DNA of 64,000 nucleotides, taken from contig JAGORL010000002.1 of the NCBI GenBank assembly GCA_018062825.1, forward strand, positions 1,629-65,628, read 5' to 3'. This DNA is from Patescibacteria group bacterium. Its GTDB lineage: Bacteria; Patescibacteriota; Patescibacteriia; UBA9934. Each line of letters opens with the position of its first letter. Positions within the stretch are counted from its first letter, which is position 1. The notes under the pieces were generated by a model. It was not told where the DNA came from. It saw nothing but the letters and a program-made list of their open reading frames with translations, and ran no database searches. This document shows, piece by piece, positions 1 through 64,000 of this stretch. The translations under genes and the position numbers were made by a program.

Positions 1-145
1 TACCATCGCCCACGACAACAAGCGGCGCGTCGTGATACCGAGCGAGCATGATGCCCTTGAACAGACGACCGTACCAAATCTCCTCATTGCCAGCGGCGTT
101 CTTGTAGTGTGGTGCCGCCGGAACCACGATAACCTTGCGTGACAC
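1..145 (-). CDS. partial CDS (N-terminal part only; gene continues beyond window start), unknown function
   Basis: Minus-strand frame reads (GTG)SRKVIVVPAAPHYKNAAGNEEIWYGRLFKGIMLARYHDAPLVVVGDG... and stays open to the window edge. The GTG start at 145 is preceded by AGGAG. Confidence 0.4.
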   Translation of the reverse strand, partial: MSRKVIVVPAAPHYKNAAGNEEIWYGRLFKGIMLARYHDAPLVVVGDG

Positions 146-200
146 GAGAGTCTCCTGAAGTGAAGTGAGGGATCTTGAGGCCCGCATGTCGACATACGAG

Positions 201-308
201 CCAAAACCCCCCACCTCACCTCCGGCCCCAACGTAGTCCGGCTCTGCCGGACGAAGTGGACCTACTCCCTATCCCCTAACCCCTATACCCTATTCCCTAA
301 TCCCTCCC
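201..308 (-). repeat. composite intergenic repeat: conserved hairpin module (227-269) plus C-rich CCCTAA/CCCTAT tract (264-308), G-rich on the sense strand
   Basis: A related copy lies at 38243-38348. The hairpin arm GTCCGGCTCTGCCGGAC differs from GTCCTCAAGGAC in the second copy but keeps its pairing. The 13-mer CCGGCTCTGCCGG recurs at 24594-24606. Confidence 0.6.
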
Positions 309-1074
309 ACATCGCATCAAAGATCATTTCTTGCGTTGACGAAATTGCCTCGTCATCAATCACCGCCCCAAACAACCTGCCATCACTCCCAGCGGAAATG
401 TAGGCCGTCTTCTTGCCGTACATCAGAATGTACGCCGACGAACTTGCACTCGTTGAAAGCCAACGTCGTTCATCAAGGCCATGCTCCGCTCCCCCTGGCC
501 CAATTGCAATCGCCCGTACATGCACCTTGCGTTTTACACGCAAAGCCGTGTAATTCGGCCACGCTTGAGCAATGAGTTCACGAACTTCGGCAGACGAGTA
601 CACGCGATACACGCGCTCAGGCAACAATTCGGCAGTCGAAAGTACATCGTTTAAGATGTCACGAATACCAGCATCGCCTTCGTAGTAGCGCACCGCCGCT
701 CTATGCATCGCAGAGCCGGAAAGTGCTCGCAGCGCCGGAATTGCCGTATCGATCGCTAGTTGCGCCTCTTTAAGCGCCATCTCTTTACGAATGGCGAGTG
801 TACGCAGCTTCTGAGGATCTTCCGCTGTAAAGTACCGATGCGACTTAGCATCAACGTAACTCACCACCCCGGAATCAAGCAGGCGCTTTAAAGCGTCATA
901 CGTCGTACCACGGTTGTAGCCAACCTCCTCAGCGATTCGACGCAGTGGAGCGCTTCCTAGCCGCAACAGGGCAACGTAGATGGCTAAATCCTTCTCAGTT
1001 AAACCAAGAAGGGTTAACGACTGCTTGGAAACTATAGGTGTGGACGACATAGTATGACAAAAATATTCCGACAC
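283..1074 (-). CDS. TrmB-family transcriptional regulator
   Basis: N-terminal winged HTH (LTEKDLAIYVALLRLGSAPLRRIAEEVGYNRGTTYDALKRLLDSGVV) with a C-terminal TrmB-like domain. The last codons GNRV-stop are encoded by the G-rich repeat. Confidence 0.7.
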   Translation of the reverse strand: MSEYFCHTMSSTPIVSKQSLTLLGLTEKDLAIYVALLRLGSAPLRRIAEEVGYNRGTTYDALKRLLDSGVVSYVDAKSHRYFTAEDPQKLRTLAIRKEMALKEAQLAIDTAIPALRALSGSAMHRAAVRYYEGDAGIRDILNDVLSTAELLPERVYRVYSSAEVRELIAQAWPNYTALRVKRKVHVRAIAIGPGGAEHGLDERRWLSTSASSSAYILMYGKKTAYISAGSDGRLFGAVIDDEAISSTQEMIFDAMWEGLGNRV

Positions 1075-1189
1075 TTCAGTGAATATGTCAAAAGTACCCT
1101 TATTTCATTAGCTAAAACGAATAGTTATTTTGTCTGGATTCAGCCGGCATTTTAGTAAGCATCAGCCAAAATCTCTATACCGGCTAAAA

Positions 1190-1218
1190 TTGACGTCCTT
1201 TTTTGAAAAAGCTATCAT
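1190..1218 (+). promoter_or_regulatory. sigma70-like promoter for tRNA-Gln (TTGACG-17nt-TATCAT)
   Basis: Read directly; the -10 element ends 11 nt before the tRNA 5' end. Confidence 0.5.
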
Positions 1219-1229
1219 GTCGGCGCCGA

Positions 1230-1303
1230 TCCGAGATCGTCTAACGGCAGGACAGAGGACTCTGAATCCTCTAATCATGGTTCGAATCCATGTCTCGGAA
1301 CCA
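1230..1303 (+). tRNA. tRNA-Gln (anticodon CUG)
   Basis: Manual cloverleaf: acceptor TCCGAGA/TCTCGGA, anticodon stem GAGGA/TCCTC, loop CTCTGAA, T-arm CATGG-TTCGAAT-CCATG, discriminator A, CCA encoded. Confidence 0.85.
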
Positions 1304-1307
1304 AAAT

Positions 1308-1335
1308 AAGACCACCTTCGGGTGGTCTTATTTTG
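1308..1335 (+). terminator. rho-independent terminator (AAGACCACC-TTCG-GGTGGTCTT + ATTTTG)
   Basis: Perfect 9-bp stem with a tetraloop and a U-tract immediately after the tRNA. Confidence 0.8.
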
Positions 1336-1473
1336 TCCTGAGCATGACATCATTCGTCATGCGAAGGACCCGTCACGACCTGTTCCTACAAGACCGGGAC
1401 AGGGGGTGACCAAGAAAACCCTCCTCCCTTCATTGGGTGGCGGGTTTTCGATTTATTGGATAAAATTTAGAAT

Positions 1474-2202
1474 ATGCTCCCAGTTCCGGAAGAATCTCGT
1501 GAAAAAGTCTATTGCCTTGAGGACCCGAGATGGTTTGCACCTATTAATGTCATTTCGCATTACAGTAGCCATCTCGATTCCTTGCCGCGCGAACAGAAGA
1601 AAACCAAAGCTTTTCGTAAAGCATATGAACTGTTTCTTGGTGCGATTATGCTGTTGGGCATTCAAGAAGTAGAGAATGACGTGTACTGGATACAGCCAGT
1701 TTCAGATGAGGAGCAATCTCCAGATGTTCGCACCGGTCGACAAGTACCAGTGAATAACGGTCACGCCCCAGATTTTGAAAGGCAGGATATCGAGGTTGTT
1801 GCATTCATTCCTAAACCTGGCGAGAATCTATCCGAATTTCTTCAACGTACAAAACTGTCTGGAAACAAATCCTACGACTCGAAAACAACCATCTTGTGTC
1901 ACATCCAGACAGGCTCACCCGTTCCGAAAATCACTATTACAGATGAGTTAAGAAAAACAAAAGCTGTTTGCCCGGTTCTTGTATTGGGTCGCACTCACCC
2001 GACGGACCATCAATATCTCTTACTTCAAGTATCCCCAAATTATAAAATTATTGCTCAATACGATGCTAAGGCATTATTGTTAAAACAGGCTCATCAAGGA
2101 TCACTAAACCTTCGGCGAGGTTCAAAACCAGATAATGAGCATCGTCCGAACGATAAGCACTATCCCTTTGAATCCATGGGTTTCACATGTTCTTTGATTT
2201 AG
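1474..2202 (+). CDS. hypothetical protein (AT-rich island)
   Basis: 242-aa ORF in the tRNA-adjacent AT-rich segment; no recognisable motif. Confidence 0.45.
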   Translation: MLPVPEESREKVYCLEDPRWFAPINVISHYSSHLDSLPREQKKTKAFRKAYELFLGAIMLLGIQEVENDVYWIQPVSDEEQSPDVRTGRQVPVNNGHAPDFERQDIEVVAFIPKPGENLSEFLQRTKLSGNKSYDSKTTILCHIQTGSPVPKITITDELRKTKAVCPVLVLGRTHPTDHQYLLLQVSPNYKIIAQYDAKALLLKQAHQGSLNLRRGSKPDNEHRPNDKHYPFESMGFTCSLI

Positions 2203-2215
2203 AAGATAGTACATT

Positions 2216-2956
2216 ATGAGCAATCAACGCCCCAAGATTTCAGACCCCATCCGTCGAAAAATCCGCCAACGTTGCGGCTTTGGTTGTGTATTGTGTGGCT
2301 ACCCTCTCTACGAGTATGACCATATCGAGGGCTGGGCGAATGTTAAGCGGCATCAGGAAGAAGACATCACTCTTTTATGTGTAACGCATCATACTGAGGT
2401 TACTCATAAACTATTGTCACGAGAGGCGGTGAAGGCAGCAAATAAGGATCCATATAATCATCGTCAGGGAGTGAGTAAGCCCTATTTTTTGAATTATGCT
2501 GGGGGCGATCTAGAGACGGAGATTGGTGGAAATATATTTCAGGCCGCAGTCCCGCTCATAATCGAGGATCAACCGATCATCGGATATCAGTCGGATGGAG
2601 AAAACCTCTTACTCTATGTAAAATTATTTGATAAAGACGGAAATCTTGTATTGGACATAGATGCGAACGAGCTCGTTTACTCAATTGACCGGTGGGATAT
2701 AGAGTTGGTTGCTAATCAGCTAACTATACGTGCAGATAAGGGTAAATTCTTAGTTCGAATGCGATTTATCGTGCCTCATAAACTCTACATTGATAGGGGT
2801 ATTATCCAGTATAAAAATCGGTCAGTGTTTATTCAAGATCAGCAGATGACTGTGGATAATGCTGCCATCTTGAGCGGCAGTCGTATTACAGCACCGGTAG
2901 GAATTGCGATTGGTACCTATACGCGTCCGTTCTCATGCGCTATTAGGATCAATTAA
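2216..2956 (+). CDS. HNH endonuclease-domain protein with unknown C-terminal domain
   Basis: N-terminal CGFGCVLCGYPLYEYDHIEGWANVKRHQEEDITLLCVTHHTEV fits the HNH pattern C-x-x-C ... DH ... N ... H-H. The stop TAA is followed by a G-rich tract. Confidence 0.65.
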   Translation: MSNQRPKISDPIRRKIRQRCGFGCVLCGYPLYEYDHIEGWANVKRHQEEDITLLCVTHHTEVTHKLLSREAVKAANKDPYNHRQGVSKPYFLNYAGGDLETEIGGNIFQAAVPLIIEDQPIIGYQSDGENLLLYVKLFDKDGNLVLDIDANELVYSIDRWDIELVANQLTIRADKGKFLVRMRFIVPHKLYIDRGIIQYKNRSVFIQDQQMTVDNAAILSGSRITAPVGIAIGTYTRPFSCAIRIN

Positions 2957-3103
2957 AGGGGGAACAGGGTTTAGGGGCATATAGAAAGGGGTCCCAAAGC
3001 CTCCCCAAAGGCTCAGTCCGTGACCGGGCCATAGAAAACAAGATAAAAATCAAAAACTGACTTTTCTTTTGTTCTTATAAGTATATGATATGTTGGAATC
3101 TAT

Positions 3104-3277
3104 ATGAAAAAATGTATTAAATGCGGACATGCTGAGATGCACACATCAGAACCAATCAGAATTCAAATCAACAGTGAATCAAATCCTTCAAAATTCTTAG
3201 ATATCAATAGATGCAATACTGAAGACTGTGAATGCATTTTAACGCTACAAGAAAAAAGAGACCTCGAAATTGATTAG
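3104..3277 (+). CDS. small zinc-ribbon protein (57 aa), hypothetical
   Basis: MKKCIKCGHAEMHTSEPIRIQINSESNPSKFLDINRCNTEDCECILTLQEKRDLEID, found by manual translation; it is below the ORF-track length cutoff. Confidence 0.3.
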   Translation: MKKCIKCGHAEMHTSEPIRIQINSESNPSKFLDINRCNTEDCECILTLQEKRDLEID

Positions 3278-3307
3278 GAAAATTTACTAAAATCACAACT
3301 AATATAT

Positions 3308-3709
3308 ATGGGATTCTGGATGAACTTTAGAAAAAAAATGTTATGCGAAACATTTTTTTCATCCTACTGCTCAAGAAAGGCTCACTACCCGATGGAAGAC
3401 GAAAATCAATGGTTGAAAGCAGCTATTGAGGAAATATTAACAGATTTTGTTAATCATGATCTCAAAATGATGCCTGAGTTGCTAAATCAAAATGCAGAAT
3501 CAATTTTAAGTCGGATAAAAAACACAGACCCTTACCGACAGGCAATAATTGAACTCTGGAGTTCCTATAAATTTAGTAAACAAATAAGTAAAAATGACTT
3601 TAGTCAAATGTTTAATAACTTTTACGAAAGCGAAAAAGAAATCGAACCACATTACTCAAAGGCCTATATTAAGTATAAAAATAAATTCCCTAAACTGATT
3701 AACTCTTAA
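3308..3709 (+). CDS. hypothetical protein (AT-rich island)
   Basis: 133-aa ORF. The true start may be the internal Met (MEDENQ...). Confidence 0.4.
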   Translation: MGFWMNFRKKMLCETFFSSYCSRKAHYPMEDENQWLKAAIEEILTDFVNHDLKMMPELLNQNAESILSRIKNTDPYRQAIIELWSSYKFSKQISKNDFSQMFNNFYESEKEIEPHYSKAYIKYKNKFPKLINS

Positions 3710-3763
3710 AGTATTGCATTGATCTCTCAGCAGCATGCAATGTAAAGAGGCAACATGCACAAG

Positions 3764-3779
3764 CCCCCCCCTTTTTTTT
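3764..3779. repeat. adjacent homopolymers C8 then T8 between convergent genes
   Basis: AAGCCCCCCCCTTTTTTTTA read directly. Confidence 0.9.
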
Positions 3780-3780
3780 A

Positions 3781-4329
3781 TCACATCTCCTCCCTCTTAA
3801 TCTTATCAACGAGCGCATCAGGCTCAAGGCGAACCTTGAACGAGTCACTCAACAAAGTGTCATACGTGGTGTGATGTGGTCGGACGGTTTTCTCAAGAGC
3901 AACTCCCTGCCCTTCTAGCTGCAAAGCAAAATCATCAAGTGAACCAGTTAGCGGATAGATCTCGATATGATCAAAACCACTGACCTGGCTGCCATCAGGC
4001 TTTTGATCGGACAATTCTAAGTACCAAATATCACCGAGCTCCGTCGCAATTGGAGTCGTAAATTTAACGATCGCAATACGGCGCGCTGAAATGATCGACT
4101 GATACACAAAATCACTGTGGTAATCAAAGAAAGCTCGCAGCTCTTCATACTCTTCCTGACTCCCACACTTATAACAGATATGGTCGGCGCGAGCGGCTGG
4201 CTGAGTTTTCGCTACCCAGGCATTGAAGAGATCAAGCTCTTTCTGGGCGGCTAAAAAGAATTCGTTGAGATTTTTATACATACAAGGCTCAAAGCACCAT
4301 AGCATGAGGTAAAAACAATGAGTACTCAA
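3781..4329 (-). CDS. hypothetical protein
   Basis: 182-aa ORF. Segments FDHIEIYPLTGSLDD / GQGVAL faintly resemble a VOC/glyoxalase-like fold, with low confidence. The true start is probably an internal Met. Confidence 0.45.
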   Translation of the reverse strand: MSTHCFYLMLWCFEPCMYKNLNEFFLAAQKELDLFNAWVAKTQPAARADHICYKCGSQEEYEELRAFFDYHSDFVYQSIISARRIAIVKFTTPIATELGDIWYLELSDQKPDGSQVSGFDHIEIYPLTGSLDDFALQLEGQGVALEKTVRPHHTTYDTLLSDSFKVRLEPDALVDKIKREEM

Positions 4330-4397
4330 GCAGTGGAAAAGACCTGTCGTTTACTTGGCGTTTAAGTGCTATATTTTGCACTAAAATAAAACATCCT

Positions 4398-5699
4398 GTG
4401 GCTACCGAACAACCCCCAAAAACCCCAACAAAACCAACGATCAAACTCACGAAAGAACTTCGAGAACTCTTAGAGGTCTTAGAAAACACTTCAGAGAACG
4501 TTTTCCTAAGCGGTAAAGCCGGCACCGGAAAATCAACTTTCTTGAGATACTTTCGATCGATCACCAAAAAGAATGTAGTCGTCCTGGCGCCAACTGGCAT
4601 TGCCGCCGTTGGGATTCAAGGGCAAACAATTCACTCCTTTTTTAAATTTGGCATTGATACCACGCTCAATGATGTGGAGCCGGTTGCAAAAAGCGCTATC
4701 TATAAAAAGATTGATCTCCTGGTTATTGATGAAATCTCCATGGTGCGCTCGGATCTTTTTGATTGCATGGAAAAGTTCATGCGCTTAAATGGCAGAGAGA
4801 AGCACCTCCCCTTTGGTGGCGTGCAGCTACTTGTAATTGGAGACTTACATCAACTGCCACCGGTCGTAAAAAGAAATGGTGAAGAGAACATTTTTACCGA
4901 ACTCTACGAAGGGCCGCATTTCTTTGACGCCATGTCATACCGCAGTGCCGAATTTAAAAAGATGGAACTTACCCACGTTTTTCGTCAAAATCAAAAACAC
5001 TTCATCGAGGCGCTTGATGCGATTCGGATCAACAAGTACACCGCCAAGCACCTAAAGCTCATTAACGATCGAGTAGCTAAAAATAACGATCACGAGCTTG
5101 ATTTCACTATCTCAATTGTTACTACCAACAAAACCGCGGATGAGATCAACAAGAAAAAACTAGAAAGTTTGAGTACCAAAAAGAAGGTGTACAAAGGCGC
5201 TATTCAAGGCAAGTTCAAAGAAACACTCCCAACCGATGAAAGCCTTGAACTCAAATGCGGTTCGCAAGTCATGCTCATTAAAAACGACCCAGAGGGCCGC
5301 TTTGTAAATGGCGATATCGGTAAAGTGAAATCACTGACCGATAGTGAAGTAGAGGTTATTTTCGAAAGCGGCAAGTGCGTGAGCGTGAGTTCAGAAACCT
5401 GGAACAATATCAATTTCAAACTTGATTCCGCCAAAAGAAAGATTGAAACCGAAACCGTCGGATCATTCACACAAATTCCGATCAAACTCGCCTGGGCGAT
5501 CACCATTCACAAAGCTCAGGGCAAAACCTTTGATAAAGTACATATTGATATGGGCCGCGGCGCCTTTGATTCAGGGCAGACATACGTTGCTCTGAGTCGA
5601 GCACGAACACTCGAAGGTATAACATTAAAGCAACCAATTTATCCGAGAGATATTTATACAAATTCTAGAGTCGATGCTTTTATGAGCAATGACCGTTAG
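4398..5699 (+). CDS. Pif1/RecD-family ATP-dependent DNA helicase
   Basis: Walker A LSGKAGTGKST, FGGVQLLVIGDLHQLPPV, AITIHKAQGKTFDKV, YVALSRAR. Confidence 0.8.
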   Translation: MATEQPPKTPTKPTIKLTKELRELLEVLENTSENVFLSGKAGTGKSTFLRYFRSITKKNVVVLAPTGIAAVGIQGQTIHSFFKFGIDTTLNDVEPVAKSAIYKKIDLLVIDEISMVRSDLFDCMEKFMRLNGREKHLPFGGVQLLVIGDLHQLPPVVKRNGEENIFTELYEGPHFFDAMSYRSAEFKKMELTHVFRQNQKHFIEALDAIRINKYTAKHLKLINDRVAKNNDHELDFTISIVTTNKTADEINKKKLESLSTKKKVYKGAIQGKFKETLPTDESLELKCGSQVMLIKNDPEGRFVNGDIGKVKSLTDSEVEVIFESGKCVSVSSETWNNINFKLDSAKRKIETETVGSFTQIPIKLAWAITIHKAQGKTFDKVHIDMGRGAFDSGQTYVALSRARTLEGITLKQPIYPRDIYTNSRVDAFMSNDR

Positions 5700-6333
5700 C
5701 ACTATGGAAAAATCATACGGAAATATTGCCGCCGCTCTTATCTTCAACGGCGCCATGGTCGCACTTTTCATGCAAGCACTCTTAAGGCCAGAGGCTAATG
5801 CCGAATGGATCTTTCGAGGAGCATTTCTCATCTTCATCTTTGAGTTCTTAGCGATCTTTGCCCAACTCTGGCCTATTAAGCTCGTAGATGAATGGAAAAA
5901 GTCTGATGCTATTAAGAAAACCGGCGTCGTAGTGCAGGGCGTTATTATCTCCCTCTTTATTCTTGGCTTCACCTTTGGCTTTAGTTACCTTGCAGGCAAC
6001 GTAGCCGCCGGTGGCTACTTTGTGATCTCAATGATCGCTAAGTACGTAAGTCATGCAAAAAACGGCATGGACATGAAAGCGACCTATGCCGGTATTTTAA
6101 TCTTCATGGGAACTCTCATGGCAGTCTCGTTCACCTCCCCGGTGTGGCCAGCCATCTTTCCGTTCCCAGAGTCGGTACTCGCACAAAAAATCGACGGTTC
6201 AAGCGGTATGTTTGTCGATGCCCCGCAAGTGCAACTTGTCTGGGGAGCCCTCTACTTCCTCGGTCTCACGATGTACGAACTTAAGAAACCCATCATCGAC
6301 GCCTGGTTTACGAAGTATCAAGTAAAGAAGTAA
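5689..6333 (+). CDS. hypothetical multi-pass membrane protein
   Basis: Several hydrophobic segments. It overlaps the end of the helicase gene, so the two are probably co-transcribed; the start may be at 5704. Confidence 0.5.
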   Translation: MTVSTMEKSYGNIAAALIFNGAMVALFMQALLRPEANAEWIFRGAFLIFIFEFLAIFAQLWPIKLVDEWKKSDAIKKTGVVVQGVIISLFILGFTFGFSYLAGNVAAGGYFVISMIAKYVSHAKNGMDMKATYAGILIFMGTLMAVSFTSPVWPAIFPFPESVLAQKIDGSSGMFVDAPQVQLVWGALYFLGLTMYELKKPIIDAWFTKYQVKK

Positions 6334-6365
6334 GAAAAAATCCCGCTAGCAGGCGGGATTTTTCT
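6334..6365. terminator. bidirectional rho-independent terminator (AAAAAATCCCGC-TAGCA-GCGGGATTTTT)
   Basis: Sits between convergent genes. Confidence 0.8.
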
Positions 6366-6395
6366 ATAACGCACCAAAATCACGAACTCTTCGCA

Positions 6396-8048
6396 CTACA
6401 CAACATTTCCTCCAAAAGCCCCCAAAAGCGCATCGACCGTATTTTCTACCTGTTCACGCTTTTGAAGTACCACCTCAAGGTGAACCGGGCGCATCACAAT
6501 CGTCTCAATGCCCGCACATACCATAAGAGACGTTTTATTATCCTTGAACTTCTCAGCGTGAATAGCGTACGGAACCTCCAAGATAATACGACCTCCGGAA
6601 ACATCCGCAACCGTTGCTGTCTTCATAAGAAGCGAAACAGCCACGCTCTTCTCAGCAACAACACTAATACAGCGCCCCCACTTATCCTTAACGTCATCAA
6701 GCGTAAGCGCAGGTAGTTCAGCGCCATCAGCCGAACTAACGACAGGCTGCCTTGGCGAGCTCTCTTCTACCAGCTTGGAGCCATTTGGCGCACTTGGCGG
6801 CAAGACGGCTCTATTGGTCGGCTTTGCAAATGACGGCATCGGGGCACGCGCAGGAGCGGCGGGAGCAGCTACAGCGGCTGGCGCAGGCTGCGGCGCACGA
6901 ACAACTGGAGCCACAACAGGTGCCGACGGTGTTGCAATAGGAGCAACTGCTGCAACCGGAACGACTGGATAACAAAACCGTACAAAAGCAATCTCAAGCG
7001 GCGCTTGCGGCAAATTACCAAGCGTGGACCTAAAACGCGCCTCTAAAACAAGATCGAGGAGCGATCCAATCTCAGCCGGTTTCAAAGCCTTACTCGCCTC
7101 AGTTTGCGAGCGTCCAAGTTCAGGATCAGCGGATAAAGACGCTTGATCGCCAAGAGAAATATAAAGGGTGTCACGCACCGCCTCCGCAAGTTCATCCGCT
7201 AAATGCTTACAATTACCACCAGATTCCGTGAACGCCAAAAGCTCATTCATCGCTCCATACGCCTCGCGCTTACTTAAAGCTCGCAAGATACCAGCGATCG
7301 TTCGGGCCGCACTTTGCGGTAACAACAAAGAGGCTGTGCTCATGCCAATATGCTGCTCACCGAGTGCTAACAGCTGACCAAATAAACTCTCCGCATCACG
7401 CAAACAACCCTCAGAGCTCTTCGCAATTGCGGCAGTAACGTCATCATCCACCGTCACCGCTTCAGAAGCAGCAATCTTCTGCAAGCGCTTCATGATCTCA
7501 ACCTCTGGAATACGACGAAAATCAAAACGCTGACAACGAGAAAGGATGGTAGCCGGAATTTTATGCAATTCCGTAGTCGCTAAAATAAAAACGGCATGCT
7601 TTGGCGGCTCCTCGAGTGTTTTCAAAAGGGCATTAAACGACGACGTTGATAGCATGTGTACCTCGTCGATGATGAAGACCTTGAATTTAGCGGTGGTTGG
7701 AGCAAACCGTACGTTCTCGATGATATTTTCACGAACATTATCAACACCGGTCTGCGAAGCGGCATCAACCTCCAAAATATCCATCGCTCGACCCTCCTGA
7801 AAGGCCACACACTGCGCACAAGCGCCACAAGGCTCAAACTCCCCCTGCCCCTTACCCTCACACTGCACTGACTTAGCCAAAAGTCGGGCGATCGTGGTTT
7901 TACCCACACCGCGCGGGCCAGCAAAAAGATAGGCCTGGGCGGTTTTTCCCGAGGCAATTTGATTAGTAACTGTACGAATAACATGCTCTTGTTCGCTAAC
8001 ATCAGCGAAACGTTGAGGTCGGTATTTTCGGTAGAGTGCTTCAGCCAT
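6396..8048 (-). CDS. dnaX: DNA polymerase III subunit gamma/tau
   Basis: YRPQRFADV, GPRGVGKTT, Zn-module CxxC..C, DEVHML, and a Pro/Ala-rich linker. Confidence 0.9.
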   Translation of the reverse strand: MAEALYRKYRPQRFADVSEQEHVIRTVTNQIASGKTAQAYLFAGPRGVGKTTIARLLAKSVQCEGKGQGEFEPCGACAQCVAFQEGRAMDILEVDAASQTGVDNVRENIIENVRFAPTTAKFKVFIIDEVHMLSTSSFNALLKTLEEPPKHAVFILATTELHKIPATILSRCQRFDFRRIPEVEIMKRLQKIAASEAVTVDDDVTAAIAKSSEGCLRDAESLFGQLLALGEQHIGMSTASLLLPQSAARTIAGILRALSKREAYGAMNELLAFTESGGNCKHLADELAEAVRDTLYISLGDQASLSADPELGRSQTEASKALKPAEIGSLLDLVLEARFRSTLGNLPQAPLEIAFVRFCYPVVPVAAVAPIATPSAPVVAPVVRAPQPAPAAVAAPAAPARAPMPSFAKPTNRAVLPPSAPNGSKLVEESSPRQPVVSSADGAELPALTLDDVKDKWGRCISVVAEKSVAVSLLMKTATVADVSGGRIILEVPYAIHAEKFKDNKTSLMVCAGIETIVMRPVHLEVVLQKREQVENTVDALLGAFGGNVV

Positions 8049-8103
8049 ATGGAAGGAGTGTAAAACATACGGCGGAATGGCGGAAGGGTAAAGGTGGGAA
8101 GGT

Positions 8104-8460
8104 TTAATGCTTGAAAATCTTTGAATAGCTAGCGATCATGCGTGATAATTTTCGTGAATCATCGAGGCCTTTAGTAAAAGTATCCTGAGAAAAATAACCC
8201 AAATCAAAACCTGCATAAAATAACGAACGAACTTCACCACACGAACCTTTTGCAATCAGTAAATAATTAGCCATGGTTTTAGTTGAATGCGATTCATGAC
8301 CTTCCGCTATATTGTTCATCACCGACAAAGAAGCACGACGCATTTGAGAACGAAAATCACGATCAATGACACTTTTTGTAGAGGAATAAACAAAAGTAAC
8401 AAGCTGCCTAGCCTCTTGCCAGATACGCAAATCTTCGAATGTCTTATATGCCTTATCCAT
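8104..8460 (-). CDS. four-helix-bundle protein (23S rRNA intervening-sequence protein family; Avd-like)
   Basis: 118 aa; RIWQEARQLVTFVY ... MNNIAEGHE ... GSCGEVRSL is characteristic of the TIGR02436-type family. Confidence 0.8.
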   Translation of the reverse strand: MDKAYKTFEDLRIWQEARQLVTFVYSSTKSVIDRDFRSQMRRASLSVMNNIAEGHESHSTKTMANYLLIAKGSCGEVRSLFYAGFDLGYFSQDTFTKGLDDSRKLSRMIASYSKIFKH

Positions 8461-8470
8461 ATCACTAACG

Positions 8471-8547
8471 ACCCCTTCTTGCCCTCCACCTTCACCCCTC
8501 CTCCCTTCACCCTTCCGCCCTTCCTCCTTTCCACCCTTCCGCCCCCA
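8471..8547 (-). repeat. G-rich (sense-strand) purine repeat tract, GGCGGAAGGG / GGAAAGG units
   Basis: Minus strand reads GGGGGCGGAAGGGTGGAAAGGAGGAAGGGCGGAAGGGTGAAGGGAGGAGGGGTGAAGG. It starts at the TAG stop of the upstream ATPase gene. Confidence 0.6.
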
Positions 8548-11088
8548 CTACCCCATCGGCGGCTTCACCGGTGGAGCCACTGGACGTGCCTTGTTCATAC
8601 CCGAACGCTCCATAATGTCTCGCTCTACGATCGATTTATCCTGACCGTACTGCAAACGAGAGATCTCCTTAAGAGCATCACCAACCCGGCGGTTACCTTT
8701 CTCAATCGGAATCGCCTTCATGGTAAACGGCTTAGCCTGGGCGTTCTCAATGATCATCTTCACGTTCCAGGTGTACATGTCGGTATTCATGAGGTCATAG
8801 CCGCTAAAAGTTGGAGCAAACACCTTCTCGAGTGTTTCAACATCTTCCGGACCAACACGCGCCACAAACATGTTTCCAACGTTACCCAAAACTGCATCAC
8901 GGATCTCACTCTTCCCATCTTTCACAAGCTGACCCATGTACTGGTGCGCCAAAATCATGTTCAAACGATACTTACGCGCCTCAGACAAAATCGTGGCAAT
9001 ACTTGGGGTAATAAAGTTCTGGAACTCGTCGATATACAGGTAAAAGTCATGGCGTTCACTCTCTGGAATATCAGCACGTGAAAAGGCTGCCATCTGCAAC
9101 TTAGCCACAAGAATCAAACCAAGAAGCGAAGCATTCACTTCACCGGTCTTACCCTTAGAAAGATTAACGAGCAAAATCTGCTTCTTATCCATGATTTCAC
9201 GGAAATTGAAAGCACTCTTTTGCTGACCAATAATGTTACGCATCATCTCGTTCTCCACGAAGCGACCAACCTTAGAAACCAAGTAACCCATCATTTCACT
9301 CTTATGGTAGTCGCTCGTTTTAGCCATCTCATCCTCCCAGAACGATCGAACAACCGGATCCTTTACCTTGGAAACCCATTCCTTCTGGAAAGCTTCATCA
9401 GCAATCATGCGTGGAATTTCTACAATCGTTCCTGGATTCTGCACATCAGCCATCAAGGTCAACATGTAGTTACGCATGTTGTGTTCAAACATCGGACCGA
9501 TCATTTCCGGTGGGAACAACATGTAGAAAATGCTAATCATTTCCTGCACCACGAAATCGCGCATCTCATCATTTGGTGATTCAAGCATGTTCAAACCCAT
9601 CGGACGCTCAAGGTCTGACGGATTGAAGTAAACAACGTCATCAATACGATTCTTTGGAATGAGCTCAAGAACGCCGTCAGCCAAATCTCCGTGCGGATCA
9701 ATAATACAAACACCTTTGCCGTTTCGAATATCCTGTACGGCCATGTTCTTAATAAACTCCGATTTACCGGAACCCGTTTTACCAATGATGTACATGTGAC
9801 GTCGGCGGTCACTATCTGTCATGTGAATATCAGTACGCACACCCCGATACTCGTTATAACCAACGAGGAGCCCTTCTTTAGGAATGTTTGTTGGAGCAGG
9901 CTGAGTACGCGCAAGCATCCAGCGAATGTTTGGTGTTTCAGTACTAGCAAGCGGCAAGTGCCACAAACTCGCTAACTCTTCAGTGTTAGCGATCAAACGG
10001 TGGCTGTCATCAAACAAGCGGAAAATAAACTCATCAATAATCTTACGCTTAGTGCGAGGAATGCTCTTTTCAAACGAATTGCCGTATTCGTAAATACTGT
10101 ACTGAGAAAAAGCCTGCAAAACGTTACCAAGATACGCTTGAGCCATGTCTGCGGTCTGCGCGGAAGCAACAATGCGAATATTCACCTCAAGCGCTGCCTT
10201 AGTCATCTTGTTCTCAATGCCCTCAAGCATCTTTGTTTCAGCAGCAGACAACCGGCGCTCTCGGCGTTTTGCAGCCTGCTTCTCAATATCTTCCTTAGAA
10301 GACATCCAGCCAGCTTTGGTAGCCCCCGTTTTCGCCTCCTCAAGTGTCATGCCCGCCTGCATGTTGCGCACGATCTTTGAACCAAATGCTCGCCAATCAC
10401 TTGCGGCCGGACGCACCAAAAACTGCACCGCTACGCCATCGGTCTCAAGCACTTTTGATAGTGCATTAGTAAGCGCGTTAACCGGATCACCCTCAATCTC
10501 TTTAAAGGTTTTAATCGGGAAAGCATTTTCACGCTTAAACTTCACGTGACCAGCCACGGTAACGCCGGTTGGTGAAAAAATATTGTAATCAACGATCTCC
10601 TCAAGGTAGGCATCGCTCCATTGTGCATGAAGTTGCTGTTCAAAAAATTCCTGATGCTTCTTCGGAACCGTAACGTAAAACGTAACCAACTTCTCATGTG
10701 CAACAAGTTCAAAAGCAAAAACATCATTCCTGCCTTTAAGCCAAGCATTAAAACCCTTCTCAGGCTTCAAGCCGCCAATCGCGGCATAGAGCGTTTCTGC
10801 AATAGCGATCTTCTCTTTAATAGTTGCCGGCGTATCATTTTGCCGCGCCTCGTCCTGATTTTTATAACGAGGAATAGTCACACGCAACGTCACCTGGGCA
10901 TTCTCACCACCTTTAGCACGCGCCGAACGCATAGCCCGAGCTCGCCAATAGAAAACAAAACCAACCAAGCATCCGACCACCGCCAAAACCGCAGCTAGGA
11001 AAAGAAAAAGGAGCGCTATTGGATCAAGACCAGCGCCGACCGTTGTTTCAAGATCCGTTCCTCCAAGGATTTGCAACATAATCACCAT
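8548..11088 (-). CDS. membrane-anchored FtsK/HerA/TraD(VirD4)-superfamily P-loop ATPase (DUF87/TraG-D_C-like)
   Basis: N-terminal TM segment; Walker A YIIGKTGSGKSEF; Walker B FYLYIDEFQNF; RKYRLNMILAHQYMGQL ... VLGNVGN motif typical of TrwB/TraD coupling-protein ATPases. Confidence 0.7.
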   Translation of the reverse strand: MVIMLQILGGTDLETTVGAGLDPIALLFLFLAAVLAVVGCLVGFVFYWRARAMRSARAKGGENAQVTLRVTIPRYKNQDEARQNDTPATIKEKIAIAETLYAAIGGLKPEKGFNAWLKGRNDVFAFELVAHEKLVTFYVTVPKKHQEFFEQQLHAQWSDAYLEEIVDYNIFSPTGVTVAGHVKFKRENAFPIKTFKEIEGDPVNALTNALSKVLETDGVAVQFLVRPAASDWRAFGSKIVRNMQAGMTLEEAKTGATKAGWMSSKEDIEKQAAKRRERRLSAAETKMLEGIENKMTKAALEVNIRIVASAQTADMAQAYLGNVLQAFSQYSIYEYGNSFEKSIPRTKRKIIDEFIFRLFDDSHRLIANTEELASLWHLPLASTETPNIRWMLARTQPAPTNIPKEGLLVGYNEYRGVRTDIHMTDSDRRRHMYIIGKTGSGKSEFIKNMAVQDIRNGKGVCIIDPHGDLADGVLELIPKNRIDDVVYFNPSDLERPMGLNMLESPNDEMRDFVVQEMISIFYMLFPPEMIGPMFEHNMRNYMLTLMADVQNPGTIVEIPRMIADEAFQKEWVSKVKDPVVRSFWEDEMAKTSDYHKSEMMGYLVSKVGRFVENEMMRNIIGQQKSAFNFREIMDKKQILLVNLSKGKTGEVNASLLGLILVAKLQMAAFSRADIPESERHDFYLYIDEFQNFITPSIATILSEARKYRLNMILAHQYMGQLVKDGKSEIRDAVLGNVGNMFVARVGPEDVETLEKVFAPTFSGYDLMNTDMYTWNVKMIIENAQAKPFTMKAIPIEKGNRRVGDALKEISRLQYGQDKSIVERDIMERSGMNKARPVAPPVKPPMG

Positions 11089-11579
11089 TATTCACGTACT
11101 TTGAGCACGCTATCTGTAATAATTTTTGCCTCTTGCGTCAAAAACTCCCGAGTCACCTTTGGAACAAGCTTGAGCCAACCTTCAACAAGATCAAGAACGG
11201 TGCCTTCAGAAAGACGACCGCTGGCAATCATGGCGCGAATCTTCACCGCGATCTCTTCCCCGCGCTTTCGAAAAGCTGGCTTAACGCCATCCGGGATCTG
11301 AACGTAGAGATTTTTCAAGCGAGCAGACAAGGCCTCCTCAACATGCGAGAGGAGTTCATCTTTTGCTCGTGGTACTTCTCGTGCTGCCTGAAGCGCCGCG
11401 GCACGTGCCTCGGAAACCGCTGCTGGATCTGCCTCCATCTGCACCGGAGCCTGTTCGGGAGCAGCTATCTCAGGGGAGTATTCCGCCTGCGGAATCTCCC
11501 GCTCTGACACAGTAGTCAAATCTAAAACCTCCGCGCCAAGCAGATTTGGGGCTTCACCCGTCGTCTCACGATCGCTCAT
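11088..11579 (-). CDS. hypothetical protein (acidic N-terminus, helical C-terminus), translationally coupled to the ATPase
   Basis: Stop overlaps the ATPase start (ATGA). An extended -10 (TGTTACAAT) lies upstream. Confidence 0.5.
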   Translation of the reverse strand: MSDRETTGEAPNLLGAEVLDLTTVSEREIPQAEYSPEIAAPEQAPVQMEADPAAVSEARAAALQAAREVPRAKDELLSHVEEALSARLKNLYVQIPDGVKPAFRKRGEEIAVKIRAMIASGRLSEGTVLDLVEGWLKLVPKVTREFLTQEAKIITDSVLKVRE

Positions 11580-11600
11580 ATAGGCATATTGTAACAGATA

Positions 11601-11634
11601 AACAAAAGAGCACGGACGTCAGGTCGCGTGCTCT
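11601..11634 (-). terminator. rho-independent terminator of cysS (AGAGCACG ... CGTGCTCT + TTTTG)
   Basis: 8-bp stem followed by a U-tract on the minus strand. Confidence 0.75.
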
Positions 11635-11649
11635 TTCTCACACTATCCC

Positions 11650-13038
11650 CTATACCCTATTCCCTTCCTTCACCCTCTGCCCCTCAGCTGTATCCTCAAC
11701 CACAAACCCAAGTTCGGCAATTGCATCACGCAATCTATCTGAAGCTGAAAAATCTTTGTTAGATCGAGCGGCGGCACGTTCATCAAGTAGTGCCTGCACA
11801 CTTGGCGGCACAAGTACCGGTCGCGCGACCACGTCATCAAGCGTCAAACCAAGCACTTCATCAAAAGCCAAAAGAGTAGCGGCTTTAGTCGAACTAACAA
11901 CATTTGCGTCACTAACAAGCTCCCACAAGACCGCCAAAGCCCCTGGCGTATCAAGGTCATCGCTAACGCGTGCCATAAAGCGATCAACGTACCCAGTATC
12001 AGGAGTACTTGGCTTTTCAAGCGTACGAGCAAGATCGATCAAGCGATTTAGTGCTTGATGAGAAGCGCCAAGCGCTTCAAACGTAAAGTTCTGCGGGGTT
12101 CGGTAATGCGCCTGCAAAATAAAGTAACGGAAATCGAACGGGGAAAAACCCTTAGCTTCAAGATCATCAAGAGAGTACGTATTTCCAAGCGATTTACTCA
12201 TCTTGCCGCCATCAACCAGTAAAAACTCATTGTGCATCCAAAGGTTTGCCTCCAAAACTCCACGAGCACCAAGGGTTTGCGCCAACTCATTCTCATGATG
12301 CACCGCAATGTGATCAATGCCACCCGTATGAATATCAAAAGGAACGCCTAAATACTTCTCCCCCATGGCTGAACACTCAATATGCCAACCCGGAAAACCC
12401 TTACCCCATGGCGACTCCCACTCCATATGACGCTTCTCGCCAGCCGGTGAAAACTTCCACAAGGCAAAGTCAGCGGCACTACGCTTACCATCGGTCTCAA
12501 CACGAGCTCCCCCTTCTTTCTCCTCCATCTTCTGCCCAGAAAGCTGGCCGTACTCCGGCAGCTTGGCAACATCAAAATAAATGCCGTCATCCGTGCGGTA
12601 CGTAAAACCATTCTTCTGAAGCTCTTCAACCATGGCAATCTGCTCAGCAATATGATCAGTAGCCTTAGGAATAACGGTTGGCATCAGATTGTTCACTCGA
12701 CGAATATCGGCAAGAAAAAGTTTAGTGTATTCGTCAGCAATATCCCACGCCGTTTTACCCTTCTTCTTGGAAGCAACCTCAAGCTTATCCTCGCCGCTTG
12801 ATGCGTCATCAGTTAAATGACCAACATCCGTAATATTCATGACCGCCGTCACCGCAAAACCATTCTTTTCTAGTGTACGTCGTAAAAGGTCAGCAAAAAT
12901 AAATGATCGCAAATTTCCGATGGAAGCTCGATCGTAAACCGTTGGTCCACAAGAATACATTCCGACCTTGCCCGGTACCTGAGGAGTAAAAATCTCTTTT
13001 TTGCGACCAAGGGTATTGAAAAATGCGATGACATGCAT
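11650..13038 (-). CDS. cysS: cysteine--tRNA ligase
   Basis: YSCGPTVYD, HIGH-like and KMSKS motifs. Start set at the internal Met (MHVIAFFNTLGRKKEIF). The C-terminal GNRV-stop is encoded by the G-rich repeat. Confidence 0.85.
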   Translation of the reverse strand: MHVIAFFNTLGRKKEIFTPQVPGKVGMYSCGPTVYDRASIGNLRSFIFADLLRRTLEKNGFAVTAVMNITDVGHLTDDASSGEDKLEVASKKKGKTAWDIADEYTKLFLADIRRVNNLMPTVIPKATDHIAEQIAMVEELQKNGFTYRTDDGIYFDVAKLPEYGQLSGQKMEEKEGGARVETDGKRSAADFALWKFSPAGEKRHMEWESPWGKGFPGWHIECSAMGEKYLGVPFDIHTGGIDHIAVHHENELAQTLGARGVLEANLWMHNEFLLVDGGKMSKSLGNTYSLDDLEAKGFSPFDFRYFILQAHYRTPQNFTFEALGASHQALNRLIDLARTLEKPSTPDTGYVDRFMARVSDDLDTPGALAVLWELVSDANVVSSTKAATLLAFDEVLGLTLDDVVARPVLVPPSVQALLDERAAARSNKDFSASDRLRDAIAELGFVVEDTAEGQRVKEGNRV

Positions 13039-13088
13039 AGATGTCAGCACAGTAACAGGGGCAACACACTTCATCAAATTCCCTGCCC

Positions 13089-13131
13089 ACAAAAAGAAGA
13101 CCCACCCTCGCCGTTTGGCAAAAGGTGGGTC
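13089..13131 (-). terminator. terminator of GC-rich cassette a1 (GACCCACC ... GGTGGGTC + UUCUUUUUG)
   Basis: Read directly. Confidence 0.6.
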
Positions 13132-13140
13132 GCGCGGTCA

Positions 13141-13704
13141 TCACCACGTGATGCCCACAGAAGCACCCTGGTACTCGGTACCCGTATCCACCCGCCAGCG
13201 AGGGATATCATCCCCCTCAGCGAAGGGCGAGAAGTCGATCCCGCGCTCAGTGCCACCCTGGAGTCCGAAAGCCAGATGCATCGGGAACACGACCACGGTC
13301 GTGACCACACGCTGCTGACCCGCAAACATCACCGGGCGACCAATGAGGTGAAACGGTGAGACACCGAGGTCGCTCGCGGCCACAACGAGCACGCGCGAGA
13401 ACTCCGGAAACGCCGCCGCTACGGCATTAACCGAAACTCCCTGAACGCTGTCCCGCTTCAAGTAGCGCGGCACCTCCACATCCGCCCCCACTGAGCAGTG
13501 AGGACCCTTGAGACGCATGCGACGCTCGACAAACGACCGCCTCACAACGCTCAGAACCGACCACTGCGGCACGAGCACCTGGTTCAAGGGAACGAACAAC
13601 CCATCAGCCTCCTTGCCGAGACCGGCGTAGAGAAAACGACGTCCAAACTCCTGGTGCAGGAGCACGTGCCCGAACAAGAAACCTTCTTGACCATCGTCGC
13701 TCAT
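13141..13704 (-). CDS. hypothetical protein, GC-rich cassette a1
   Basis: Start at MSDDGQEGF preceded by CTTGGAGGTG. The strongly GC-rich segment yields spurious antisense ORFs. Confidence 0.5.
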   Translation of the reverse strand: MSDDGQEGFLFGHVLLHQEFGRRFLYAGLGKEADGLFVPLNQVLVPQWSVLSVVRRSFVERRMRLKGPHCSVGADVEVPRYLKRDSVQGVSVNAVAAAFPEFSRVLVVAASDLGVSPFHLIGRPVMFAGQQRVVTTVVVFPMHLAFGLQGGTERGIDFSPFAEGDDIPRWRVDTGTEYQGASVGITW

Positions 13705-13745
13705 CTCACCTCCAAGGCGACAAGGTAGCGTAACAAAAAACACAA
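13705..13745 (-). promoter_or_regulatory. conserved cassette leader, copy a1 (CGCTACCTTG ... CTTGGAGGTG-ATG)
   Basis: Shared with leaders at 14447-14510, 20870-20898 and 45758-45813. Confidence 0.45.
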
Positions 13746-13792
13746 CAAAAAGCAAACAAAAGACTCGCCGCCCCTTCCGCAGCCGCGGAAGG
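13745..13792 (-). terminator. terminator of cassette a2 (CCTTCCGC-GGCT-GCGGAAGG + U-rich)
   Basis: 8-bp stem followed by a long T-rich run on the minus strand. Confidence 0.55.
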
Positions 13793-13810
13793 TAACGACG
13801 AGCCAGCGCC

Positions 13811-14446
13811 TCACCCGGACACGAACCGATCAACGACATCGGGTCCCTCCACGTGCCTCAGGAAGAGCGGATGAACCTGTTCGTTACGGTCGTACTGGGG
13901 CACCACAACGAACTTGCGAGTACCATCACCGTTTGCGCCCCACAGGTACAAACCGGCCTTGCGCTCCCCGTGATCACGTTCCACCTTGCGGTCGAACACG
14001 ATCGCGAAGCACTTGAGCACGTAGCGAACGCTGTGCGGATCACGCTCGAGGCGCACCAGCCGACCAAGTGACGAGAGCGGAAAGCGCGGCTCGCGCAGTA
14101 CGCCACGCAGAAGGTCGCGTCCCGTCGGCGTTGCCGCATCAAGGAAGCGTCGCCAGATATGCACGTAGGCTTCGTCATCACGCGGCAAAGCCACGATCTC
14201 GAAGCTCTGGAAAGGCTGCTCCACGCCGTTGATGGCAAAGTAGCTGCCACCGGCATCGATGAAACACTCCCGATCCGGATAGCCCGGCAAGGCTGCCGCC
14301 CGAAAGCGATCAATGCCATGCTCGGTACCCACCCGGGTGACAAAGGCCGCCACCACAGAACCACTCTCTTCCCCACGACCGTACACGACGATCGCGCTTG
14401 CTGCCGGGGCCTCACGGCCACGAGAGCTAGGCCGACTTTGACCCAT
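13811..14446 (-). CDS. hypothetical protein, GC-rich cassette a2
   Basis: Start at MGQSRPSS with RBS GGAGGGG. The alternative-frame ORF 13858-14421 has an implausible composition. Confidence 0.5.
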   Translation of the reverse strand: MGQSRPSSRGREAPAASAIVVYGRGEESGSVVAAFVTRVGTEHGIDRFRAAALPGYPDRECFIDAGGSYFAINGVEQPFQSFEIVALPRDDEAYVHIWRRFLDAATPTGRDLLRGVLREPRFPLSSLGRLVRLERDPHSVRYVLKCFAIVFDRKVERDHGERKAGLYLWGANGDGTRKFVVVPQYDRNEQVHPLFLRHVEGPDVVDRFVSG

Positions 14447-14510
14447 GACCCCTCCAGTCCTCGGGATGAATTCCCGCGCCAAGGTTAGATGAAAAATGAC
14501 AAAAACGCAA
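14447..14510 (-). promoter_or_regulatory. conserved cassette leader, copy a2 (TTGCGT-17-TAACCT; CTAACCTTGGC; ACTGGAGGGG-ATG)
   Basis: Aligned by eye with three other copies. Confidence 0.45.
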
Positions 14511-14520
14511 GGTCTTGACC

Positions 14521-15573
14521 CTATCCCTCCTTAAGGCCCAACTCCTCAAGTGCCGTTTTTTGCTGCTTACTCAACTTGGTAGGCGTTACAACCTGTACAA
14601 CCACGATTTGATCACCTCGATTACGACCATGTGGCACACCCTTACCCTTTAAGCGCAATTCGTCACCGGCTTGCGTGCCAGCAGGGATCTTCATCTCAAC
14701 CGGGCCATCTACCGTATCAATACGCACGGTGTCACCAAGAGCAGCCTGAGTAAAACCAATCTTTAACTTGGTAAAGATGGTTACGCCATTACGCGTAAAC
14801 CGTGGGTCCGGCGTCACGTTCACATCAATATATAAGTCACCCGTGTCGCCACGCACACCGATACTGTCGCCTTCACCTCGTACGCGCAAGCGAGTGTCAT
14901 CCTCAATACCAGCCGGAATATCCACCCGTACAGTTTTCTTACCCTGCACCGTACCCTCGCCGTGACACGTTGAACAAAACTTTTCAGGCTTCTCACCACG
15001 TCCTTGGCAATCATCACACGCTGCTCGCACCTGCATAGCCCCAAGCATAGTGCGCTGCACCTTGATCACATAACCGTTACCTTTACAGGTGGTACAAGCC
15101 GCCATCTTGGAACCAGGCTCCGCCGTTGTACCAGCACAACGATCACAAGTATTTGATCGATTGATAACGATCTCTTTGCTCACGCCAAAAATCGCGTCAT
15201 GAAATGAGAGCGTAACGTGAACACCAAGATCAGAGCCTCGTTCACGGCGCGTACGACCACCTCCACCCATGCCGAACATATTGCCAAAAATATCTCCCAA
15301 GTCTTCAAAACCAGCTGCTCCGCCAAATTGCGAAAAATCAAAGCCACCAGGGAATCCCCCGGCGCCTGCATCAGCTGAACCAAATTGGTCGTACCGTTGG
15401 CGCTTTTCAGGGTCACCAAGCGCCTGGTACGCCTCATTGATCTCTTTAAACTTATCGGCGTTACCACCCTTATCAGGGTGGTGTTCATGCGCAAGCTTTC
15501 GAAAAGCACGCTTAATCTCATCAGCTGAAGCCGACTTCGAAACGCCTAAAATGCTGTAATAATCTTTCGCCAC
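14521..15573 (-). CDS. dnaJ: molecular chaperone DnaJ
   Basis: J-domain with HPD; G/F region; four CxxCxGxG zinc-finger repeats. Confidence 0.9.
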
Positions 15574-15578
15574 AGAAT

Positions 15579-15803
15579 TTATTCATCAGCCTCACCGGCA
15601 CCACAATCTTCACAGTCGTCACAACAACGATCAGTATCAGACTCTTCATCGCAACAATCACAACTTTCACCACAGCTCACCTTTCCGCCATTCCCCCCTT
15701 CCGCCATTCCGCCTTTCTTCACAGGCATAGCGCAAACGCCATCATGACAGGTGGCCTTTGGTGCTTCTTTCTTTGCCCCAAACACTGACGAAAGCCATGA
15801 CAT
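15579..15803 (-). CDS. Cys/Asp-rich microprotein (74 aa), hypothetical
   Basis: [74 protein letters not shown]. It lies 5 nt upstream of dnaJ. The middle part is encoded by a GGCGGAAGGG-type repeat. Confidence 0.45.
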
Positions 15804-15806
15804 AGA

Positions 15807-15995
15807 CTATTTCTCATTAATAACCTCACCCGAAACATCAACCACCGAGGTGCCGTTCTTGCTCTTCTGTTTCACCTTTGATGACGTTCTACGCCACAAC
15901 AGAGCAACTAAGGGGACAATAACAAGTGTTATTGCTCCCCAAATAAGTTGCGCATAGTGCCCTGCTTTCTTTAATCGTAAAAGGAGGGACCACAT
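15807..15995 (-). CDS. small single-TM membrane protein (62 aa), hypothetical
   Basis: One hydrophobic helix then a basic tail; tightly packed between its neighbours. Confidence 0.35.
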   Translation of the reverse strand: MWSLLLRLKKAGHYAQLIWGAITLVIVPLVALLWRRTSSKVKQKSKNGTSVVDVSGEVINEK

Positions 15996-16000
15996 AGTAC

Positions 16001-16384
16001 TTAGGCTTGTTTCTTAGCGTCGGCAGCACTCCAAGAACACAAACGCATTGGTTCGCCACCATCAAAACGTGCCCACATGATGTACTCGCCGTTGCCAGCA
16101 ATTGGCACTCCAGGAATACGCATCACAATCTGTGCTCCAGGGCCCTTGATCACGCCCTTATAGAGATTGCCCTTCTCAACAAGCACCTTATCAGCATTTG
16201 TCATGTAAAGCTCAATCTCATGCTCTGGCGACAAACCTTCAAAACGCGTAGCAAAGAATCCGCGCAAAGCCTTGGGAGCACCAACGGCAAAGTTTGTTCG
16301 ATCAAACACATTCACAAACGTGTGCAAACCATTGACCGACAACGTCGCGAGCTCACAGAACAGTGCGTATTCTTTGGTAATCAT
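16001..16384 (-). CDS. hypothetical protein (127 aa) immediately downstream of dnaK
   Basis: ORF with plausible composition in an operon position. Confidence 0.5.
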   Translation of the reverse strand: MITKEYALFCELATLSVNGLHTFVNVFDRTNFAVGAPKALRGFFATRFEGLSPEHEIELYMTNADKVLVEKGNLYKGVIKGPGAQIVMRIPGVPIAGNGEYIMWARFDGGEPMRLCSWSAADAKKQA

Positions 16385-16410
16385 AAGATAATAGACGTCG
16401 AGTGAATAAA

Positions 16411-18312
16411 TTAGCTCTTCGCATCTGCGTCACCCGCATCCTTGAACTCAGCATCCTTTGGTTCAGCAGCAGCGTCAGGGGTGGCGCCAGGAGGAGGAGT
16501 TTGCTCGCCCTGCGTTGCCTGATACATCTTAGTGCCAATAGCCTGCGCATCCTTAGATAGTTCGTCGACCGCATTCTTCAAAGACTCGAGATCATCACCG
16601 TCCTTCAAGTCCTTGACGCGCTTCATCTTCTCTTCAAGATTCGTCTTTTCAGCGTCTGAAATCTTATCTTTGTGTTCGCTCATCATCTTCTCAACGGTGT
16701 ACACGGTTGTATCAGCAATATTACGAGCCTCAACCGACTCCTGCTTCTTCTTATCTTCCTCAGCATGCGTTTCGGCATCAGCCTTCATCTTCTCAATATC
16801 TTCCTTAGAAAGACCGGAGCTAGAAGTGATGGTGATGTTCTGCGTCTTGTTCGTTGCTTTATCAGTAGCTACAACCTTCAAGATACCGTTCGCATCAATG
16901 TCGAAAGTAACCTCAACCTGTGGAACGCCACGTGGTGCCGGTGGAATACCGGTCAGATCAAACTGACCAAGAAGCTTGTTGTCATTGAACATGGCGCGCT
17001 CTCCTTGGGCAACACGAATGGTAACGGCTGGCTGATTGTCAGTGGCCGTTGAGAATGTCTGTGACTTACTCGTTGGAATAGTGGTGTTACGCTCAATCAC
17101 CTTAGTAAAGACGCCACCCATCGTTTCAATACCAAGAGAAAGTGGGGCAACGTCCAAAAGCAAGATGTCCTTAACGTCGCCTTGCAAAACACCAGCCTGT
17201 ACCGCCGCACCGATTGCTACCACTTCATCCGGGTTCACGGTGACGTTTGGCTTCTTGCCAAAGAAATCTTCAACCTGCTTGAGAACAAGCGGCATGCGGG
17301 TCATACCACCAACCATCACAATCTCACCAATCTCTTGCGCGGTCATCTTGGCGTCACTAAGCGCCTTCTTAACCGGACCAAGTGTCTGAGCAACAAGTGG
17401 TGAAACAAGCTCCTCAAGCTTAGCGCGGGTAAGGGTCATCACTAAGTGCTTTGGACCTTCAGCGCCAGAAGTAATGAATGGCTGATTGATCTCAGTCTGT
17501 TGTGCTGTTGAAAGTTCGATCTTAGCGCGTTCAGCCGCATCCTTAATACGCTGCATAGCAAGCGGGTCGCCAGAGAGATCAACACCCTCCAACTTCTTAA
17601 ACTCCTCCAAGATGTAACGCATGATGGTCAAATCAAAGTCATCACCACCAAGGTGCGTATCACCGTTTGTGGCAAGCACCTCAACCGTACCCTCGGAAAC
17701 ATCAAGAACGGAAACATCAAATGTTCCACCACCCAAATCGTAAACCACAATCTTCTGACCAACCTTCTTATCAAAGCCGTACGCCAAAGCCGCAGCCGTT
17801 GGCTCGTTGATAATACGCATGACCTGCAAGCCAGCAATTTCACCAGCATCCTTAGTTGCTTGGCGCTGGGCGTCGTCAAAGTACGCAGGAACAGTGATAA
17901 CGGCCTGAGTGATCTTTTCACCAAGCTTCTCTTCCGCATCAGCCTTCAGCTTCTGCAACACCATAGCCGCAACTTCCTGTGGCGTGTGCTCTTTATCACC
18001 CATCTTTACCGCCACACCTTCACCGCGAGCAACGATCTCAAACGGCATGAGTTTAATGTCACGCTGTACCTCTTCATCCTGAAAACGGCGACCAATCAAA
18101 CGCTTCACGGAGTAAAGCGTGCTCTTAGGATTAGTAACGGCCTGTCGTTTTGCTGGAACACCAACCACACGCTCCCCCGCCTTGGTTGTGGCAACCATGG
18201 ACGGCGTGGTGCGCATACCTTCCTTATTTTCTAAAACCTTAGGCTGGCCACCTTCAAGAACGGCCATGCAGGAGTTTGTTGTACCAAGATCGATTCCAAG
18301 AATTTTTGCCAT
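16411..18312 (-). CDS. dnaK: molecular chaperone DnaK (Hsp70)
   Basis: [16 protein letters not shown], full-length Hsp70. Confidence 0.95.
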
Positions 18313-18320
18313 ACTTATTT

Positions 18321-18872
18321 TTATACTTTCGCAGGAAACTGATAGATAAATTTTAACAACATCTCAACAAAGTGAATGATTTTTTCAGCCTCGTCCCTAG
18401 TGCGACTTTGGATTTCATGATTAGCGTCATTGCCAAGCTGTCTTATTGCATCGACCCAGTCACGACTACCTGGTGGAGTATAGTGATTCTCTACAAGCCA
18501 ATTCACATATTCCGCGAATTTCAGACCTTTATCTGCACCTTGCGACACAGCGACATTCATTAATACTTTGCGCATACACATAACTGAAGCCGTATAAGCA
18601 CTTACAGAAAAAGACTTTCTTCCTTCCGTGTATATTCCAAGAACATCAGTCGGCAAATCGCTTACATCATTGCCATACGCAACTCCTGGATATTGAACCC
18701 CTTCGCCAGAAAAATAAGTCGGATGATTACAAGCGTGACAAATGTATATACTCGCATGTGGGCTAGATGCATGAGAGCCTACAAAATATCCAACATTTGA
18801 TGCCAAAGGATTATGACAATACCCACAGGTATATGATCGAGACTTAATTATATGAGTCTGTATCCAAGCCAT
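18321..18872 (-). CDS. zinc-ribbon + DUF4145-domain protein
   Basis: N-terminal CGYC ... CHAC ribbon. The C-terminus ([18 protein letters not shown] ... [15 protein letters not shown] ... [17 protein letters not shown]) matches the DUF4145 pattern (IR..GN.AAH ... LL..LY). Confidence 0.7.
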
Positions 18873-18873
18873 A

Positions 18874-19422
18874 TTACTCGCTTACCACAACCTTCGACGG
18901 ACGAATGACTAAGTCACCAAGTTTCCAACCACGCACAATCTCTTCAAGAACAACGCCAGGCTCTTTACCGTCCTCCTTACGAGAACTCGCTGACTCATGA
19001 AGCATCGGATCAAACTTGGCGCCAACGGCCACAATCGGTTCAACGCCAAGGACCTTTAAGGCTTCAGCAAACTGACGATCAATGTGCCCGATCCCTTGAA
19101 ACCACACATCAAACTTTTTCTTAGCGTCGTCTGTGAGTCCACTAACGTCCGGCACATGCTGCAAAACGTAGCCAAAGTTATCAACGACCGGGAGCAATTC
19201 TTCAGCAAGTGAGAGTTGCGCGCGACGACGATCCTCGACCCGACGCTCTGACATCTGCTTTTGAATATTCTCGTAATCAGCAAGCGCACGCTTCCAGCCA
19301 GCTAAGTATTCATCACACTTTGCTTGCAAGTCAGAGGCAGGCGCCGCGGATGCCGTTTCTGGCGCTCCTTCTGGAGTAGGTTGATCATTATTTACTGTCG
19401 TGTCCTTTTGTTCTTCATCCAT
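18874..19422 (-). CDS. grpE: nucleotide exchange factor GrpE
   Basis: Conserved GrpE core ([12 protein letters not shown] ... [18 protein letters not shown]). Confidence 0.9.
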
Positions 19423-20152
19423 AGGTTAGAGCTTGAGGTTCAATAAGACGTTTGGCGTGCATGAGAAGCGCGGCGTTATGCGCATAATCCATACGCATCG
19501 GCCCAACAATGCCCATCACACCTCTACCACCGTCTGGCAACGTATGCCCGATAACAACCGAGGCGAGCGCCGGACCAAACGGACTGTCACTCCCTAAAAT
19601 GATCTGCACATCCTCACGCGTAGTTTTAGCCATGCCGCGCAAGGTGGCATCAAGCTTCTCAAGTGAGTCAGCGAGCGCGAGGCGCGCCTGTACCTCTTGA
19701 AAGTCCGGCTTACGCAAAAGGTTAGCGATGCCGACCGTTTCACTCCACGGCCGAGTAGTAGCAAGCATAACTGCGTCTCCGGAGGCCTGCGCAAGCGCAA
19801 GACCGATTTCATGCATGCGCTCTTCAGAACTTTTCTGCCGAGGCTGAATTCTGAGCGTCACCCGGATCTGCACCGCCGGACGTGCCGGCTTAGTAGCTGT
19901 ACCGGTTGCGGGACCTACATAGGAAGCAATGTAATGCTTGTAGGCCTTCTCAGTTGGCACACGGCCAGCCGAGGTATGTGGCTGCGCAATGTACCCAGCC
20001 TCCTCAAGGGCTGCCATGTCATTACGAACCGTGGCGGGCGAGCAATCAAGATCAGCCCGTTCACAGACCTGTTTGGAACTCACAGGCTCGGCGGTACGCA
20101 CGTACTCGTCCACGATGCACTTGAGAATTCGTTCTCGTCTGGAATCCATCAT
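19415..20152 (-). CDS. hrcA: heat-inducible transcription repressor HrcA
   Basis: N-terminal wHTH ([21 protein letters not shown]) with an HrcA C-terminal domain; operon context. Confidence 0.9.
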
Positions 20153-20161
20153 AAAAGGATA

Positions 20162-20188
20162 TTAGCACTCGGTATTATAGACTGCTAA
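20162..20188. promoter_or_regulatory. CIRCE operator (TTAGCACTC-N9-GACTGCTAA)
   Basis: One mismatch to the consensus inverted repeat; directly upstream of hrcA. Confidence 0.8.
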
Positions 20189-20201
20189 ATCGGAACGTCA
20201 A
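20174..20201 (-). promoter_or_regulatory. sigma70-like promoter of hrcA operon (TTGACG-17-TATAAT), -10 inside CIRCE spacer
   Basis: Read on the minus strand. Confidence 0.6.
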
Positions 20202-20204
20202 GTG

Positions 20205-20244
20205 TATAAAAAGAGGCCCCGTGAAGCGCGTGCTTCACAGGGCC
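20205..20244 (-). terminator. terminator of GC-rich cassette b (13-bp stem with 1 mismatch + UCUUUUUAU)
   Basis: GGCCCTGTGAAGC-ACGC-GCTTCACGGGGCC on the minus strand. Confidence 0.6.
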
Positions 20245-20251
20245 TTGAGGG

Positions 20252-20869
20252 CTACCGCACAACCGAGACCGTGAGAGCGATCTCGTTGTTGCAGGGGCGT
20301 GGCATCCCCAGACCGACGTAGCTACTAGCGTCGAAGGAGATCGCCGCCCCGCCTTCGAAGATGAAGAGTGCTCGTTGCCCAGCCTCGATCTCGCCAGAAG
20401 TCGGTGGGCACTCCAGGCTCCTGGCCTCGTAGTCGAACCACTCCAGAGTCGCGGTTCGACCACGCAATCGGATGCGCGGGCCGTCGATCTGAGTGACGAG
20501 GACACGTTGATCGTCGTGCGCTACGAAGCGCGGGATAACCATGTGCGCCCCTCGGCGCATGATGTAGGTGATGCCGATGCCGTGGAAGTCCTCCGGCTTC
20601 GGCAGGTGAATCACCCGCTGCTTGGGAACCGCGAGCTCGAGCACGAGCTCGTACTGCACACCGGAAGACGTACGCCTTCCTTGCCGCTGTCGGCGACGCT
20701 GAGAACGAACCTCCTTGCCCTGGGCAGACTCTCCGTCGATCACCCGGACACGGAAGCTGATGATCCGGTGGATCATCGCCAGTTGATCATAGGCCCCGCA
20801 CCGTGCGTAAGGCCCCTCCTTGCTGTTGCTCGACCCTGTGGAATCACGGGTCGCTGGCATGCCACACAT
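20252..20869 (-). CDS. hypothetical protein, GC-rich cassette b
   Basis: Start MCGMPATRD preceded by ACTGGAGGG; no recognisable domain. Confidence 0.5.
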   Translation of the reverse strand: MCGMPATRDSTGSSNSKEGPYARCGAYDQLAMIHRIISFRVRVIDGESAQGKEVRSQRRRQRQGRRTSSGVQYELVLELAVPKQRVIHLPKPEDFHGIGITYIMRRGAHMVIPRFVAHDDQRVLVTQIDGPRIRLRGRTATLEWFDYEARSLECPPTSGEIEAGQRALFIFEGGAAISFDASSYVGLGMPRPCNNEIALTVSVVR

Positions 20870-20898
20870 TGGCCCTCCAGTAAGGCCAAGGTTAGCGG
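20870..20898 (-). promoter_or_regulatory. conserved cassette leader, copy b (TTGCGC-17-TAACCT; CGCTAACCTTGGCC; ACTGGAGGG-ATG)
   Basis: Aligned by eye with the other copies. Confidence 0.45.
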
Positions 20899-20931
20899 AA
20901 AAACAAAAAGAGCGCAAGACCGCGCTCTTTC
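20898..20931 (-). terminator. terminator of PP2C gene (AAAGAGCGC-GGTCTT-GCGCTCTTT + UUGUUUUU)
   Basis: Read directly. Confidence 0.75.
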
Positions 20932-20935
20932 TAAC

Positions 20936-22768
20936 TTAACTCGCTTTTTGAAAGGCTTGAACCGCAGCTTTTTTAGCAGCCGCGACATCAGTTACTGTAG
21001 ATTCTTGAGCCTTTTGGCGCTGTAATTCAACAATATACGCCATCTGCTCTCTATTAAGGCTTGGGTGCGGCTTAGACCAGCGCCCTTTAGGGTCAAGTGT
21101 GCCGGAATCCACTAAATGCTGCCGCCACTGCTCCCAAGTATCAGCCTCATCTTCAGCATTGTTCTTTTCACCAACTTCCACCTCATTACCAAGCGCCTCA
21201 ATATTGGCCTCATCGAGCTCTTCAAGCTCCTCAGGTAAAGCTGAGGCGCGCATACGCTCAACGGACACCTGACCAACCGGAACGTCACGTCTTAGCGCCT
21301 CTTGCAGCTTACTTGCGGCCAACGAAGAATCCCCCGCCCGAGAACGGCGCTTACGAACCGCTGCTCCAACAACAGCGGACGTATCATCCGGCTTACTACG
21401 ATCATTTTTCTCATCCTTTTCAATACTCACCGCCAGTTCTTGAAGTAGGCTCTCAGCAAGAAGTGGATTGCCTTCGCTCTTCTGCATCACTTCCTCCATC
21501 TGCTTGCGAGTAGCGTTGTCATGAACGCCATCTGAAGTAATAACAAACCGCTGGCCAGGCTCAAGATCGACCCACAAAATATCAGAATTCTTTGGATTCT
21601 CTGGATCAAATTTTAAATCTTCTATTTTAGATGTACCAGAACCTATCGCTTCAGTAATAACGTTTCGCTTACCGACAAATTCTTTCTGCCGCTCAGTGAG
21701 TGCATTGTAATCAGTGTACTGATCAAGCGCGTCTAAATCTTCTGGGGTAAGTTTCGTTGGTAATTCAATAGCTCTGTTTAAAACCTTAACCAAACGATCC
21801 GCCTTATCAGCGTCAATCTCGCGTTTGGCAGCATCCGTAAGAAAACGGACATCTGACTCTGACAGGCCCCGTGGATCAGCTAAGAATGACGATAGAGCAG
21901 ACTGAATTTCAGCCGAAGAAACACTGTCACCCTTACGACCCGCCGCCATCTGCTTTAACTTCTCAAGCCCACTGACTACATCTAGATCAAGCGGCACATC
22001 ACGAAATGTCTCATTCTCTGCCCGCAACCGATTATCGTCCTCGGTCAGCGTCACAAGTGACCCATCTTCATTTTCAAGATAGACACGACTGTCACCTATG
22101 CTCGTGTAATACAAACGCATCTTGCCGTCAGGCATTTCAACGAGCTTGGCAAGTGAAAGCGTAGTACATGCCCCACGATACTCTGGATTAACTTTTTGAA
22201 TTTTCTCAACTGCTTCATTGGAGTCTCGAACACTCTCCTGCATGGCCTTAGCCACGGCTTCATTAATCCAATCTTCATCCCCCTCAGAAAGCTGGGACGC
22301 CTTCTCAAGAACAGCATCAAGCTTCTCACCCATGCGATCAGCAACCACGCGACTCGTAATCTCAGAGGCAATGGCGCCGTGACCCGAGGACACGCCATCC
22401 ATCACCGCATACAAACCACGTTCTGGATCGTTGATCTTGCGATCATCACAACGGTTCTTGGGCTTCTCTAAAGTTTTCTCACCAATAACGCGGCGTTCAA
22501 AACCCTTCACTTCATCAACACCAACGTTCACAATGTCACGAGCCGCAACCTCTGGCGGTAGCACAGCCTCAATATCTTTAGCAGCTTGCTCCCACTCCCC
22601 CTCCTTCCAAAGCTTCTCCATCTTGGCCTTTTGCGCAACAACCCAATCCTTCGGTTTCTCGACCGGCTTTACCTGCTCAACCTTAACAGTCGGCTGAGGT
22701 GCCTGCTCTTTTTTTGGCGCTCCGTAGCCCATCATGCCACGAGCTCGTTCCATCATTGATCCGATCAT
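20936..22768 (-). CDS. PP2C-family Ser/Thr phosphatase domain protein with long N- and C-terminal extensions
   Basis: GLYAVMDGVSSGHG, GACTTLSLA, IGDSRVYL, ITSDGVHD. Confidence 0.75.
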   Translation of the reverse strand: MIGSMMERARGMMGYGAPKKEQAPQPTVKVEQVKPVEKPKDWVVAQKAKMEKLWKEGEWEQAAKDIEAVLPPEVAARDIVNVGVDEVKGFERRVIGEKTLEKPKNRCDDRKINDPERGLYAVMDGVSSGHGAIASEITSRVVADRMGEKLDAVLEKASQLSEGDEDWINEAVAKAMQESVRDSNEAVEKIQKVNPEYRGACTTLSLAKLVEMPDGKMRLYYTSIGDSRVYLENEDGSLVTLTEDDNRLRAENETFRDVPLDLDVVSGLEKLKQMAAGRKGDSVSSAEIQSALSSFLADPRGLSESDVRFLTDAAKREIDADKADRLVKVLNRAIELPTKLTPEDLDALDQYTDYNALTERQKEFVGKRNVITEAIGSGTSKIEDLKFDPENPKNSDILWVDLEPGQRFVITSDGVHDNATRKQMEEVMQKSEGNPLLAESLLQELAVSIEKDEKNDRSKPDDTSAVVGAAVRKRRSRAGDSSLAASKLQEALRRDVPVGQVSVERMRASALPEELEELDEANIEALGNEVEVGEKNNAEDEADTWEQWRQHLVDSGTLDPKGRWSKPHPSLNREQMAYIVELQRQKAQESTVTDVAAAKKAAVQAFQKAS

Positions 22769-22774
22769 AAGTGG

Positions 22775-24457
22775 TTATTCGAAATCGTGAATACGATCCA
22801 TGTAGGCAATCTCATCTTTAGCGAGCGTACCCCAAGATGTCTTTGTCGTCTTTTTCTTCTTCAACAGATTAGCGAAATGCTCGCCGCCAAGCATGCTCGG
22901 CACAATCACGAACGTTGCCCCAAGTGCATAACAACGTGCAGCGTCACTTGATGACTTCACGGTCATGATGGCGGAACCTGCATAGTGATGTGCTGACAGA
23001 TAATCCATGATGTCATCATTCACCTGCATATCAGGCACAGTGGAGATAACCATCTTTGCCTTATCGGTTTTGATAAAGTGGAGCACATCTTCGCTGCCAA
23101 CGTCACCATACATACAAGGAATGCCGCGTGCCGCTAAAAGCTCAATAACTGCCGGATTGTAATCCACAACCAAATAGTGCTTCGTAATCGCCTGAATTTC
23201 CGGCAAAATACGCGCGCCCATCCGATCATAACCAAACAAAATGATTTGCGGAGTAACTGCATGCCTCGCCTCTTTATCAAGTCCCTTGCTACGCAAAAAC
23301 GGCAAAAACTTGGCAGCAAAATCAAAGATACGTTCGTTGTATGAAATGAGGTAGGAGGAACCGGCGATCGTTGCGAGTCCAACAACGGTTGCAAGCGGCA
23401 TAGCGCTTGGAGCGATCAAACCGGCAGCAACACCACCAGCAATTAAAATAAATGAGAACTCGCTAATCTGGGCCACTGTAGTACCGACCAAAAAGCCAGT
23501 ACGGGCGTGGTACCCCATGAAGCGCATGATAAGTAAGACCAAGAGCGGATTACCAATAAGGATAAATAGGCTGAAGATAACGCTCGGAACAAGCAGTGCG
23601 CCAAAATCTCCGCCCGCCAAATGCGTACCAAGAACAATAAAGAAAATAACCAAGAAGAAATCACGAAGCACACGCACCTTGGCCTCAATCTCATGCTGAA
23701 AGCCACTACCTGCTAACGTGATACCAGCCATAAGCGCTCCTATCTCAATACCAAACCCAAGAAGTAAAAGCGCTGATGAAATAGCAAAACACCAAGCGAT
23801 CGCCATCAAGAACAAAAGCTCGGTTGAACGAGCGGCAAATCTAAACAGGTGCGGCACAATGAACTTCCCAAGAAATGCCAACGAGACAACGGCGATAAGC
23901 GCCTTACCAAAAGAAACCGTAAGAATGTTGGACCACGTACCGCCGTCTTGCATGGCTGCAAGCAAAAGCAACAAGACCATGGCGAGTAAATCCTGAACGA
24001 GCAGCATGCCAACCGCTACCCGACCATATAAACGATCAATATCTTCTTTGTCAGAAAGCATCTTCACGATGATAATCGTGGAAGAAAAGGCAAACGCCGT
24101 GGACAAAAAGAGCGCCGTCACCGGATCAAACCCCAACCCCACACCAATGAGCCAACCAACAGCTGTTGTAAACGCTACCTGGCCAAACCCGAGCATGAGC
24201 GCCACACGCCCAACCTCGGCAATGTTGCGCCAGTTTAAATTAAGACCAACGATAAAAAGCAGAAACGCGATACCGATCGAGGACATGGTTTCAAAGAGCT
24301 CCATGCTCTGCGCAAAGCCAAGCGTGCCAGGGCCAACGATCATGCCGGTAACAATATAGGCAATAATAAGTGGCTGCCTCAGCTTAAAAGCCAAGAGCGA
24401 CAGTAACCCGGCAATCATGATGACAACCGCAATTTCAAGAAAGAGTTCATTGAACAT
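22775..24457 (-). CDS. CPA2-family cation:proton antiporter with RCK/TrkA domains (Kef-like)
   Basis: Multi-TM Na+/H+ exchanger region plus TrkA-N (ILFGYDRMGARI ... VVDYNP) and a C-terminal RCK. Start set at MFNELFLEIAVV. Confidence 0.8.
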   Translation of the reverse strand: MFNELFLEIAVVIMIAGLLSLLAFKLRQPLIIAYIVTGMIVGPGTLGFAQSMELFETMSSIGIAFLLFIVGLNLNWRNIAEVGRVALMLGFGQVAFTTAVGWLIGVGLGFDPVTALFLSTAFAFSSTIIIVKMLSDKEDIDRLYGRVAVGMLLVQDLLAMVLLLLLAAMQDGGTWSNILTVSFGKALIAVVSLAFLGKFIVPHLFRFAARSTELLFLMAIAWCFAISSALLLLGFGIEIGALMAGITLAGSGFQHEIEAKVRVLRDFFLVIFFIVLGTHLAGGDFGALLVPSVIFSLFILIGNPLLVLLIMRFMGYHARTGFLVGTTVAQISEFSFILIAGGVAAGLIAPSAMPLATVVGLATIAGSSYLISYNERIFDFAAKFLPFLRSKGLDKEARHAVTPQIILFGYDRMGARILPEIQAITKHYLVVDYNPAVIELLAARGIPCMYGDVGSEDVLHFIKTDKAKMVISTVPDMQVNDDIMDYLSAHHYAGSAIMTVKSSSDAARCYALGATFVIVPSMLGGEHFANLLKKKKTTKTSWGTLAKDEIAYMDRIHDFE

Positions 24458-24565
24458 AACAATGCAGCAAGTATAACAAGAATTTTCGATGCACCGCGTG
24501 ATAATGAACAATCACCTCCGAGCTTTGACGGCACAAAAAAGCTCTGCTATTCTATCGTTCGTCAG

Positions 24566-24871
24566 AAATACGGCCTTATCGTCTAGCGGCTATCCGGCAA
24601 AGCCGGACCCGGCTCTGCCGGGGGACGTCATATGTACATCGTCTATATACTTTCGTCCGAAAGCAATAATCGCTGGTACATTGGAATGACTGCAGACATT
24701 AAGGTTCGTTTAGGTGAACACAATGCAGGTCGCGTGCGCTCCACAAAGCCATATGTTCCGTATCGCATTATTTATACGGAAACATATCCAGACAAAACAA
24801 CTGCGCGGAAAAGAGAGATTCAGATTAAAAAATCTGGATTAATCCGCAAGCAGTTAAAAGACAGGATTACC
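24566..24871 (+). mobile_element. 306-bp GIY-YIG mini-element inserted at the 5' end of tRNA-Glu, bounded by 26-bp direct repeats (24566-24591 and 24872-24897)
   Basis: The repeat AATACGGCCTTATCGTCTAGCGGCTA covers the first 21 nt of the tRNA. Two tandem hairpins (TCCGGCAAAGCCGGA, CCCGGCTCTGCCGGG) precede the ORF. Confidence 0.45.
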
Positions 24872-24898
24872 AATACGGCCTTATCGTCTAGCGGCTAG
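24632..24898 (+). CDS. GIY-YIG nuclease family protein (small, YhbQ/UPF0213-like)
   Basis: MYIVYIL ... WYIGMT ... R ... EHN ... motif set. The stop codon TAG lies inside the D-arm of tRNA-Glu. Confidence 0.8.
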   Translation: MYIVYILSSESNNRWYIGMTADIKVRLGEHNAGRVRSTKPYVPYRIIYTETYPDKTTARKREIQIKKSGLIRKQLKDRITNTALSSSG

Positions 24899-24951
24899 GA
24901 CGGCACCCTCTCACGGTGCAGACCCGGGTTCGATTCCCGGTAAGGTCACCA
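24877..24951 (+). tRNA. tRNA-Glu (anticodon CUC)
   Basis: Acceptor GGCCTTA/TAAGGTC (one G-U), anticodon stem GCACC/GGTGC, loop CTCTCAC, T-arm CCGGG-TTCGATT-CCCGG, CCA encoded. Confidence 0.85.
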
Positions 24952-24983
24952 AAAAACCACTTCAGCCATGAAGTGGTTTTTTG
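24952..24983. terminator. bidirectional terminator (AAAAAACCACTTC-AGCCAT-GAAGTGGTTTTTT)
   Basis: Read directly. Confidence 0.8.
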
Positions 24984-25003
24984 TTATCTCGTATTATGAA
25001 GTG

Positions 25004-25570
25004 CTACTCGAACCGCAACGTCTCAAGAATCCACTCTGCAAAATATGAATCGGAACCTATCGAAGAAAAGTGATACGCACGAGCCGAATCACGAGGGTCT
25101 ACGATGTACCACGTATGACTAGGGTTCATGTCGGTAACAAAAAAATGAATTGTCGGAATATCACGGATCATCTCGGTTCGATAATATGACTCGTCCTGCA
25201 GGGTAAAAATAGAAGAATTCTCAGGTGGATCGATGAAGCCATGACGACCAGCCACAAGATCCTCAAGCGAGGTCCCCTCTGGAATATCCACGGTCTCAAT
25301 ACTTAAAGTCGGAAAACTCTTGAAATCACGGTAAGTCAAATTATTCTCATGCCAAATATCACCTTCAAACAAGACAAACGACGGATCAGGAAGATCAAGA
25401 ATGACACCATGTGTGCGAACCGTGAGATCAATCTCTTGCTGAGGCTTTGCAACCTCTTCACGAATCTCCCGGAGCATCATGGTTTGATTACCAAGCATGA
25501 CAATGATGATCGCAATGATAGCAAGTTGAAAGCTGATGATAACAAGATGAGATTTTTTCATATTATTCAA
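25004..25570 (-). CDS. hypothetical membrane-anchored protein
   Basis: N-terminal TM segment followed by a 160-aa soluble part. Confidence 0.45.
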   Translation of the reverse strand: MNNMKKSHLVIISFQLAIIAIIIVMLGNQTMMLREIREEVAKPQQEIDLTVRTHGVILDLPDPSFVLFEGDIWHENNLTYRDFKSFPTLSIETVDIPEGTSLEDLVAGRHGFIDPPENSSIFTLQDESYYRTEMIRDIPTIHFFVTDMNPSHTWYIVDPRDSARAYHFSSIGSDSYFAEWILETLRFE

Positions 25571-26849
25571 GCCACTGTGGTTCTTGGCGGACTAAAAGAT
25601 CAGCAGCCCGTAGTGGTTCAGCCATAACATCTTTCACCACCTTTTCCATACGCTGCGACTGCGAACCCTTAACATACACCACATCTCCTTTTTCAAGGTT
25701 GGCATCGAGGTATCGACCGGCATCTTCCGCAGAAGCAAACCATTCCATCTTGTCACGCGCCATGCCAGCGGCCTCGGCTTCCTCCATGGCGTAACGCATC
25801 TCAGGACCAACAAAAAGCGCAACGTCTGCTGTTTCCGCAACCTTACGACCAACCGCACGGTGCTCGGCCTCGCTCATACCACCAAGTTCCGCCATATCAC
25901 CAAGAACAGCCACATGACGATCCCATTCCTCACCAGGCGTAAACATCTTGAGCGTCTCAAGGCCAGCAATCATGCTCGCTGGAGCGGCATTGTAGCTATC
26001 ATCAAGAATGAGCGAGCCTTTAATGCCCGCTAGTGGACGCAACCGACCAGCCACCGCCGTAAAGCCTTCACTGATAGCAGTAGCCGCATCAGCAAGTGGC
26101 ACACGGTAATAAGACGCAACTGCAATGCCAGCAACCGCTGAACGAACAAGCGCTTCACCTACGCAGTTTTTCAACTCAACAACAACTTCATCATCTGGCG
26201 TTTTGACAGTAAAACGAGTAACAGCAAACACTTCACCAATATCAAAGCTCTCTTCTTTTGGAGTAACAAGTTCAAGATCGGTGGCGTAAACATCACCCTC
26301 CCCCACACCAAAGGTCATGACTTGCGCTTCATAGCGACCACGCATCAGCTTTACGAATTGATCATTCGCATTCAAAAGCACCAAACCACCTTTCTCAACC
26401 TTATCGCCAAGTGAAGCCTTCTCTTCAATGAGCGCTTCAAAGTTTGGATAGTTGCCAACATGTACAGAAGAGATCGCTGTAATAACCGCCACATTCGGGC
26501 AGGCAATCGCAGACAGGTAAGCTAAATCTCCAGGGCGATCAGCGCCGTACTCTAAAACAAGATACGCCGGCAAGCCTTTAATCTTCTTAGCTCGCCAAAT
26601 GAGCTTCAACCATTCCCAGGCATTCTTCCCAGGACTCTTCTCCCCCAAGATAGCAAGTGGTACGCCGATTTCATTATTGTAATTCTTATACGGCGTACGA
26701 ACGGTATGCGTGGAGCCAAGAGCAAGCGCGATAGCAGTCCGGGTTGAAGTCTTGCCGACTGAACCGGTAACCGCCACCACCTGCGGCTTATAACGGGCAA
26801 CAAGACCGTGAGCGATCTTGCCAAGCTTACGAGTGACGAGTGCTTTCAT
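25563..26849 (-). CDS. murF: UDP-MurNAc-tripeptide--D-Ala-D-Ala ligase
   Basis: Mur ligase P-loop VTGSVGKTST and a C-terminal KGSQSQRMEKVV. Start trimmed to MKALV to avoid overlapping the PBP gene. Confidence 0.85.
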   Translation of the reverse strand: MKALVTRKLGKIAHGLVARYKPQVVAVTGSVGKTSTRTAIALALGSTHTVRTPYKNYNNEIGVPLAILGEKSPGKNAWEWLKLIWRAKKIKGLPAYLVLEYGADRPGDLAYLSAIACPNVAVITAISSVHVGNYPNFEALIEEKASLGDKVEKGGLVLLNANDQFVKLMRGRYEAQVMTFGVGEGDVYATDLELVTPKEESFDIGEVFAVTRFTVKTPDDEVVVELKNCVGEALVRSAVAGIAVASYYRVPLADAATAISEGFTAVAGRLRPLAGIKGSLILDDSYNAAPASMIAGLETLKMFTPGEEWDRHVAVLGDMAELGGMSEAEHRAVGRKVAETADVALFVGPEMRYAMEEAEAAGMARDKMEWFASAEDAGRYLDANLEKGDVVYVKGSQSQRMEKVVKDVMAEPLRAADLLVRQEPQWLE

Positions 26850-26865
26850 ACAGGTATATTGTACC

Positions 26866-28872
26866 TTATTCAGTTCTATTTGGCGGAACGTTATAGTAGG
26901 ACAATAAGAACTCAGCAATTTCTCCAAAAAGCGGTGCAGCCGTGCTCTCAGCGTAAATAACTCCGTTCTTCGGATTCTCGATCTTCACAACCATGGCAAA
27001 AGCCGGATCTTCAATCGGACCGTAGCCAGCAAAGGAACCGTTAAACTCATTTTTAGAATACACACCATTACGCGCAATCTGCGCCGTACCGGTTTTTCCC
27101 GCAATGTAATACCCAGGAACAGCTGCTTTCTGTCCATGACCGTACTCAACAACCGATACCATCATGCCGCCAATCTTAGCAGCGGTGTCTTTACTCACCA
27201 CCTGACGTAATTCACGCGGACGCGTTTCTTCAATAGTGCCATCAGGATACTTCTTCTGTGCAACAATATATGGCTGCATGAGGACGCCGTCATTAGCAAG
27301 CGCTGCATACGCGGCCGCCATCTGCATGGGTGTAGTGGTAATACCCTGTCCGAATGAAGCAGTTGCCGGATACACCTCCGAACTCTTCCAAAGCGAAGCA
27401 ATGGTGCCAGCCGCCTCGGTATTAAGCTCAATGCCGGTAATCTCACCAAAGCCAAAACGCTCAATTGCGTCACGCATGGTGTCTCGACCCATCTTACGCA
27501 TGATCCAAATCATTCCCGTGTTAATTGAATCCTCAAGAACTTGAATCATCGAGACCGTGCCGTACACCTTTTCGTCAGCATTGCGAATAGTAAAGTCATC
27601 AATCTCAACCGAACCTGGATCAGTAAAAGTTGTCTCTGGTGTAATCACCCCAACGTCAAGCGCCGCCGCGAGAACAAGCGGCTTGAAAATAGATCCCGGC
27701 TCATACGGAGTAAAGATCACGTCGTTGTTATAAACACGCGCATCATCAACGTTGCCATAATCTGAAGAAGCGAAGTCTGGCCAATTGCACATTGCAATCA
27801 CCGCCCCTGTTTCAGGCGCCAAAATAACAAGCGCCCCACTGTCAGCCTCAAACTCCTCAACCTTATTGCGAAGCATGCCGCAAGCCACCACCTGCACTGT
27901 GCGATCAATGGTCAAAAGTAAATCTCCGCCATCAATAGCAGGCGTGAAGTCAGAATCCCCTACACCAATAAAACGACCGGAAACATCCTTACGAAAAGCG
28001 AGCGAACCCGGAACGCCGGCTAAGAAATCTTCAAAATATCCTTCAAGGCCATAATAGCCTCGTGGGTTATCTTCTGCATCCTTACCTAAGAAACCAATAA
28101 CCTGACCACCAAAGCCAATCTCAGGGTACGACCTCGCGTCTTCAAAAATATACGCAAGCGCTGGCTCGTTCAAAGCCTCAATGAGTTCAATCTTCTCTTG
28201 AGAAACGTTACGAGCAACCGGTTCGTACGGGTCGTCCGTCTTTGCTAAACGCGTAATAAGACGAGCGATCTCATTTGTATTCCAAAGCGCCTCAAGATCA
28301 AGTGACGGCATCTCGGGAAGCGCTGGCGTCTCGGGCGCAATCTCCTCACCAGTAACCGGATCAATCTCAGGCGGTGGTGGTGGATTCTTAGCTAACTCTT
28401 CCGCCTGCTCAATTAAGAAAAGATCACGAGCCTCCTCAGTTAACAAATCTTCAATCGCTTGTGCAGCCTCATACTGACCTGACTCGCGCAATTTGCGAAG
28501 CGTATCCAGACGCTCATACTCCTCCAAACCCTCTAAACCAATAATTCGAGCAAGCGTTAAACCAAGCACGACCGGATCGGTTACCTTGCGCGGATCAGCG
28601 TACACAAAAGCACGCGGAGCAACAGTTGCTACCGGGTACCACGTGTCATCGCCGCGATCGGTGACGTACACACTTCCCCGACGCGGCACAAGCGTTTCAT
28701 ACAACTCGTGCTGCGTTTCAGCGAGTGCATTATACGTTTTTGCTTCAAAGATCTGGAGCGAGATCAAACGAGCAATGATCACACACGCAGAAATTAAAAG
28801 TATGACCCGCAAAAATCGTAAGCGAGTCATACCTCCCCAATCCTGCGTCCTCCGCTCGGCCGAAACGGCCAT
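26866..28872 (-). CDS. penicillin-binding protein (PBP2/FtsI-type transpeptidase)
   Basis: N-terminal TM, SIFKP (SxxK), SIN, KTGTAQ. Confidence 0.85.
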   Translation of the reverse strand: MAVSAERRTQDWGGMTRLRFLRVILLISACVIIARLISLQIFEAKTYNALAETQHELYETLVPRRGSVYVTDRGDDTWYPVATVAPRAFVYADPRKVTDPVVLGLTLARIIGLEGLEEYERLDTLRKLRESGQYEAAQAIEDLLTEEARDLFLIEQAEELAKNPPPPPEIDPVTGEEIAPETPALPEMPSLDLEALWNTNEIARLITRLAKTDDPYEPVARNVSQEKIELIEALNEPALAYIFEDARSYPEIGFGGQVIGFLGKDAEDNPRGYYGLEGYFEDFLAGVPGSLAFRKDVSGRFIGVGDSDFTPAIDGGDLLLTIDRTVQVVACGMLRNKVEEFEADSGALVILAPETGAVIAMCNWPDFASSDYGNVDDARVYNNDVIFTPYEPGSIFKPLVLAAALDVGVITPETTFTDPGSVEIDDFTIRNADEKVYGTVSMIQVLEDSINTGMIWIMRKMGRDTMRDAIERFGFGEITGIELNTEAAGTIASLWKSSEVYPATASFGQGITTTPMQMAAAYAALANDGVLMQPYIVAQKKYPDGTIEETRPRELRQVVSKDTAAKIGGMMVSVVEYGHGQKAAVPGYYIAGKTGTAQIARNGVYSKNEFNGSFAGYGPIEDPAFAMVVKIENPKNGVIYAESTAAPLFGEIAEFLLSYYNVPPNRTE

Positions 28873-28883
28873 AGGTCAAAACG

Positions 28884-29312
28884 TTAGGCGCCTTGAAGCT
28901 CCTCTTCCGTAATCTGTGCGCCGTAGGCAAAGCTCAAGTCACCGGTTGACTCATCCTCCATGATACGGATAATTTTACCCGTTGGACCCTCATAGTCCTT
29001 AAACGACAAAATCGTTCCGCCATCCTCTTCTAGGATAGTCGCTTTCGCTTCATATGAGAATTCATGGTCCTCGCCGCTATACACAACAGTATCATCTTCT
29101 GGCTCAAGCTCTTCTTCAAGATCCTCAAACAACCAGACCTCTTCTCCTTCAGGGTCAATAGAAAGCCACATGCCTTCAATACCACGAATCCAAAAGACAC
29201 TTTCACCGGTATCAAGGGTAACTTCATCAACGCCACGAGGGCTAAAAGTCATGTCACGAACAACGATAGGCTCGTCGTTTTTAAGGAGTTCTAATGCTTC
29301 TGGGATGTTCAT
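28884..29312 (-). CDS. hypothetical acidic protein
   Basis: 142-aa ORF; no motif. Confidence 0.45.
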   Translation of the reverse strand: MNIPEALELLKNDEPIVVRDMTFSPRGVDEVTLDTGESVFWIRGIEGMWLSIDPEGEEVWLFEDLEEELEPEDDTVVYSGEDHEFSYEAKATILEEDGGTILSFKDYEGPTGKIIRIMEDESTGDLSFAYGAQITEEELQGA

Positions 29313-29449
29313 AAGTATTTCAAGTACGACAACAAGTATACAAACCTAATGTTTTACGCAAGCCCGGCTTGTCCACAGCGGAACAAAAGGCGCAGATTAA
29401 AGAGTTTGGAGTATAAAGGAAAGTGAAGATAATGAATAGGTGGCCAAGC

Positions 29450-29482
29450 GTTAATAAATGGCCAAAATGAAAAGGGGCTGCG
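29450..29482 (-). terminator. terminator of nrdA (imperfect GGGTGCTGTGG ... CCGCAGCCCC stem + UUUUCAUUUU)
   Basis: Preceded on the minus strand by an A-rich TTAAAG repeat tract (29483-29530). Confidence 0.55.
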
Positions 29483-29544
29483 GAATATGCCACAGCACCC
29501 TCTTTCTTTAACACTTTTAACTTTAATACTTTAACCCAACAATC

Positions 29545-31452
29545 CTACTGACAAACCGCACACTCTTCCGTGGAGACATCTCGCTTCTGAGATTCCATAG
29601 AGATGCTGTCAGCTTGGATTGGCGCTGAAGAGCGGAAGTAGTAAAGAGACTTCAGACCAAGCTTCCAAGCAAGCAAGTGAACCTCATGCATGTACTTTCC
29701 AGAAACCGGCGTCTGGAAGAAGAGGTTAAGCGACTGCGCTTGATCAATATACGGCTGACGATCAGCAGCTTGCTGAACAAGTTCGCGCATGTTCATCTCG
29801 TAACCGGTACGGAAGATCGCCTTTTCCTCTACAGTAAGGAATTCCAAATTCATAACACTGCCCTTATCAGCGATCACCTTTTTCCAAACATCGGAAGTAT
29901 TCTGTCCCTTTGTTTCCAAGAATGCTTCCAGGTGACGATTCTTTACAAGGAAGCTACCAGAAAGTGTCTTTTGCAAGTACGCATTTCCAGCAATTGGCTC
30001 AATAGCTGGCGTTGCCTCACCACACAAGAACGCTGTTGAAGCCGTTGGCTGAATAGAAGTGACGTAGCTATTACGCTGCGTACCGCCATCAAGCGGCAAA
30101 CCACGCTCTTCACCAAGCTTCACACTTGCCTTGCGCGCTGCCTCACCAAACTTAGTAAAGATTGCCTTGTTAATGTTGCGTGCTTGCAAACTCTCAAATG
30201 GCACACCCTTACTCATGAGGTAACCGTGATAACCCATGGTACCAAAACCGATGGAGCGTTCGCTCTTCACCGAGAAGATCGCTTTTTTGTACTCCTTCGG
30301 ATCAGCCATGTCGAGGAAGGTCTCGAGGTTGTTATCAAGACCCTTTACCGCTGCATAACAAATGTCATCGATCTGATCAGAAAACTCATCCCAACGCTCA
30401 AGGTTGATAGAAGCCAAGCAGCACACTGCCGTACGATCGTTATCGGTTGGCAAAACAATCTCCGTACACAAATTAGACTGACGAACCTGCAAACCTTTCT
30501 CTTTGTGATGCGGAGGAATGAACTTATTTACTGTATCAATGAACAAAAGATACGGCTCACCACTTTCAGCGCGCATGGAAAGAATCTTGCGCCACATGGT
30601 AACGGCATCAAGCTCCTTGGTGACCTTCTTGAAGTGTGGATCGATCAATTGGTACGTAGTGCCCTTCTCAACCGCTTCCATGAAGGCATCCGTAATAGTG
30701 ATACCAATGTTGATATTCAAAGTCTTACGATCTTGATCGCCACCGGTTGGCTTACGAACTTCCAAGAAGTCCTCAATATCTGGGTGATCAATACGCAAGT
30801 AGGCCGCTGCCGCACCACGACGAACACCATTACGAGCAATCGCGATCGTTTCCGAATCCATGATCTTCAAAAACGGAATAACGCCGGAAGACTTCAAGCC
30901 GGAAGAGATAAGCGGCGCATCCATACCGCGCAACTGCGACCAATCAGTACCGATACCACCACCGTACTTAGCAAGAAAAGCATTCTCACGGAAAACATCA
31001 AAGATACCACCAAGATCGTCTGGAACGGTGTTCAGGAAGCATGAAATCGGCAAACCCTTCTTGGTACCAATGTTCATGAGTGTTGGCGATGACGGCAAGA
31101 ACCAGTTCTTACTCATGATGTCATACAGGTACTGGGCATGCTGCTTGTCACCACGCGCCATACCGATCGCAATGCGCGCAAAAAACATCTGCGGATCCTC
31201 AATCACCTGACCAGCAACGTTACGCAAGGCATAACGATCACGGAAGTTCTCAAGGCCAAAGTAGGTAAAGTTGGTATTACGCTCTGGGGCAAGAACCAAA
31301 GACTGCTGAGCCTCTTTGTATTCCTGCATGTAATACTCAGAATCCCAACTGCCTTTGCCAGCTGTGCTCGCTAAAATTTCACCAAGTAAGATATTGCGCG
31401 CCGCCAAGAGATCGTTAGCACTCAAAGCGTCGATAACTGATGCGTAATCCAT
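29545..31452 (-). CDS. nrdA: ribonucleoside-diphosphate reductase alpha subunit (class I)
   Basis: Large-subunit core with a C-terminal CAVCQ redox pair. Confidence 0.9.
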   Translation of the reverse strand: MDYASVIDALSANDLLAARNILLGEILASTAGKGSWDSEYYMQEYKEAQQSLVLAPERNTNFTYFGLENFRDRYALRNVAGQVIEDPQMFFARIAIGMARGDKQHAQYLYDIMSKNWFLPSSPTLMNIGTKKGLPISCFLNTVPDDLGGIFDVFRENAFLAKYGGGIGTDWSQLRGMDAPLISSGLKSSGVIPFLKIMDSETIAIARNGVRRGAAAAYLRIDHPDIEDFLEVRKPTGGDQDRKTLNINIGITITDAFMEAVEKGTTYQLIDPHFKKVTKELDAVTMWRKILSMRAESGEPYLLFIDTVNKFIPPHHKEKGLQVRQSNLCTEIVLPTDNDRTAVCCLASINLERWDEFSDQIDDICYAAVKGLDNNLETFLDMADPKEYKKAIFSVKSERSIGFGTMGYHGYLMSKGVPFESLQARNINKAIFTKFGEAARKASVKLGEERGLPLDGGTQRNSYVTSIQPTASTAFLCGEATPAIEPIAGNAYLQKTLSGSFLVKNRHLEAFLETKGQNTSDVWKKVIADKGSVMNLEFLTVEEKAIFRTGYEMNMRELVQQAADRQPYIDQAQSLNLFFQTPVSGKYMHEVHLLAWKLGLKSLYYFRSSAPIQADSISMESQKRDVSTEECAVCQ

Positions 31453-31503
31453 AGCAGATGTACTCCTCTTTAATCTTTTAACTTTAATCTTTGCTCTGAA
31501 ACC
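31453..31503 (-). repeat. A-rich GATTAAAG repeat spacer between nrdB and nrdA, ending in RBS AGGAG
   Basis: Minus strand reads AAGATTAAAGTTAAAAGATTAAAGAGGAGTACATCTGCT-ATG. Confidence 0.5.
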
Positions 31504-32499
31504 TTAGGTCCAATCCTCAAGCACCGAACCCTTTGAATACTCCGTGGCACGCGCTTCAAAGAAGTTTGCATGCTCCTTAGCGTTCACCATGACATCAAGC
31601 CATTCAAGTGGATTGGTAACGTTGTACATGGCATCAAGCCCCAGGTCATGCAACCGGCGATCAGCAATGTAACGGATGTACTGCTTCACTTGCTCAGGCT
31701 GCAAACCAGGAACCGCACCCTTTGAGAAACAGGTATCAATGAAGGCATCCTCAAGTTTCACCATGTCGTTACAAGCCGCGTACAGCGTATTTTGAAACTC
31801 CTTGGTCCAGAGGTAACGATTCTCAGCGATCAAGTCACGGAAGAGGTGACAAACGCCCTTGCTGTGCAGCGATTCATCACGGATGCTCCATGTCACAATC
31901 TGACCTACACCCTTCATCTTTCCCATGCGTGGGAAGTTCATCAAAATGGCGAACGAGGAGAAAAGTGACACGCCCTCCATGAAACCTCCAAAGACTGCAA
32001 GGTTCATGGCCAGCTCTTCAACGTTATGTACGTTGAACTGCTGAACGTAATCGTACTTTGCCCTCATGGATTCATACTCCAGGAAAGCTGAGTATTCCTT
32101 CTCCGGAAGCCCGAGCGAATCATTCAAATAGGAATAGGCCCAAACGTGTATCGATTCCATGGCCGCAAAGGCCGACAGCATCATTTTAATTTCAGGTTTT
32201 GGAAAGGCCGGGATGAGGTGCTGGTTGTAATTATTATTCACCTCAATGTCTCCTTGGGTAAAAAAGCGGAGAATGTTGATGATGAGGTTTGATTCCTCAG
32301 GCGTGAGACGGAATCGATAGTCCGCAATATCACTTTCCATTGGCACCTCAGTTGGCAACCAATGCGCCTGATTTTGCTTCTGAAAATATTCGTAAAAATG
32401 TGGGTACTCAAACGGTCTGTAAAACGATCGGGATTGAAAGAGTGTTGATGGCTTGCCGGCAGCAGTCGAGACCATCTGTTGAATCGATGTTTGGTACAT
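31504..32499 (-). CDS. nrdB: ribonucleoside-diphosphate reductase beta subunit
   Basis: Ferritin-like di-iron protein (MESIHVWAYS ... EGVSLFSSF). Confidence 0.9.
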   Translation of the reverse strand: MYQTSIQQMVSTAAGKPSTLFQSRSFYRPFEYPHFYEYFQKQNQAHWLPTEVPMESDIADYRFRLTPEESNLIINILRFFTQGDIEVNNNYNQHLIPAFPKPEIKMMLSAFAAMESIHVWAYSYLNDSLGLPEKEYSAFLEYESMRAKYDYVQQFNVHNVEELAMNLAVFGGFMEGVSLFSSFAILMNFPRMGKMKGVGQIVTWSIRDESLHSKGVCHLFRDLIAENRYLWTKEFQNTLYAACNDMVKLEDAFIDTCFSKGAVPGLQPEQVKQYIRYIADRRLHDLGLDAMYNVTNPLEWLDVMVNAKEHANFFEARATEYSKGSVLEDWT

Positions 32500-32530
32500 A
32501 GAAAATCAAGAGTAATCAGTCACTCGTCTT

Positions 32531-32569
32531 AAAAATGACACAAAAAGAATCCCGAAGGTGGGATTCTTT
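32531..32569 (-). promoter_or_regulatory. terminator-like hairpin in nrdB 5' leader (AAAGAATCCC-ACCTTC-GGGATTCTTT + UUUUGUGUCAUUUUU), possible attenuator
   Basis: It sits between the candidate promoter/NrdR boxes and the nrdB start. Confidence 0.4.
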
Positions 32570-32593
32570 CCCTGCCCCCTCCATCGACGATAG

Positions 32594-32641
32594 ACACAAC
32601 ATCTTGTGTCTCGCCAGGGCATGATACCACTAGGGATAGTG
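32594..32641 (-). promoter_or_regulatory. two candidate NrdR boxes (ACACAACATCTTGTGT perfect palindrome, and CACTAGGGATAGTG) about 33 bp apart, overlapping a TATCAT -10
   Basis: Palindrome architecture and spacing resemble NrdR operators upstream of nrd operons. Confidence 0.5.
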
Positions 32642-32729
32642 TTTCCTAGTTCAGAATGTGGATAAGGAAAATACGTCGCACAAGTTCGCCAAGGATTGGC
32701 TGTCGCGTCGCAAAATGGAATTGGAGCGA

Positions 32730-33308
32730 TTAAAAACCGAGCGTGAAATTGACCGCGGTTGCCGCTTGTTGAGGGGCAACATTGATCTCAACGGCGTGGC
32801 GTTCACCGCGCTTGTCATCGTACAAAATAAACCCGTTTTTCAAGGCAAATTCGTACACCTCTTTCGTGACCTTTACGTCTTGCAAACAATACTCACGAAT
32901 CGCTTCAATATTACCCTCTTTCCACCAAGCTACCGCCTGCAAGCCGTGAGCACTCTTTTCAGTGCCGATCGTCGCCTTGGCAACGTCATCAAGCTTAATG
33001 CGATACCCCAGTGATTTGTTAATAAGCGCCAAAAGATCGAGCTGCGGCAACTGCAAAAGGTCTCCAGCGTAATAATTATTCAAAACCGGCATATCAAAGC
33101 CGATAGTGTTGTAACCGATAATACGTCCGCTCTTTTCCAAACGAGCAAACAACTTTGGCAGATCAGCCTCTAAAAATGACTCGTAGGTATCGGTTTCATA
33201 AAAGTAACAACCAACCAAAGAAACTTTCAATTTATCCGTAAAAAAGCCACCAACCTCATCAAAGGTATTCTGGGTTTCAATGTCTAAAACAACGTCGGTA
33301 TTGGTCAT
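32730..33308 (-). CDS. DEDDh-family 3'-5' exonuclease (DnaQ/RNase T-like)
   Basis: VLDIETQ (Exo I), H-x4-D near the C-terminus (YCLQDV). Start set at the internal Met. Confidence 0.65.
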   Translation of the reverse strand: MTNTDVVLDIETQNTFDEVGGFFTDKLKVSLVGCYFYETDTYESFLEADLPKLFARLEKSGRIIGYNTIGFDMPVLNNYYAGDLLQLPQLDLLALINKSLGYRIKLDDVAKATIGTEKSAHGLQAVAWWKEGNIEAIREYCLQDVKVTKEVYEFALKNGFILYDDKRGERHAVEINVAPQQAATAVNFTLGF

Positions 33309-33387
33309 AGCGCATGCAGTGTAACGAAACGAAACCGAATAAGAAAGTACGCATGTGGCCAACATCTCTCACCAAAAACTAGGAGAA

Positions 33388-34809
33388 CTATTCGCGAACA
33401 ATGCTCAAAATCTCTGAATACGTCGGGTAAGCCCGAGTTACATCCTGAAGTTCACTCATCGTAATACCAAAGCGCATGGCAAGCGCTACTTCATGCATCA
33501 CCTCCCCTGCTCGCTCACCAAGCATGTGGCCACCAAGAATAAGGTCACTCTTGGCGTCCACAATGATCTTACACATGCCCGTAGTGGCGCCATCAGTCAG
33601 CGCCCTACCAAGCGAGGCAACACTCGCCTTAAATACCTTAATCTTTTTCTTTTTCAAAACTGCTTGCTCGGCCGTAATACCAACTGAAGCAAATTCAGGA
33701 TCACAAAATGTAACGCCTGGCGTAATCGAATGATCAATCTTTCGTAGGCGACGTGGCTTAGAAACATTCGCCGCATTCCAGCCTGCAATCCAACCGCCCC
33801 GGTGAGCAACATGCGTAAACTGCAAACCACCAGCTGCGTCTCCTGCAAAGAAAACATGCTTAGCCTTAGAACGCTGAAAATCATCAAGCGCTTGGCCGGT
33901 ATAAATATCCTCCAAAGAAAGACCTAGTCGATCAAGACCAAGGCCGTTCACACTTGGTCGCCGGCCGGCAGCCACAAGCACATGATCGGTAGCAAGCATC
34001 TGGCGTGGCTTACGGCCAACCTGATACGTAAGATTGATAGTTCTGCCATCAGCCACCGCTGACAACACCGTTGATTTTGTAATAATGCGAACACCACGCT
34101 TACGAAGCTCCTCGCTTGCTAAAAGTGCGAGCTCTTCATCAGCACGAGACAAAATACGGTCACTACGTTGCAAAATAGTCACCGGCACCCCTAAACCAGA
34201 AAAATAGGTGGCGTATTCAACGCCCACCGGACCCGCGCCAATAATAACAAGGGAGCGCGGCAACGTTTGTAAGCGAGCAATATCGCGATGCGTCCAATAC
34301 GGCACCGTTTCGAGCCCAGCAATCGGTGGCAAAACCTCTTCAGAACCGGTCGCAATCACAAAGGCCTGAGCTTGTAGCTTAGTACCATGTGCTACCGCTT
34401 CATACTCTTCCAAAAAATGACCCCTACCAGAAACAACACGCACCCCAAGTGACTTCACAAGCGCCGGTAAACGCTTACCACTACCAGTTAACAAATGTAC
34501 AACCGCATCACGACGCGCAGCAATCGCCCCAAAGTCCGCAGTAATGCCGCGCGAACGAATACCAAAGCGCCCAGCATGTAATTGCAAATCACGAAACACT
34601 TTCACCGACTTCAAACCAGCCTTTGACGGCACGCAACTCCACCATGGGCACTCACCTCCCAAACGATCCTCTTCAATGATGGCGATCTTCTGCGCCCCTG
34701 CTGCTGCCGCGCCTTCAGCGGCCGCAATACCAGCGCTACCACCACCAAAAATAACGACGTCATACGCCGTAGCATCCAAACGAGTACGTGGGGTGCGTGC
34801 TGATGCCAT
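33388..34809 (-). CDS. FAD-dependent pyridine nucleotide-disulfide oxidoreductase (class I; Lpd/MerA-like)
   Basis: GGGSAG FAD site, redox pair GGECPWWSCVPSK, C-terminal dimerisation motif AYPTYSE. Confidence 0.8.
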   Translation of the reverse strand: MASARTPRTRLDATAYDVVIFGGGSAGIAAAEGAAAAGAQKIAIIEEDRLGGECPWWSCVPSKAGLKSVKVFRDLQLHAGRFGIRSRGITADFGAIAARRDAVVHLLTGSGKRLPALVKSLGVRVVSGRGHFLEEYEAVAHGTKLQAQAFVIATGSEEVLPPIAGLETVPYWTHRDIARLQTLPRSLVIIGAGPVGVEYATYFSGLGVPVTILQRSDRILSRADEELALLASEELRKRGVRIITKSTVLSAVADGRTINLTYQVGRKPRQMLATDHVLVAAGRRPSVNGLGLDRLGLSLEDIYTGQALDDFQRSKAKHVFFAGDAAGGLQFTHVAHRGGWIAGWNAANVSKPRRLRKIDHSITPGVTFCDPEFASVGITAEQAVLKKKKIKVFKASVASLGRALTDGATTGMCKIIVDAKSDLILGGHMLGERAGEVMHEVALAMRFGITMSELQDVTRAYPTYSEILSIVRE

Positions 34810-34816
34810 ACCTCCT

Positions 34817-35800
34817 CTACGGCTTCATAATCTCACGGGCCGCTTCAAGTAAGCGGTCGTCTCCTGACTCGTGCAAATAATACCACCATTCAACACCCCA
34901 GAAGAGAATTTCCGACGCGCCCGTCTGGCGAGCAAAAGTCACATGCTCACGCAAGCGAGTCTCAGTAAAATGAAGGTAGCCCGTAACAGGGTCCGGTGGC
35001 CACTCACCAACAGGAATCCACGGCTCAGCCTGAAGCTCGGAAATGCTCACTTGAGCAAACGCCGCAATCGCTAAACGCTGCGTACGATACCAAAGAGGCG
35101 TATGGAAAAATGGGATCGGCCCCAAGAGCGCATCCCAGGTATAACGGTATAAACTCACGCCAACCACATCCGCCGGGCCAGCAACCGAGGACCAAAGCTG
35201 CTGTTCACCACTAGCGGTAAGCTGAATCGGTAAATCAGTGAGCTGACGAACAACCGCAATCTCACGCAGCAAAAGTGACGGACTCGGTTCCGGGCAATCA
35301 CCAAACGGGAAAAGCGCTTCATTCTCTACCTGAAAACGTACAATCGCCGGATGATCGCCGTAACGAGAAGTCAGTTGCGTAATATAAGAAATAAGCTGCT
35401 CTTCTCGCTCAAAATCAGACAAGCTGTCAGTCCAGGCTGGCAAGAAACATTCTGGGTACCGCGGCACTTTCTGACCAATCGCTAAAATAATGTCGACATC
35501 GTAATTATATGCAGTGGCCAAAAGGGTATCGATCGAATTAAAAACAAATTGATCATCACTAACTTCAACCTCGTCCCAATACACCGGCAAGCGAACAATT
35601 GAGGGCTGCAGATCAGCTAAAGCCCGCTCAAACGTGCCGTAATCATCTAAGCCAAATGAGCGAGCATGACGCGCCGAATACGTAAAACCATATGACGGTG
35701 CCGGCATGCGTAGCTGCGCTAAAGCAAAAATCGTTACTCCGCAAAGAAGTAGCGCCATTGCGACCAAAAGTGTGATTGTGCGTCCTCCTCGCACAGACAA
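34817..35800 (-). CDS. membrane-anchored TIM-barrel glycoside hydrolase (GH5/GH113-like)
   Basis: N-terminal TM; VENEALFPFGDC contains the NEP catalytic-acid signature. Confidence 0.55.
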   Translation of the reverse strand: MSVRGGRTITLLVAMALLLCGVTIFALAQLRMPAPSYGFTYSARHARSFGLDDYGTFERALADLQPSIVRLPVYWDEVEVSDDQFVFNSIDTLLATAYNYDVDIILAIGQKVPRYPECFLPAWTDSLSDFEREEQLISYITQLTSRYGDHPAIVRFQVENEALFPFGDCPEPSPSLLLREIAVVRQLTDLPIQLTASGEQQLWSSVAGPADVVGVSLYRYTWDALLGPIPFFHTPLWYRTQRLAIAAFAQVSISELQAEPWIPVGEWPPDPVTGYLHFTETRLREHVTFARQTGASEILFWGVEWWYYLHESGDDRLLEAAREIMKP

Positions 35801-35806
35801 TGTAGA

Positions 35807-37378
35807 TTAAATCTCTTCCTTCTTCTGACGAATGAAACTCAGCCACCCTTCCGCTAGTTCAATAATAACCTTCACCGGTGCTTCAACAATAAAGTCAAAG
35901 AAATAAATGAAAACGTTAATATCAGCGATCTTCAAGCTAAGCCACTGACCAGCGCGTACAATTGGCAAAAGCAAAATATCAAACGCCGTACCTATCCAAC
36001 CTGACCTACTATCGGACACCACGATATCACGCGTACTCCAACGAATACGGATACCAAAGAAAGCAACGAGCGATAAGAAGAATAGGAACAAACTGATAGA
36101 AAGCCAGTGGAAACCGACTTGGCTTAAAGCAAAAGCGATCGCTCCGTACACACCTAAGAAAAGCACGGTGTACATAGCCGCAAACAACGACTGCCAACGA
36201 CTACGCTTCTCATGCTTCACGCGCGTATGCAAAAGCGGATGATCCTCTTCTTTCCAAAGCGCTGATAATGCCTCGGCATAATTCTGCGCATTGTCCTCCT
36301 TAGGAATCGAAACCGTAAGACTAATTAACGCCAAGAAAATCGGTGGGAAAAAGATATTAACCGCCAGTGGCTGCCACGGAATATGATCTTCAAATAAAAG
36401 ATCATACGGAACCTCCATGATAATCGCCACCAACATCTTGGTCAGGAACAGAAAAACGATCGAACGAGTAACGGTTCTACGCAAACGCTTAGAAAAATTG
36501 ATCGTACGCGCCTCGAGCGCCTTGTGACCAGCCTTCATGAAGGTAGCAGCGCCGTCAGTACGCAAATCAATGTCTGGATCAGATAAAATATCTCCAATTA
36601 CTCGGTAGACACCGGTCTTACGACGCACAAGTCGCATTAAACGATCCGTAAACGGATGCGCAATCTCCCCATCAATGGCCCGAACAATAGTTAAAAAGTT
36701 GGCCTCAACCTCAGCCTGCAAATCCGGACGCGACGGCTTGCCGCCCCAATCAGGGTAATACAACGTTAAAACCTTATAGCGTAAAATTGCTGGATTGCTC
36801 TTTAACAGCATCTTATGAATGGCGATGTACAATCGTAAATCACGCTCTTCTTCAGAAACAGGAAGTGCCGGATCCCAATCAATGCGCTTCTTAGTCTCTT
36901 CATACATGTAACTCACCAAGTGCTCCTCAGCAACTGCTGGCGCAAGCACCGCCTCAACCTCCGTAGCAATAACATCCAGTAACCACTTAATTAAATATTC
37001 CCGATCCTGCGGGTGACGTTCCGCAATAGCAAAAAGTGGCTCGTACTTTCCAATGATCGCCGCCAAGCGCTCGCCAAGGGAAATGGGAATGGTTTTATTT
37101 GGTAAATACCTTGCCCACACCAGTTCTTTTAAAAGATCTCCTGCAAAAGAAGAAAGCGGCGCATCAACACCAAGGTAACGCTTGAGCATGCGCGAAATAG
37201 CATTGCGGCGCAAAAGATGCTCTTCTTGATAATCAAAACTGTTACGAACACGCTCATACAAAACAGCTGCCGTACTTGTTGGCACGCTAACCTCAATCAT
37301 CTCTTCTGTTGATTCGGAAGAAAATGGGTCATGCGGCAAACGAATGTGCTTAGCCAGCTGAATTAAACGTTCGGACAT
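35807..37378 (-). CDS. hypothetical integral membrane protein
   Basis: 523 aa; C-terminal half with multiple TM helices. Confidence 0.45.
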   Translation of the reverse strand: MSERLIQLAKHIRLPHDPFSSESTEEMIEVSVPTSTAAVLYERVRNSFDYQEEHLLRRNAISRMLKRYLGVDAPLSSFAGDLLKELVWARYLPNKTIPISLGERLAAIIGKYEPLFAIAERHPQDREYLIKWLLDVIATEVEAVLAPAVAEEHLVSYMYEETKKRIDWDPALPVSEEERDLRLYIAIHKMLLKSNPAILRYKVLTLYYPDWGGKPSRPDLQAEVEANFLTIVRAIDGEIAHPFTDRLMRLVRRKTGVYRVIGDILSDPDIDLRTDGAATFMKAGHKALEARTINFSKRLRRTVTRSIVFLFLTKMLVAIIMEVPYDLLFEDHIPWQPLAVNIFFPPIFLALISLTVSIPKEDNAQNYAEALSALWKEEDHPLLHTRVKHEKRSRWQSLFAAMYTVLFLGVYGAIAFALSQVGFHWLSISLFLFFLSLVAFFGIRIRWSTRDIVVSDSRSGWIGTAFDILLLPIVRAGQWLSLKIADINVFIYFFDFIVEAPVKVIIELAEGWLSFIRQKKEEI

Positions 37379-37385
37379 AGAAATA

Positions 37386-38138
37386 CTAGAAGAGGATGCG
37401 TTCCTTGGACTTACTAACGATCATAAACGCCTCCTGCGCGGTATCAACAAGGATCGGTAATCGAATATCCTCCTTATCAATCGTAGCGTACTTCTCGTAC
37501 AACGTCTCCTCAATCCAAACAAGTACCGGCGTCCAGTAATCCTTGCCAACGAGCACAACCGGCATGGATTCAGACTTTTTCGTTTGAATAAGGGTTAAAA
37601 TCTCGAAAAGTTCATCGAGCGTACCATAACCACCCGGAAAAAACACGTAGGCCTGAGCCGCCGCCGCCAACATCACTTTACGCGTAAAAAAGTAATAAAA
37701 AGCCCGCGCATGAGTAACGTATGGATTAATACGCTGTTCACGCGGCAACTGAATGTTTAAACCAACCGAAGTACCACCTGCCTCAAAGGCTCCTTTATTG
37801 GCCGCCTCCATAATACCCGGGCCTCCCCCGGTCACAACGGTAAAACCTTTCGTTGCTAAAAGTGTACCGAGTCTTTCTGCCTCTTGATACCAATGACTAC
37901 CCGGTGACAAACGAGCTGAACCAAAAACAGAAACTTCTTTGGTTGTGGTAGCGATAAACTGAAAGCCCTCAACAAACTCCGCCATAATGCGGAACACACG
38001 CCACGTCATATCCGACGTGCGTGGAGGGCGAGCACCCATGCGACACATCGCCTTTTCTTCATCGGTGAGCGGAATACGAGCAACCGTATCAAGGTGCTGT
38101 GAACTATTGCCCGATTTTCCACTCGAAAAGAAATCCAT
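37386..38138 (-). CDS. LOG-family protein (cytokinin riboside 5'-monophosphate phosphoribohydrolase-like)
   Basis: GGGPGIMEA and PGGYGTLDELFE. Start set at MDFFSSGK because a terminator hairpin lies inside the longer ORF. Confidence 0.8.
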   Translation of the reverse strand: MDFFSSGKSGNSSQHLDTVARIPLTDEEKAMCRMGARPPRTSDMTWRVFRIMAEFVEGFQFIATTTKEVSVFGSARLSPGSHWYQEAERLGTLLATKGFTVVTGGGPGIMEAANKGAFEAGGTSVGLNIQLPREQRINPYVTHARAFYYFFTRKVMLAAAAQAYVFFPGGYGTLDELFEILTLIQTKKSESMPVVLVGKDYWTPVLVWIEETLYEKYATIDKEDIRLPILVDTAQEAFMIVSKSKERILF

Positions 38139-38213
38139 ACGCTGTATATTGTAACAGATGAGAGGTGAGGATTCGGAGTTCGAGGTTCGGGGTTTTGAAC
38201 ATGTTAAATAAAA

Positions 38214-38242
38214 GCACCCGACTTTCATCGAGTGCTTTTTTT
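38214..38242 (-). terminator. terminator-like hairpin (GCACCCGA-CTTTCA-TCGAGTGC, 1 mismatch) with T-runs on both sides
   Basis: Follows the ugd gene and the repeat element on the minus strand. Confidence 0.55.
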
Positions 38243-38348
38243 AAACTCCCAACTCACCAGCCCCAACGTAGTCCTCAAGGACGAAGTGGAGCTACTCCCA
38301 ACTCTTAACTCTTAACTTTAATCTTTTCACTTTACTCTTTAATCTCCA
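38243..38348 (-). repeat. composite intergenic repeat, copy B: A-rich GATTAAAG/GTTAAGAG tract + conserved hairpin module (38261-38299)
   Basis: Minus strand reads GGAGATTAAAGAGTAAAGTGAAAAGATTAAAGTTAAGAGTTAAGAGTTGGGAGTAGCTCCACTTCGTCCTTGAGGACTACGTTGGGGCTGGTGAG. An inverted partial copy lies at 38162-38197. Confidence 0.6.
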
Positions 38349-39572
38349 CTACGGCCTTGCATCCACAAACGGGATACGAGAAGCGCTTGGATCACGAAGT
38401 TCTGCAAAGTCTGGCCAGTCCGTAGCAATAACAGCTACCTGGGCACTTTGGAGCGCCTCAGGAATACTCTCTACAAAAACTACGCTTGGATACAACGTGG
38501 TCAAACGCGTAGCTGGCGCTGGATCATACACGCGCACCAAAGCTCCGCGCCGAAGCAACTCTTCCATAAGAAAAATCGCTGGTGATTCACGCACGTCATC
38601 GGTTCCCGCCTTAAACGCCAAACCAAACTGAGCCACCACAACGCCAGCAAGAGATCCGCCAGCAGCTTGAGCAATCTTGTCTGCGTAATACGAAATACGA
38701 TCAGCGTTAACGCTATAGGCAGCGCTCAGAATACTCGTTGGCGCCGAAGCCTCTACCGAAAACCGCTGAAGCGCCCGAACATCTTTTGGAAAGCAACCAC
38801 CACCCCAGCCAAGACCGTATCGCAGAAACTTCTTGCCGATACGATCGTCAAAACCCAGTGACTGCAAAACCGCCGCCGGATTTGCACCAACCGCCTCGGC
38901 AATGCGTGAAAGCTCATTCGCGTAACTCACCTTCACCGCTAAAAATGCATTCGCAGCATATTTACTCATCTCAGCAGAAGCGCAATCAAGCGCCACATAC
39001 GGCGTACCGCTCTCAATCCAAAAGGCATACACCTGACGTAGTAACGCATGGTCCTGTTCATTCAAAGCACCAACCACAATCCGACTCGGCTCACGAGCAT
39101 CACGTAACGCGGTTGATTCTGCTAAGAACTCAGGATTAGTCGCTACCGCATACCCGCCAAGCTGCGCCGACAAAGCTGCAGCAGTACCAGGGGGCGTCGT
39201 TGACTTCACAACAAGGAGCGCATTCTGCGGCAACCTTGCTACACTCCACAAAGCAGCTGACTCAAGAATCGAAAGATCAGCCGAGCCATCCTCGCCAGAT
39301 GGCGTTGGTACACACAAAAATGCTACCTGTGCAGTAAGCGCACCAACACCCTCAGGAACATCATCAAGCGCCGCGAATTGCAACCTACCTGTAGCAAGCG
39401 CCGTCTGCAGCGCCTCAGTAAAACCTGGCTCATGAAACGGCACCTCACCTCGTTGAAACGAAGCGACGCGTTCAATGTTGTTGTCAAAAGCAATAACACT
39501 ATGACCGGCTTCAACAAGCACTACTGCCATAACCGCTCCCACCCAACCCGCACCAACAACTGCAATGTCCAT
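38349..39572 (-). CDS. UDP-glucose/GDP-mannose dehydrogenase family nucleotide-sugar dehydrogenase
   Basis: N-terminal GAGWVG Rossmann fold, catalytic GGGCFPKD. Start set at MDIAVVGAG. Confidence 0.8.
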   Translation of the reverse strand: MDIAVVGAGWVGAVMAVVLVEAGHSVIAFDNNIERVASFQRGEVPFHEPGFTEALQTALATGRLQFAALDDVPEGVGALTAQVAFLCVPTPSGEDGSADLSILESAALWSVARLPQNALLVVKSTTPPGTAAALSAQLGGYAVATNPEFLAESTALRDAREPSRIVVGALNEQDHALLRQVYAFWIESGTPYVALDCASAEMSKYAANAFLAVKVSYANELSRIAEAVGANPAAVLQSLGFDDRIGKKFLRYGLGWGGGCFPKDVRALQRFSVEASAPTSILSAAYSVNADRISYYADKIAQAAGGSLAGVVVAQFGLAFKAGTDDVRESPAIFLMEELLRRGALVRVYDPAPATRLTTLYPSVVFVESIPEALQSAQVAVIATDWPDFAELRDPSASRIPFVDARP

Positions 39573-39579
39573 ACCCTTT

Positions 39580-40167
39580 CTAGTTGCTAAATCGTCCTTC
39601 AGCGATACGATCACCAGACGGAGCAGAATTACCATCACGCGGCTCACGCATGATCACAACGCTCACATACGTATGCGGATCAGCAATCCCGTTCGCTGGA
39701 TTTGCAATAAAATCCAAAACCCAACTGCCATCAGCGCGTACAACAAGTTCACCCATATCACGCACATCAGCCAAACCATCTTTCAATAACCACACTTCAT
39801 ATGAAGCCTGCGTGGCATCAAGTGCCGGCAAATACGCAAGCACGCTAAAACGGGCCTCGCCACGTTCAAACACCCGCGTTACCCGACCGGTATCTTGACC
39901 ATCAAATGTTGAAAGAAGAGTAGCCTCATCACGCAACACCTCTCCCTCTTTTAACGTTAAAATCGGATTTTCAACCGCTAGCGTTGCCACTGGCACAACA
40001 GCTTGCGCTTCTAAGTCTCTAGCAGCCTGACGTTCTCGAGCCTGCGCACGAAAAGTCGAAACCCCGTAAAAGAACACCGCACCCGCAGCAATACACAACA
40101 AAACTATGGCCATTGGGCCTAAAACAGGTCGTTTCTTAGTGTATCGTCGGCGGGCGCGCCAGCTCAT
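39580..40167 (-). CDS. hypothetical membrane-anchored protein
   Basis: Basic N-terminus, one TM, 150-aa extracytoplasmic part. Confidence 0.45.
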   Translation of the reverse strand: MSWRARRRYTKKRPVLGPMAIVLLCIAAGAVFFYGVSTFRAQARERQAARDLEAQAVVPVATLAVENPILTLKEGEVLRDEATLLSTFDGQDTGRVTRVFERGEARFSVLAYLPALDATQASYEVWLLKDGLADVRDMGELVVRADGSWVLDFIANPANGIADPHTYVSVVIMREPRDGNSAPSGDRIAEGRFSN

Positions 40168-41309
40168 ACTCGGGTAACGGCTAAAGCAATGTCTTCAGCA
40201 GGATTATACTCGAGAATCGATGGAATGATGAGTTCAGCCGTTGGATTTTTTACAGCGCTAGCGAGCGCCACAGCTGCCGCGATCTTAATGGTCGGCGTAA
40301 GTTTCACTCCCTTTTTACGCAAGAGTCCAGCAAAAATACCCGGATACACAAGCACATTATTCACTTGATTGGCAAAGTCGGATCGACCAGTAGCAATCAC
40401 CTCTGCCCCCGCCGCCTTGGCCTCATCCGGCATGATCTCTGGCGTTGGATTAGCAAGCGCAAAAACAATTGATCGTGGCGCCATGGAACGAACCATGTCC
40501 TGGGTAATAACCCCTGGCTTACTCACCCCAACAACTACATCAGCTCCCTGCATAGCGTCCGCAAGCGTACCAAGCTTACCTTGCGCATTAATACGTTTAG
40601 CAAGGGCATCCTTCTGCGGGTTCATACCATCTCGACCAAGAGCAATCATGCCCTTGGAATCAAGCACGGTCATGCGTGTCACTCCCGCATCAAGCAAAAG
40701 TTCCGCAATAGCATGACCAGCAGCACCAGCACCATTAATAACAACTGCGATATCCTCCATACGCTTTTCAACTACCTTCAAAGCGTTGTACAGCGCACCA
40801 AGAGTAACAATCGCAGTTGCATGCTGATCGTCATGCATCACCGGAATTGATAATTCTTCAGACAAACGTCGTTCGATCTCAAAACAGGCAGGTGCCGCAA
40901 TGTCCTCAAGGTGAATGCCACCAAACGTTGGCGAGATCATTTTCACCGCTCGGATAATCTCTTCCGGATCTTTACTCGCAAGTACAATCGGTACGCCATC
41001 AATCCCGGCGTATTTTTTATAAAGGACCGCTTTACCTTCCATAACCGGCAGTGCAGCCAGCGGGCCAATATCACCAAGACCAAGAACCGAGGTGCCATCG
41101 CTCACAATAGCGACAGCGTTACCCTTCATGGTGAGCTCATACGCCTGCGCTGGATCCTGAGCAATCACGCGGCACGGTTCAGCAACGCCAGGAGTATAGG
41201 CGATCGATAAATCGTCCTTCGTTTCTAAAGGCAAACGTGAAGTAACTGCAAATTTCCCTCGGGCAGCACGGTGTGCCGCTAGTGACAGTTCGTTATAGTT
41301 CGAAGACAT
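40164..41309 (-). CDS. NAD(P)-dependent malic enzyme
   Basis: [31 protein letters not shown]. Confidence 0.85.
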
Positions 41310-41378
41310 AAGTGAAAACAGGTGAATAAGAAACTACACTTATGACTTCCGAATTACAACATAGGACAGAAAAAATAA

Positions 41379-41432
41379 TGGAGATTAAAGATTAGAGTGG
41401 AAAGTGGAAAGAGTAAAGGAAAAACGTGGGGA
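41379..41432 (+). repeat. purine-rich GGAGATTAAAGATTAGAGTGGAAAGTGGAAAGAGTAAAGG tract (plus-strand orientation)
   Basis: Same repeat family as 38300-38348, but in the opposite orientation relative to the flanking genes. Confidence 0.45.
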
Positions 41433-41436
41433 CAAC

Positions 41437-43587
41437 CTATAGCTCATCAATATCGCGCAAGAAAGAGCCAGGAGAAGCCCGTTTTGGCGTTGATTGCTCA
41501 CCAAGATCGTTCAAAACAATCGTCGGCTCATCGTCGTCTGAAAAACGGGCTGAACGACCTGACTTTGGAGCTGCGTACTTATTCGCATAATACGAACTTG
41601 CGCCACCGCCGAAACGTGGAGCTGCCCGCAGCTTGATTGTCTCGATCGCGTCCTTGGGAATCTCATCCAAAAACGGTGACGGCTGACGCAACTCCAAGTG
41701 GTCAAAACCGCTCGTGATTGGATACGTCAAAAAGAGCTTGCGGCGTGCCCGTGTGGCTGCCACGTAAAACAAACGTCGCTCCTCTTCCATGCCAGCCTCA
41801 TCATACGAACGCTGACTTGGAAATGCGCCTTCGGCAAGATTGAGCACAAAGACCGTGTTCCACTCAAGTCCTTTTGCCTGATGAATCGTAGATAAAATAA
41901 CGCGCGAAGTTTCAGTTTGCTGGGGTGGCTTTTCCGGGTCAGAGAGCCCGCCGGCTTCACCAGTAAGCGTTACCGCATCTAAAAATGCCCCAAGCTCATC
42001 ATACTGATCGGCAAAAAGACCAAACTGCTCCAAGTCCTCTAAACGCTCACGAGAATTCTGATATTCAGACTCCAAATATTCTTTATACGTTTCACTTCCT
42101 GCAAAGCGCCGTAGTGCCTCACCAGGGCTTGTCGCGCGCGCCATGACGCCAATGATCTTTGCTGCCCGCTGCCAACCAGCCTGCGCCTTAGCGCCAAGCT
42201 TTGGCATCATCTGACTTGCCTGTTCTGCGCTATCACACATCGCCGCTTGATTAGCGACTTTGGCCGCCGTCGCTAAACCAAAACCATCCTGAATCTGCAG
42301 CGCCCGCATCCAAGCCATCTCATCTTTCACGTTACGCAAAACTCGCAAATGCGCCAGCGCGTCTTTAACGTGCGCACGCTCAAAAAACTTCAAACCACCC
42401 CGATACTCGTAAGGAATATTGCGCTTCATGAGTTCAAACTCGAGCGCCTGCGAATGAAAAGCGGCGCGGAAAAGTACCGCAATATTCTCCATGCGCTCCC
42501 CCTCGTTAATAAGTTGCAACATCTGCTCAGCAACAAATTGCGCCTCCTGCTGTTGATCAGCAGCCGGCACTACATTCGGCTTTTCTCCTGAACGTGAAGC
42601 AGCAACTAATTCTTTTTCAAACTGATCGCCATTATTCGCAATAACCGCATTTGCTACAGCTAAAATCTCTGGCGTTGAGCGATAGTTAACAACGAGTCGC
42701 TGCATGACCGCCTCCGGAAAACGCTTTGGAAAATCCAAAATATTACGAATCTCCGCCGCACGGAAGGAATAAATACTCTGGGCGTCATCACCAACAACCG
42801 TCAGATTCTTGTGGGCCTCAGCAAGCTTGTACACGATCTCTGCCTGAATCGCATTCGTATCCTGATACTCATCAACAAAGATGTACTCAAAACGATTGCT
42901 AAGCGCACTGCATACTTCCGGATGCGTTTCTAGAAGCTTCAACCACTCATTTAAGAGGTCATCAAAGTCCATCGTCTTCTGCCGAAGCTTATGATCTTGG
43001 TATGTACGAGCGATGCGGATAATCTCTTCTTCAAACGCGGTAAAAGTAGAGGCTCGACGTTCGATAGCTTGCGGAAGTGAAATACGCGCATTTGTCGCAA
43101 ACGAAATAATACCTTTGAGCACGTTTGCACTCGGGAAACGCTTCCCGCGAGCATCTTGCACCTCATCTTTAATGCAAAGCTTCATTAGGTCCGTTGAATC
43201 CTCATCATCCATGATAGAAAAGTCTCTGCCGTATTCCGTACGATCTCCATACATTCTCAGTATGCGGTTCGCAATACTGTGAAATGTTCCACTCCATAAA
43301 CCCTGCGGATACACTTTCAAAAGCGCTTCAACACGCGTGGCCATCTCTTTGGCCGCCTTGTTCGTAAACGTCAAAAGGAGCATCCGATCAGGTTGCACGC
43401 CATGTTCCAAGAGCCAAGCAACGCGATAAGTAACAGTGCGCGTTTTGCCGCTACCAGCGCCCGCTAACACGAGTACAGGGCCACCAGGATGCTCAACAAC
43501 CGCTAACTGTTCCTCATTAAGCTCCGCTTTATAATCGATCTTTAAATCAGGACTCCCCTGCGCGCCAGTCAAGATAAATTCCTTCAT
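41437..43587 (-). CDS. UvrD/PcrA/Rep-family ATP-dependent DNA helicase
   Basis: LAGAGSGKTRT, TFTNKAA, VDEYQDTN, full set of helicase motifs. Confidence 0.9.
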   Translation of the reverse strand: MKEFILTGAQGSPDLKIDYKAELNEEQLAVVEHPGGPVLVLAGAGSGKTRTVTYRVAWLLEHGVQPDRMLLLTFTNKAAKEMATRVEALLKVYPQGLWSGTFHSIANRILRMYGDRTEYGRDFSIMDDEDSTDLMKLCIKDEVQDARGKRFPSANVLKGIISFATNARISLPQAIERRASTFTAFEEEIIRIARTYQDHKLRQKTMDFDDLLNEWLKLLETHPEVCSALSNRFEYIFVDEYQDTNAIQAEIVYKLAEAHKNLTVVGDDAQSIYSFRAAEIRNILDFPKRFPEAVMQRLVVNYRSTPEILAVANAVIANNGDQFEKELVAASRSGEKPNVVPAADQQQEAQFVAEQMLQLINEGERMENIAVLFRAAFHSQALEFELMKRNIPYEYRGGLKFFERAHVKDALAHLRVLRNVKDEMAWMRALQIQDGFGLATAAKVANQAAMCDSAEQASQMMPKLGAKAQAGWQRAAKIIGVMARATSPGEALRRFAGSETYKEYLESEYQNSRERLEDLEQFGLFADQYDELGAFLDAVTLTGEAGGLSDPEKPPQQTETSRVILSTIHQAKGLEWNTVFVLNLAEGAFPSQRSYDEAGMEEERRLFYVAATRARRKLFLTYPITSGFDHLELRQPSPFLDEIPKDAIETIKLRAAPRFGGGASSYYANKYAAPKSGRSARFSDDDEPTIVLNDLGEQSTPKRASPGSFLRDIDEL

Positions 43588-43657
43588 ATCGAGAATGAGT
43601 TTAGCACTCCAAGGATAAAATCAAAAACAGCCCTGGTGACAAGGCTGTTTTACAAAA

Positions 43658-44527
43658 CTATTGATTGAACACGACATTAGCCTCGTACTCCTGCCCTGAC
43701 TCATTAGCTTCGATTGTAAGACGGGCTCGATCCCCAGTTGGCAGCAAGAAATCAATACCTGAAGCCGTGGTTACGATGTTAGAAAACAGCGGTGTCGTCA
43801 TCTGGCCGTCAACATCAATACATGGCACCCGTTTTGCAATCGGAAGTGCAAAAACGAGTGGCACCACCTGCGTCGAGATCGATGAACTTAATACAACTCC
43901 TGACACCTCCGCTGTCGCGCCTTGCTCTTGTGAACATTCCTCCGTCACATATAAATCAACCGTATCGTGCGCAGGATAAAGAATCGCGTTGAATTTTATC
44001 TTCTCTAAGCCCCAACCCCTCTCAGAACGCATCCTTAGGACATCGAATCCCGATTGATCAAATGCAATTTCAAGATATTCGCCCACCTCTGGAGCACCAT
44101 TCCACATTGAAAATGTATGCGAACCATCTTCATTTTTTACAAAACCAAAAACTTTTCTAATCGGACTCAATGCAACAGTATAAACAACCTCCTCTTCACC
44201 GTTTTGAATATTTTTACGATTAAGTTGATATAAATATCCCCCATCATTCTCAACTACCTCGTCAGAAAAGAAAAATTCACCAATACTATATTCGAGACCT
44301 CGAATCTCATTCTCAACATTCAAGATAGCGTTCTCTTGCTTAAGAATTTCGTTTTCAATGCCGACGGCATGCATCCTCTCGCCCATAGCGCCCAAGCTCT
44401 CACGAAGATAGATAGTTACAAAAATCAAAACAAGTACCGCAGCAGCTGTCGACAAAAAAGCTAATAACAAAGCAACAGACACCCCGAGCAAACCGTTGCT
44501 CTTCTTTACCACTTTTTTGTTCGCCAT
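43658..44527 (-). CDS. hypothetical membrane-anchored protein with coiled-coil segment
   Basis: 289-aa ORF. Confidence 0.45.
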   Translation of the reverse strand: MANKKVVKKSNGLLGVSVALLLAFLSTAAAVLVLIFVTIYLRESLGAMGERMHAVGIENEILKQENAILNVENEIRGLEYSIGEFFFSDEVVENDGGYLYQLNRKNIQNGEEEVVYTVALSPIRKVFGFVKNEDGSHTFSMWNGAPEVGEYLEIAFDQSGFDVLRMRSERGWGLEKIKFNAILYPAHDTVDLYVTEECSQEQGATAEVSGVVLSSSISTQVVPLVFALPIAKRVPCIDVDGQMTTPLFSNIVTTASGIDFLLPTGDRARLTIEANESGQEYEANVVFNQ

Positions 44528-44542
44528 ATTATCAACGAGTAT

Positions 44543-44582
44543 AACAGAAAACGACCCCCGCTCCAGGTGAGCTAGGGGTCGT
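44543..44582 (-). terminator. terminator of GC-rich cassette c (ACGACCCC ... GGGGTCGT + UUUUCUGUU)
   Basis: Read directly. Confidence 0.6.
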
Positions 44583-44590
44583 GAGTGGGT

Positions 44591-45757
44591 TTACGCCGCC
44601 GCGATGATCGGCTTCACCGCGTTGTAGACCGCCTTGGCGTTCAGACCAGGCCGAGCGAGCTCGCCCTGGAGAACCATGAACTGACCGCGCATGCCAGGCA
44701 GAACCGGGCGCTCGAAGTCGTCGTCCGTGAGGTCGGTCGAACCAAGCGCGTAGGCGATGTCGCCGGCAGTCGCGATCGCGTTGCGGCGATCGATGTCAGA
44801 GAGCGGCTGATCACGCTCCTTCGCGACCGAGGCGACGGTGAGCACTTCGTCGAGACTCTCGCGGATGGCGAGGATCTCGAGCGAACGACGCACCTTGTCG
44901 ACGTGCACGAACGCCGTGATGAGATCACCGGTCTTGATCGCCTCGATGGCGATCTTGAGGTCGATCACGTCACGCACGAACGAGCGGCGGCCGTCCGGAG
45001 CGATCACGATCGCGTTCAGGATGGCGACCTGCGCCTCGAACTGCTGCACGTAGTAGCTCTGGGTCTTGAGCTTCTCCGGCTCACGGCGCCAGCGCAGGAA
45101 CGCCTGCGTGACCCGCATGAGCTCCGAGCGTACTCCATCGAGCTGATCGCGGATGGCGAGCAGCACACGGGCGCGGACGTCGATGAACGCCCCGATCCGC
45201 CGCATGTTGCCCTTGCGAGTCGCGAGACGGTGCTCCGCCGACCAGATGATCGGCAGCCGAGACATCGGGTTCACCCGCTTGATCGAATCCTTCGGAAGCG
45301 CCGCCCGACCGGTCTGGTCGCGCGCGTACATCTTCGATTCGTCACGGAAGTGCGGGTGCTTGGCGTAGAAGTCCTCCATCTGCCGCCGCACCATGTTCTG
45401 TTCGTCGATCGGCAGGCGCTGCAGATCGACGAACACCGAGTACCCCCACGCGAGGGTGCCGAGCCACGCCTTGATCTGCGTCTCCTCGTCCTCGTAGCTG
45501 TTCGGCACGTGCCGGGCAACCGCGCGGATCGCCGAGTACAGACCATCGTTGTACGTGGAGAAGGCGCCGCTCTCCTGGTTGTAGAGGAGCACAGCACCCT
45601 TCTTGATCTCCCCCGCCGCCACCGCGGCAATGAGCACACGCCCCGGCAGGGGCTCCTTCACGGCGAGGGCCACATCGCCCTCCTTGACCGTGATCTTTCG
45701 CTCGACGATCTGCCCGTTTCCGGGGATTCGACCGTCAGTACCAGTACGCACGTCCAT
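44591..45757 (-). CDS. hypothetical protein (388 aa, largely helical), GC-rich cassette c
   Basis: Minus-strand frame has a protein-like composition. The plus-strand 395-aa ORF is an R/D/L/H-rich antisense artefact. Confidence 0.5.
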   Translation of the reverse strand: MDVRTGTDGRIPGNGQIVERKITVKEGDVALAVKEPLPGRVLIAAVAAGEIKKGAVLLYNQESGAFSTYNDGLYSAIRAVARHVPNSYEDEETQIKAWLGTLAWGYSVFVDLQRLPIDEQNMVRRQMEDFYAKHPHFRDESKMYARDQTGRAALPKDSIKRVNPMSRLPIIWSAEHRLATRKGNMRRIGAFIDVRARVLLAIRDQLDGVRSELMRVTQAFLRWRREPEKLKTQSYYVQQFEAQVAILNAIVIAPDGRRSFVRDVIDLKIAIEAIKTGDLITAFVHVDKVRRSLEILAIRESLDEVLTVASVAKERDQPLSDIDRRNAIATAGDIAYALGSTDLTDDDFERPVLPGMRGQFMVLQGELARPGLNAKAVYNAVKPIIAAA

Positions 45758-45813
45758 GCCACCTCCAAGTGATTGGCGGCTGAAAGGTTAGCGAAATTTT
45801 AGAACTTTGTCAA
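45758..45813 (-). promoter_or_regulatory. conserved cassette leader, copy c (TTGACA-17-TAACCT; TCGCTAACCTTTC; CACTTGGAGGTGGC-ATG)
   Basis: Aligned by eye with the other copies. Confidence 0.45.
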
Positions 45814-45816
45814 CGT

Positions 45817-45841
45817 AAAAGACCGCCTAGGCGGTCTTTTA
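45817..45841. terminator. bidirectional terminator (AAAAGACCGCC-TA-GGCGGTCTTTT)
   Basis: Follows mltG on the minus strand. Confidence 0.75.
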
Positions 45842-45848
45842 CATCTTC

Positions 45849-46877
45849 TTAATCAAGATACTGTCGATTATCAATGTGCTCATCAAACGTCTCGGCGTAA
45901 TACACCTTACCAAGCGGATCCGTTAAAAAGTAAAAATACGGGTTTTCCGCCGGATCAAATACGGCTCGTAAAGCATTCATACCGGGGTTACTAATCGGCC
46001 CAGGTGGCAAACCCGCATTCTGATACGTGTTGTACGGGCTATTAAGTCGTGTTTCTTCAAGGGTGATGGATGGATCTTTACCGCCCGTCACATAATTCAC
46101 CGTAGAATCAGCCTGAAGCGCCATCCCGATCTCAATACGCTTCAAAAAGATATCAGCAACGTCACGCATCTCGTCAGAGCTACGCACTTCCCGCTCAACG
46201 ATAGAAGCAAGTGTAATCGCCTCATGAAGCGTCATCCCGGCAGCATCCCCCTTAGGCTCACCAAGCGCCTCAATGCGACGCTCCATGGTATCGATCATGA
46301 TACCAACAACGTCCTCAGCCTGAGCGGTCACAAAAAACCGATACGTATCAGGGAAAAGGTAGCCCTCAAGATCAACATTCTCCGGTTTATCAGCCCGAAC
46401 AACAAGTGGATGATCCTCATACGCTGAAGTCATGCCAGTAGCAACCTCCCACTCCTCCACTGAAATAGTCGGGATTTTTTCACGCACCACTTCACCAATT
46501 TGAGCAATGGTATAGCCTTCCGGAATCGTAACGCTTACCTCAGCAACGGCACCGGACGGATACATAAGCGCTCCCAAGATATCTGCATAGCGATCACCAG
46601 GAACAAACCAGGTAGTACCCGCTTTAACATCATCTGCAAGGCCAGCAAAACCAGCGGTCATCCGAAACCAAAAGGCGTTCGCAATATATCCCTCCTCATG
46701 CAAGCGCTTAGCAACGCTACGAATAGATTCACCGGAGTCAACAGTAAACGAAACCTCAACCGCATCCTTAGCTGGCTGCTGCCACTTATAGCGATAAAAT
46801 TGCTGCAAAGAAACACCAATGAGTACGGCGCTACAAAGAAGTATCAAGGTAAACAGCTGTCCAAGGCGGCGGAGCAT
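45849..46877 (-). CDS. mltG: endolytic murein transglycosylase MltG (YceG-like)
   Basis: N-terminal TM; LEGYLFPDTY, LASIVEREV, LQADSTVNYV. Confidence 0.85.
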   Translation of the reverse strand: MLRRLGQLFTLILLCSAVLIGVSLQQFYRYKWQQPAKDAVEVSFTVDSGESIRSVAKRLHEEGYIANAFWFRMTAGFAGLADDVKAGTTWFVPGDRYADILGALMYPSGAVAEVSVTIPEGYTIAQIGEVVREKIPTISVEEWEVATGMTSAYEDHPLVVRADKPENVDLEGYLFPDTYRFFVTAQAEDVVGIMIDTMERRIEALGEPKGDAAGMTLHEAITLASIVEREVRSSDEMRDVADIFLKRIEIGMALQADSTVNYVTGGKDPSITLEETRLNSPYNTYQNAGLPPGPISNPGMNALRAVFDPAENPYFYFLTDPLGKVYYAETFDEHIDNRQYLD

Positions 46878-46883
46878 AGTCGT

Positions 46884-47624
46884 TTATCGTTTACGTAAAT
46901 AATCTTCTACGCGAGCAAGTCGTTCATGCGTCCCTGAATCAAACCATGGCTCTGTTGCCGCGTAAAAACCAAGCGGCAAACCACTTGCAGACAACGCCGG
47001 CCAAACATGCGTTTCATTTGAAATTGGCATAGCGTCTGGCACCACGTCCCGGACACGCTTTGTCATCACGTACCAACCGGAAGATACATACACCGTATCA
47101 GCAAGCGCCCGTAATGGCTCGGCATCCTTACGATCAACGTAAGAAACAAGTCGCGTGTGATCACCATTTGGCGCAAGAAGCTCATAGTTAATCGCCGTCT
47201 CGCTCGGAATGCCAATCGCCGCAATCGTTGCTGCTGCCCCAGTCTCTTTATGGCGAGCAAGAAAAGCGGGAACATCAATCCAAAAAAGATTATCAGCGTT
47301 CAGAACCATGAAATCATCAGCAAGATCATCCCAATCAATGAGCTTAGTCCAGCCACCGGTTCCCATCGGTTCCGGTTCATGCAAATACGAAAGCTGCATG
47401 CCAAGCGCTGCTCCATCCCCGAGCGCTTCTTCAATCATGTGACCAAGATGCGCAACCGATAACGCAACCCGCGTAATACCAGCGTCGCGCAGGTGCTCAA
47501 GGACGTATAAAATCATCGCTCTCCCAAGAACGGGCACAAGCGGCTTTGGGAGATTGTCGGTAAGTGGTGCAAGGCGAGTTCCCTTACCACCAGCGAGCAC
47601 AACTGCCTGAATCGGGGTCGACAT
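46884..47624 (-). CDS. sugar-phosphate nucleotidyltransferase (NTP_transferase family)
   Basis: AVVLAGGKGTRLAPLT. Confidence 0.75.
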   Translation of the reverse strand: MSTPIQAVVLAGGKGTRLAPLTDNLPKPLVPVLGRAMILYVLEHLRDAGITRVALSVAHLGHMIEEALGDGAALGMQLSYLHEPEPMGTGGWTKLIDWDDLADDFMVLNADNLFWIDVPAFLARHKETGAAATIAAIGIPSETAINYELLAPNGDHTRLVSYVDRKDAEPLRALADTVYVSSGWYVMTKRVRDVVPDAMPISNETHVWPALSASGLPLGFYAATEPWFDSGTHERLARVEDYLRKR

Positions 47625-47637
47625 ATGAGAAAACCTA

Positions 47638-48150
47638 TCACCCAAGAATGAAAACGTACAGTGCGCTAATAACGGTCCCTAAAAAGAAACCAGCAATGAT
47701 ATCAAAGAGGAAATGAACACCGATAAAAACTCGTGACAAACTAATAAGAATCGCAAAGCTGTAAAGAATAACTCCAGCGACCATCATTACTTCCATTGAT
47801 GGAAAAACTGGCAAGAACGTAAGTGCGGTTGCGGCTGCGAAACTCTCGGTCGCATGACCAGACGGAAACGACGGCGTTTCAACCCACATCTCATACGCTT
47901 TTTTATCATAATGCGGTCGGCGTCGATGAATAACCCACTGCACAGCAATCACCCAAAAATAGGCGATCATGACTGGAAAAATAGCGTGATACCACGTAAG
48001 CCAACCAAGAATGACAAGTGCAAGCGCTGCTATCGGATAAATCCAGATAGCTTGCCCGGCCACAAACAACCAGAAAGGTTGAGTGGTTTTAGCACTCGCT
48101 CGCATGCTAGCTGATAGCTTTCTATCAATCGCCCCTAATCGTGCTTTCAT
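47638..48150 (-). CDS. PAP2-family phosphatase (undecaprenyl-diphosphatase-like)
   Basis: Multi-TM; PSGH and SR ... G.H ... D motifs. Confidence 0.7.
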   Translation of the reverse strand: MKARLGAIDRKLSASMRASAKTTQPFWLFVAGQAIWIYPIAALALVILGWLTWYHAIFPVMIAYFWVIAVQWVIHRRRPHYDKKAYEMWVETPSFPSGHATESFAAATALTFLPVFPSMEVMMVAGVILYSFAILISLSRVFIGVHFLFDIIAGFFLGTVISALYVFILG

Positions 48151-48884
48151 ATATTTCGCAACTGTTCAGCGGTTTCATCAACAAGATGCACAAGGGCTTT
48201 TCGAACTTCATGGGCTCGAGCAAGCGATTGTTGTGCCTTAGTAGTTGATAGCAAATTCTTCTGAGAGTATGCACACAGATCAACAACCGGACAAGCAAAG
48301 CATGACGGTGAACGCGCGGTGCATATTTCACGACCAAACGGCACCATAGTCTCATTCACAGTCGCCTGCAGCTCTTCCGGAACGATCGCTAGCAAGTCTT
48401 GCTCAATCGCCTCAGGAGTAATCGCCTTCGACCACCCGAGTCGTGTCACAATCCGAGCAACATGCACATCAACCGCCACAGCCGGCTGAGCAAAAACTGT
48501 GGTCAAAACCACGCTTGCTGTTTTTCTGCCAACGCCCGGCAAGCGTATAAGCTCCGCAAGCGTACCCGGCACCCCTCCCCCAAAGTCATGCACGAGCATT
48601 AGGGCCAGCGCCTTAGCATTCTTGGCCTTTTGCCGAAACATCCCAATCGTTGATAGTCGCGCCTCGATAACAGACAAGTCAGCATTCGCTAATATCTGCG
48701 GCGTAGGAAATTCTCGAAAAAAACCTGGCAATAACTTCAACACCTGCTCATCTTTCGTGCGAGCCGAAAACATGACCGCAAGCAAAACAACAAACGGCGA
48801 ACCAACAGCAAGTGCCCCAGGTTCTGGGTACCGATCACGCAAACGCGCCAAAGCCTCTACTATTTGCTTACCATCACCCACCAT
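48147..48884 (-). CDS. nth: endonuclease III
   Basis: HhH-GPD (LPGVGRKTASVVL) and a C-terminal 4Fe-4S cluster C-x6-C-x2-C-x5-C. Confidence 0.85.
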   Translation of the reverse strand: MVGDGKQIVEALARLRDRYPEPGALAVGSPFVVLLAVMFSARTKDEQVLKLLPGFFREFPTPQILANADLSVIEARLSTIGMFRQKAKNAKALALMLVHDFGGGVPGTLAELIRLPGVGRKTASVVLTTVFAQPAVAVDVHVARIVTRLGWSKAITPEAIEQDLLAIVPEELQATVNETMVPFGREICTARSPSCFACPVVDLCAYSQKNLLSTTKAQQSLARAHEVRKALVHLVDETAEQLRNI

Positions 48885-48886
48885 AC

Positions 48887-49684
48887 TTACTCTTGAGCAA
48901 AGGCATGCTCAAGAAAGCACACGTATTCAATCCGCTCATCTACTTCACGAGCTGTACATGATTCAGCGGCATTAAGCTGATACCCAACACGCTGCCCTTT
49001 ATTGAAAGTGTCGATCTCAAGTCGCCACGCATTCCAAGACGGCAGTAGCGCAAACGGCTCGCCCGTTACAAAAAGTTCATACCCGGTATCGATTGCTGAA
49101 ATATAGTACGGCGCCGTCAGGCCACTGATCGCCGGCATAATCCAAGGCTGACTATCACGCCACGCAAAAATCGAAACCTGCTCAAGTGAAGAGCCAAACA
49201 AGAAAGCAACCTTATCGTCATCAGTACAAACGTAGGCAACACCAACCCCCTCAGAAGCCAGCGCCTCAGCATAGGCATCCTCAAATACCGGGCGATCAAT
49301 GCTTGGAATATACTCATCAAAATACTGGGCGATTCGAGGATCAAATGCATCGCTACCTGTTGCAACACCATTCGCGAGCACCTTGTCAGTTAAAAGACTA
49401 CTGACTGGCAGGCAACGATTCGTTGCGCCACTCTTCGTAAGAAAAGCCAGGCGTTGCAAAAGCGGAGTTGGCACAAACGGATCACGCACTATACGACGCT
49501 CCTCATCTTGAACATCACCTACCTCGGAAAGAAGCGCCTGATCAATCACTGGCTCCACCTGCTGGGTCTTAATAAGCTCATGAGCAGCAACCCCAAGTAG
49601 CACCGCTAAAATAACAGTCAAAATAAGTAACGAGATTGTTATACCGGGAAACGAACGCTTAGCTGGCGGCATGGGGTTATACAT
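48887..49684 (-). CDS. hypothetical membrane-anchored protein
   Basis: N-terminal TM followed by a soluble domain. Confidence 0.45.
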   Translation of the reverse strand: MYNPMPPAKRSFPGITISLLILTVILAVLLGVAAHELIKTQQVEPVIDQALLSEVGDVQDEERRIVRDPFVPTPLLQRLAFLTKSGATNRCLPVSSLLTDKVLANGVATGSDAFDPRIAQYFDEYIPSIDRPVFEDAYAEALASEGVGVAYVCTDDDKVAFLFGSSLEQVSIFAWRDSQPWIMPAISGLTAPYYISAIDTGYELFVTGEPFALLPSWNAWRLEIDTFNKGQRVGYQLNAAESCTAREVDERIEYVCFLEHAFAQE

Positions 49685-49688
49685 AGAA

Positions 49689-51266
49689 CTACATCACGCT
49701 CTCTTTCAAAAATCGCTCAGCCTCAGTCAGCGCCTCCTCAAAGGTGTCGATCTTGCCGTCATCACGCAAGCGCTCGATGTGCTGAATAACCTTACCGACC
49801 CACGGACCAGGATTCCCACCCTTCCCAATATCACGAGCAATGCCAAGCACGTCACGTCCTTGAATTAAACTCGTCTTCGCTTCATGGTCAAGAGCAAATT
49901 TTGCAACAATCTCACGCATGCGTTCACCAGGAAGGTATGTAGCGTGATGAACTCCTGGAATAGTACGACCTCGAAAATCAGACTCGCTCGCCGCCAAAAT
50001 TACCTGTGCTCTTGTTGGCGCTACTTTACGCAACAACTTACGCGTAGCATTAGCGTACGACCTTTCAGTCAAATCACCTTTTTCTAATTGACGAAACAAC
50101 ATCCCAGGCTGCAGGTGCGAGGTGGTTACATGAACCGCGGAATCAACAACTGCGCCAGAAAGTGCCAATCGATCAAAAAATACGCGCGCCGGCTCCTCAC
50201 CTTCCGCTTCATGATTCTTAGAAGTAATGCGGCCATTCTCAAACTTGGTTGTTCCTGGTTTGCCAAAATCATGCACAACGGCACCAAACATCACCGCCAT
50301 CTGCTCATCAGTAGTCAAAACATTTTTCTCGCGTTTAATAATCTTCGCTGCGGCATCTGTCACCATAAGCGTATGAATCCACACATCACCCTCTGGGTGC
50401 CATTCAGGCTCCTGTGGGCAATCAATACACGCTGCTAGTTCCGGCAAATGCTTTTCAACAATCCCAAGTTCACGCATGAGTTCCAATCCAACACTTGGCT
50501 TTTCCGATTTCAACAACAACTTCTTCCATTCTTCAGTAACCCGTTCTTTTGAAAGTTCAGCCAAATCACCACGATCAACCATCTCACGCATCAGATCCAT
50601 CGTTTTTTTCTCAACCGTCAAACCAAAACGCGCAGCAAACTGAATTGCTCGATATACACGAAGTGGATCATCTTGAAAGCGCTCTGCATCAGTAACGCGC
50701 AATAGACGATTTGCAATATCCTCAAGACCACCAAAGCCGTTGAATATCTCACCATTGAGTGGATCAAGCGCCAGCGTATTGATAGTAAAATCACGGCGCC
50801 TCGCCGCCTCCCAAACATCAAGGGCCGGATCACTCTGCACCAAAAAACCCTGATGACCTTTACCAACTTTTGACTCACGGCGCGGCACGGAAACATCAAG
50901 CTCACGCCCATCAGCAAGGGGAACTTTCAAAATACCAAAGGCCTGACCAACGCTATTCACTTTGCCATACAAACGTTCAAGAAGCGGTGCAAGCTCCTGG
51001 GTGGCAACGCCATATACCTCAATATCAGCATCTTTAGGCGAAAGACCAAGAGCTAGATCACGAACATACCCACCAACAATAACGGCCTTAGGATCAACAT
51101 CAAATTTCTCTTCTGGTTCAAAATCAGCAATAGCGTCTGCCAAGCGCATCGAGGCCTCAGTACAAAGCGGATCCCGCTCGCGAGCGCGATCTAAAACATC
51201 CTGCGGCAAGCGAACGATCTCGGGACGCGTTTCATTAGGCATATGCTCACGACGCATTTCAGACAT
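49689..51266 (-). CDS. cca: CCA-adding tRNA nucleotidyltransferase (polymerase head + HD domain)
   Basis: GGYVRDLALG ... DADIEV nucleotidyltransferase motif and an HD domain (HDFGK). Confidence 0.8.
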   Translation of the reverse strand: MSEMRREHMPNETRPEIVRLPQDVLDRARERDPLCTEASMRLADAIADFEPEEKFDVDPKAVIVGGYVRDLALGLSPKDADIEVYGVATQELAPLLERLYGKVNSVGQAFGILKVPLADGRELDVSVPRRESKVGKGHQGFLVQSDPALDVWEAARRRDFTINTLALDPLNGEIFNGFGGLEDIANRLLRVTDAERFQDDPLRVYRAIQFAARFGLTVEKKTMDLMREMVDRGDLAELSKERVTEEWKKLLLKSEKPSVGLELMRELGIVEKHLPELAACIDCPQEPEWHPEGDVWIHTLMVTDAAAKIIKREKNVLTTDEQMAVMFGAVVHDFGKPGTTKFENGRITSKNHEAEGEEPARVFFDRLALSGAVVDSAVHVTTSHLQPGMLFRQLEKGDLTERSYANATRKLLRKVAPTRAQVILAASESDFRGRTIPGVHHATYLPGERMREIVAKFALDHEAKTSLIQGRDVLGIARDIGKGGNPGPWVGKVIQHIERLRDDGKIDTFEEALTEAERFLKESVM

Positions 51267-51270
51267 AGGT

Positions 51271-52902
51271 TTACGGTAAGAGTGGTGAACCAGTCATCTC
51301 TGGTGGCTGATCAATATTGAGAAGCGCCAAAAATGTGGGAGCTACATCAGCTAGCATACCAATAGGTGGCAACAGTGAGAGGTCACCATCCGGAACATCA
51401 CCTGAAATTCCCGCCTTGCCCTCAAATTGTTTACCAATGATAAAGAACGGAACAGGATTTGTACTGTGCTCTTTATCAATATCGCCCGTCACGAGGTTCT
51501 TCACCTCTTCAGCGTTACCGTGATCAGCAGTAATGCAAACCACCCCATCTTCAGCAAGTACCGCATTCACGATCTTGCCAACGCATTCATCAATCACCTC
51601 AACAGCCTTCACCGTGGCATCAAAATTTCCTGTATGACCAACCATGTCAGGGTTAGCAAAATTCATGATGATCACATCGTAATTACCCGTTGACACCTCC
51701 TTAACAACGCGCTCAGTGATCTTGTACGCACTCATCTCCGGCACAGTGTCATATGAGGCAACGTGAGGAGACGGGATAAGCGCCCGATCTTCATGCGGGA
51801 ACGGCTCTTCACGGGTTCCGTTAAAAAAGAAGGTAACGTGCGCATACTTCTCCGTCTCTGCAACGTGCAGCTGTACAAGTCCGGCCTTTGAAACAACTTC
51901 AGAAAGCGTGTTCGTTAACTTCTCAGGAGGAAAAGCGACATCAACCGGCAAACTCTTTTCATACTCAGTAAGCGTAACCACATGAACTCCCTGCAAATAC
52001 GTGCGCTCAAACTTATCAAAGTTCGGCACAGCAAAAGCCTGCGTAAGTTCACGCGCGCGATCAGCGCGATAGTTAAAGAAAATAATAGCGTCACCCTCTT
52101 TGACGGTCGCAACCGGCACACCACGCTTTGTTATCACGGTCGGTGGAAACTCTTCGTCGTACACCTCTTTGCCGTACGACTCCTGAAGCGCTGCAATGGC
52201 ATTCTCTGCCGTATGTTCGGCCTTGCCAAGAACAATAGCGTTATACGCTTTCTCAACTCGATCCCAACGGTTATCACGATCCATGGCAAAAAATCGCCCA
52301 GACAAAGAAGCGAGCGTGCCGACACCAAGCTTTTTCAAACGAGCCTCAAGCTCCTCAATAAAACCAACGCCCGAGTTATACAACGTGTCACGACCATCAA
52401 GAATAGCGTGCACCGCCACATCCTTCACACCAAGCGCCTTAATCGCTTCAAGAGTCGCGTAAGCGTGCTCGTTGAAACTATGCACCTTACCTGAAGACAT
52501 GAGGCCAACAAGATGCACCTTGCCTTTAGACTTCTTCACCTGGTCGGCAACGCGTTGAAATGAAGGAATCTGGGCAAACGAACCATCGGCTACCGACTTA
52601 TTAATGCGTGGCAGTGTTTGGTAATACACGCGACCAGCGCCGACCGCCAAGTGACCAACCTCAGAGTTTCCCATTTCACCCCAAGACAAACCAACCTCTT
52701 CACTAGAGGCGCGCAGCGTTACCACCGGATATCGCTCAGTCAACATCTTGAAAACCGGTGTTTGTGCTCGAGTAACTGCATTTCCATCATTATCCGGAGC
52801 TACTCCAAGACCATCAATCATCATGAGTACTGCCGGACGTGGTCGTCCCGCTCGTTCAGAACTTGCCATACGGGTCCAAGTATAACAGGTAAGGAGGAAC
52901 AA
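51271..52902 (-). CDS. gpmI: 2,3-bisphosphoglycerate-independent phosphoglycerate mutase
   Basis: Metalloenzyme domain (MMIDGLG, GNSEVGH) with a full-length iPGM. Confidence 0.9.
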   Translation of the reverse strand: MFLLTCYTWTRMASSERAGRPRPAVLMMIDGLGVAPDNDGNAVTRAQTPVFKMLTERYPVVTLRASSEEVGLSWGEMGNSEVGHLAVGAGRVYYQTLPRINKSVADGSFAQIPSFQRVADQVKKSKGKVHLVGLMSSGKVHSFNEHAYATLEAIKALGVKDVAVHAILDGRDTLYNSGVGFIEELEARLKKLGVGTLASLSGRFFAMDRDNRWDRVEKAYNAIVLGKAEHTAENAIAALQESYGKEVYDEEFPPTVITKRGVPVATVKEGDAIIFFNYRADRARELTQAFAVPNFDKFERTYLQGVHVVTLTEYEKSLPVDVAFPPEKLTNTLSEVVSKAGLVQLHVAETEKYAHVTFFFNGTREEPFPHEDRALIPSPHVASYDTVPEMSAYKITERVVKEVSTGNYDVIIMNFANPDMVGHTGNFDATVKAVEVIDECVGKIVNAVLAEDGVVCITADHGNAEEVKNLVTGDIDKEHSTNPVPFFIIGKQFEGKAGISGDVPDGDLSLLPPIGMLADVAPTFLALLNIDQPPEMTGSPLLP

Positions 52903-52949
52903 AAAAGAGCACGCGGCCTCGGCCGGTGCTCTTTTCTGTATAAAAACGT

Positions 52950-53267
52950 CTAGTCTCTAACTGCGATCTCAAGGCCTGCGTGCGTATCAATGTAGACAAC
53001 ATCCGTAATCTTTACGAGTCCTAGGAACGATTGACGCTCATTAATACTCGCAAGTGATCGCAAGCGAACAATTTCGGCACTCAGCTTATCGTTCTCCATG
53101 CGCAACTCCCGGCTGCGAGATTCAAGATCTCGTAACACAAAGCCGCTCGTGGAAGCCGTATTAACCTGCGCCACGTAAGAAATACCAAGAACAATCGTAA
53201 AGACCCCGAGCATAATCTGCCCTAGTGCGATCATTTTCGTATACTTCTCCTCCTTATACGCGATCAT
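52950..53267 (-). CDS. FtsL-like small membrane/coiled-coil protein
   Basis: One TM followed by a coiled coil; sits downstream of rsmH as in dcw clusters. The start is uncertain. Confidence 0.45.
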   Translation of the reverse strand: MIAYKEEKYTKMIALGQIMLGVFTIVLGISYVAQVNTASTSGFVLRDLESRSRELRMENDKLSAEIVRLRSLASINERQSFLGLVKITDVVYIDTHAGLEIAVRD

Positions 53268-53274
53268 AGCCTCC

Positions 53275-54138
53275 TTATATTTTGGTAGCGATTCGTAGCT
53301 TTGCACTGCGTGAACGCGGATTAGCAACTATCTCTTCACGGGTGGCCGTCATTGGCCGCTTGGTTACAATCGATAGTCCTTTCTCACCTTTCATGAACAA
53401 CTTTACTAACCGATCCTCAAGCGAGTGAAACGTGATGACTACTAATCGACCGCCAGGCTTCAAAAGCGCCACCGCCGAACGAAGTCCACGCTCTACCTCA
53501 CCAAGTTCGTCGTTCACAACGATCCGAAGTGCCTGGAATGTACGAGTTGCCGGATGCGCTTTGCCCACGCGACGCACATGCGCCTCGATAAGTTCAGCGA
53601 GTTCACTGGTGCGAGTAAATTTCTTCACTCGGCGCGCCGTCATGATCGCAACCGCAATCTTCATTGCCCACGGCTCTTCACCGTATTTGCGCAGCATCCA
53701 TGCTAAGTCATCCTTAGACCAACTGTTAACAACCATTGCGGCCGTTAATTCCTGACGGGTGTCGTACCGCATATCAAGCGGCCCATCATGCATGAAGCTA
53801 AATCCTCGTTCAGGATCATCAACGTGCACTGATGAGAAACCAAGATCCATGAGCACGCCATCAAGCGGTGGTACGCCGTATGCTTCCATGCTGGCAAACG
53901 AATCGTTTACCAACCGAACACGATCTCCAAATGGCGCGAGGTGTTCACGAGCAAGCGCCAAATTACGCTCATCTCGATCAAAACCGATCACCATTCCTTG
54001 CGGCGCTGTCTTTTCAAGGATCAAGCCGGCATGGCCTCCAAGGCCAACGGTGCCATCAAGAATCACTGCACCAGGTTGCAGAGCCAAACCCTCCAATACT
54101 TCCGCCGCTAAAACAGGCTTGTGCTCAAATCGCGTCAT
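53275..54138 (-). CDS. rsmH: 16S rRNA (cytosine1402-N4)-methyltransferase
   Basis: HKPVL, DGTVGLGGH, and the 4-nt overlap with mraZ typical of the dcw cluster. Confidence 0.9.
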   Translation of the reverse strand: MTRFEHKPVLAAEVLEGLALQPGAVILDGTVGLGGHAGLILEKTAPQGMVIGFDRDERNLALAREHLAPFGDRVRLVNDSFASMEAYGVPPLDGVLMDLGFSSVHVDDPERGFSFMHDGPLDMRYDTRQELTAAMVVNSWSKDDLAWMLRKYGEEPWAMKIAVAIMTARRVKKFTRTSELAELIEAHVRRVGKAHPATRTFQALRIVVNDELGEVERGLRSAVALLKPGGRLVVITFHSLEDRLVKLFMKGEKGLSIVTKRPMTATREEIVANPRSRSAKLRIATKI

Positions 54139-54566
54139 ATCCCAATGCCTCCTAACTGTTCAGCAATAGCTATCGCATCTGCCTCAGTTTGTAAAGCATA
54201 TGCCTGCCATCGCTCCTTATCCCAAATTTCTAAACGATTCTGAATACCGACGATGACGGCATCTTTTTTGATGCCAGCAAACGTTCTGAGGTATTCCGGA
54301 ATCACGAATCGCCCCTGCTGATCCAAGCCAACATCCATTGCGCCCGCGAGCATAAAGCGCGCAAACGCCCGGCTATTTGCTTGTCCCAAGGGTAAGTTAG
54401 CGATTTTATCTGCCAACTTCCCCCACTCCTCCAAGGAGAGCAGGAACAACGAAGTTTCAAGCCCTCGCGTCACAACCGCCCCACCCGCGAGAGCTGCACG
54501 AAACTTCACTGGGACCGCGATGCGGCCCTTGTCGTCGATGGACAAGTTGTACTCGCCAATGAACAT
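54135..54566 (-). CDS. mraZ: division/cell-wall cluster transcriptional regulator MraZ
   Basis: MFIGEYNLSIDDKGRIAVP and a second copy of the motif (DQQGRFVIP). Start set at MFIGEY. Confidence 0.85.
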   Translation of the reverse strand: MFIGEYNLSIDDKGRIAVPVKFRAALAGGAVVTRGLETSLFLLSLEEWGKLADKIANLPLGQANSRAFARFMLAGAMDVGLDQQGRFVIPEYLRTFAGIKKDAVIVGIQNRLEIWDKERWQAYALQTEADAIAIAEQLGGIGI

Positions 54567-54703
54567 GACGGTTGTGGTTATTCCGCCACGAGCCATTGCC
54601 CCAAACATTGGCAGTGGTTCACGGCGGGGGAAGTATTCCAAAAGGGGGACATTGCGCAGATAACGCAATTCGGGCACCCCCATAAGTGCTTACAGGCATT
54701 CTA

Positions 54704-54732
54704 CTTCCCCACTTCTCCCCACGCAACCCCAC
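54704..54732 (-). promoter_or_regulatory. three direct GTGGGG repeats at 10-bp periodicity (candidate MraZ boxes) within a G-rich mraZ leader
   Basis: Minus strand reads GTGGGGTTGC GTGGGGAGAA GTGGGGAAG. Confidence 0.5.
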
Positions 54733-54800
54733 AAACAACCACTTATACACATCTAATGCCGCCCCTTCCCCCTTTCCGCCTTTCCACCTACACTCTCCAC

Positions 54801-55826
54801 ATGCCTACCTGGTGGCCATTAGTAGTTTTAGGAGGATTCCTGATCACGGCGGTAACCACGCCGCTTTTAGGCATACTTGCTCAAAAAAATGGCCTTCTCG
54901 ATCACCCAGACGGCAAACGCAAACTCCACACCAAACCAGTACCGCTCGTAGGCGGCTACGCTATCGCACTTGGTATTGTCATACCAACGAGCATCATCCT
55001 TTGCGCCAGTGATTACCTGACAAGCGGCGATATCGGACTAAACGAGTACGCAGGTTACGCCGCTGGTGCAAGCATTTTACTTTTTGGAGGCTTCCTAGAC
55101 GACAAGTACAACCTTCGAGCTCGTTATAGCGCCCTCTTTCCAGTAGTAGCCGCGATAGCCGTTGCACTCTTTGGCGTAGGCGTCTCCAAAGTCACCAATC
55201 CACTTGGAGGCGCCTTCATGATCCCAGCCATGATCTCAGCGCTTATTACCTTTGTCTGGGTGCTATGCGTTACCTACACCACCAAACTTCTTGATGGTCT
55301 TGATGGCTTATCAAGTGGCGTCTCGGGCGTCGGTATGCTCGTCATTGCCACGATCGCGCTTTCACCAAGCTTCTTTCAACCCGACGTCGGACTTGTAGCG
55401 CTCATTTGTGCCGCCGCCGTTGGTGGATTCCTGCTCTACAACATCGCACCCGCTCGGGCATATCTTGGTGAAGGCGGGAGCACGCTCCTTGGCTTTACCC
55501 TCGGCGTCCTCTCTGTCATCTCCGGTAGCAAATTCGCCACCTTGCTCATGGTCATCGGCGTTCCCGCGCTCGACGTTGCGTTTGTCATGATCCGTCGCAA
55601 ACTCACCGGCGCACCACTCTTCTCCGGTGATCGCCGTCATTTGCATCATTCACTTATCGATCGCGGCTTTTCACCAACCGCCATCGTCAGCATCTATATT
55701 GGCATCGCTGCTCTCTTTGGCGGCATAAGCGTGTTCCTCCCCAGTATTGCCAAAGTAGTAGCGCTTTTTCTGGTATCGTTAGTAGCAATCGGTTTAACGA
55801 TCTATAGCTCTCGATCACGTGTATGA
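54801..55826 (+). CDS. WecA/TagO/MraY-family (GT4) polyprenyl-phosphate HexNAc-1-phosphate transferase
   Basis: LLDHPDGKRKLH ... PLVGG and the FLDDKYNL DD motif; about 10 TM segments. Start set at MPTWWPL because the longer ORF reads through a C-rich repeat. Confidence 0.75.
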   Translation: MPTWWPLVVLGGFLITAVTTPLLGILAQKNGLLDHPDGKRKLHTKPVPLVGGYAIALGIVIPTSIILCASDYLTSGDIGLNEYAGYAAGASILLFGGFLDDKYNLRARYSALFPVVAAIAVALFGVGVSKVTNPLGGAFMIPAMISALITFVWVLCVTYTTKLLDGLDGLSSGVSGVGMLVIATIALSPSFFQPDVGLVALICAAAVGGFLLYNIAPARAYLGEGGSTLLGFTLGVLSVISGSKFATLLMVIGVPALDVAFVMIRRKLTGAPLFSGDRRHLHHSLIDRGFSPTAIVSIYIGIAALFGGISVFLPSIAKVVALFLVSLVAIGLTIYSSRSRV

Positions 55827-56311
55827 AAGATTCTCCACTAGCCTACTTTCTTGTTGGGATGGCCTGTACCATCGCTATTGTGAACTGGGTAATTGCTCCC
55901 CGGATTACCTCTCTATTTCCCAAACAAGTAGCCAGCTTTGAAGCCGGATCGGTCAAAGTAAATGATACGGATTACGCTGTCCTCATTGCCGAAACCAATC
56001 TCCAGCAGTCCCAAGGCTTATCAGGGCAATCACTAGGTACATTTGAATATGAAGGCATGTATTTCGACTTCGACACCACTGAGGAACGAACCTTCTGGAT
56101 GAAAGACATGCTCTTTGCCCTTGATATCTTCTGGATCCGTGATGGCGTAATCGTAAAGCATGAAGCCAATATTCAAATCCCACAAGAAGGCGAAGAACCA
56201 CGCACTATGGTGTCAGATCCAGAAGCCACCGACGCCGTCCTAGAAATGCCAGCAGGCTCCGCGGAAAGACTAGATATCAACGTAGGCGATACCGTGGTGA
56301 GAAATTTTTAG
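55823..56311 (+). CDS. DUF192-domain protein
   Basis: N-terminal TM; MLFALDIFWIRDGVIV core. The stop TAG is followed by GGGGGTAGGAAG. Confidence 0.6.
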   Translation: MKDSPLAYFLVGMACTIAIVNWVIAPRITSLFPKQVASFEAGSVKVNDTDYAVLIAETNLQQSQGLSGQSLGTFEYEGMYFDFDTTEERTFWMKDMLFALDIFWIRDGVIVKHEANIQIPQEGEEPRTMVSDPEATDAVLEMPAGSAERLDINVGDTVVRNF

Positions 56312-56345
56312 GGGGTAGGAAGTAAAAAGTAGGCACCAGTACAAA

Positions 56346-56375
56346 AAAGCACGCGACCAAAAGTCCGTGCTTTTG
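56346..56375 (+). terminator. terminator (AAGCACG-CGACCAAAAGTC-CGTGCTTTT)
   Basis: Read directly. Confidence 0.6.
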
Positions 56376-56401
56376 ACTTTTTGGCTAAAATTTGCTATAA
56401 T
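56373..56401 (+). promoter_or_regulatory. sigma70 promoter TTGACT-17-TATAAT followed by RBS GGAGGA
   Basis: Near-consensus; drives the 56425 ORF. Confidence 0.65.
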
Positions 56402-56424
56402 AAAGAGGTTGCCTGGAGGACAAG

Positions 56425-56790
56425 ATGACCCTTTTTCTGCTCTTTTTCGCCTGTATCATCCCCCCACAGGAAGATCTCACCACTGCTACGTCACCGGCCG
56501 CCAAGACCAAAGCGGAGCCGACTGCCGAAGTCATCGATCACAAACCCATCGGTAAGATCGCCTGCGCCGAGATGGAGCGCGTCACCTGGAAGGGTGACGT
56601 CTGGCTTACCGGAGGCGATGAACCTACCCTCGCCTACATCGAAGAGGTCGCAGATGGGAAGAAAGTGGCCTGTGCCCTCGCCTGGCCATTTCGCCACCCG
56701 AAGTTCGCGGAGTTCTCCTTCTGCGAGAAGCGAAGCGGGCGTGGCGAATGCATCACCGTGCACCCCGAGCTCGAGACGCTCGACGAATAA
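56425..56790 (+). CDS. putative lipoprotein, hypothetical
   Basis: Signal-like N-terminus ending in FFAC (lipobox-like). Confidence 0.45.
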   Translation: MTLFLLFFACIIPPQEDLTTATSPAAKTKAEPTAEVIDHKPIGKIACAEMERVTWKGDVWLTGGDEPTLAYIEEVADGKKVACALAWPFRHPKFAEFSFCEKRSGRGECITVHPELETLDE

Positions 56791-56803
56791 ACTCTGCAAC
56801 ACA

Positions 56804-56840
56804 AACGCCCGACGGCTATCCGTCGGGCGTTCATCTTTTT
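56804..56840. terminator. bidirectional terminator (AACGCCCGACGG-CTAT-CCGTCGGGCGTT + CATCTTTTT)
   Basis: 12-bp perfect stem. Confidence 0.8.
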
Positions 56841-59463
56841 AACTCGATGATCCAGGAACTACCACATGTACCTGACCACCAGCATCGTACACAATTTTAT
56901 CGCGTCGCTTCACCTGCTGAGTAAGAATCAGATCAGCTACCGCATTCTCTACTCGCTCTTGCATAACACGCCGCAAAGGTCGCGCGCCAAACTTTGGATC
57001 ATAGCCTGCTTCAGCAAGCTCATGAAGCGCGGCGTCGGTAATTTCAAGCACCATGCCCTGCTCTTCAATACGCTTGGCGAGCGACTTGGTCATCAAGTAG
57101 GCAATCGCCACTACATCCTCTCTGGTTAATGGCGTAAAGACGATCAGATCATCAAAGCGATTTAAAAACTCCGGTCGGTACACGTGTCGCAATTCACCAT
57201 TCACAAGCGCCTCCTTTAGCGCCTCAGGTGACGTTCCCTTAACAACTTCATCTTGAATGTAAACAGCGCCCACGTTTGAAGTAGCAATGATGATCGCATT
57301 AGTAAAGTCAACCGTTCTGCCAAACCCGTCAGTCAACCGACCATCATCAAGCACCTGCAAGAAAAGATTAAGCACATCAGGGTGCGCCTTCTCTAACTCA
57401 TCAAGCAAAATAAGGGAGTACGGCGAGCGGCGTACAGCCTCCGTAAGTAGTCCCGCCTGACTATTCCCACCAACAAGCCGCGTTGAAGACGTGGCATCTT
57501 GATACTCGCTCATATCAAAACGCAACATAGCGTTTTCATTCCCAAAGAAAACTTCAGCGGTCGTTTTTGCAAGCTCAGTCTTACCAACACCAGTTGGACC
57601 AAGGAATAAAAACGCCGCAATCGGTCGCTTATCGCTACGCAACTTGGCACGAGCACGCCGAAGCGCCGAAGAGACGGCTTTTACCGCATGCTCCTGACCG
57701 ATAACGCGTGCATGAAGCTGCTCTTCTAAGTGCAGAAGCTTCTGACCTTCATCTTGCGTAACTGTCGTGACGTTTACTTTGGCTTTCTGAGAAACAAGTT
57801 CCGCTACATCCTCTTTCGTGATCCAGGCAAGTTTTTGACCACGCTTCGCTACAAAAAGCGCTACTTCTTTAGCAAGTTCAATCGCGCTCTGCGGCATAGC
57901 AACGTCATGCAAATAGCGTGTAGCAAAATCTACAACCGATGCTACTGCTGCATACGTAAAAATAACTTGGTGCTTGGCTTCGATCGCACCAACCTTTGCT
58001 TCCAAAATACGAATCGCGTCCTGAGCGAGCGGCTCACCAATATCAACACGCGAGAGCGCCGGGCCAAGCACGGAGCGCTCCAGAACATTGGCGTACGCCT
58101 CAGGCGTGGTGGTAGTAATGGCAAACGTATAACCCCGACTAAGCTCTTGCACAAGAACGCTCGCTAAATCAATCGAACCTCCCGCACCAACAAGTTCATG
58201 CACGTTCTCAATCACAATAATCACGTTGCCGGCCCGTGCCGCCTCACGCAGTGCATACAAAAATCGCTCATCAGCACTCCCCTGGCCAGAACTAATGATG
58301 TGCGGAACGGACAATCGCAACAATCGCTTATCAGCAAGTTGCCTTGGAACACGCTCTTCCACCATTAAATCAGCTAAGCCATCAATGAGTGCGCTTTTGC
58401 CACTACCCGGCTGCCCAACTAAAACCACACTCTTTTCACCACCCTCAATAGCACGCAGCATGTTGGCCATCTCCTGATCTCGCCCAACAAGAAGCGCCGT
58501 GCGGCCGTACACCGCTTGGCGAGTAACGTCTTCAGATACCGCATCAAGAAACGGCGTAGCAACAGCTGTCATCGCGCGATCAAGATTGCCCGTTGGTTTA
58601 AAAGCAGCCGCAGCTCTAAAAGCCTTATAGCGAGCGACAAGTTCATCAGAAATATGCAGCCAGGCAATCGCGTGCTCCATGTCACTGGCGGTCACGGCAT
58701 GATCGGCAAAAATCTCTTGTGTAAACTCATCAGCGGCAAAAGATGCCGCAAAAAGATCAAGCGCTGTCACCTGCTTACGACCACCCCGAGCCGCTAATGC
58801 AAACGCTTGCGCCACGAGCGCTCGCCCGGCTTCTGAAAAATGCGCCTCACCCGCCACACCACCCTGCATACGAATAGCAAGCGGATCTTTAAGGTACGAG
58901 CTTGGCAAACCAAGACGCGCTAAAAGCGTCCGAACACTCACGGAGGATAGCGCCGCCGTAATAACATGCTCAGCATTCACCTCCACCGCCTGCGCGGTAT
59001 CTGCAATCACAAGTGCGTCCTCAATAGCTTGCCAAGCATCAGCCGAAAATACCGTTGCAATATCTCGACTGCCCGTAGGCGGCATGCCGACAGTGACAAC
59101 CTCCGGAACCTCCTCATGCTTTGATCGAGCAATAAGCGCATGCTCATCTTCCGGCATTTTTGAAAGATATGCACCAAACAAACCAGACATAACACCAGCT
59201 CCCAAAGCAACAAAGGCTGGATTAGCAGACGTGAAGTAAACATCAATCGGCACAACACCCTGACCTTGATAAAGAGCAAAGTCGACAATAACAGCTCCAA
59301 CGCCAAGAAGCGCGCCAGCGTACGCCAAGGTCCTCAACATGCCGCGGCCACGAATCCTCCCTAAGCGTGACGCAATAGTTGCCGGCGTAATCTCAGGATG
59401 AAAATACCAAAATACTCCTTGGTATTGAACGCCGGTGATGTCTGTTGGCATGGCGGAAATCAT
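56839..59463 (-). CDS. Clp-family AAA+ chaperone (ClpB/ClpC-like) with N-terminal membrane-spanning segment
   Basis: Two AAA modules (GQPGSGKS ...; LFLGPTGVGKTELAKT), sensor and ClpB_D2-small regions. The first ~100 aa contain 2-3 hydrophobic helices. Confidence 0.85.
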   Translation of the reverse strand: MISAMPTDITGVQYQGVFWYFHPEITPATIASRLGRIRGRGMLRTLAYAGALLGVGAVIVDFALYQGQGVVPIDVYFTSANPAFVALGAGVMSGLFGAYLSKMPEDEHALIARSKHEEVPEVVTVGMPPTGSRDIATVFSADAWQAIEDALVIADTAQAVEVNAEHVITAALSSVSVRTLLARLGLPSSYLKDPLAIRMQGGVAGEAHFSEAGRALVAQAFALAARGGRKQVTALDLFAASFAADEFTQEIFADHAVTASDMEHAIAWLHISDELVARYKAFRAAAAFKPTGNLDRAMTAVATPFLDAVSEDVTRQAVYGRTALLVGRDQEMANMLRAIEGGEKSVVLVGQPGSGKSALIDGLADLMVEERVPRQLADKRLLRLSVPHIISSGQGSADERFLYALREAARAGNVIIVIENVHELVGAGGSIDLASVLVQELSRGYTFAITTTTPEAYANVLERSVLGPALSRVDIGEPLAQDAIRILEAKVGAIEAKHQVIFTYAAVASVVDFATRYLHDVAMPQSAIELAKEVALFVAKRGQKLAWITKEDVAELVSQKAKVNVTTVTQDEGQKLLHLEEQLHARVIGQEHAVKAVSSALRRARAKLRSDKRPIAAFLFLGPTGVGKTELAKTTAEVFFGNENAMLRFDMSEYQDATSSTRLVGGNSQAGLLTEAVRRSPYSLILLDELEKAHPDVLNLFLQVLDDGRLTDGFGRTVDFTNAIIIATSNVGAVYIQDEVVKGTSPEALKEALVNGELRHVYRPEFLNRFDDLIVFTPLTREDVVAIAYLMTKSLAKRIEEQGMVLEITDAALHELAEAGYDPKFGARPLRRVMQERVENAVADLILTQQVKRRDKIVYDAGGQVHVVVPGSSS

Positions 59464-59466
59464 AAG

Positions 59467-59856
59467 CTAAACAAACAACAACGAGATCTCAAACACGATC
59501 AAAAGAAAGGCGACCAAAGGTGCCACAACATAGCCGATCAAAACGGCAAACATAAAAACTGACCACAAACAAAGTCCAATGCCTCGGAAGATCAACTGAA
59601 AAACGCGCACCACGAAACTAATAATACGACTCTGCCAGTCATACATGCCGTACATTGGCACAAGAAGATTCTTAAGCCAGACCGATACACCAAATGATCG
59701 AGCGGTAGATTCAATGCTTCCCAGGCAATACAAAGCCATGCGGCGCAAACCACGTGTATACCACCACGGTAAAAAACCCACTACGTCAGCAACAAGTCCG
59801 GTAAATGCTGAAGTCGCTCCAGAAACCATATATGCAAAGTATAGCAGGCTACCCAA
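59467..59856 (-). CDS. small multi-TM membrane protein, hypothetical (co-transcribed upstream of clp)
   Basis: 129 aa with 3-4 hydrophobic segments. Confidence 0.45.
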   Translation of the reverse strand: MGSLLYFAYMVSGATSAFTGLVADVVGFLPWWYTRGLRRMALYCLGSIESTARSFGVSVWLKNLLVPMYGMYDWQSRIISFVVRVFQLIFRGIGLCLWSVFMFAVLIGYVVAPLVAFLLIVFEISLLFV

Positions 59857-59886
59857 AGAATCACCGAAAACGTATAGTGCCGCTAT

Positions 59887-60591
59887 ATGGATATCTTCAT
59901 TGTCTGCGGATACGGCATCCCTGAAAACATGGAAACTGATACCAATTACCTCGTCTACCTTCGTACAGTCTTTAATAAGCTGTACAGCAAAGTAAACCTC
60001 AAACCTGCGGCCATCATTTCATGCGGTGGACCAACCTCAATGAAGGCCCCGTACACCAACACCGAAGCTGCGGTGATCACGCAAGCACTCGTTAAACAAA
60101 CGCAACGAGAAGAGCTGCAAAGCGCCACGAAACTCTGGAAATTCTATGAAGAAGGTACCTCGCTTTCAACGCTTGAGAATCTACTCAATGCTAAAAAGAT
60201 CATAGAAGATCAGCAGCTTTCAGGTAACATAACCATTTTTTGCGAAGCAACACGTGAGCATCGCATTACCGAAACCGCAAAAAAGATCTTCCAAAGGAGC
60301 ATTAATGTTGAACCTATTGATTTTGACACCAGCATTAACCGCTATCTAAATCCTGAACGCATAAAAGAAAAAGAAGAGATCGGTTTGCAAGAATCACTTT
60401 GGACGCTGGAAGACGCAAATCGACTAGCGCTCCACCACGAATTATTTGAGAAGAAGTTCATTTTCTTCAGAAATGAAAAGGAGAAAGGGCTCTCAGAGAC
60501 GGAAATCGTAAAACGCTGGTACGAAAAAATGGATGACATCATAAAAGAAGCGATGCCAGATCATCCGCTTTTCAAAAACAAAACGGGCTAA
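59887..60591 (+). CDS. DUF218/YdcF-like protein
   Basis: IFIVCGYG ... ISCGGPTS pattern. Confidence 0.5.
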   Translation: MDIFIVCGYGIPENMETDTNYLVYLRTVFNKLYSKVNLKPAAIISCGGPTSMKAPYTNTEAAVITQALVKQTQREELQSATKLWKFYEEGTSLSTLENLLNAKKIIEDQQLSGNITIFCEATREHRITETAKKIFQRSINVEPIDFDTSINRYLNPERIKEKEEIGLQESLWTLEDANRLALHHELFEKKFIFFRNEKEKGLSETEIVKRWYEKMDDIIKEAMPDHPLFKNKTG

Positions 60592-60607
60592 GCCCGTTTT
60601 GTTTTTT
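60580..60607. terminator. bidirectional terminator (AAAACGGGC-TAA-GCCCGTTTT + GTTTTTT)
   Basis: Sits between convergent genes. Confidence 0.8.
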
Positions 60608-61565
60608 ATGCCATCGCCTCTAGCGCCTCCATCACGCGCGCAATATCATCGGTGAGAATCGCATCTTTAAGTGCCTTAGCTCTCTCTTGCACGCCCGCAT
60701 TGGTCATTGCGCCAGCATCTCCCAAGTTTGCAATCACTCGATACGCAAGCGGTGACATGATCGCCTTGCGAAGATCACTTTGCGGATACTGCTTATCCCA
60801 AGCCTCGAGCGTGTTCACTAAAAACTCATGTGCCATCTTTGGCTGATGCAAAAGCCCCGCTGACTGCAGTACAAAATACGCCGGATCATAGCCGGTCATG
60901 CCAACACGTGCATACTCACCATCAAGGAGTGCCAAGCGTCCATCCTCAGATCGCATGAGATTAAACGGAACAATGTCGTGATGTTGAAATGAGGCAACTT
61001 CAAAATGCGATTCCCAAATCTCACGTAATCCATCCCGATCACGAACGGTCATCAAGCCTTTGTCTATTGGATTCTGAGCATTTGCAAGCAAACGACCCGC
61101 ATAGAAATCTTTGTTCCAGCCGCTTTCAGCGATCTGCCTAAAATACTTCGGCATGTCTTCCACTGAAATACCACGAATCGCGACGAGCGACTCAACAAGA
61201 GCCTTGATCTCGTCAGACGACAAGGTTGATCGCATACCATCGGGCACCGATTCAGCCAACACCTCTCCCGACACCTTTGCAGAAATAGCCATTGTCCAAC
61301 CATCACGAAGAAGCAGTGTGCTCGCCGGCACAAAAACCTTGTCACCAGGCAGCTTGTCAGACAAAAAAGCATCCGCACGCTGCTGATTCTCAACAAGATC
61401 AATGCCATGCTCGGTACGACGACCAACTTTAATAACAACATCCTCGCCCTCATGCTCAGCAGCATAAACACCACCCTCACCACGACGCTTCATCAAAGAA
61501 ACGTTACGAAATCCTTCACGTGATAACACCTGTTCAGGACCCTGGGGGATTTCACGATTCTCCAT
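60606..61565 (-). CDS. aminoglycoside/choline-kinase-like phosphotransferase family protein
   Basis: Kinase-like fold; HHDIVPFNLM matches the APH catalytic loop (H.D ... N). Confidence 0.6.
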   Translation of the reverse strand: MENREIPQGPEQVLSREGFRNVSLMKRRGEGGVYAAEHEGEDVVIKVGRRTEHGIDLVENQQRADAFLSDKLPGDKVFVPASTLLLRDGWTMAISAKVSGEVLAESVPDGMRSTLSSDEIKALVESLVAIRGISVEDMPKYFRQIAESGWNKDFYAGRLLANAQNPIDKGLMTVRDRDGLREIWESHFEVASFQHHDIVPFNLMRSEDGRLALLDGEYARVGMTGYDPAYFVLQSAGLLHQPKMAHEFLVNTLEAWDKQYPQSDLRKAIMSPLAYRVIANLGDAGAMTNAGVQERAKALKDAILTDDIARVMEALEAMA

Positions 61566-61581
61566 AAAAGATGGTTAAATT

Positions 61582-62709
61582 TTATGATGATAGCACTGCT
61601 CGCAACTCCTCCATTAACCGCAAATAGAATCGCAAGTTTTGCGCAGTTGCAATACGCATACCAAGCGTCTCACCCGTCTTAAATAAGTGACGTAAATACG
61701 CTTTAGAAAAATCGCGAGACAGCGCATTGTCGGCAAATGGATCAATGGCGCTCGTGTCTTTTGTAAAACGCTCATTAGTGATCTGAATTTTCTCGTACAG
61801 CACCTGCGCAATCTCAACATCCGTTGCGCCCGACTGGGCAAGTTCAAGCGCCTTGCGCGTAGCTTGAGCTGGTTCATCCTTCCAAACAAACAACTGACCG
61901 TGTCGAGCATTTCGAGTCGGAAGCACGCAGTCAAACATATCAACGCCAACCGAAACGTAATACACAATCTCTTCGGGCATACCTCCTCCCATGAAATAAC
62001 GCGGTTTATCTTCCGGCAAAATCTCAGCTACCCGCTTAGCAATGCGAAAAGCATCTTCACGCTTCTCGCCAACAGACAGTCCACCGATCGCGTACCCGTC
62101 AAAGCCAATATCAATAAGTCCGCGTGCGGATTCAAGTCGCAAGTCCTCATGCACTCCCCCTTGCACAATACCAAATAACTTACGCTCAACGTTACGCGCT
62201 GCCTTAGAACGAATCGCCCACCGCAGCGATCGCTGCATTGCCTCTTCAGTACGCTCACGTGCGGAATCGCCAGCTGCTACATCATCAAACTGCATCATGA
62301 TGTCAGCGCCAATCGCATCCTGTACATCCATGGAACTCTCCGGCGTTAAACGGACCTCAGCGCCATCAATATGTGATCGAAATGTCACGCCATCTTCATC
62401 AATGGTGCGAATAGCTCCCAAACTAAATACTTGAAAACCACCGCTATCGGTCAACATCGGGCCCTCCCAACGCATCATGGGCTTAATACCACCAACCTCA
62501 CGCAATAATTCTGTACCAGGACGAAGAAGTAAGTGATACGTATTCCCAAGAATAATTTGCGCCCCAAGCTCCTTAACCTCGCTCGCCGTCATGGTCTTAA
62601 TCGCACCAACGGTTGCGATCGGCATAAAAATAGGCGTCTGTACGTCACCGCTTGGAAGCGACAAAATACCACGACGTGCTGCGCCATGTTTTTTAAGGAG
62701 CGTAAACAT
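61582..62709 (-). CDS. tgt: queuine tRNA-ribosyltransferase
   Basis: TPIFMPIATVGA, GGLSVGE, zinc site C-x-C-x2-C ... H. Confidence 0.9.
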   Translation of the reverse strand: MFTLLKKHGAARRGILSLPSGDVQTPIFMPIATVGAIKTMTASEVKELGAQIILGNTYHLLLRPGTELLREVGGIKPMMRWEGPMLTDSGGFQVFSLGAIRTIDEDGVTFRSHIDGAEVRLTPESSMDVQDAIGADIMMQFDDVAAGDSARERTEEAMQRSLRWAIRSKAARNVERKLFGIVQGGVHEDLRLESARGLIDIGFDGYAIGGLSVGEKREDAFRIAKRVAEILPEDKPRYFMGGGMPEEIVYYVSVGVDMFDCVLPTRNARHGQLFVWKDEPAQATRKALELAQSGATDVEIAQVLYEKIQITNERFTKDTSAIDPFADNALSRDFSKAYLRHLFKTGETLGMRIATAQNLRFYLRLMEELRAVLSS

Positions 62710-62711
62710 AC

Positions 62712-63389
62712 CTAACTATCTAAACGAGTTGAACGAGCGTAAAGCGCAATGCTCACTGCCATAGCAACATTCAAACTCTCAAGTGCTGGATCCATTGGAA
62801 TCATCACCGATCCCTGGCCATCAGCAATACGAATGCCCTGGCCTTCACTTCCCGCAATAAGCGCAATTGGCGCCTTTGGCAGTTGCTCAGGAGTAATGGC
62901 ACGATCTTTATACTCAAGTCTGAAAATCGGACGGTGAAGCGCCACTAGCCACTCATGAATATCAGAGCGGCGCACCTCAGCCCACGGTACTTTCACAACG
63001 GCAGCCGCAGATGAACGCACAACTTTAGGATTTGTTGGGTCAGCTGACTCAACAAGAATGACCGAAGCGTTAAATGCCAAAGCAGCACGCAATAGCGTGC
63101 CTACGTTTCCCGGATCTTGAACGCCGTCTAAAATAAGCACTGTATCGCGCGCTGCAATCTGCTCCTTCGTAAAACGAGGAATACGAGCAACCGCCGCTAC
63201 ATCCTGCGGGGATTCTGTTGAAACAACCTCGAAGAAAGCCGGAGTATCCTTCTTCTTAAAAACAAACTCTACATGCGCCTTAGCGTCACGAACGAACTTT
63301 TCACCTTCAATAATGAACAAACCAAGGCGCTCTCGCTCCTTTTTCTTACGTAAATTGAGAAGTAGACGATTTTGGGGCTTCGATAACAT
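62712..63389 (-). CDS. TrmH/SpoU-family RNA 2'-O-methyltransferase (RlmB-like)
   Basis: GVQDPGNVGTLLRAA, LIAGSEGQGI. Start trimmed to MLSKPQ. Confidence 0.8.
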   Translation of the reverse strand: MLSKPQNRLLLNLRKKKERERLGLFIIEGEKFVRDAKAHVEFVFKKKDTPAFFEVVSTESPQDVAAVARIPRFTKEQIAARDTVLILDGVQDPGNVGTLLRAALAFNASVILVESADPTNPKVVRSSAAAVVKVPWAEVRRSDIHEWLVALHRPIFRLEYKDRAITPEQLPKAPIALIAGSEGQGIRIADGQGSVMIPMDPALESLNVAMAVSIALYARSTRLDS

Positions 63390-63399
63390 ATGCGCAACC

Positions 63400-64000
63400 T
63401 TATACCACGAGTGGCAAAGGATGAATACTCCACGGCTGATCCGAGACGGCATCAGCAATTCGGTACGCCCCGTGGGTTGGAGCGTTCGTAAAGCCATTCC
63501 AGGCCATACGAGCCAGAGCTCCCCCCTCTACCCAATCAAATAACCACTCATGAGCATATTTAGGATCAAGGGCATCCGCTCCCGCTCCCACCTGGAATAA
63601 CCATGATCGATTAAATTCTTCCTGACTTCCCACCGGCTCACTCATAATCATCGGAATGCCAAGACCTACATAAAACGAAAGCTCTGACGGCTTTGTCCAA
63701 AGCACATCGGTTTCACCCATAAGCTTAGTGAACCCCTTAAAGTAATCAGCTCGCTTTTCAGAATAGTGAATGCGAATACTTCCCTGCTTGATATAGCGAT
63801 CAAGTCCACGCTTAGTAAGTTCGTTAACAAAGTAGGTATTAATTTCAGGACGTGTTCCTGCGACTAGATTTAAAACAATACGTTTCTTGCCAAGATCTTT
63901 ACTCAAACTCTCAGCAAGAGTGATGCCGATTTCACGCTGAGCACCTGCTCCTCCAACCGCAAATGTTAACGATAACGGCGTAGGCTTCTTGGCGCCAACC
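63400..64000 (-). CDS. partial CDS (C-terminal part), GT28/MGDG-synthase-like glycosyltransferase C-terminal domain; N-terminus beyond window end
   Basis: The frame stays open to the window edge (... TFAVGGAGAQREIGITLAESLSKDLGKK ...). Confidence 0.5.
   Translation of the reverse strand, partial: VGAKKPTPLSLTFAVGGAGAQREIGITLAESLSKDLGKKRIVLNLVAGTRPEINTYFVNELTKRGLDRYIKQGSIRIHYSEKRADYFKGFTKLMGETDVLWTKPSELSFYVGLGIPMIMSEPVGSQEEFNRSWLFQVGAGADALDPKYAHEWLFDWVEGGALARMAWNGFTNAPTHGAYRIADAVSDQPWSIHPLPLVV

Follow-up and report, generated by a model that had tools for sequence, protein, structure and literature searches.

The window (the whole stretch of Patescibacteria DNA that we analysed, 64 kb) contains a cytosine-free heptamer array, hereafter A1, at a contig-internal position between a TrmB-like and a DUF218 gene (Table 1). 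The string GGGAGGGATTAGGGAATAGGGTATAGGGGTTAGGGGATAGGGAGTAGG, quoted in the original prediction, is an exact match to positions 261-308 of the minus strand, and TRF reports a period of 7 and 6.4 copies there (261-305). Its units are GGGAATA, GGGTATA, GGGGTTA, GGGGATA and GGGAGTA, giving the consensus TAGGGNN, and the array contains two copies of TTAGGG. The TrmB-like ORF (283-1074, minus strand) has its TAG stop at 283-285, within A1, which also encodes the last residues of the protein (..EGLGNRV*). On the C-free strand each of the three frames contains two stop codons, and on the complementary strand the frames contain 0, 2 and 0. The focal locus 261-308 itself holds no ORF, hence no PF05635/S23p gene. 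A lookup of the 263-aa TrmB-like ORF, which has a GTG start, matched no record; a record of the same protein (P0001) is 255 aa long, consistent with an annotated start further downstream.

Two hairpins lie 3' of A1. The proximal one is conserved, with a second copy elsewhere in the window, and the distal one is an "empty" purine-arm/pyrimidine-arm pair that overlaps the annotated DUF218 start. The region 140-320 folds with z = -4.7. An Rfam scan of the whole window at the gathering threshold returned two tRNAs only, and lenient Rfam scans around both copies of the conserved hairpin gave no score close to any gathering threshold. A C-rich complementary partner for A1 was sought nearby and none was found, A1 being a solo array. 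The sole nearby plus-strand G-rich tract (2957-2991) was rejected as a partner because oppositely oriented genes intervene; it reads better as a second solo array at the 3' end of another gene.

We found A1 to be identical in one independent assembly (L015), with no insertion/empty-site polymorphism at this array. The class B array is unchanged in L014, and an A8G8 tract of the window is unchanged in L014, L015 and L016. As they recur in independent assemblies, these tracts are not an assembly artefact.

Cytosine-poor arrays at gene boundaries

The window has about a dozen arrays (~13) with a period of 7-8 nt. An additional 8.7 kb of the contig (L017) was also covered and contained no further strong arrays. 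One class-B-like repeat (15680-15721) was left out of the count, being internal to a Cys-rich 74-aa ORF. The hairpins that follow the arrays were missed by a consensus terminator scanner, as their loops are above its limit, and folds were used instead.

Table 1. Arrays, hairpins and the PF05635 gene in the window (positions in nt; strand in brackets).
Feature	Position	Strand	Description	Basis or remark
A1	261-308	(-)	(TAGGGNN) x ~6.5, no C; focal array	Sequence read directly, TRF, fold
Conserved two-part hairpin	224-262	(-)	TCCACTTCGTCC-loop-GGACTACGTTGGGGC, directly 3' of A1	Second copy at 38259-38292
Long hairpin	157-223	(-)	~30 bp; 5' arm G-rich (GGAGGTGAGGTGGGGGG..), 3' arm C-rich (..CCCTCACTTCACTTC)	
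A2	11637-11683	(-)	Shares GGGAATAGGGTATAGGGG with A1; gives CysS its GNRV* (stop 11650-11652)	Period 7, 3.3 copies at 11643-11665 (TRF); intrinsic-terminator-like hairpin follows
B1	8472-8554	(-)	GGCGGAAG/GGTGAAGG octamers; 5' purine arm of PF05635 cassette	Begins at TAG stop (8548-8550) of T4CP-like ATPase gene
PF05635 gene	8104-8460	(-)	23S rRNA intervening-sequence protein / four-helix bundle, between B1 and B1'	PF05635 match, E = 2.6e-27
B1'	8071-8103	(+)	G-rich on plus strand, i.e. pyrimidine 3' arm on sense strand	Pairs with B1 across PF05635 gene
C1	29498-29547	(-)	GTTAAAG type, no C; begins at nrdA TAG stop	5' arm of long hairpin around a terminator-like stem-loop
C1'	29394-29443	(+)	Inverted partner of C1; pyrimidine 3' arm on sense strand	Region 29385-29550 folds with z = -4.5
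C2	31461-31492	(-)	AAAGATTAAAGTTAAAAGATTAAAG, between nrdB and nrdA	
C3	38292-38351	(-)	GATTAAAG/AGTTAAG, no C; begins at UDP-glucose dehydrogenase TAG stop	Downstream: conserved-hairpin copy (38259-38292), then terminator
C4	41380-41424	(+)	Inverted orientation; 12-mer GGAGATTAAAGA in common with C3, 3 kb away	Purine-rich on antisense strand
HNH tract	2957-2991	(+)	Short G-rich tract directly past TAA of 246-aa "HNH" ORF	Predicted ordinary hairpin with downstream C-rich segment, not G4
DUF192 array	56309-56333	(+)	Heptamers TAGGGGG TAGGAAG TAAAAAG TAGG; contains DUF192 TAG stop	Mixes G-rich and A-rich units; terminator next
mraZ array	54701-54788	(-)	88-nt G-rich array upstream of mraZ, divergent intergenic region	At no gene's 3' end

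Strand and position bias, computed within the window, was borne out, with C-free runs at gene boundaries above expectation. Runs of at least 45 nt numbered five on the minus strand (0.25-0.32 expected) and two on the plus strand (~0.01 expected). All seven lie at gene boundaries, though 91.6% of the window is coding, and five of the seven hold a sense-strand stop codon. A sense-strand stop is abutted or contained by eight arrays, and TAG is the stop in 6/8 of the array-abutted genes versus 16/53 of the others (Fisher one-sided p=0.021). Thus the placement of G-rich sense-strand tracts with an embedded TAG at gene ends, as originally claimed, is real, apart from two exceptions, the antisense array C4 and the array upstream of mraZ. 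The feature that the arrays have in common is, however, the 7-8 nt period together with a strand having little or no cytosine, not the G-runs. None of the stop codons (TAA, TAG, TGA) contains C, and the period shifts the frame from unit to unit, so that an ORF running into an array meets a stop after a few codons; the embedding of TAG in G-runs follows from the same two properties. The arrays lie past stop codons and ahead of terminator-like hairpins, a position that suggests the 3' UTR.

The effect of the arrays on protein ends is visible from orthologues. The window CysS ends in ...EGQRVKEGNRV*, whereas CysS orthologues without the array (L003, L004, L006) end in ...EG(Q/T)(K/R)(V/I)(K/R)(E/K) plus 1-3 residues. 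Similarly, the TrmB-like protein ends in ...WEGLGNRV* and its array-less orthologues (P0002-P0040; loci L140-L142) in ...WESLG*. The two proteins are unrelated, and have the GNRV* tail in common because both gain their ends from arrays; the arrays concerned, A1 and A2, carry identical strings of 18-22 nt at distant loci. For annotation, this means that arrays replace native stops and append short spurious tails such as GNRV*, and that N-termini called on the complementary strand are lengthened. Two other repeats were excluded as arrays, since the GAGGRGGTA repeats of L002 encode the GrpE N-terminus and the segment 11539-11578 of L003 encodes an acidic protein.

Paired arrays and PF05635 cassettes

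Three sites in the window have paired arms, namely 8472-8554/8071-8103, 29498-29547/29394-29443 and the hairpin at 157-223. The first of these encloses the PF05635 gene and constitutes a cassette (8071-8554) located between the T4CP-like ATPase gene and dnaX; a scan of the whole window found no rRNA. Its arms are 37 nt long and 78% complementary, and the MFE and centroid structures alike show long-range pairing across the gene. In duplex energy the arms beat composition-matched shuffles, though weakly (z = -2.2). When arm complementarity was compared with shuffles for eight cassettes, it was clear in six, weak in the seventh (that of the window), and failed in L146. In the relative L003, the region 8275-8440 folds with z = -7.1.

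A scan of metagenomes for TAGGG arrays revealed TAGGGNN arrays on more than 100 contigs. At three of the loci found in this way, L032 (between carA and carB), L085 and L138, inverted arrays surround a PF05635 gene. Convergent pairs, in which a G-array precedes a C-array, are common and were observed at L028, L029, L030, L047, L064, L087 and L117. We also sampled PF05635 homologues, and 5/5 had the same architecture (Uhrbacteria, Paceibacterota, Levybacteria, Methylacidiphilales and one further contig) in what is a small sample of close sequence relatives. All PF05635 genes examined, forming nine cassettes from hosts of 35%-62% GC, lie between a purine array and a complementary pyrimidine array, and each cassette fills exactly the intergenic gap between housekeeping genes. 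In low-GC genomes the arms are made of A/T-rich units. We consider the PF05635 association to be the most interesting lead, as, if general, it would join two orphan phenomena, the heptamer SSRs and the PF05635/IVS elements, and would lead to the hypothesis of selfish stem cassettes that reside in operons and are processed by RNase III.

We propose that 261-308 is a solo member of a family of strand-asymmetric 7-8 nt arrays that would occupy gene gaps in this Patescibacteria (Uhrbacteria-like) genome. The C-free strand closes each of the reading frames after one to three units; an array can be retained nowhere but at an ORF's end or immediately beyond it, where the native stop is readily overwritten, and such overwriting matches the GNRV* tails of CysS and the TrmB-like protein. 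In pairs, the purine-rich 5' arm folds with its pyrimidine-rich 3' complement into a long stem that is empty, or encloses a terminator or a PF05635 four-helix-bundle gene, with the 5' arm beginning at the stop codon of the upstream gene and the 3' arm finishing at the start codon of the next. The window and metagenomic pairs show that paired arrays are arms of IVS-like stem elements, and solo arrays may be such arms as well. Solo G-rich copies, 261-308 among them, would sit in the 3' UTR, with a hairpin or terminator further downstream. By analogy with the IVS of 23S rRNA, the stems may be RNase III substrates that would cut polycistronic RNA. Shared unit type and placement are the bases on which we infer that A1 is tied to the paired cassettes. 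For the account as a whole, in which C-free 7-8 nt arrays are dispersed and their paired copies are IVS-like stem arms, we estimate a probability of about 0.6.

Alternatively, the arrays could be plain SSRs that arose independently by local replication slippage and were kept where they are harmless, at gene ends, having no function and no relation to PF05635/IVS. Bacterial heptamer SSRs are over-represented, with slippage as a proposed cause (PMC4692102, PMC4679880). The unit sequences in our window vary from locus to locus, the arrays are unconserved at orthologous sites, and the three-frame-stop filter accounts by itself for the placement. Independent origin, however, does not lead one to expect long identical strings at distant loci (18-22 nt in A1/A2 and the 12-mer common to C3/C4), the recurrence of convergent pairs that are complementary and led by the purine arm, or the flanking of all the examined PF05635 genes by such arms. 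We therefore regard slippage alone as unlikely.

G-quadruplex potential and other proposed roles

The original prediction listed seven genes ending in, or directly followed by, G-quadruplex (G4)-type tracts, and proposed that the motif recurs specifically at stop codons and serves the mRNA 3' end as a stability element, a termination or ribosome-release signal, or a protein-binding site. We found G4 potential at three loci only. The canonical motif (G3+N1-7 x4) occurs just twice on both strands of the 64 kb, at 267-308 and 8495-8520, and in a G4-aware fold the minimum-energy structure includes a three-tier RNA G4 for the TrmB-like, CysS and T4CP tracts only. Each of these three tracts (261-308, 11637-11683 and 8472-8554) has four or more G3 runs, and it is at these loci that G4Hunter-type scores of 1.9 or higher cluster. 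G4 prediction was thus positive for these and negative for the rest of the tracts. The TrmB-like, CysS and T4CP ATPase genes accordingly stand as G4-capable examples and the other four do not. The HNH and DUF192 arrays are short or degenerate, the latter with one G-run of at least three only. The dnaJ tract (AAGGAGGGATAGGG) has two G-runs only and that of the 3781 gene is an A8G8 homopolymer pair, neither being an array.

Positions at stop codons are likewise held by A-rich arrays of the same period that are incapable of forming G4 (29498-29547, 31461-31492 and 38292-38351), and the same conserved hairpin follows one G-rich array (A1) and one A-rich array (C3). Specific recurrence of the G4 motif at stop codons is therefore not supported. 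The identical behaviour of the A-rich arrays and the mixture of G-rich and A-rich units within one array (56309-56333) argue against G4 as a selected property, and its formation would instead follow incidentally from the G-rich composition of one array variant.

Selection of the G-runs as functional RNA G4s at mRNA 3' ends has in its favour the three G4-capable loci with their predicted three-tier structures and clustered scores, and the fact that related repeats form G4 in vitro, four units being preferred (PMC4692102). Yet such capability extends to only 3/7 of the cited cases and 3/~13 of the arrays. Arrays are missing from the orthologous gene ends of relatives, the arms of PF05635 cassettes turn to A/T-rich units in low-GC genomes, and the Xanthomonas and Nostoc repeats have been described with no regulatory role found (PMC4692102). 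We consider this reading quite improbable, and the G4-based RNA role is unsupported by our data. The other possibility raised at the outset, that a G-rich repeat at gene ends supplies new stops, fits much better, given the GNRV* tails and the array-less orthologues; as to a mobile repeat, we identified no mobility enzyme. G4 formation in vitro is probable for solo G-rich arrays like 261-308, judging from their Xanthomonas and Nostoc counterparts. The window also encodes a Pif1-like helicase (4398-5699), a possible G4 link, in a strain-variable low-GC island; nothing ties this helicase to the arrays.

The arrays may also be envisaged as tandem sites at which a factor binds RNA or DNA. The candidates are a post-transcriptional regulator (S1/CSP/CsrA-like) with the purine strand as its target, and Rho, loading at C-rich, G-poor sites on antisense transcripts. 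The regular 7-8 nt spacing, the strand asymmetry and the intergenic placement are compatible with this, comparable proposals exist for TAACTGA repeats (PMC4679880), and the complements of the arrays are C-rich, G-free and, as far as likeness goes, rut-like. But units as varied as TAGGGNN, GGCGGAAG and GATTAAAG are too diverse for one sequence-specific binder, and the window yielded no candidate factor, which makes such sites highly improbable. Polar DNA signals of the KOPS/Chi type were rejected, as the two solo arrays past plus-strand genes follow transcription and not the replication strand and paired arms occur on both strands, and a telomere repeat was rejected on the period of 7, the variable spacers and the contig-internal position.

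Relation to known repeats and intervening sequences

The account of dispersed C-free arrays with IVS-like paired forms can be set against several described systems. The closest are the G-rich heptamers GGGAATC of Xanthomonas and GGGGA(C/T)T of Nostoc (Rehm et al. 2015, PLoS One; PMC4692102). These are strongly intergenic, lie on the sense strand within 50 bp of stop codons and frequently form convergent inverted pairs (70/186 in X. campestris); they are transcribed, form G4 in vitro by CD spectroscopy, and are not conserved in length between close species (PMC4692102). Stop-proximal sense-strand G-rich heptamers have hence been known since 2015, and the window extends the class to the candidate phyla radiation. 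The window arrays resemble this class in being tandem heptamers with a G3-4 tract (the unit GGGAATA is one base off GGGAATC), in their over-representation in non-coding DNA and in the convergent inverted pairs seen in the window and metagenomes, the focal array itself being solo. They differ in that the consensus TAGGGNN is neither GGGNATC nor GGGGA(C/T)T and represents a sequence variant. The host here is a Patescibacteria MAG in which G-rich and A-rich arrays coexist with the same period and placement, and the arrays flank PF05635 genes, of which the paper of Rehm et al. makes no mention; G4 formation in the window is computed only.

Telomeres of eukaryotes, (TTAGGG)n/(TTTAGGG)n, have the TTAGGG string in common with A1, whereas A1 lacks a fixed unit and is internal, between two genes; telomere-like contigs in our metagenome scan formed a separate population with many long arrays. 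Short tandemly repeated repetitive (STRR) heptanucleotides, known from heterocystous cyanobacteria, where their main use has been the fingerprinting of strains, are tandem, dispersed and intergenic. On its G-rich strand STRR1 is GGGGACT, which is the Nostoc repeat of Rehm et al.

TAACTGA direct repeats of 2-6 or more units are intergenic in Beggiatoaceae, Cyanobacteria and Bacteroidetes (MacGregor 2015; PMC4679880). Their forward strand has stops in all three frames and so overlaps only with the very end of an ORF, and mobility was considered possible with no known mechanism (PMC4679880). They share with the window arrays the intergenic heptamers and the three-frame-stop argument, but are mostly just upstream of starts, contain C, consist of one fixed heptamer and almost never occur as inverted pairs.

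For the paired form, the relevant comparison is the IVS element of 23S rRNA with an S23p/PF05635 ORF, known from Leptospira and Coxiella and regarded as selfish (PMC4990558). In Coxiella, the S23p ORF is accompanied by terminal inverted repeats that are cut by RNase III and by purine-rich heptamers of variable copy number (PMC4990558). The window cassette similarly has a PF05635 ORF, an inverted-repeat stem and purine-rich repeats upstream. In contrast to the 23S IVS, the cassettes of the window and of L032, L143, L144 and L148 lie between protein-coding genes and not in 23S helix 25/45, and their arms are themselves repeat arrays. More broadly, and tentatively, at a little short of even odds, the Xanthomonas GGGAATC repeats, the Nostoc/STRR-type repeats, the metagenomic TAGGGNN arrays and the G- and A-rich arrays of this genome may all be arms, whether still paired or orphaned, of a single pan-bacterial IVS-like family. 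Such a family would carry PF05635 in its complete form, insert precisely from stop to start with an arm composition that tracks host GC, and be excised by RNase III from mRNAs as from 23S rRNA. If true, a pan-bacterial cassette family would provide a common explanation for PF05635 proteins and for these long-unexplained repeats.

Composition and placement of the arrays

The 48-nt string quoted in the original prediction matches positions 261–308 of the minus strand exactly. It is a heptamer array of 6.4 copies (TRF), and the TAG stop codon of the TrmB-like ORF (PF01978) lies within it at 283–285. The array is identical in L015, an independent assembly from the same population, and is therefore not an assembly artefact. 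G-run repeats had been claimed at the ends of at least seven genes, of which seven were named. True multi-unit G-rich arrays were observed at the TrmB-like, CysS and T4CP-like ATPase (FtsK/TraD-like) genes, while the DUF192, dnaJ and 3781 examples are not of this kind and the tract 3' of the 246-aa ORF has a long loop (see the table). The A8G8 pair immediately follows the stop codon (TGA) of the YecM-like gene, in a gap towards which the genes on both sides converge. It could be slippage-prone; it is unchanged in three other assemblies, with no length variation seen across them.

Repeat arrays and hairpins in the window
Feature	Position	Strand	Description
TrmB-like tract	261–308	-	true multi-unit G-rich array
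CysS tract	11637–11683	-	true multi-unit G-rich array
T4CP-like ATPase tract	8472–8554	-	true multi-unit G-rich array
Tract 3' of 246-aa ORF	2957–2991		four G-runs, one loop of 10 nt; predicted pairing with downstream C-rich segment
DUF192 tract			heptamer array TAGGGGG TAGGAAG TAAAAAG TAGG; single G-run of three or more
dnaJ example			nothing beyond GGGATAGGG
3781 example	3764–3783		A8G8 homopolymer pair
A-rich array	29498–29547		after nrdA
A-rich array	31461–31492		between nrdB and nrdA
A-rich array	38292–38351	-	after UDP-glucose dehydrogenase gene
G-rich array, 88 nt	54701–54788		upstream of mraZ, divergent region
Antisense array	41380–41424	+	A-rich
Purine-arm/pyrimidine-arm hairpin without ORF	29385–29550		encloses terminator-like stem-loop; z = -4.5
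Purine-arm/pyrimidine-arm hairpin without ORF	157–223	-	adjoins focal array; z = -4.7 for 140–320

Upon searching both strands of the 64 kb, (G3+N1-7)x4 matches were found at only two loci, both on the minus strand, and a G4-aware ViennaRNA fold placed a three-tier G-quadruplex in the minimum-energy structure of three tracts only. A-rich arrays occupy equivalent stop-abutting positions and, like the G-rich ones, have a period of 7–8 nt and are devoid of C. G-quadruplex formation as the selected function is therefore not supported; the common denominator of the arrays is not G-runs.

The window (GC ~49%; homologues annotated as Patescibacteria or Candidatus Uhrbacteria) has a strong, uniform GC skew, so its minus strand, which carries nearly all the genes, is G-rich. 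For all arrays we used a composition-neutral statistic, runs without C on one strand. Five such runs of ≥45 nt occur on the minus strand (0.25–0.32 expected) and two on the plus strand (about 0.01 expected). Coding sequence makes up 91.6% of the window, yet all seven fall at gene boundaries, and five contain a sense-strand stop codon. The stop is TAG in 6 of the 8 array-abutted genes compared to 16 of 53 other genes (p=0.021). The predicted recurrence at stop codons thus holds, with two exceptions, the array upstream of mraZ and the antisense array. About 73 kb of DNA of this genome was covered.

The focal array has two stop codons in each of the three frames. As stop codons all lack C and a period of 7 or 8 rotates the frame, a C-free strand closes every frame quickly. 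This closure alone explains the TAG inside G-runs, and allows an array to survive only at ORF ends. The same argument was made earlier by MacGregor for TAACTGA repeats (PMC4679880).

Several neighbouring features were also observed. For the MraY/WecA-like gene, translation from the annotated start (54756) yields a 15-residue N-terminus that is read from the C-rich strand opposite the array upstream of mraZ; the real start looks like the ATG at 54801 (MPTWWPLVVLGG...). The arrays after the UDP-glucose dehydrogenase gene and at 41380 are inverted, have the 12-mer GGAGATTAAAGA in common and flank a 3-kb block in which three genes share one orientation (malic enzyme, RskA-like protein, UDP-glucose dehydrogenase). 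If this block is co-transcribed, pairing of the two arms could produce a 3-kb loop in which, contrary to the usual order, the pyrimidine arm comes first. Between dnaK and dnaJ, a 74-aa Cys- and Asp/Glu-rich ORF (15579–15803, minus strand) without a Pfam match carries in frame the repeat GGCGGAATGGCGGAAGGGGGGAATGGCGGAAAGG, similar to the octamer type (class B). A low-GC island (~1300–6300; 40–43% against about 50%) adjoins tRNA-Gln (1230–1303) and holds unannotated ORFs, the YecM-like gene and a Pif1-like helicase (4398–5699, plus strand). Gene content 3' of the 246-aa ORF varies among same-population assemblies, L014 being like the window and L015 and L016 having other small ORFs.

Gene ends in the window and in orthologues

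CysS orthologues (49–66% identity) end in ...EG(Q/T)(K/R)(V/I)(K/R)(E/K) plus 1–3 residues and have no array downstream of cysS, whereas the window protein ends in ...EGQRVKEGNRV*. Likewise, about 40 TrmB-like orthologues end in ...WESLG* or similar and the window protein in ...WEGLGNRV*; in relatives at 67–70% identity the intergenic DNA is a plain hairpin without an array. The additional tails are array-encoded. By these comparisons, the arrays are recent and have overwritten gene ends. The TrmB-like and CysS arrays have GGGAATAGGGTATAGGGG in common, with one unit of difference, which favours a shared origin over independent slippage. The alternative originally offered, a mobile repeat supplying new stops at gene ends, is consistent with the tails and with the absence of arrays from orthologues; no insertion/empty-site pair was seen, as the closest relatives are only at about 70% protein identity.

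Two other loci carry what appear to be different intergenic repeat families in the array niche: repeated ACTGACA..CAGTTATCCACCTGAC units after cysS in the relative L006 (about 11370–11600), and in L028 (940–1070) a payload between TAGGG arms with GC-rich palindromic motifs (..CCCTTCGAC..GGCTCAGGGTGAGG..).

Paired arrays and PF05635 genes

The T4CP-like ATPase array forms an inverted pair, in which it is the upstream arm, with an array at 8071–8103 that is just past a gene (8104–8460, minus strand) for a PF05635 protein (23S rRNA intervening-sequence protein, S23p). Pairing of the arms across this gene is predicted in the MFE structure and again in the centroid structure. Two hairpins of purine and pyrimidine arms without an ORF are also present, and a relative has the equivalent design (L003 8275–8440, z = -7.1). 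The hairpin at 157–223, of about 30 bp, spans the annotated ATG (186) and first codons of the DUF218 gene. The DUF218 protein is annotated with 208 aa and has 185–186 aa in relatives; translation probably begins further downstream, close to the GTG at about 146, and the hairpin would then be intergenic.

A hairpin in two parts, TCCACTTCGTCC-loop-GGACTACGTTGGGGC, is conserved directly 3' of both the G-rich focal array (224–262) and an A-rich array (38259–38292), both on the minus strand, and is present nowhere else in the window. It has no Rfam match, and its single further occurrence among 142 loci is the same-strain copy in L015. The inner stems of the two copies differ (GTCCGGC/GCCGGAC vs GTCC/GGAC) and the internal-loop bases are identical. 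The 13-mer CCGGCAGAGCCGG, the inner stem-loop of the focal copy, recurs upstream of an Na+/H+ exchanger gene (24512–24631, minus strand), adjoining a second GC-rich hairpin.

A metagenome scan for TAGGGDVTAGGGDVTAGGG matched at least 120 contigs (GC 0.30–0.72). Among the matches listed, once telomere-like satellite contigs were left out, many are short arrays adjoining ORF ends; in 49 of 104 cases an ORF of ≥100 aa on the same strand terminates within or at the array. At least nine are convergent pairs in which the G-array precedes the C-array, and three of the listed matches have a PF05635 gene beside or between arrays. In L032, carA with its TAG inside a GGGGCTAGGG array is followed by a PF05635 ORF and a CCCTAGCCCC array, and carB starts immediately.

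We also sampled five PF05635 homologues directly, picked on taxon and contig size with flanks unseen beforehand. All five are flanked by a purine array poor in C on one side and a pyrimidine array complementary to it on the other. The stop codon of the preceding gene falls within or right at the first unit, and in three of the five (L143, L146, L148) the downstream arm runs up to the ATG of the following gene. Arm composition tracks host GC: the units are ATTAAAA and TTATAAAG where host GC is low, and GGAAGGAG in other hosts. Complementarity of the arms clearly exceeded composition-preserving shuffles in 6 of 8 cassettes; it was weak for the window cassette (z = -2.2) and did not reach significance for L146. 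Paired arms accompany PF05635 genes in nine cassettes, a small sample. A PF05635 gene is immediately upstream of dnaX both in the window (T4CP-PF05635-dnaX) and in the Paceibacterota contig L148 (argS-PF05635-dnaX, 701–1045), which could be a common ancient insertion or a preferred site.

Solo arrays such as the focal one may be orphan or independent arms of this paired-cassette family. Paired arms would be RNase III substrates in polycistronic RNA, and the purine-arm-first order may be favoured because ORFs entering from either side would be terminated.

Comparison with known repeats

The repeats described by Rehm et al. (2015) have the unit GGGAATC in Xanthomonas and GGGGA(C/T)T in Nostoc (PMC4692102); the focal unit, GGGAATA, is one base apart from the former. 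The Xanthomonas repeats are 89–93% intergenic, at a mean of 28 nt from the upstream ORF. In that study 70 of 186 repeats were convergent pairs, and the repeats were transcribed and folded into G4 in vitro; the study found no function for them, and PF05635 or IVS elements are not mentioned (PMC4692102). The Coxiella IVS has an S23p ORF, a stem of 28 bp that is formed by terminal repeats and cleaved by RNase III, and variable-number purine-rich tandem heptamers upstream of the ORF (PMC4990558). This is the anatomy of the PF05635 cassettes, but the Coxiella element is inside the 23S rRNA.

Follow-up and report, generated by a model that had tools for sequence, protein, structure and literature searches.

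Genomic setting of the repeated module

The stretch of DNA analysed here, referred to as the window, spans 64,000 nucleotides of a Patescibacteria group bacterium contig, and most of its genes are located on the minus strand. Going by the names given to homologous proteins, its nearest affinity within Patescibacteria is to Candidatus Uhrbacteria. Two of the intergenic regions harbor a copy of the same short module, termed copy A and copy B (Table 1). Copy A is located 3' of a gene for a TrmB-like regulator (stop at 283) and 5' of a DUF218 gene, and copy B 3' of a UDP-glucose dehydrogenase gene and 5' of a LOG/TIGR00730 gene. All four flanking genes are encoded on the minus strand and are thus co-directional at either locus; each copy is found past the stop codon of the preceding gene, with a large RNA hairpin or terminator following it. 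No tRNA gene was found beside either copy.

Table 1 Coordinates of the module copies and neighboring features in the window.
Feature	Position	Strand	Basis or description
Copy A	224..265	-	Pattern match, minimum-free-energy fold, alignment with copy B, covariance model
Copy A GUAG	265-262	-	Foot of the palindrome
Copy A outer helix P1	262-256 paired with 232-231 and 228-224	-	Fold; bulge 230-229
Copy A internal loop	255-253 / 235-233	-	UUC / UAC; fold
Copy A inner hairpin P2	252-236	-	GUCCGGC-AGA-GCCGGAC
Shared extension by copy A	207..223	-	GGAGGUGAGGUGGGGGG; homologous to GGUGAGUUGGGAG; also 5' arm of the long hairpin
Long RNA hairpin directly 3' of copy A	156..225	-	Ends just ahead of AGGAGA and GTG (145)
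C-free purine tract, end of TrmB-like ORF to copy A	270..313	-	Family D3; GGGAUUA GGGAAUA GGGUAUA ..., 7/14-nt period
Twin hairpins	24593..24622	+	TCCGGC-AAA-GCCGGA and CCCGGC-TCT-GCCGGG, upstream of the GIY-YIG ORF
Copy B	38258..38295	-	Pattern match, fold, alignment, covariance model
Copy B GUAG	38295-38292	-	Foot of the palindrome
Copy B outer helix P1	38294-38286 paired with 38267 and 38265-38258	-	Fold
Copy B internal loop		-	UUC / UAC; identical to copy A
Copy B inner hairpin P2	38282-38271	-	GUCC-UUGA-GGAC
Shared extension by copy B	38245..38257	-	GGUGAGUUGGGAG; read from sequence and local alignment
Long-range stem 3' of copy B	38164..38258	-	38258-38243 with 38181-38164; encloses terminator-like hairpin 38214-38236
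C-free A/G/U tract, UDP-glucose dehydrogenase stop to copy B	38300..38352	-	Family D1; AGAGUUA AGAGUUA ...

The structures that follow the two copies are strongly asymmetric with respect to strand. More specifically, the 70-nt hairpin 3' of copy A has a predicted energy of -50.4 kcal/mol (z -7.8) on the minus strand and -23.9 kcal/mol (z -2.3) on the plus strand, a specificity that stems from its many G-U pairs. The long-range stem 3' of copy B reaches -38.6 kcal/mol (z -5.3) on the minus strand and -31.7 kcal/mol (z -2.5) on the plus strand. Given this minus-strand specificity of the adjoining hairpins, the region is designed for the sense RNA. The DUF218 gene likely starts at the GTG at 145, where AGGAGA serves as ribosome-binding site; the public gene call places the start at 214, within the long hairpin, and yields a protein of 208 aa, compared with 186 aa in relatives.

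In relatives, the position that matches 156..225 is occupied by another long hairpin. Directly after the TrmB-like stop, a long hairpin is found here (152-227) as well as in two other loci, L036 (5470-5520) and L035 (9870-9920), with the position kept and the sequence not. Between the latter two, one stem shows a compensatory pair (GCUCCCA/UGGGAGC in L035, GCUUCCA/UGGAAGC in L036).

On its other side, each copy is preceded by a repetitive tract. The one ahead of copy A has a UAG every 7 nt and therefore presents stops in all three frames, and 23 nt of it are 96% identical to 11643-11665, a site that is not followed by a module. The tract family ahead of copy B recurs at 29507-29536 and 31468-31511, again without the module. 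Since the tracts beside A and B come from two different families, both of which also occur on their own, the module is a separate unit.

Tracts of this kind, 30-60 nt without C on the sense strand and with a 7- or 14-nt period (GGGAUUA..., AAAGAUUAAAGUUA...), are present at many gene ends and leaders (270-313, 11631-11678, 29394-29443, 29496-29549, 31461-31492, 38300-38352, 41368-41424 and 56294-56333). They contain UAG or UAA about every 7 nt, so that every reading frame meets stops, and two families of them recur with 80-96% identity. The TrmB-like protein, whose end (window 283-294) runs into the heptad tract, for this reason exceeds every relative by 3 residues (…WEGLGNRV versus …WESLG).

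The terminator hairpins at 11607-11635, 38214-38236 and 56349-56371 resemble each other (AAAAGCAC...GUGCUUUU), and two of them share GCACGCGACC-NNNN-GUCCGUGC. A promoter-like string, TCTGTTACAATAT, follows two terminators on the minus strand, at about 11586-11599 and 38147-38160.

Extent and number of the copies

Pattern matching on the plus strand retrieved the frame CCCCAACGTAGTCC-hairpin-GGACGAAGTGGA(C/G)CTACTCCC exactly twice in the window, at 226-269 and 38261-38299, with 0 matches expected from shuffled sequence. The two copies described in the earlier note are thus borne out, and the repeat itself is real. Copies A and B share 14 + 21 bases of the frame with one difference (35/36 framed bases identical), and the only base differences between them are G at 224 versus A at 38259 and C at 261 versus G at 38291, read on the plus strand.

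Neither half of the frame gave an extra match in the window when 2-3 mismatches were allowed. The proposed search for further copies covered 72.7 kb of the contig: nhmmer and a covariance model run with filters off returned no third copy in the window and none in the 8.7 kb of contig past it. The covariance model scored copy A at 79.1 bits and copy B at 66.9 bits. The sequence of copy B is identical in two further assemblies of the same organism.

On one side, the similarity continues for about 13 nt past the frame as first described, as GGTGAG[G/T]TGGG on the minus strand (p = 0.07 against shuffles in a local alignment). The other flanks of A and B are alike in composition only, and beyond the extension the resemblance is no greater than that of shuffled sequence, which delimits a repeated unit of about 40-60 nt that is separable from its surroundings. 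Furthermore, the 11-mer GAGTTGGGAGT occurs at 38245-38255 and again at 38294-38304, forming a perfect 11-nt direct repeat around a 38-nt segment of copy B (38256-38293). At copy A, the counterpart of this repeat is imperfect and no clean target duplication is seen; the surrounding tract is itself repetitive.

Fold and anatomy of the module

Read on the minus strand, both copies follow the scheme GGGA-GUAG-[G/C]UCCAC-UUC-GUCC(GGC)-loop-(GCC)GGAC-UAC-GU(U)GGGGC[C/U]. According to fold and alignment, each forms an imperfect palindrome of 38-42 nt made up from an outer helix (P1), an internal loop and an inner hairpin (P2). The outer helix comprises 7-9 bp and includes G-U pairs, which are available on the minus strand only, with C-A mismatches taking their place on the plus strand. 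The stability of the core fold is ordinary compared with shuffled sequences (z -1.0 to -2.3). GUAG lies directly 5' of P1 in both copies. In the minimum-free-energy fold, only its last G pairs in copy A, and the U, A and G are pairable in copy B; with three of four bases able to pair, the tag is not clearly unpaired in copy B.

The inner hairpin rests on a 4-bp base, GTCC/GGAC, that is common to both copies, and the copies differ in what it carries: on the plus strand the tip is GGC-TCT-GCC (GGCTCTGCC) in copy A versus TCAA in copy B, a 9-for-4 nt replacement. What had been read as compensatory stem substitutions is therefore a replacement of the whole tip, and a selection on structure deduced from it is not supported by just two sequences. 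Both single-base differences fall in the outer helix, a feature absent from the earlier note, where each copy preserves its 7-9 bp with a one-base register shift. The maintained helix is suggestive, a hint from two sequences that for this reason does not amount to statistical covariation.

The GIY-YIG/tRNA-Glu locus and the shared hairpin

The 13-mer CCGGCTCTGCCGG is found at 238-250 in copy A and at 24609-24621, within the second of the twin hairpins. Its exact recurrence, as claimed earlier, stands; the position given for it, 24594-24606, holds the neighboring CCGGCAAAGCCGG, which has the same stem and a different loop. The adjacent GIY-YIG ORF (24632-24898, 88 residues, PF01541) terminates within a tRNA-Glu(CUC) gene (24877-24951). 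A 26-nt exact duplicate of the tRNA upstream sequence and 5' part lies 5' of the ORF (24567-24592 = 24872-24897), and the twin hairpins are located between this duplicated tRNA-Glu 5' fragment and the ORF.

Three GIY-YIG homologues, 65-70% identical, were found on other Patescibacteria contigs, all ending within a tRNA-Glu(UUC) gene. The four loci extend over 24567-24951 in the window, 2930-3324 in L029, 1603-1994 in L039 and 1721-2166 in L040, and at each the stop codon of the 88-aa GIY-YIG gene lies inside the 5' part of tRNA-Glu. All three homologous loci have twin hairpins inside the upstream tRNA-Glu 5' fragment, with order and position altered in L040. Across the four loci, the D-loop region of the fragment is interrupted by the twin hairpins, and the stems of TCCGGC-NNN-GCCGGA and CCCGGC-NNN-GCCGGG are invariant with variable loops. 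As a whole, the locus looks like a conserved homing cassette that targets tRNA-Glu and has a structured left end.

The hairpin of copy A combines the stem of the first twin hairpin with the loop of the second. The window has only 11 GC-rich hairpins of 6 bp, 3 of which are of the twin-hairpin type, and in all loci examined, non-coding occurrences of the motif are confined to the GIY-YIG/tRNA-Glu loci and copy A; in viral contigs, the pattern retrieved GC-rich coding repeats only. The shared 13-mer is a real relationship and not a chance match. This relationship is limited to the hairpin tip of copy A, since copy B is a complete module that lacks a CCGGC hairpin. When the covariance model was applied to the GIY-YIG locus, only the 15-nt hairpins scored (12.7 bits, E 0.7).

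A second, fainter resemblance concerns the plus-strand start of the module, GGCCCCAACGT, which is similar to the 5' end of tRNA-Glu(UUC), GGCCCCATCGT (p about 0.05, uncorrected). The hairpin follows within 2 nt of GGCCCCAACGT, as it does in L040. The resemblance is absent when the window's own tRNA-Glu(CUC) is used for the comparison.

The earlier note had raised the idea that the GIY-YIG nuclease mobilises the module. At the borders of the nuclease gene lie the 26-nt tRNA-Glu repeats and the twin hairpins, not the module, and the hairpin of copy A is all that is shared, none of it being present in copy B. A co-occurrence of module and GIY-YIG gene, suggested as a check, was not seen: no module was found in the L029, L039 and L040 loci, a weak comparison that covers 3-6 kb around each. 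GIY-YIG mobilisation of the module is thus unsupported.

Free-standing GIY-YIG homing endonuclease genes are found beside tRNA genes elsewhere, for example SegB of phage T4 (PMC2330249); the window gene likewise sits at a tRNA gene, its target sequence is duplicated, and it shares a hairpin with copy A. Such a system concerns a nuclease gene and its tRNA target and predicts no dispersed 40-nt palindrome. The module lies beside neither a tRNA gene nor a nuclease gene.

A separate cassette of another kind is present in the window at 8071-8545. It consists of an ORF of 118 aa (8104-8460, minus strand; PF05635, '23S rRNA intervening sequence protein'), located between a coupling-protein-like gene and dnaX and flanked by G-rich/C-rich inverted repeats (8071-8107 with 8491-8527, 78% complementary) with an 11-nt perfect core, GGCGGAAGGGT/ACCCTTCCGCC. 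It is thus IVS-like and located outside rRNA.

Relatives and public collections

Among the loci examined, L010, L057 and L036 are the closest relatives, and they keep the gene order. The spacer between the UDP-glucose dehydrogenase and LOG genes measures 211 nt here versus 87 nt in L010 and 50 nt in L057 (LOG protein identity to the window 88% and 69%, respectively), and the module is absent from both. Between the TrmB-like and DUF218 genes, the spacer measures 137 nt here versus 65 nt in L036 (TrmB 70% identical), where it consists of a hairpin beginning at the stop codon and has no module. The covariance model found no module in about 105 kb of the relatives' DNA.

A pattern scan with CAACGTAG-N6-36-CGAAGTGGANCTAC, whose 21 fixed bases make it blind to diverged relatives, was run over 185,579 GTDB species genomes, metagenome contigs and viral contigs and returned chance matches within coding regions only; in the genome and metagenome contigs, these fell in methionine aminopeptidase-like and phage genes. 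BLASTN of the core against phage and plasmid collections gave no match. Given its absence from relatives and collections, the module looks specific to this species, and because the orthologous spacers lack it, it was probably gained here, with loss in the relatives as the other possibility.

Readings that were set aside

Several familiar classes did not describe the module. As a known RNA family it found no counterpart: Rfam 15 gave nothing relevant around either copy at the gathering score or up to E = 10, and the window's matches above the gathering score are two tRNAs. A hammerhead ribozyme was considered for the plus-strand GUAGUCC...GGACGAAG, which resembles stem II, and rejected for the absence of the CUGAUGA/GAAA core and of an Rfam match; a K-turn or sarcin-ricin motif was rejected since no GA/AG tandem is in place. 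A template/variable repeat of a diversity-generating retroelement does not fit flank differences that are not adenine-specific, nor a window without a reverse transcriptase. The copies are not attL/attR of an island, since the genes to either side of copy B keep their order in L010 and L057 and the 38 kb that separate A from B consist of housekeeping genes. A TrmB operator would be expected to show a TACT...AGTA-type dyad, which is missing, and the site lies downstream of the regulator gene, an argument from inference only. A small ORF is incompatible with the 5-nt difference in hairpin length, which shifts the reading frame.

The terminator of copy B was also considered as an orthologue of that in L010. 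The terminators of this genome are all alike, with 16-17/22 matching hairpin positions between non-orthologous ones (hand counts), and orthology can therefore not be claimed.

Discussion

REP families usually comprise tens to hundreds of copies per genome, often arranged as dimers or clusters, and a cognate RAYT/TnpA-REP (Y1 HUH transposase) gene is found in the genome, flanked by REPs. GTAG-tagged REPs are described as palindromes or imperfect palindromes of 20-40 bp that end in GTAG and mostly have stems of 6-9 bp (PMC3733652). The E. coli-type family has non-complementary di- or trinucleotides between its stem and a self-complementary loop, and variants of this loop coexist, including those with GGC/GCC termini (PMC3733652). 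The G-T pairs of REPs suggest a function as RNA, and most REPs lie 3' of ORFs where the neighboring genes are unidirectional or convergent (PMC3733652).

The module closely follows this description, for example that of the E. coli-type GTAG-3 (Di Nocera et al. 2013, PMC3733652; Corneloup et al. 2021, PMC8266576): a small, imperfectly palindromic unit of about 40 nt with a GTAG foot, an outer stem of 7-9 bp, non-complementary trinucleotides ahead of a self-complementary inner 'loop', inner-loop variants that include GGC/GCC termini, and G-U pairs on one strand. Both copies are likewise extragenic, 3' of ORFs and between co-directional genes. Unlike REP families, the module was encountered as two singletons in 72.7 kb, with no head-to-head or tail-to-tail dimers; its tag is partly pairable in copy B; and its host has a reduced Patescibacteria genome. 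Our literature search found no paper reporting REPs in Patescibacteria, and the genes of the 64-kb window include neither a Y1/HUH (Y1_Tnp) nor any other transposase (Pfam lists and scans).

The 'REP-like structured element' of the earlier note therefore remains the best fit, on account of the GTAG foot, the small size and imperfect palindrome, the extragenic position and the variable inner hairpin. We propose, at slightly less than even odds (roughly 0.45), that the module is a small REP-type extragenic palindromic repeat in an Uhrbacteria-like Patescibacteria genome. The term REP-like is probably apt as far as published anatomy and location go, and denotes a probable rather than a proven member, given that two copies were found in 72.7 kb and no RAYT gene among those of the window. 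The repeat is species-restricted, was probably acquired recently and resides in transcribed 3' regions.

MITE-like repeats that are transcribed into mRNAs, such as ERIC, Correia/NEMIS and RUP, measure 100-160 nt. The module resembles them as a short, non-coding, intergenic insertion that folds as sense-strand RNA, and the 11-nt direct repeat at copy B may be a target duplication of the kind seen with MITEs. It differs from them in its 38-60 nt, in terminal inverted repeats that are simply the hairpin stem, in the lack of a clean duplication at copy A and in that no cognate IS element was seen.

Some of the same features can be read differently. The module may be a selected cis-acting RNA element, for instance a site bound by an RNA-binding protein or an RNase in a 3' UTR or intercistronic region, that tunes the flanking genes, with near-identical cores that reflect purifying selection and not recent copying. 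A core identical at 35/36 positions between flanks without significant similarity, an outer helix that stays intact despite both base differences, the sense orientation with its G-U pairs, the identical UUC/UAC internal loop and the same placement directly upstream of a large RNA hairpin at both loci all point this way. An old functional element should, however, be shared with relatives of 69-88% protein identity, and it is absent from their orthologous sites; Rfam yields no match even at E = 10; and the flanking genes (TrmB-like/DUF218 versus UDP-glucose dehydrogenase/LOG) are functionally unrelated. Moreover, the gene downstream of copy B apparently has its own TGnTACAAT promoter past the element and its terminator, which makes control of that gene by the module unlikely. 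Taken together, we consider a regulatory element rather unlikely.

We also regard it as unlikely that the module is a functionless duplication, in which ectopic recombination or a template switch during repair produced a single extra copy of a short segment too recently for the two to diverge. Two nearly identical known copies in one species and an unremarkable fold stability are what such an event would leave behind. The replacement of 9 by 4 nt at the tip with all else identical would be odd for a single recent copy, however, and a chance duplication does not readily account for two sites of the same kind with the same orientation to transcription, or for a GTAG and bulged palindrome that match a known class of mobile repeat.

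An origin from the GIY-YIG/tRNA-Glu element, or servicing by it, appears improbable. In that case the module would be a decayed or miniature left end, composed of a tRNA-Glu 5' fragment and a YCCGGC-NNN-GCCGGR hairpin that the nuclease recognises. The composite hairpin of copy A, the scarcity of its type (3/11 GC-rich hairpins in the window), the invariant stems and variable loops at four independent loci, the confinement of non-coding occurrences to these loci and copy A, and the likeness of GGCCCCAACGT to GGCCCCATCGT with a hairpin no more than 2 nt after it argue for such a link. Against it, copy B is a full module without the CCGGC hairpin, which is hence not integral; the tRNA resemblance is marginal and disappears with tRNA-Glu(CUC); and the nuclease gene has tRNA repeats and not the module at its borders. 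A second, diverged GIY-YIG protein was not returned from the assembly by a word-indexed protein search, tRNA genes adjoin neither copy, and we know of no GIY-YIG enzyme that mobilises REP-like hairpins. Its most specific form, a miniature non-autonomous derivative with a tRNA-Glu acceptor-like stem and the signature YCCGGC-NNN-GCCGGR hairpin, recognised and dispersed or maintained by the 88-residue nuclease, is very improbable; if true, it would constitute a REP/RAYT-like partnership with a GIY-YIG enzyme in place of an HUH transposase.

Under the preferred reading of a REP-type repeat, the module would have dispersed by the same route as the single-stranded DNA hairpins of REP families, with a RAYT (Y1/HUH transposase) or similar activity presumably encoded elsewhere in the genome. 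The GGC...GCC tip of copy A would be a loop variant, most likely copied from the twin hairpins of the GIY-YIG/tRNA-Glu locus by template switching or gene conversion. As RNA, the module may add a stem-loop to the 3' region of the transcript that could act as an exonuclease barrier or processing site, with any effect on the transcript probably modest.

The consequences are small, since the repeat has two copies, is species-restricted and is without demonstrated function. A true REP family would nevertheless broaden the range of GTAG-tagged palindromic repeats to include the reduced genomes of Patescibacteria, and would mean that an organism with hardly any DNA to spare has a hairpin-processing transposase or something equivalent to it. 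Of wider use is a by-product of this analysis, the conserved twin-hairpin/tRNA-Glu arrangement at the small GIY-YIG gene.

Follow-up and report, generated by a model that had tools for sequence, protein, structure and literature searches.

An AT-rich interval between tRNA-Gln and dnaX in a Patescibacteria bacterium is a probable accretion patchwork of independently distributed genes

Islands integrated at tRNA genes are recognized by a location at the tRNA 3' end, an integrase, and an att repeat. Free-standing HNH homing genes of the T4 mobE type are solitary ORFs between unrelated conserved genes (PMC2790892, PMC2988022). Among bacterial Pif1 helicases, solved structures are available for Bacteroides BaPif1 (5fhd/5ftb) and for a thermophile Pif1 (8bns/8bnv, PMC9964779), and an overview is given in PMC3113762. 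Here, we report on an interval that touches on all of these, located between tRNA-Gln and dnaX of a Patescibacteria group bacterium (GenBank assembly GCA_018062825.1, contig JAGORL010000002.1, positions 1,629 to 65,628; this whole stretch of 64,000 nucleotides is called the window). The original prediction took the interval for a nuclease plus helicase gene set typical of defence or mobile islands. We find a variable, compositionally deviant site that does hold horizontally mobile nuclease-type genes; the interval as a whole is best explained as an ordinary accretion patchwork, neither one defence system nor an intact mobile element.

The distance from the end of tRNA-Gln to the dnaX stop is 5,092 bp, and all ORFs of the original prediction were confirmed at their coordinates (Table 1). 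Positions 1304-6365 have a GC content of 42.7% versus 49.6% in the remaining window. No sliding window of the same length (5,062 bp) has a lower value, and the interval lies about 3.2 sd below their mean (49.2%, sd 2.1%), which bears out the predicted AT-rich stretch of about 5 kb after tRNA-Gln against the alternative of uniform composition. GC is at or below 47.8% in each 500-bp window from 751 to 5750. Please note that the drop is non-uniform, i.e., it is extreme only at 3000-3750 (31-33% GC), the trough in which p57 sits. At the level of single genes, p242, the HNH gene, and Pif1 have z scores of about -1.2 to -1.3, and the YecM-like gene (-0.8) and the membrane-protein gene (-0.4) lie in the GC range that is normal for genes of the window. 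Pif1 and p242 are alike in GC (43%), so the gene layers described below are not separable by composition alone.

Table 1. Features of the tRNA-Gln/dnaX interval and its boundaries (positions in the window).
Feature	Position	Strand	Remarks
tRNA-Gln (anticodon CTG)	1230-1303	+	ARAGORN; Rfam tRNA 61.8 bits; 3' end faces the island
Perfect 15-bp hairpin (CAAAATAAGACCACC/GGTGGTCTTATTTTG)	1302-1335		Inverted repeat, 100% complementary; directly 3' of tRNA-Gln
p242	1474-2202	+	Rare family; GC 43.3%
HNH-like predicted nuclease, phrog_6544 family	2216-2956	+	GC 43.9%
p57, 57-aa ORF, CxxC ... Cx4CxC	3104-3277	+	Candidate ORF; uncalled in the GenBank record
p133, near-orphan protein	3308-3709	+	Lowest GC of all genes in the window (31.6%, z=-3.6)
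YecM/VOC-fold protein	3781-4329	-	PF06185; annotated start gives 3781-4281
Pif1-family SF1B helicase, core only (433 aa)	4398-5699	+	All motifs intact
Polytopic membrane protein	5689-6333	+	Start overlaps Pif1 stop by 11 nt
Bidirectional intrinsic-terminator-like hairpin	6335-6364		Between the membrane-protein gene and convergent dnaX
dnaX	6396-8048	-	Conserved; bounds the variable site on the right

Hairpins stand at both ends of the interval. The one directly 3' of tRNA-Gln is, judged from its sequence, likely the terminator of that tRNA. The one before dnaX, predicted to be a bidirectional terminator, indeed has a 12-pair stem and a T run in the terminator scan, with an A tract upstream and a T tract downstream. 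Between them, the predicted 57-aa zinc-ribbon ORF exists and is missing from the record's gene calls as stated, and it has no homologue and no family match in Pfam, NCBIfam, PADLOC, or PHROG. Of two further proteins predicted as unknown, p133 is a near-orphan: an exhaustive phmmer search of 1.84 billion representatives returned nothing besides p133 itself, a single protein at 39% identity, and two spurious matches of short length. The other is YecM/VOC-like.

The same interval was compared across Patescibacteria relatives. tRNA-Gln lies downstream of dnaX in 64 of 152 dnaX loci, on the same strand in 53 of the 64 (median gap about 70 bp) and convergently in 11, with gaps of 70, 73, or 204 bp or of 1.7-8.7 kb. 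One relative (L056) has the gene order RimK-tRNA-Gln-dnaX-VirB4-like found at the window's flanks (RimK 38%, VirB4-like 58% identical) with a tRNA-dnaX gap of 73 bp. Since tRNA-Gln normally abuts dnaX, and since L056 joins the same flanks over 73 bp, the interval is a variable site. It is empty in L056, L215, and L013; a YafQ/RelE-type toxin, a small adjacent ORF (no Pfam match; possibly the antitoxin), and a DSP phosphatase occupy it in L001, ParB-like and zeta/AAA_33 proteins in L008, and ordinary genes in L185 and L187. None of the island proteins was found within 10 kb of dnaX in 160 dnaX loci from relatives. The relatives whose sites are empty or otherwise filled are only distantly related (dnaX identity 32-44%), so long-term rearrangement and insertion are inseparable in this comparison, and absence in relatives is weak evidence because dnaX of the closest genome-level relative is only 44% identical.

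The dnaX side of the interval shows a different pattern. Its YecM-like protein matches PF06185 at E=7e-11 (42.6 bits vs a cutoff of 25, residues 43-124), with weak NCBIfam VOC matches. The predicted Pif1 helicase is confirmed by PF05970 (E=2.7e-31, 109 bits vs a cutoff of 25.9), by the presence of Walker A/B and motifs III-VI, and by matches to solved bacterial Pif1 structures (8bns E=6e-127, 5fhd E=5e-81; range to 3e-44). The membrane protein, coupled to Pif1 as predicted, has at least four hydrophobic segments and only three homologues. In L096 the YecM-like and Pif1 proteins are 83% and 92.6% identical to those of the window and the block has about 80% DNA identity; in L094 Pif1 is 94% identical over the C-terminal 66 residues, and L094 and L095 (dnaX 88% identical) have Pif1, the membrane-protein gene, and dnaX in the same layout. 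The membrane-protein gene adjoins Pif1 in L094, L095, and L096 and adjoins an OPT transporter gene, without Pif1, in L097. L096 has an extra EEP nuclease gene directly before Pif1 and a TSP3-repeat protein gene after the block, which shows the block itself to be somewhat mobile or rearranged. From these comparisons the YecM/Pif1/membrane block is lineage-conserved and kept in near relatives, and is no recent cargo. The original prediction had named shared synteny in all relatives as grounds against an island, and for this half such conservation is what was found in near relatives.

On one view nothing was acquired, i.e., the interval is vertically inherited chromosome of a poorly sampled lineage, and its low GC would come from constraints on single genes and from selection that is relaxed where genes are lineage-specific. 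The conserved right half, the normal GC of the YecM-like and membrane-protein genes, the ordinary genes in several filled tRNA-Gln/dnaX gaps elsewhere, and the limited weight of absence in such distant relatives are consistent with it. We nevertheless hold it to be improbable, on account of the two genes on the tRNA side. The HNH protein has 586 homologues across phyla at about 45% full-length identity, with hosts including Citrobacter, Vibrio, Acinetobacter, Pseudonocardia, and Colwellia; full-length comparison with proteins of Proteobacteria, Actinobacteria, and Bacteroidota gives 41-48% identity, and the family occurs on plasmids, prophages, and 91 IMG/VR viral contigs. This distribution rules out vertical descent of the HNH gene. 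Furthermore, both the HNH gene and p242 exceed each examined host locus in AT content (HNH vs its flanks, 80/80 viral loci with a mean of -7.7 points and 5/5 cellular loci; p242 vs its host locus, 3/3), and their positions differ in each Patescibacteria-type contig examined.

The HNH protein itself matches phrog_6544 at E=1.3e-40, and its residues 9-75 are matched by five PHROG HNH families (best E=1.9e-7); the Pfam HNH match is below the gathering score (E=0.017, 15.7 vs 21.4 bits; 3 of 30 members). When 30 homologues were aligned, C24, C27, and H36 were nearly invariant and H46, C55, and H58 invariant, and the canonical HNH-motif Asn was replaced by an invariant Thr52. The protein fits the signature of the HNH (beta-beta-alpha-metal) superfamily by these residues and is a predicted nuclease; the HNH domain of the original prediction is therefore upheld by the PHROG families and the conserved Cys/His residues, with Pfam contributing little. 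Both the alignment and the AF2 model place a Cys/His beta-beta-alpha-metal finger at about residues 14-65, followed by a conserved all-beta domain at about residues 100-246, which has no fold match in PDB or BFVD, in line with the novel C-terminal domain that was predicted. The homologues are solitary and their contexts unrelated: clustering of the neighbours at 79 viral loci gave no conserved neighbour, and no partner gene recurred at more than 16 of them. A Citrobacter homologue has a CI repressor and an integrase 3.2 kb away, and another lies within the early accessory region of a Klebsiella prophage. As a solitary, intergenic, nuclease-type ORF of varying position and without a conserved partner, the HNH gene resembles free-standing homing endonuclease genes in its context.

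p242 has eight homologues, three of them with readable context, all on Patescibacteria-type contigs. In the window as well as at all three of the other loci it lies at the 3' flank of a tRNA, and at one of these loci a cluster of small genes (HTH_36/DUF5659) is next to it; the HNH gene was never alongside. No match was found in Pfam, NCBIfam, PADLOC, or PHROG, and a search for viral matches found none. The AF2 model (pLDDT 73.5; one confident model of five) has a core of alpha-beta-beta-beta-alpha-beta, and residues E52, D84, D105, E107, and K127 are invariant in the family. Foldseek matches to PD-(D/E)xK nucleases were weak and non-significant (best E=0.04, TM below 0.3), and p242 is, on the model, possibly a nuclease of this fold.

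The genes on the tRNA side could have come in with a larger element. If the interval, wholly or in its left part, were a decayed integrative element (prophage, satellite, or island), it would have entered at the tRNA-Gln 3' end by a tyrosine integrase and then lost the integrase, the att repeat, and most genes, with accessory ("moron") genes remaining. The tRNA 3'-end position and low GC agree with such a course, and so do the HNH family as typical prophage accessory cargo (phrog_6544, with its 91 viral contigs and the Citrobacter and Klebsiella cases) and the location of the p242 relatives. However, no ORF of 1-12 kb has an integrase or recombinase domain (Pfam, NCBIfam, the record's gene calls), and no phage structural or replication gene was found in the same 12 kb. 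No copy of at least 12 nt of tRNA-Gln or its 3' flank occurs anywhere in the window, the sole 11-nt match, at 32551, being to the post-tRNA terminator hairpin and far from the island; among the repeats within 1100-8600, none involves tRNA-Gln. Thus, of the features that define a tRNA-integrated island, the 3'-end location is present and the integrase and att repeat are absent, as had been noted at the outset. The flanks of the p242 and HNH homologues have no conserved non-coding ends or flanking sequence in common, p242 has no viral match, and the distributions of the two families differ, so at least two separate events would be needed. We regard a decayed element as unlikely.

A defence function for the gene set as a whole finds less agreement still with the data. 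PADLOC (PADLOC-DB v2) detected no defence system in the island. Pif1 alone matches, as the generic SF1 helicase part of the PDC-S68, PDC-M16A, and type IV RecD models, and these matches cover no more than the core of proteins of 700-1270 aa; p242, p57, p133, the YecM-like protein, and the membrane protein have no match, and the HNH protein reaches E=0.021 only. The catalogue check proposed for Pif1 thus gave generic matches and nothing more. One could still imagine a single anti-phage system, in which the putative nucleases p242 and HNH, the Pif1 helicase, and a membrane effector are expressed from the + strand, counter to the orientation of most genes: 13 bp separate the two nuclease-type genes, helicase and membrane protein are translationally coupled, the setting is AT-rich and tRNA-adjacent, L096 has its EEP nuclease gene directly before Pif1, and PDC-S68 and PDC-M16A are themselves defence candidates. 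But the HNH gene, p242, and Pif1 were never found together at any other locus examined, contrary to the predicted gene set; that set is interrupted by a convergent YecM gene and by two orphan ORFs; conservation is uneven (Pif1 93% vs patchy left genes); a homologue of the membrane protein sits beside the OPT transporter gene with no Pif1; and the PADLOC matches reach only the generic SF1 core, with the other six proteins unmatched. This reading, already disfavoured, is very improbable.

We therefore favour, with a probability of roughly 60%, a permissive, terminator-bounded site which accreted three unrelated gene layers in this lineage. The ancestral interval between the 3' ends of tRNA-Gln and dnaX would have been about 70-200 bp. 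On the tRNA side, p242 and the HNH gene would form a first layer of independently mobile, intrinsically AT-rich single-gene cassettes. The HNH protein is most likely a free-standing DNA endonuclease whose N-terminal finger would cut and whose C-terminal beta domain would recognise the substrate; it could be a selfish gene of the homing type, or a nuclease that excludes phages on its own. p242 is a putative PD-(D/E)xK-type nuclease. The near-orphan, AT-rich ORFs p57 and p133 would make up the second layer, and the lineage-conserved YecM-like/Pif1/membrane genes the third, on the dnaX side. Pif1 is probably functional as a 5'-3' SF1B helicase and kept by purifying selection. It would serve genome maintenance by removing barriers to replication and secondary structures in DNA, and would not be island cargo. 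As to the order of acquisition, the contigs of near relatives covered the right half of the interval, and we infer a recent gain of p242-HNH-p57-p133 from patchy distribution and composition. Because an integrase is absent, insertion may have proceeded by recombination after DNA uptake or by nuclease-driven homing.

How do these layers compare with the known systems? For p242, the PD-(D/E)xK nucleases compared were the BamHI-type D...ExE variant, the SPARDA DREN domain, and the catalytic domains of MspJI and AspBHI. As in these, the predicted acidic residues are well placed, with E52 in helix 1, P83-D84 before strand 2, and D105-x-E107 on strand 3; unlike them, p242 has no sequence-family match, fold matches below significance, and no partner methyltransferase, Argonaute, or sensor domain. 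The window's Pif1 resembles the solved bacterial enzymes as a core-only SF1B helicase of 433 aa with the full motif set, and differs in its translational coupling with a small polytopic membrane protein and, in one relative, in the EEP nuclease gene that precedes it.

The HNH gene resembles the T4 mobE-type genes as a solitary ORF between unrelated conserved genes, and phage homing genes in that its site differs from genome to genome, that its AT content is above that of the host, that (pro)phages commonly carry it, and that it combines an HNH-type Cys/His finger with a separate putative recognition domain. The likeness is one of sequence and context for an uncharacterised family, phrog_6544; its C-terminal beta domain has no match among known DNA-binding folds, Thr replaces Asn, and some members are located on bacterial chromosomes, well away from phage genes. 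The interval as a whole is like tRNA-adjacent islands and integration hot spots in its tRNA 3'-end location, deviant GC, accessory nuclease-type cargo, and empty or differently filled site in relatives. Unlike them, it has no integrase, att direct repeat, or mobility genes, and it is a mosaic of independently distributed genes, half of which are conserved in near relatives.

The interval between tRNA-Gln and dnaX is best supported as a layered accretion region, i.e., a permissive convergent-terminator site at which DNA would have been added layer by layer. Beside tRNA-Gln would lie two independently mobile, intrinsically AT-rich nuclease-type cassettes, p242 (a 242-aa protein) and the HNH protein gene; in the middle, the two orphans p57 and p133; and beside dnaX, a lineage-conserved YecM/Pif1/membrane block. 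The compositional claim of the original prediction is borne out: GC is 42.7% at positions 1304-6365 and 49.6% in the remaining window sequence, and no other 5-kb sliding window is as low (about 3.2 sd under the mean of all). The trough is uneven, with 31-33% GC at 3000-3750 and 42-48% in the remainder. At the gene level, p133 alone deviates strongly (z=-3.6); the drop is moderate for p242, HNH, and Pif1 (z about -1.3), and the YecM-like and membrane genes are unremarkable. Six of the seven ORFs of the interval are on the forward strand and nearly all other window genes on the reverse strand. The predicted ORFs, the 11-nt overlap of the Pif1 and membrane genes, and the terminator hairpin are all as described.

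Features of the window discussed in the text
Feature	Position	Strand	Remarks
RimK-type ATP-grasp gene and DUF218 gene	upstream of window		
TrmB-like regulator gene	283-1074	-	first gene of window, followed by tRNA-Gln
tRNA-Gln(CTG)	1230-1303	+	
p242	1474-2202	+	242 aa
HNH protein	2216-2956	+	phrog_6544 family
p57	3104-3277	+	57 aa
p133	3308-3709	+	
YecM/VOC-like protein	3781-4329	-	above Pfam gathering score
Pif1-family SF1B helicase, core-only	4398-5699		PF05970, E=2.7e-31; Walker A/B and motifs III-VI intact
Terminator hairpin	6335-6364		A/T-flanked
dnaX	6396-8048	-	
23S rRNA intervening-sequence protein (IVP) gene	8104-8460	-	PF05635, E=2.6e-27
DUF4145 ORF	18321-18872	-	183 aa; E=1.2e-11
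GIY-YIG nuclease-domain ORF	24632-24898	+	88 aa; PF01541, E=1e-14
tRNA-Glu(CTC)	24877-24951	+	

A perfect 15-bp hairpin lies directly 3′ of tRNA-Gln, and an Rfam scan of positions 1-9000 returned nothing except the tRNA itself. As had been stated, no integrase was found in the island and there is no att duplication: the tRNA-Gln sequence, including its 3′ end, and its 3′ flank were compared as exact k-mers with both strands of the whole window, no repeat of 12 nt or longer was found, and a general repeat search likewise gave none of the tRNA. An inverted repeat bracketing the p57-p133 trough (2947-2962/3767-3782) matches at only 13 of 16 nt and was taken as chance. A literature search for work on islands or integrases in Patescibacteria found nothing relevant. 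Because integrase and att repeat are both missing, the candidate routes of insertion are limited to recombination after DNA uptake, nuclease-driven homing, or an older integrative element that has since decayed. That the left part of the interval, or all of it, is the left-over of such a decayed element is among the candidates, and we consider it rather unlikely.

The same site was then compared in relatives. The best dnaX matches among 185,579 species genomes searched come from Patescibacteria MAGs (Magasanikbacteria-like and others) and are only 32-44% identical, indicating that the lineage is poorly sampled; a metagenome scan for closer dnaX relatives gave a best identity of 42% and no near relative on a long contig. 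We fetched 160 dnaX loci and placed the dnaX stop in 152, of which 64 have tRNA-Gln downstream of dnaX: on the same strand in 53 (median gap about 70 bp) and convergent with dnaX, the window's arrangement, in 11, where the gaps are 70, 73, and 204 bp and otherwise 1.7-8.7 kb. The best comparator, locus L056, reads RimK, tRNA-Gln, 73 bp, dnaX and, farther on, a VirB4-like gene (RimK 38% and VirB4-like 58% identical to those of the window). Relative to this layout, the window has added DNA on both sides of tRNA-Gln, i.e., the DUF218 and TrmB genes 5′ and 5,092 bp 3′. Filled convergent gaps in other relatives hold a YafQ/RelE-type toxin, a small adjacent ORF (possible antitoxin, no Pfam match), a DSP phosphatase, and unknowns (L001); ParB-like and zeta/AAA_33-like proteins (L008); a C39-like peptidase, a glycosyltransferase, an ABC-F protein, and MatE (L185 and L187); or a transporter-like ORF and a DUF1801 protein (L029). 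No integrase was found in these gaps, and tblastn of the window's island proteins against the fetched dnaX loci gave zero matches. The empty or differently filled gaps indicate that the site is variable, and part of this variation resembles ordinary rearrangement more than it does the coming and going of mobile elements; please note that the comparators are distant.

Many Patescibacteria MAGs share the order VirB4-like (DUF8128/DUF87) ATPase, dnaX, tRNA-Gln; their tRNA-Gln is usually on the dnaX strand and no more than about 100 bp from the dnaX stop. The convergent form of this neighbourhood is a recurrent gene-gain site, and the site offers a handle on DNA acquisition by reduced genomes without recognisable integrases. 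On the other side of dnaX, the IVP gene separates dnaX from the VirB4-like ATPase gene; it is AT-rich (37.6% GC, z=-2.4) and is bracketed by a 37-nt purine-rich/pyrimidine-rich inverted repeat (8071-8107/8491-8527, 78% complementary), and IVP homologues adjoin dnaX in two of the fetched loci (L040 and L220) too.

The HNH protein matches the Pfam HNH model only at E=0.017, and just 3 of 30 family members match this model; five PHROG HNH families match its residues 9-75 (best E=1.9e-7), and over its entire length the protein matches phrog_6544 (function unknown, E=1.3e-40). In an alignment of 30 homologues, the pattern C-x3-C-x2-C ... (D/E)H ... H ... T-L-L-C-x2-H-H shows no or almost no variation, and the conserved Thr occupies the position of Asn in HNH enzymes. 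Residues 100-246 are confidently predicted as an all-beta domain (block pLDDT mostly 84-95), with no significant match in PDB or BFVD, and PDB sequence searches with the HNH profile gave nothing. We take the protein to be a free-standing DNA endonuclease, in which a Cys/His finger is probably catalytic and a beta-rich domain probably serves recognition.

Homologues number 586 at E 1e-3 or better, most of them with about 41-48% full-length identity, and occur in Citrobacter, Vibrio cholerae, Acinetobacter, Pseudoalteromonas, Colwellia, Pseudonocardia, Arcicella, and many metagenomes. The gene is solitary, with different neighbours, in every context read: after tRNA-Pro, between recO and aspS, or after dcd in Patescibacteria-type contexts (one relative each), between transporter genes in Acinetobacter, and 3.2 kb from a CI repressor and an integrase in Citrobacter. 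Plasmids, the early accessory region of a Klebsiella prophage, and at least 91 viral contigs of IMG/VR carry it too; when the three genes to either side were clustered for 79 viral loci, no partner recurred in more than 16 of them. The GC content of the gene is below that of the surrounding DNA in all 80 viral loci (by a mean of 7.7 points) and in five of five cellular loci checked (e.g., 42.9% vs 60.3%). This distribution (a lone gene, at shifting sites, and often in prophages) is consistent with a selfish gene of the homing type or with an exclusion nuclease that acts as a single gene. The view that nothing in the interval was acquired is already excluded for this gene, and for the interval as a whole we regard it as quite improbable. 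phrog_6544 is a large, cross-phylum, always solitary, and always AT-rich HNH family; its C-terminal domain, predicted to be novel, has no assigned fold but is conserved throughout the family. The presence of the family in enterobacterial prophages makes it easily testable for phage exclusion or homing. A general association of the HNH gene with tRNA genes was rejected, a tRNA being within 1 kb in only 1 of 80 viral loci and absent from the locus L099. At another locus, L101, a tRNA-like T-arm and acceptor end (GGGCGGGTTCGAATCCGCTAGCTCCGCCA) at about 8800-8892, some 230 bp downstream of an HNH homologue, may be a tRNA fragment, uncalled by ARAGORN and Rfam.

p242, p57, p133, and the membrane protein have no family match in Pfam, NCBIfam, PADLOC, or PHROGs, and PDB sequence searches with the p242 profile gave nothing. 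The best of five AF2 models of p242 (pLDDT 73.5) has an alpha-beta-beta-beta-alpha-beta core, with the invariant E52, P83-D84, D105-x-E107, and K127 at PD-(D/E)xK catalytic positions in a BamHI-like D...ExE variant. Its best Foldseek matches are PD-(D/E)xK domains (SPARDA nuclease, MspJI, AspBHI, and Mus81), at E 0.04 or worse and none significant; the odds that p242 has a nuclease fold are about even. There are eight homologues, and the three readable contexts, all on Patescibacteria-type contigs, have them AT-rich relative to the host, never adjoining an HNH gene, and each time 3′ of a tRNA. This tRNA is tRNA-Glu in two cases, within about 1.1 kb, and tRNA-Leu in the third, where the homologue comes at 5.2 kb, behind clustered small HTH_36/DUF5659 genes. 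On one metagenome contig (L093), a DUF4238 protein gene (7016-7993, +; E=2.5e-46) lies directly between tRNA-Glu and the p242 homologue, the two genes being 7 bp apart. No cassette ends emerged when the sequences flanking p242 and HNH homologues were aligned.

In Patescibacteria, such tRNA flanks could be landing pads at which free-standing nuclease genes settle independently of integrases, a view that we judge unlikely. The nuclease would recognise a conserved tRNA gene or terminator region in a naive chromosome, and repair would copy the nuclease gene in beside the tRNA. The hints are that the tRNA 3′ flank holds the p242 family in four of four loci, that one HNH relative lies 75 bp after tRNA-Pro, and that a GIY-YIG gene in the window overlaps the 5′ end of tRNA-Glu with its own 3′ end. 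If true, p242 would be a new lineage-restricted PD-(D/E)xK-type homing nuclease and the phrog_6544 HNH protein a very widespread nuclease for homing or exclusion whose recognition domain would be new. The GIY-YIG/tRNA-Glu pair is a second case of a small nuclease gene abutting a tRNA in this genome.

Of the two further proteins predicted as unknown, p133 is a near-orphan (one true homologue, 39% identity, in an exhaustive HMMER scan of 1.84 billion representatives), but the other is YecM/VOC-like. p57 has no homologue and no gene call in the record; an ORF of 57 codons is somewhat unlikely to arise by chance in 32% GC DNA, and p57 may be coding.

The helicase is a bona fide Pif1-family member, as predicted. 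Solved Pif1 helicases of thermophilic bacteria match it at E=6e-127 (8bns; PMC9964779) and a Bacteroides Pif1 structure at E=5e-81; metagenome and viral scans gave no close relatives. Two Logan contigs, L094 and L095 (dnaX 88% identical, about 80% DNA identity), have the window's layout of Pif1, membrane gene, and dnaX, and on a further contig, L096, an extra EEP-family nuclease gene stands together with YecM (83%), Pif1 (92.6%), and the membrane protein (60%), and a TSP3-repeat gene follows in place of dnaX. Pif1 is conserved at least as well as dnaX, indicating purifying selection and within-lineage inheritance, and we assign it a housekeeping-like genome-maintenance role. Such a role has been discussed for bacterial Pif1 (PMC3113762). 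The extra gene of L096 (602-1330, +; Exo_endo_phos, PF03372, E=4e-14) lies between YecM and Pif1, and its EEP-Pif1-membrane operon is absent from the window. The membrane protein has at least four hydrophobic segments and only three homologues, one of which adjoins an OPT transporter gene with no Pif1 nearby, so the Pif1/membrane pairing is not obligatory.

A nuclease and a helicase in one tRNA-flanked, compositionally distinct stretch had suggested a defence or mobile island. In PADLOC, Pif1 only partially matches the generic helicase cores of much longer candidates (PDC-S68, PDC-M16A, and type IV RecD), and neither the other island genes nor the 30 HNH family members gave anything meaningful. 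No coherent system emerged, and we consider a single-system defence locus very improbable.

Elsewhere in the window, the DUF4145 ORF (40.6% GC, z=-1.8) stands among normal-GC genes and is possibly another acquired accessory gene. ORFs of unusually high GC for the window (60-65%, z +1.9 to +2.9) at 13141-14482 (-), 20252-20917 (-), 44585-45772 (+), and 56425-56790 (+) may be real, foreign, or spurious.

Overall, the original prediction was right in observing an AT-rich, tRNA-flanked interval, but its interpretation holds only in part: the apparent nuclease-plus-helicase defence locus is a layered patchwork, whose helicase half is kept in near relatives, and not one nuclease and helicase system. 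Our result is mostly a correction in this respect. Compared with what is known, the feature is, without forming a coherent system, a tRNA-flanking variable accessory region of a known kind.
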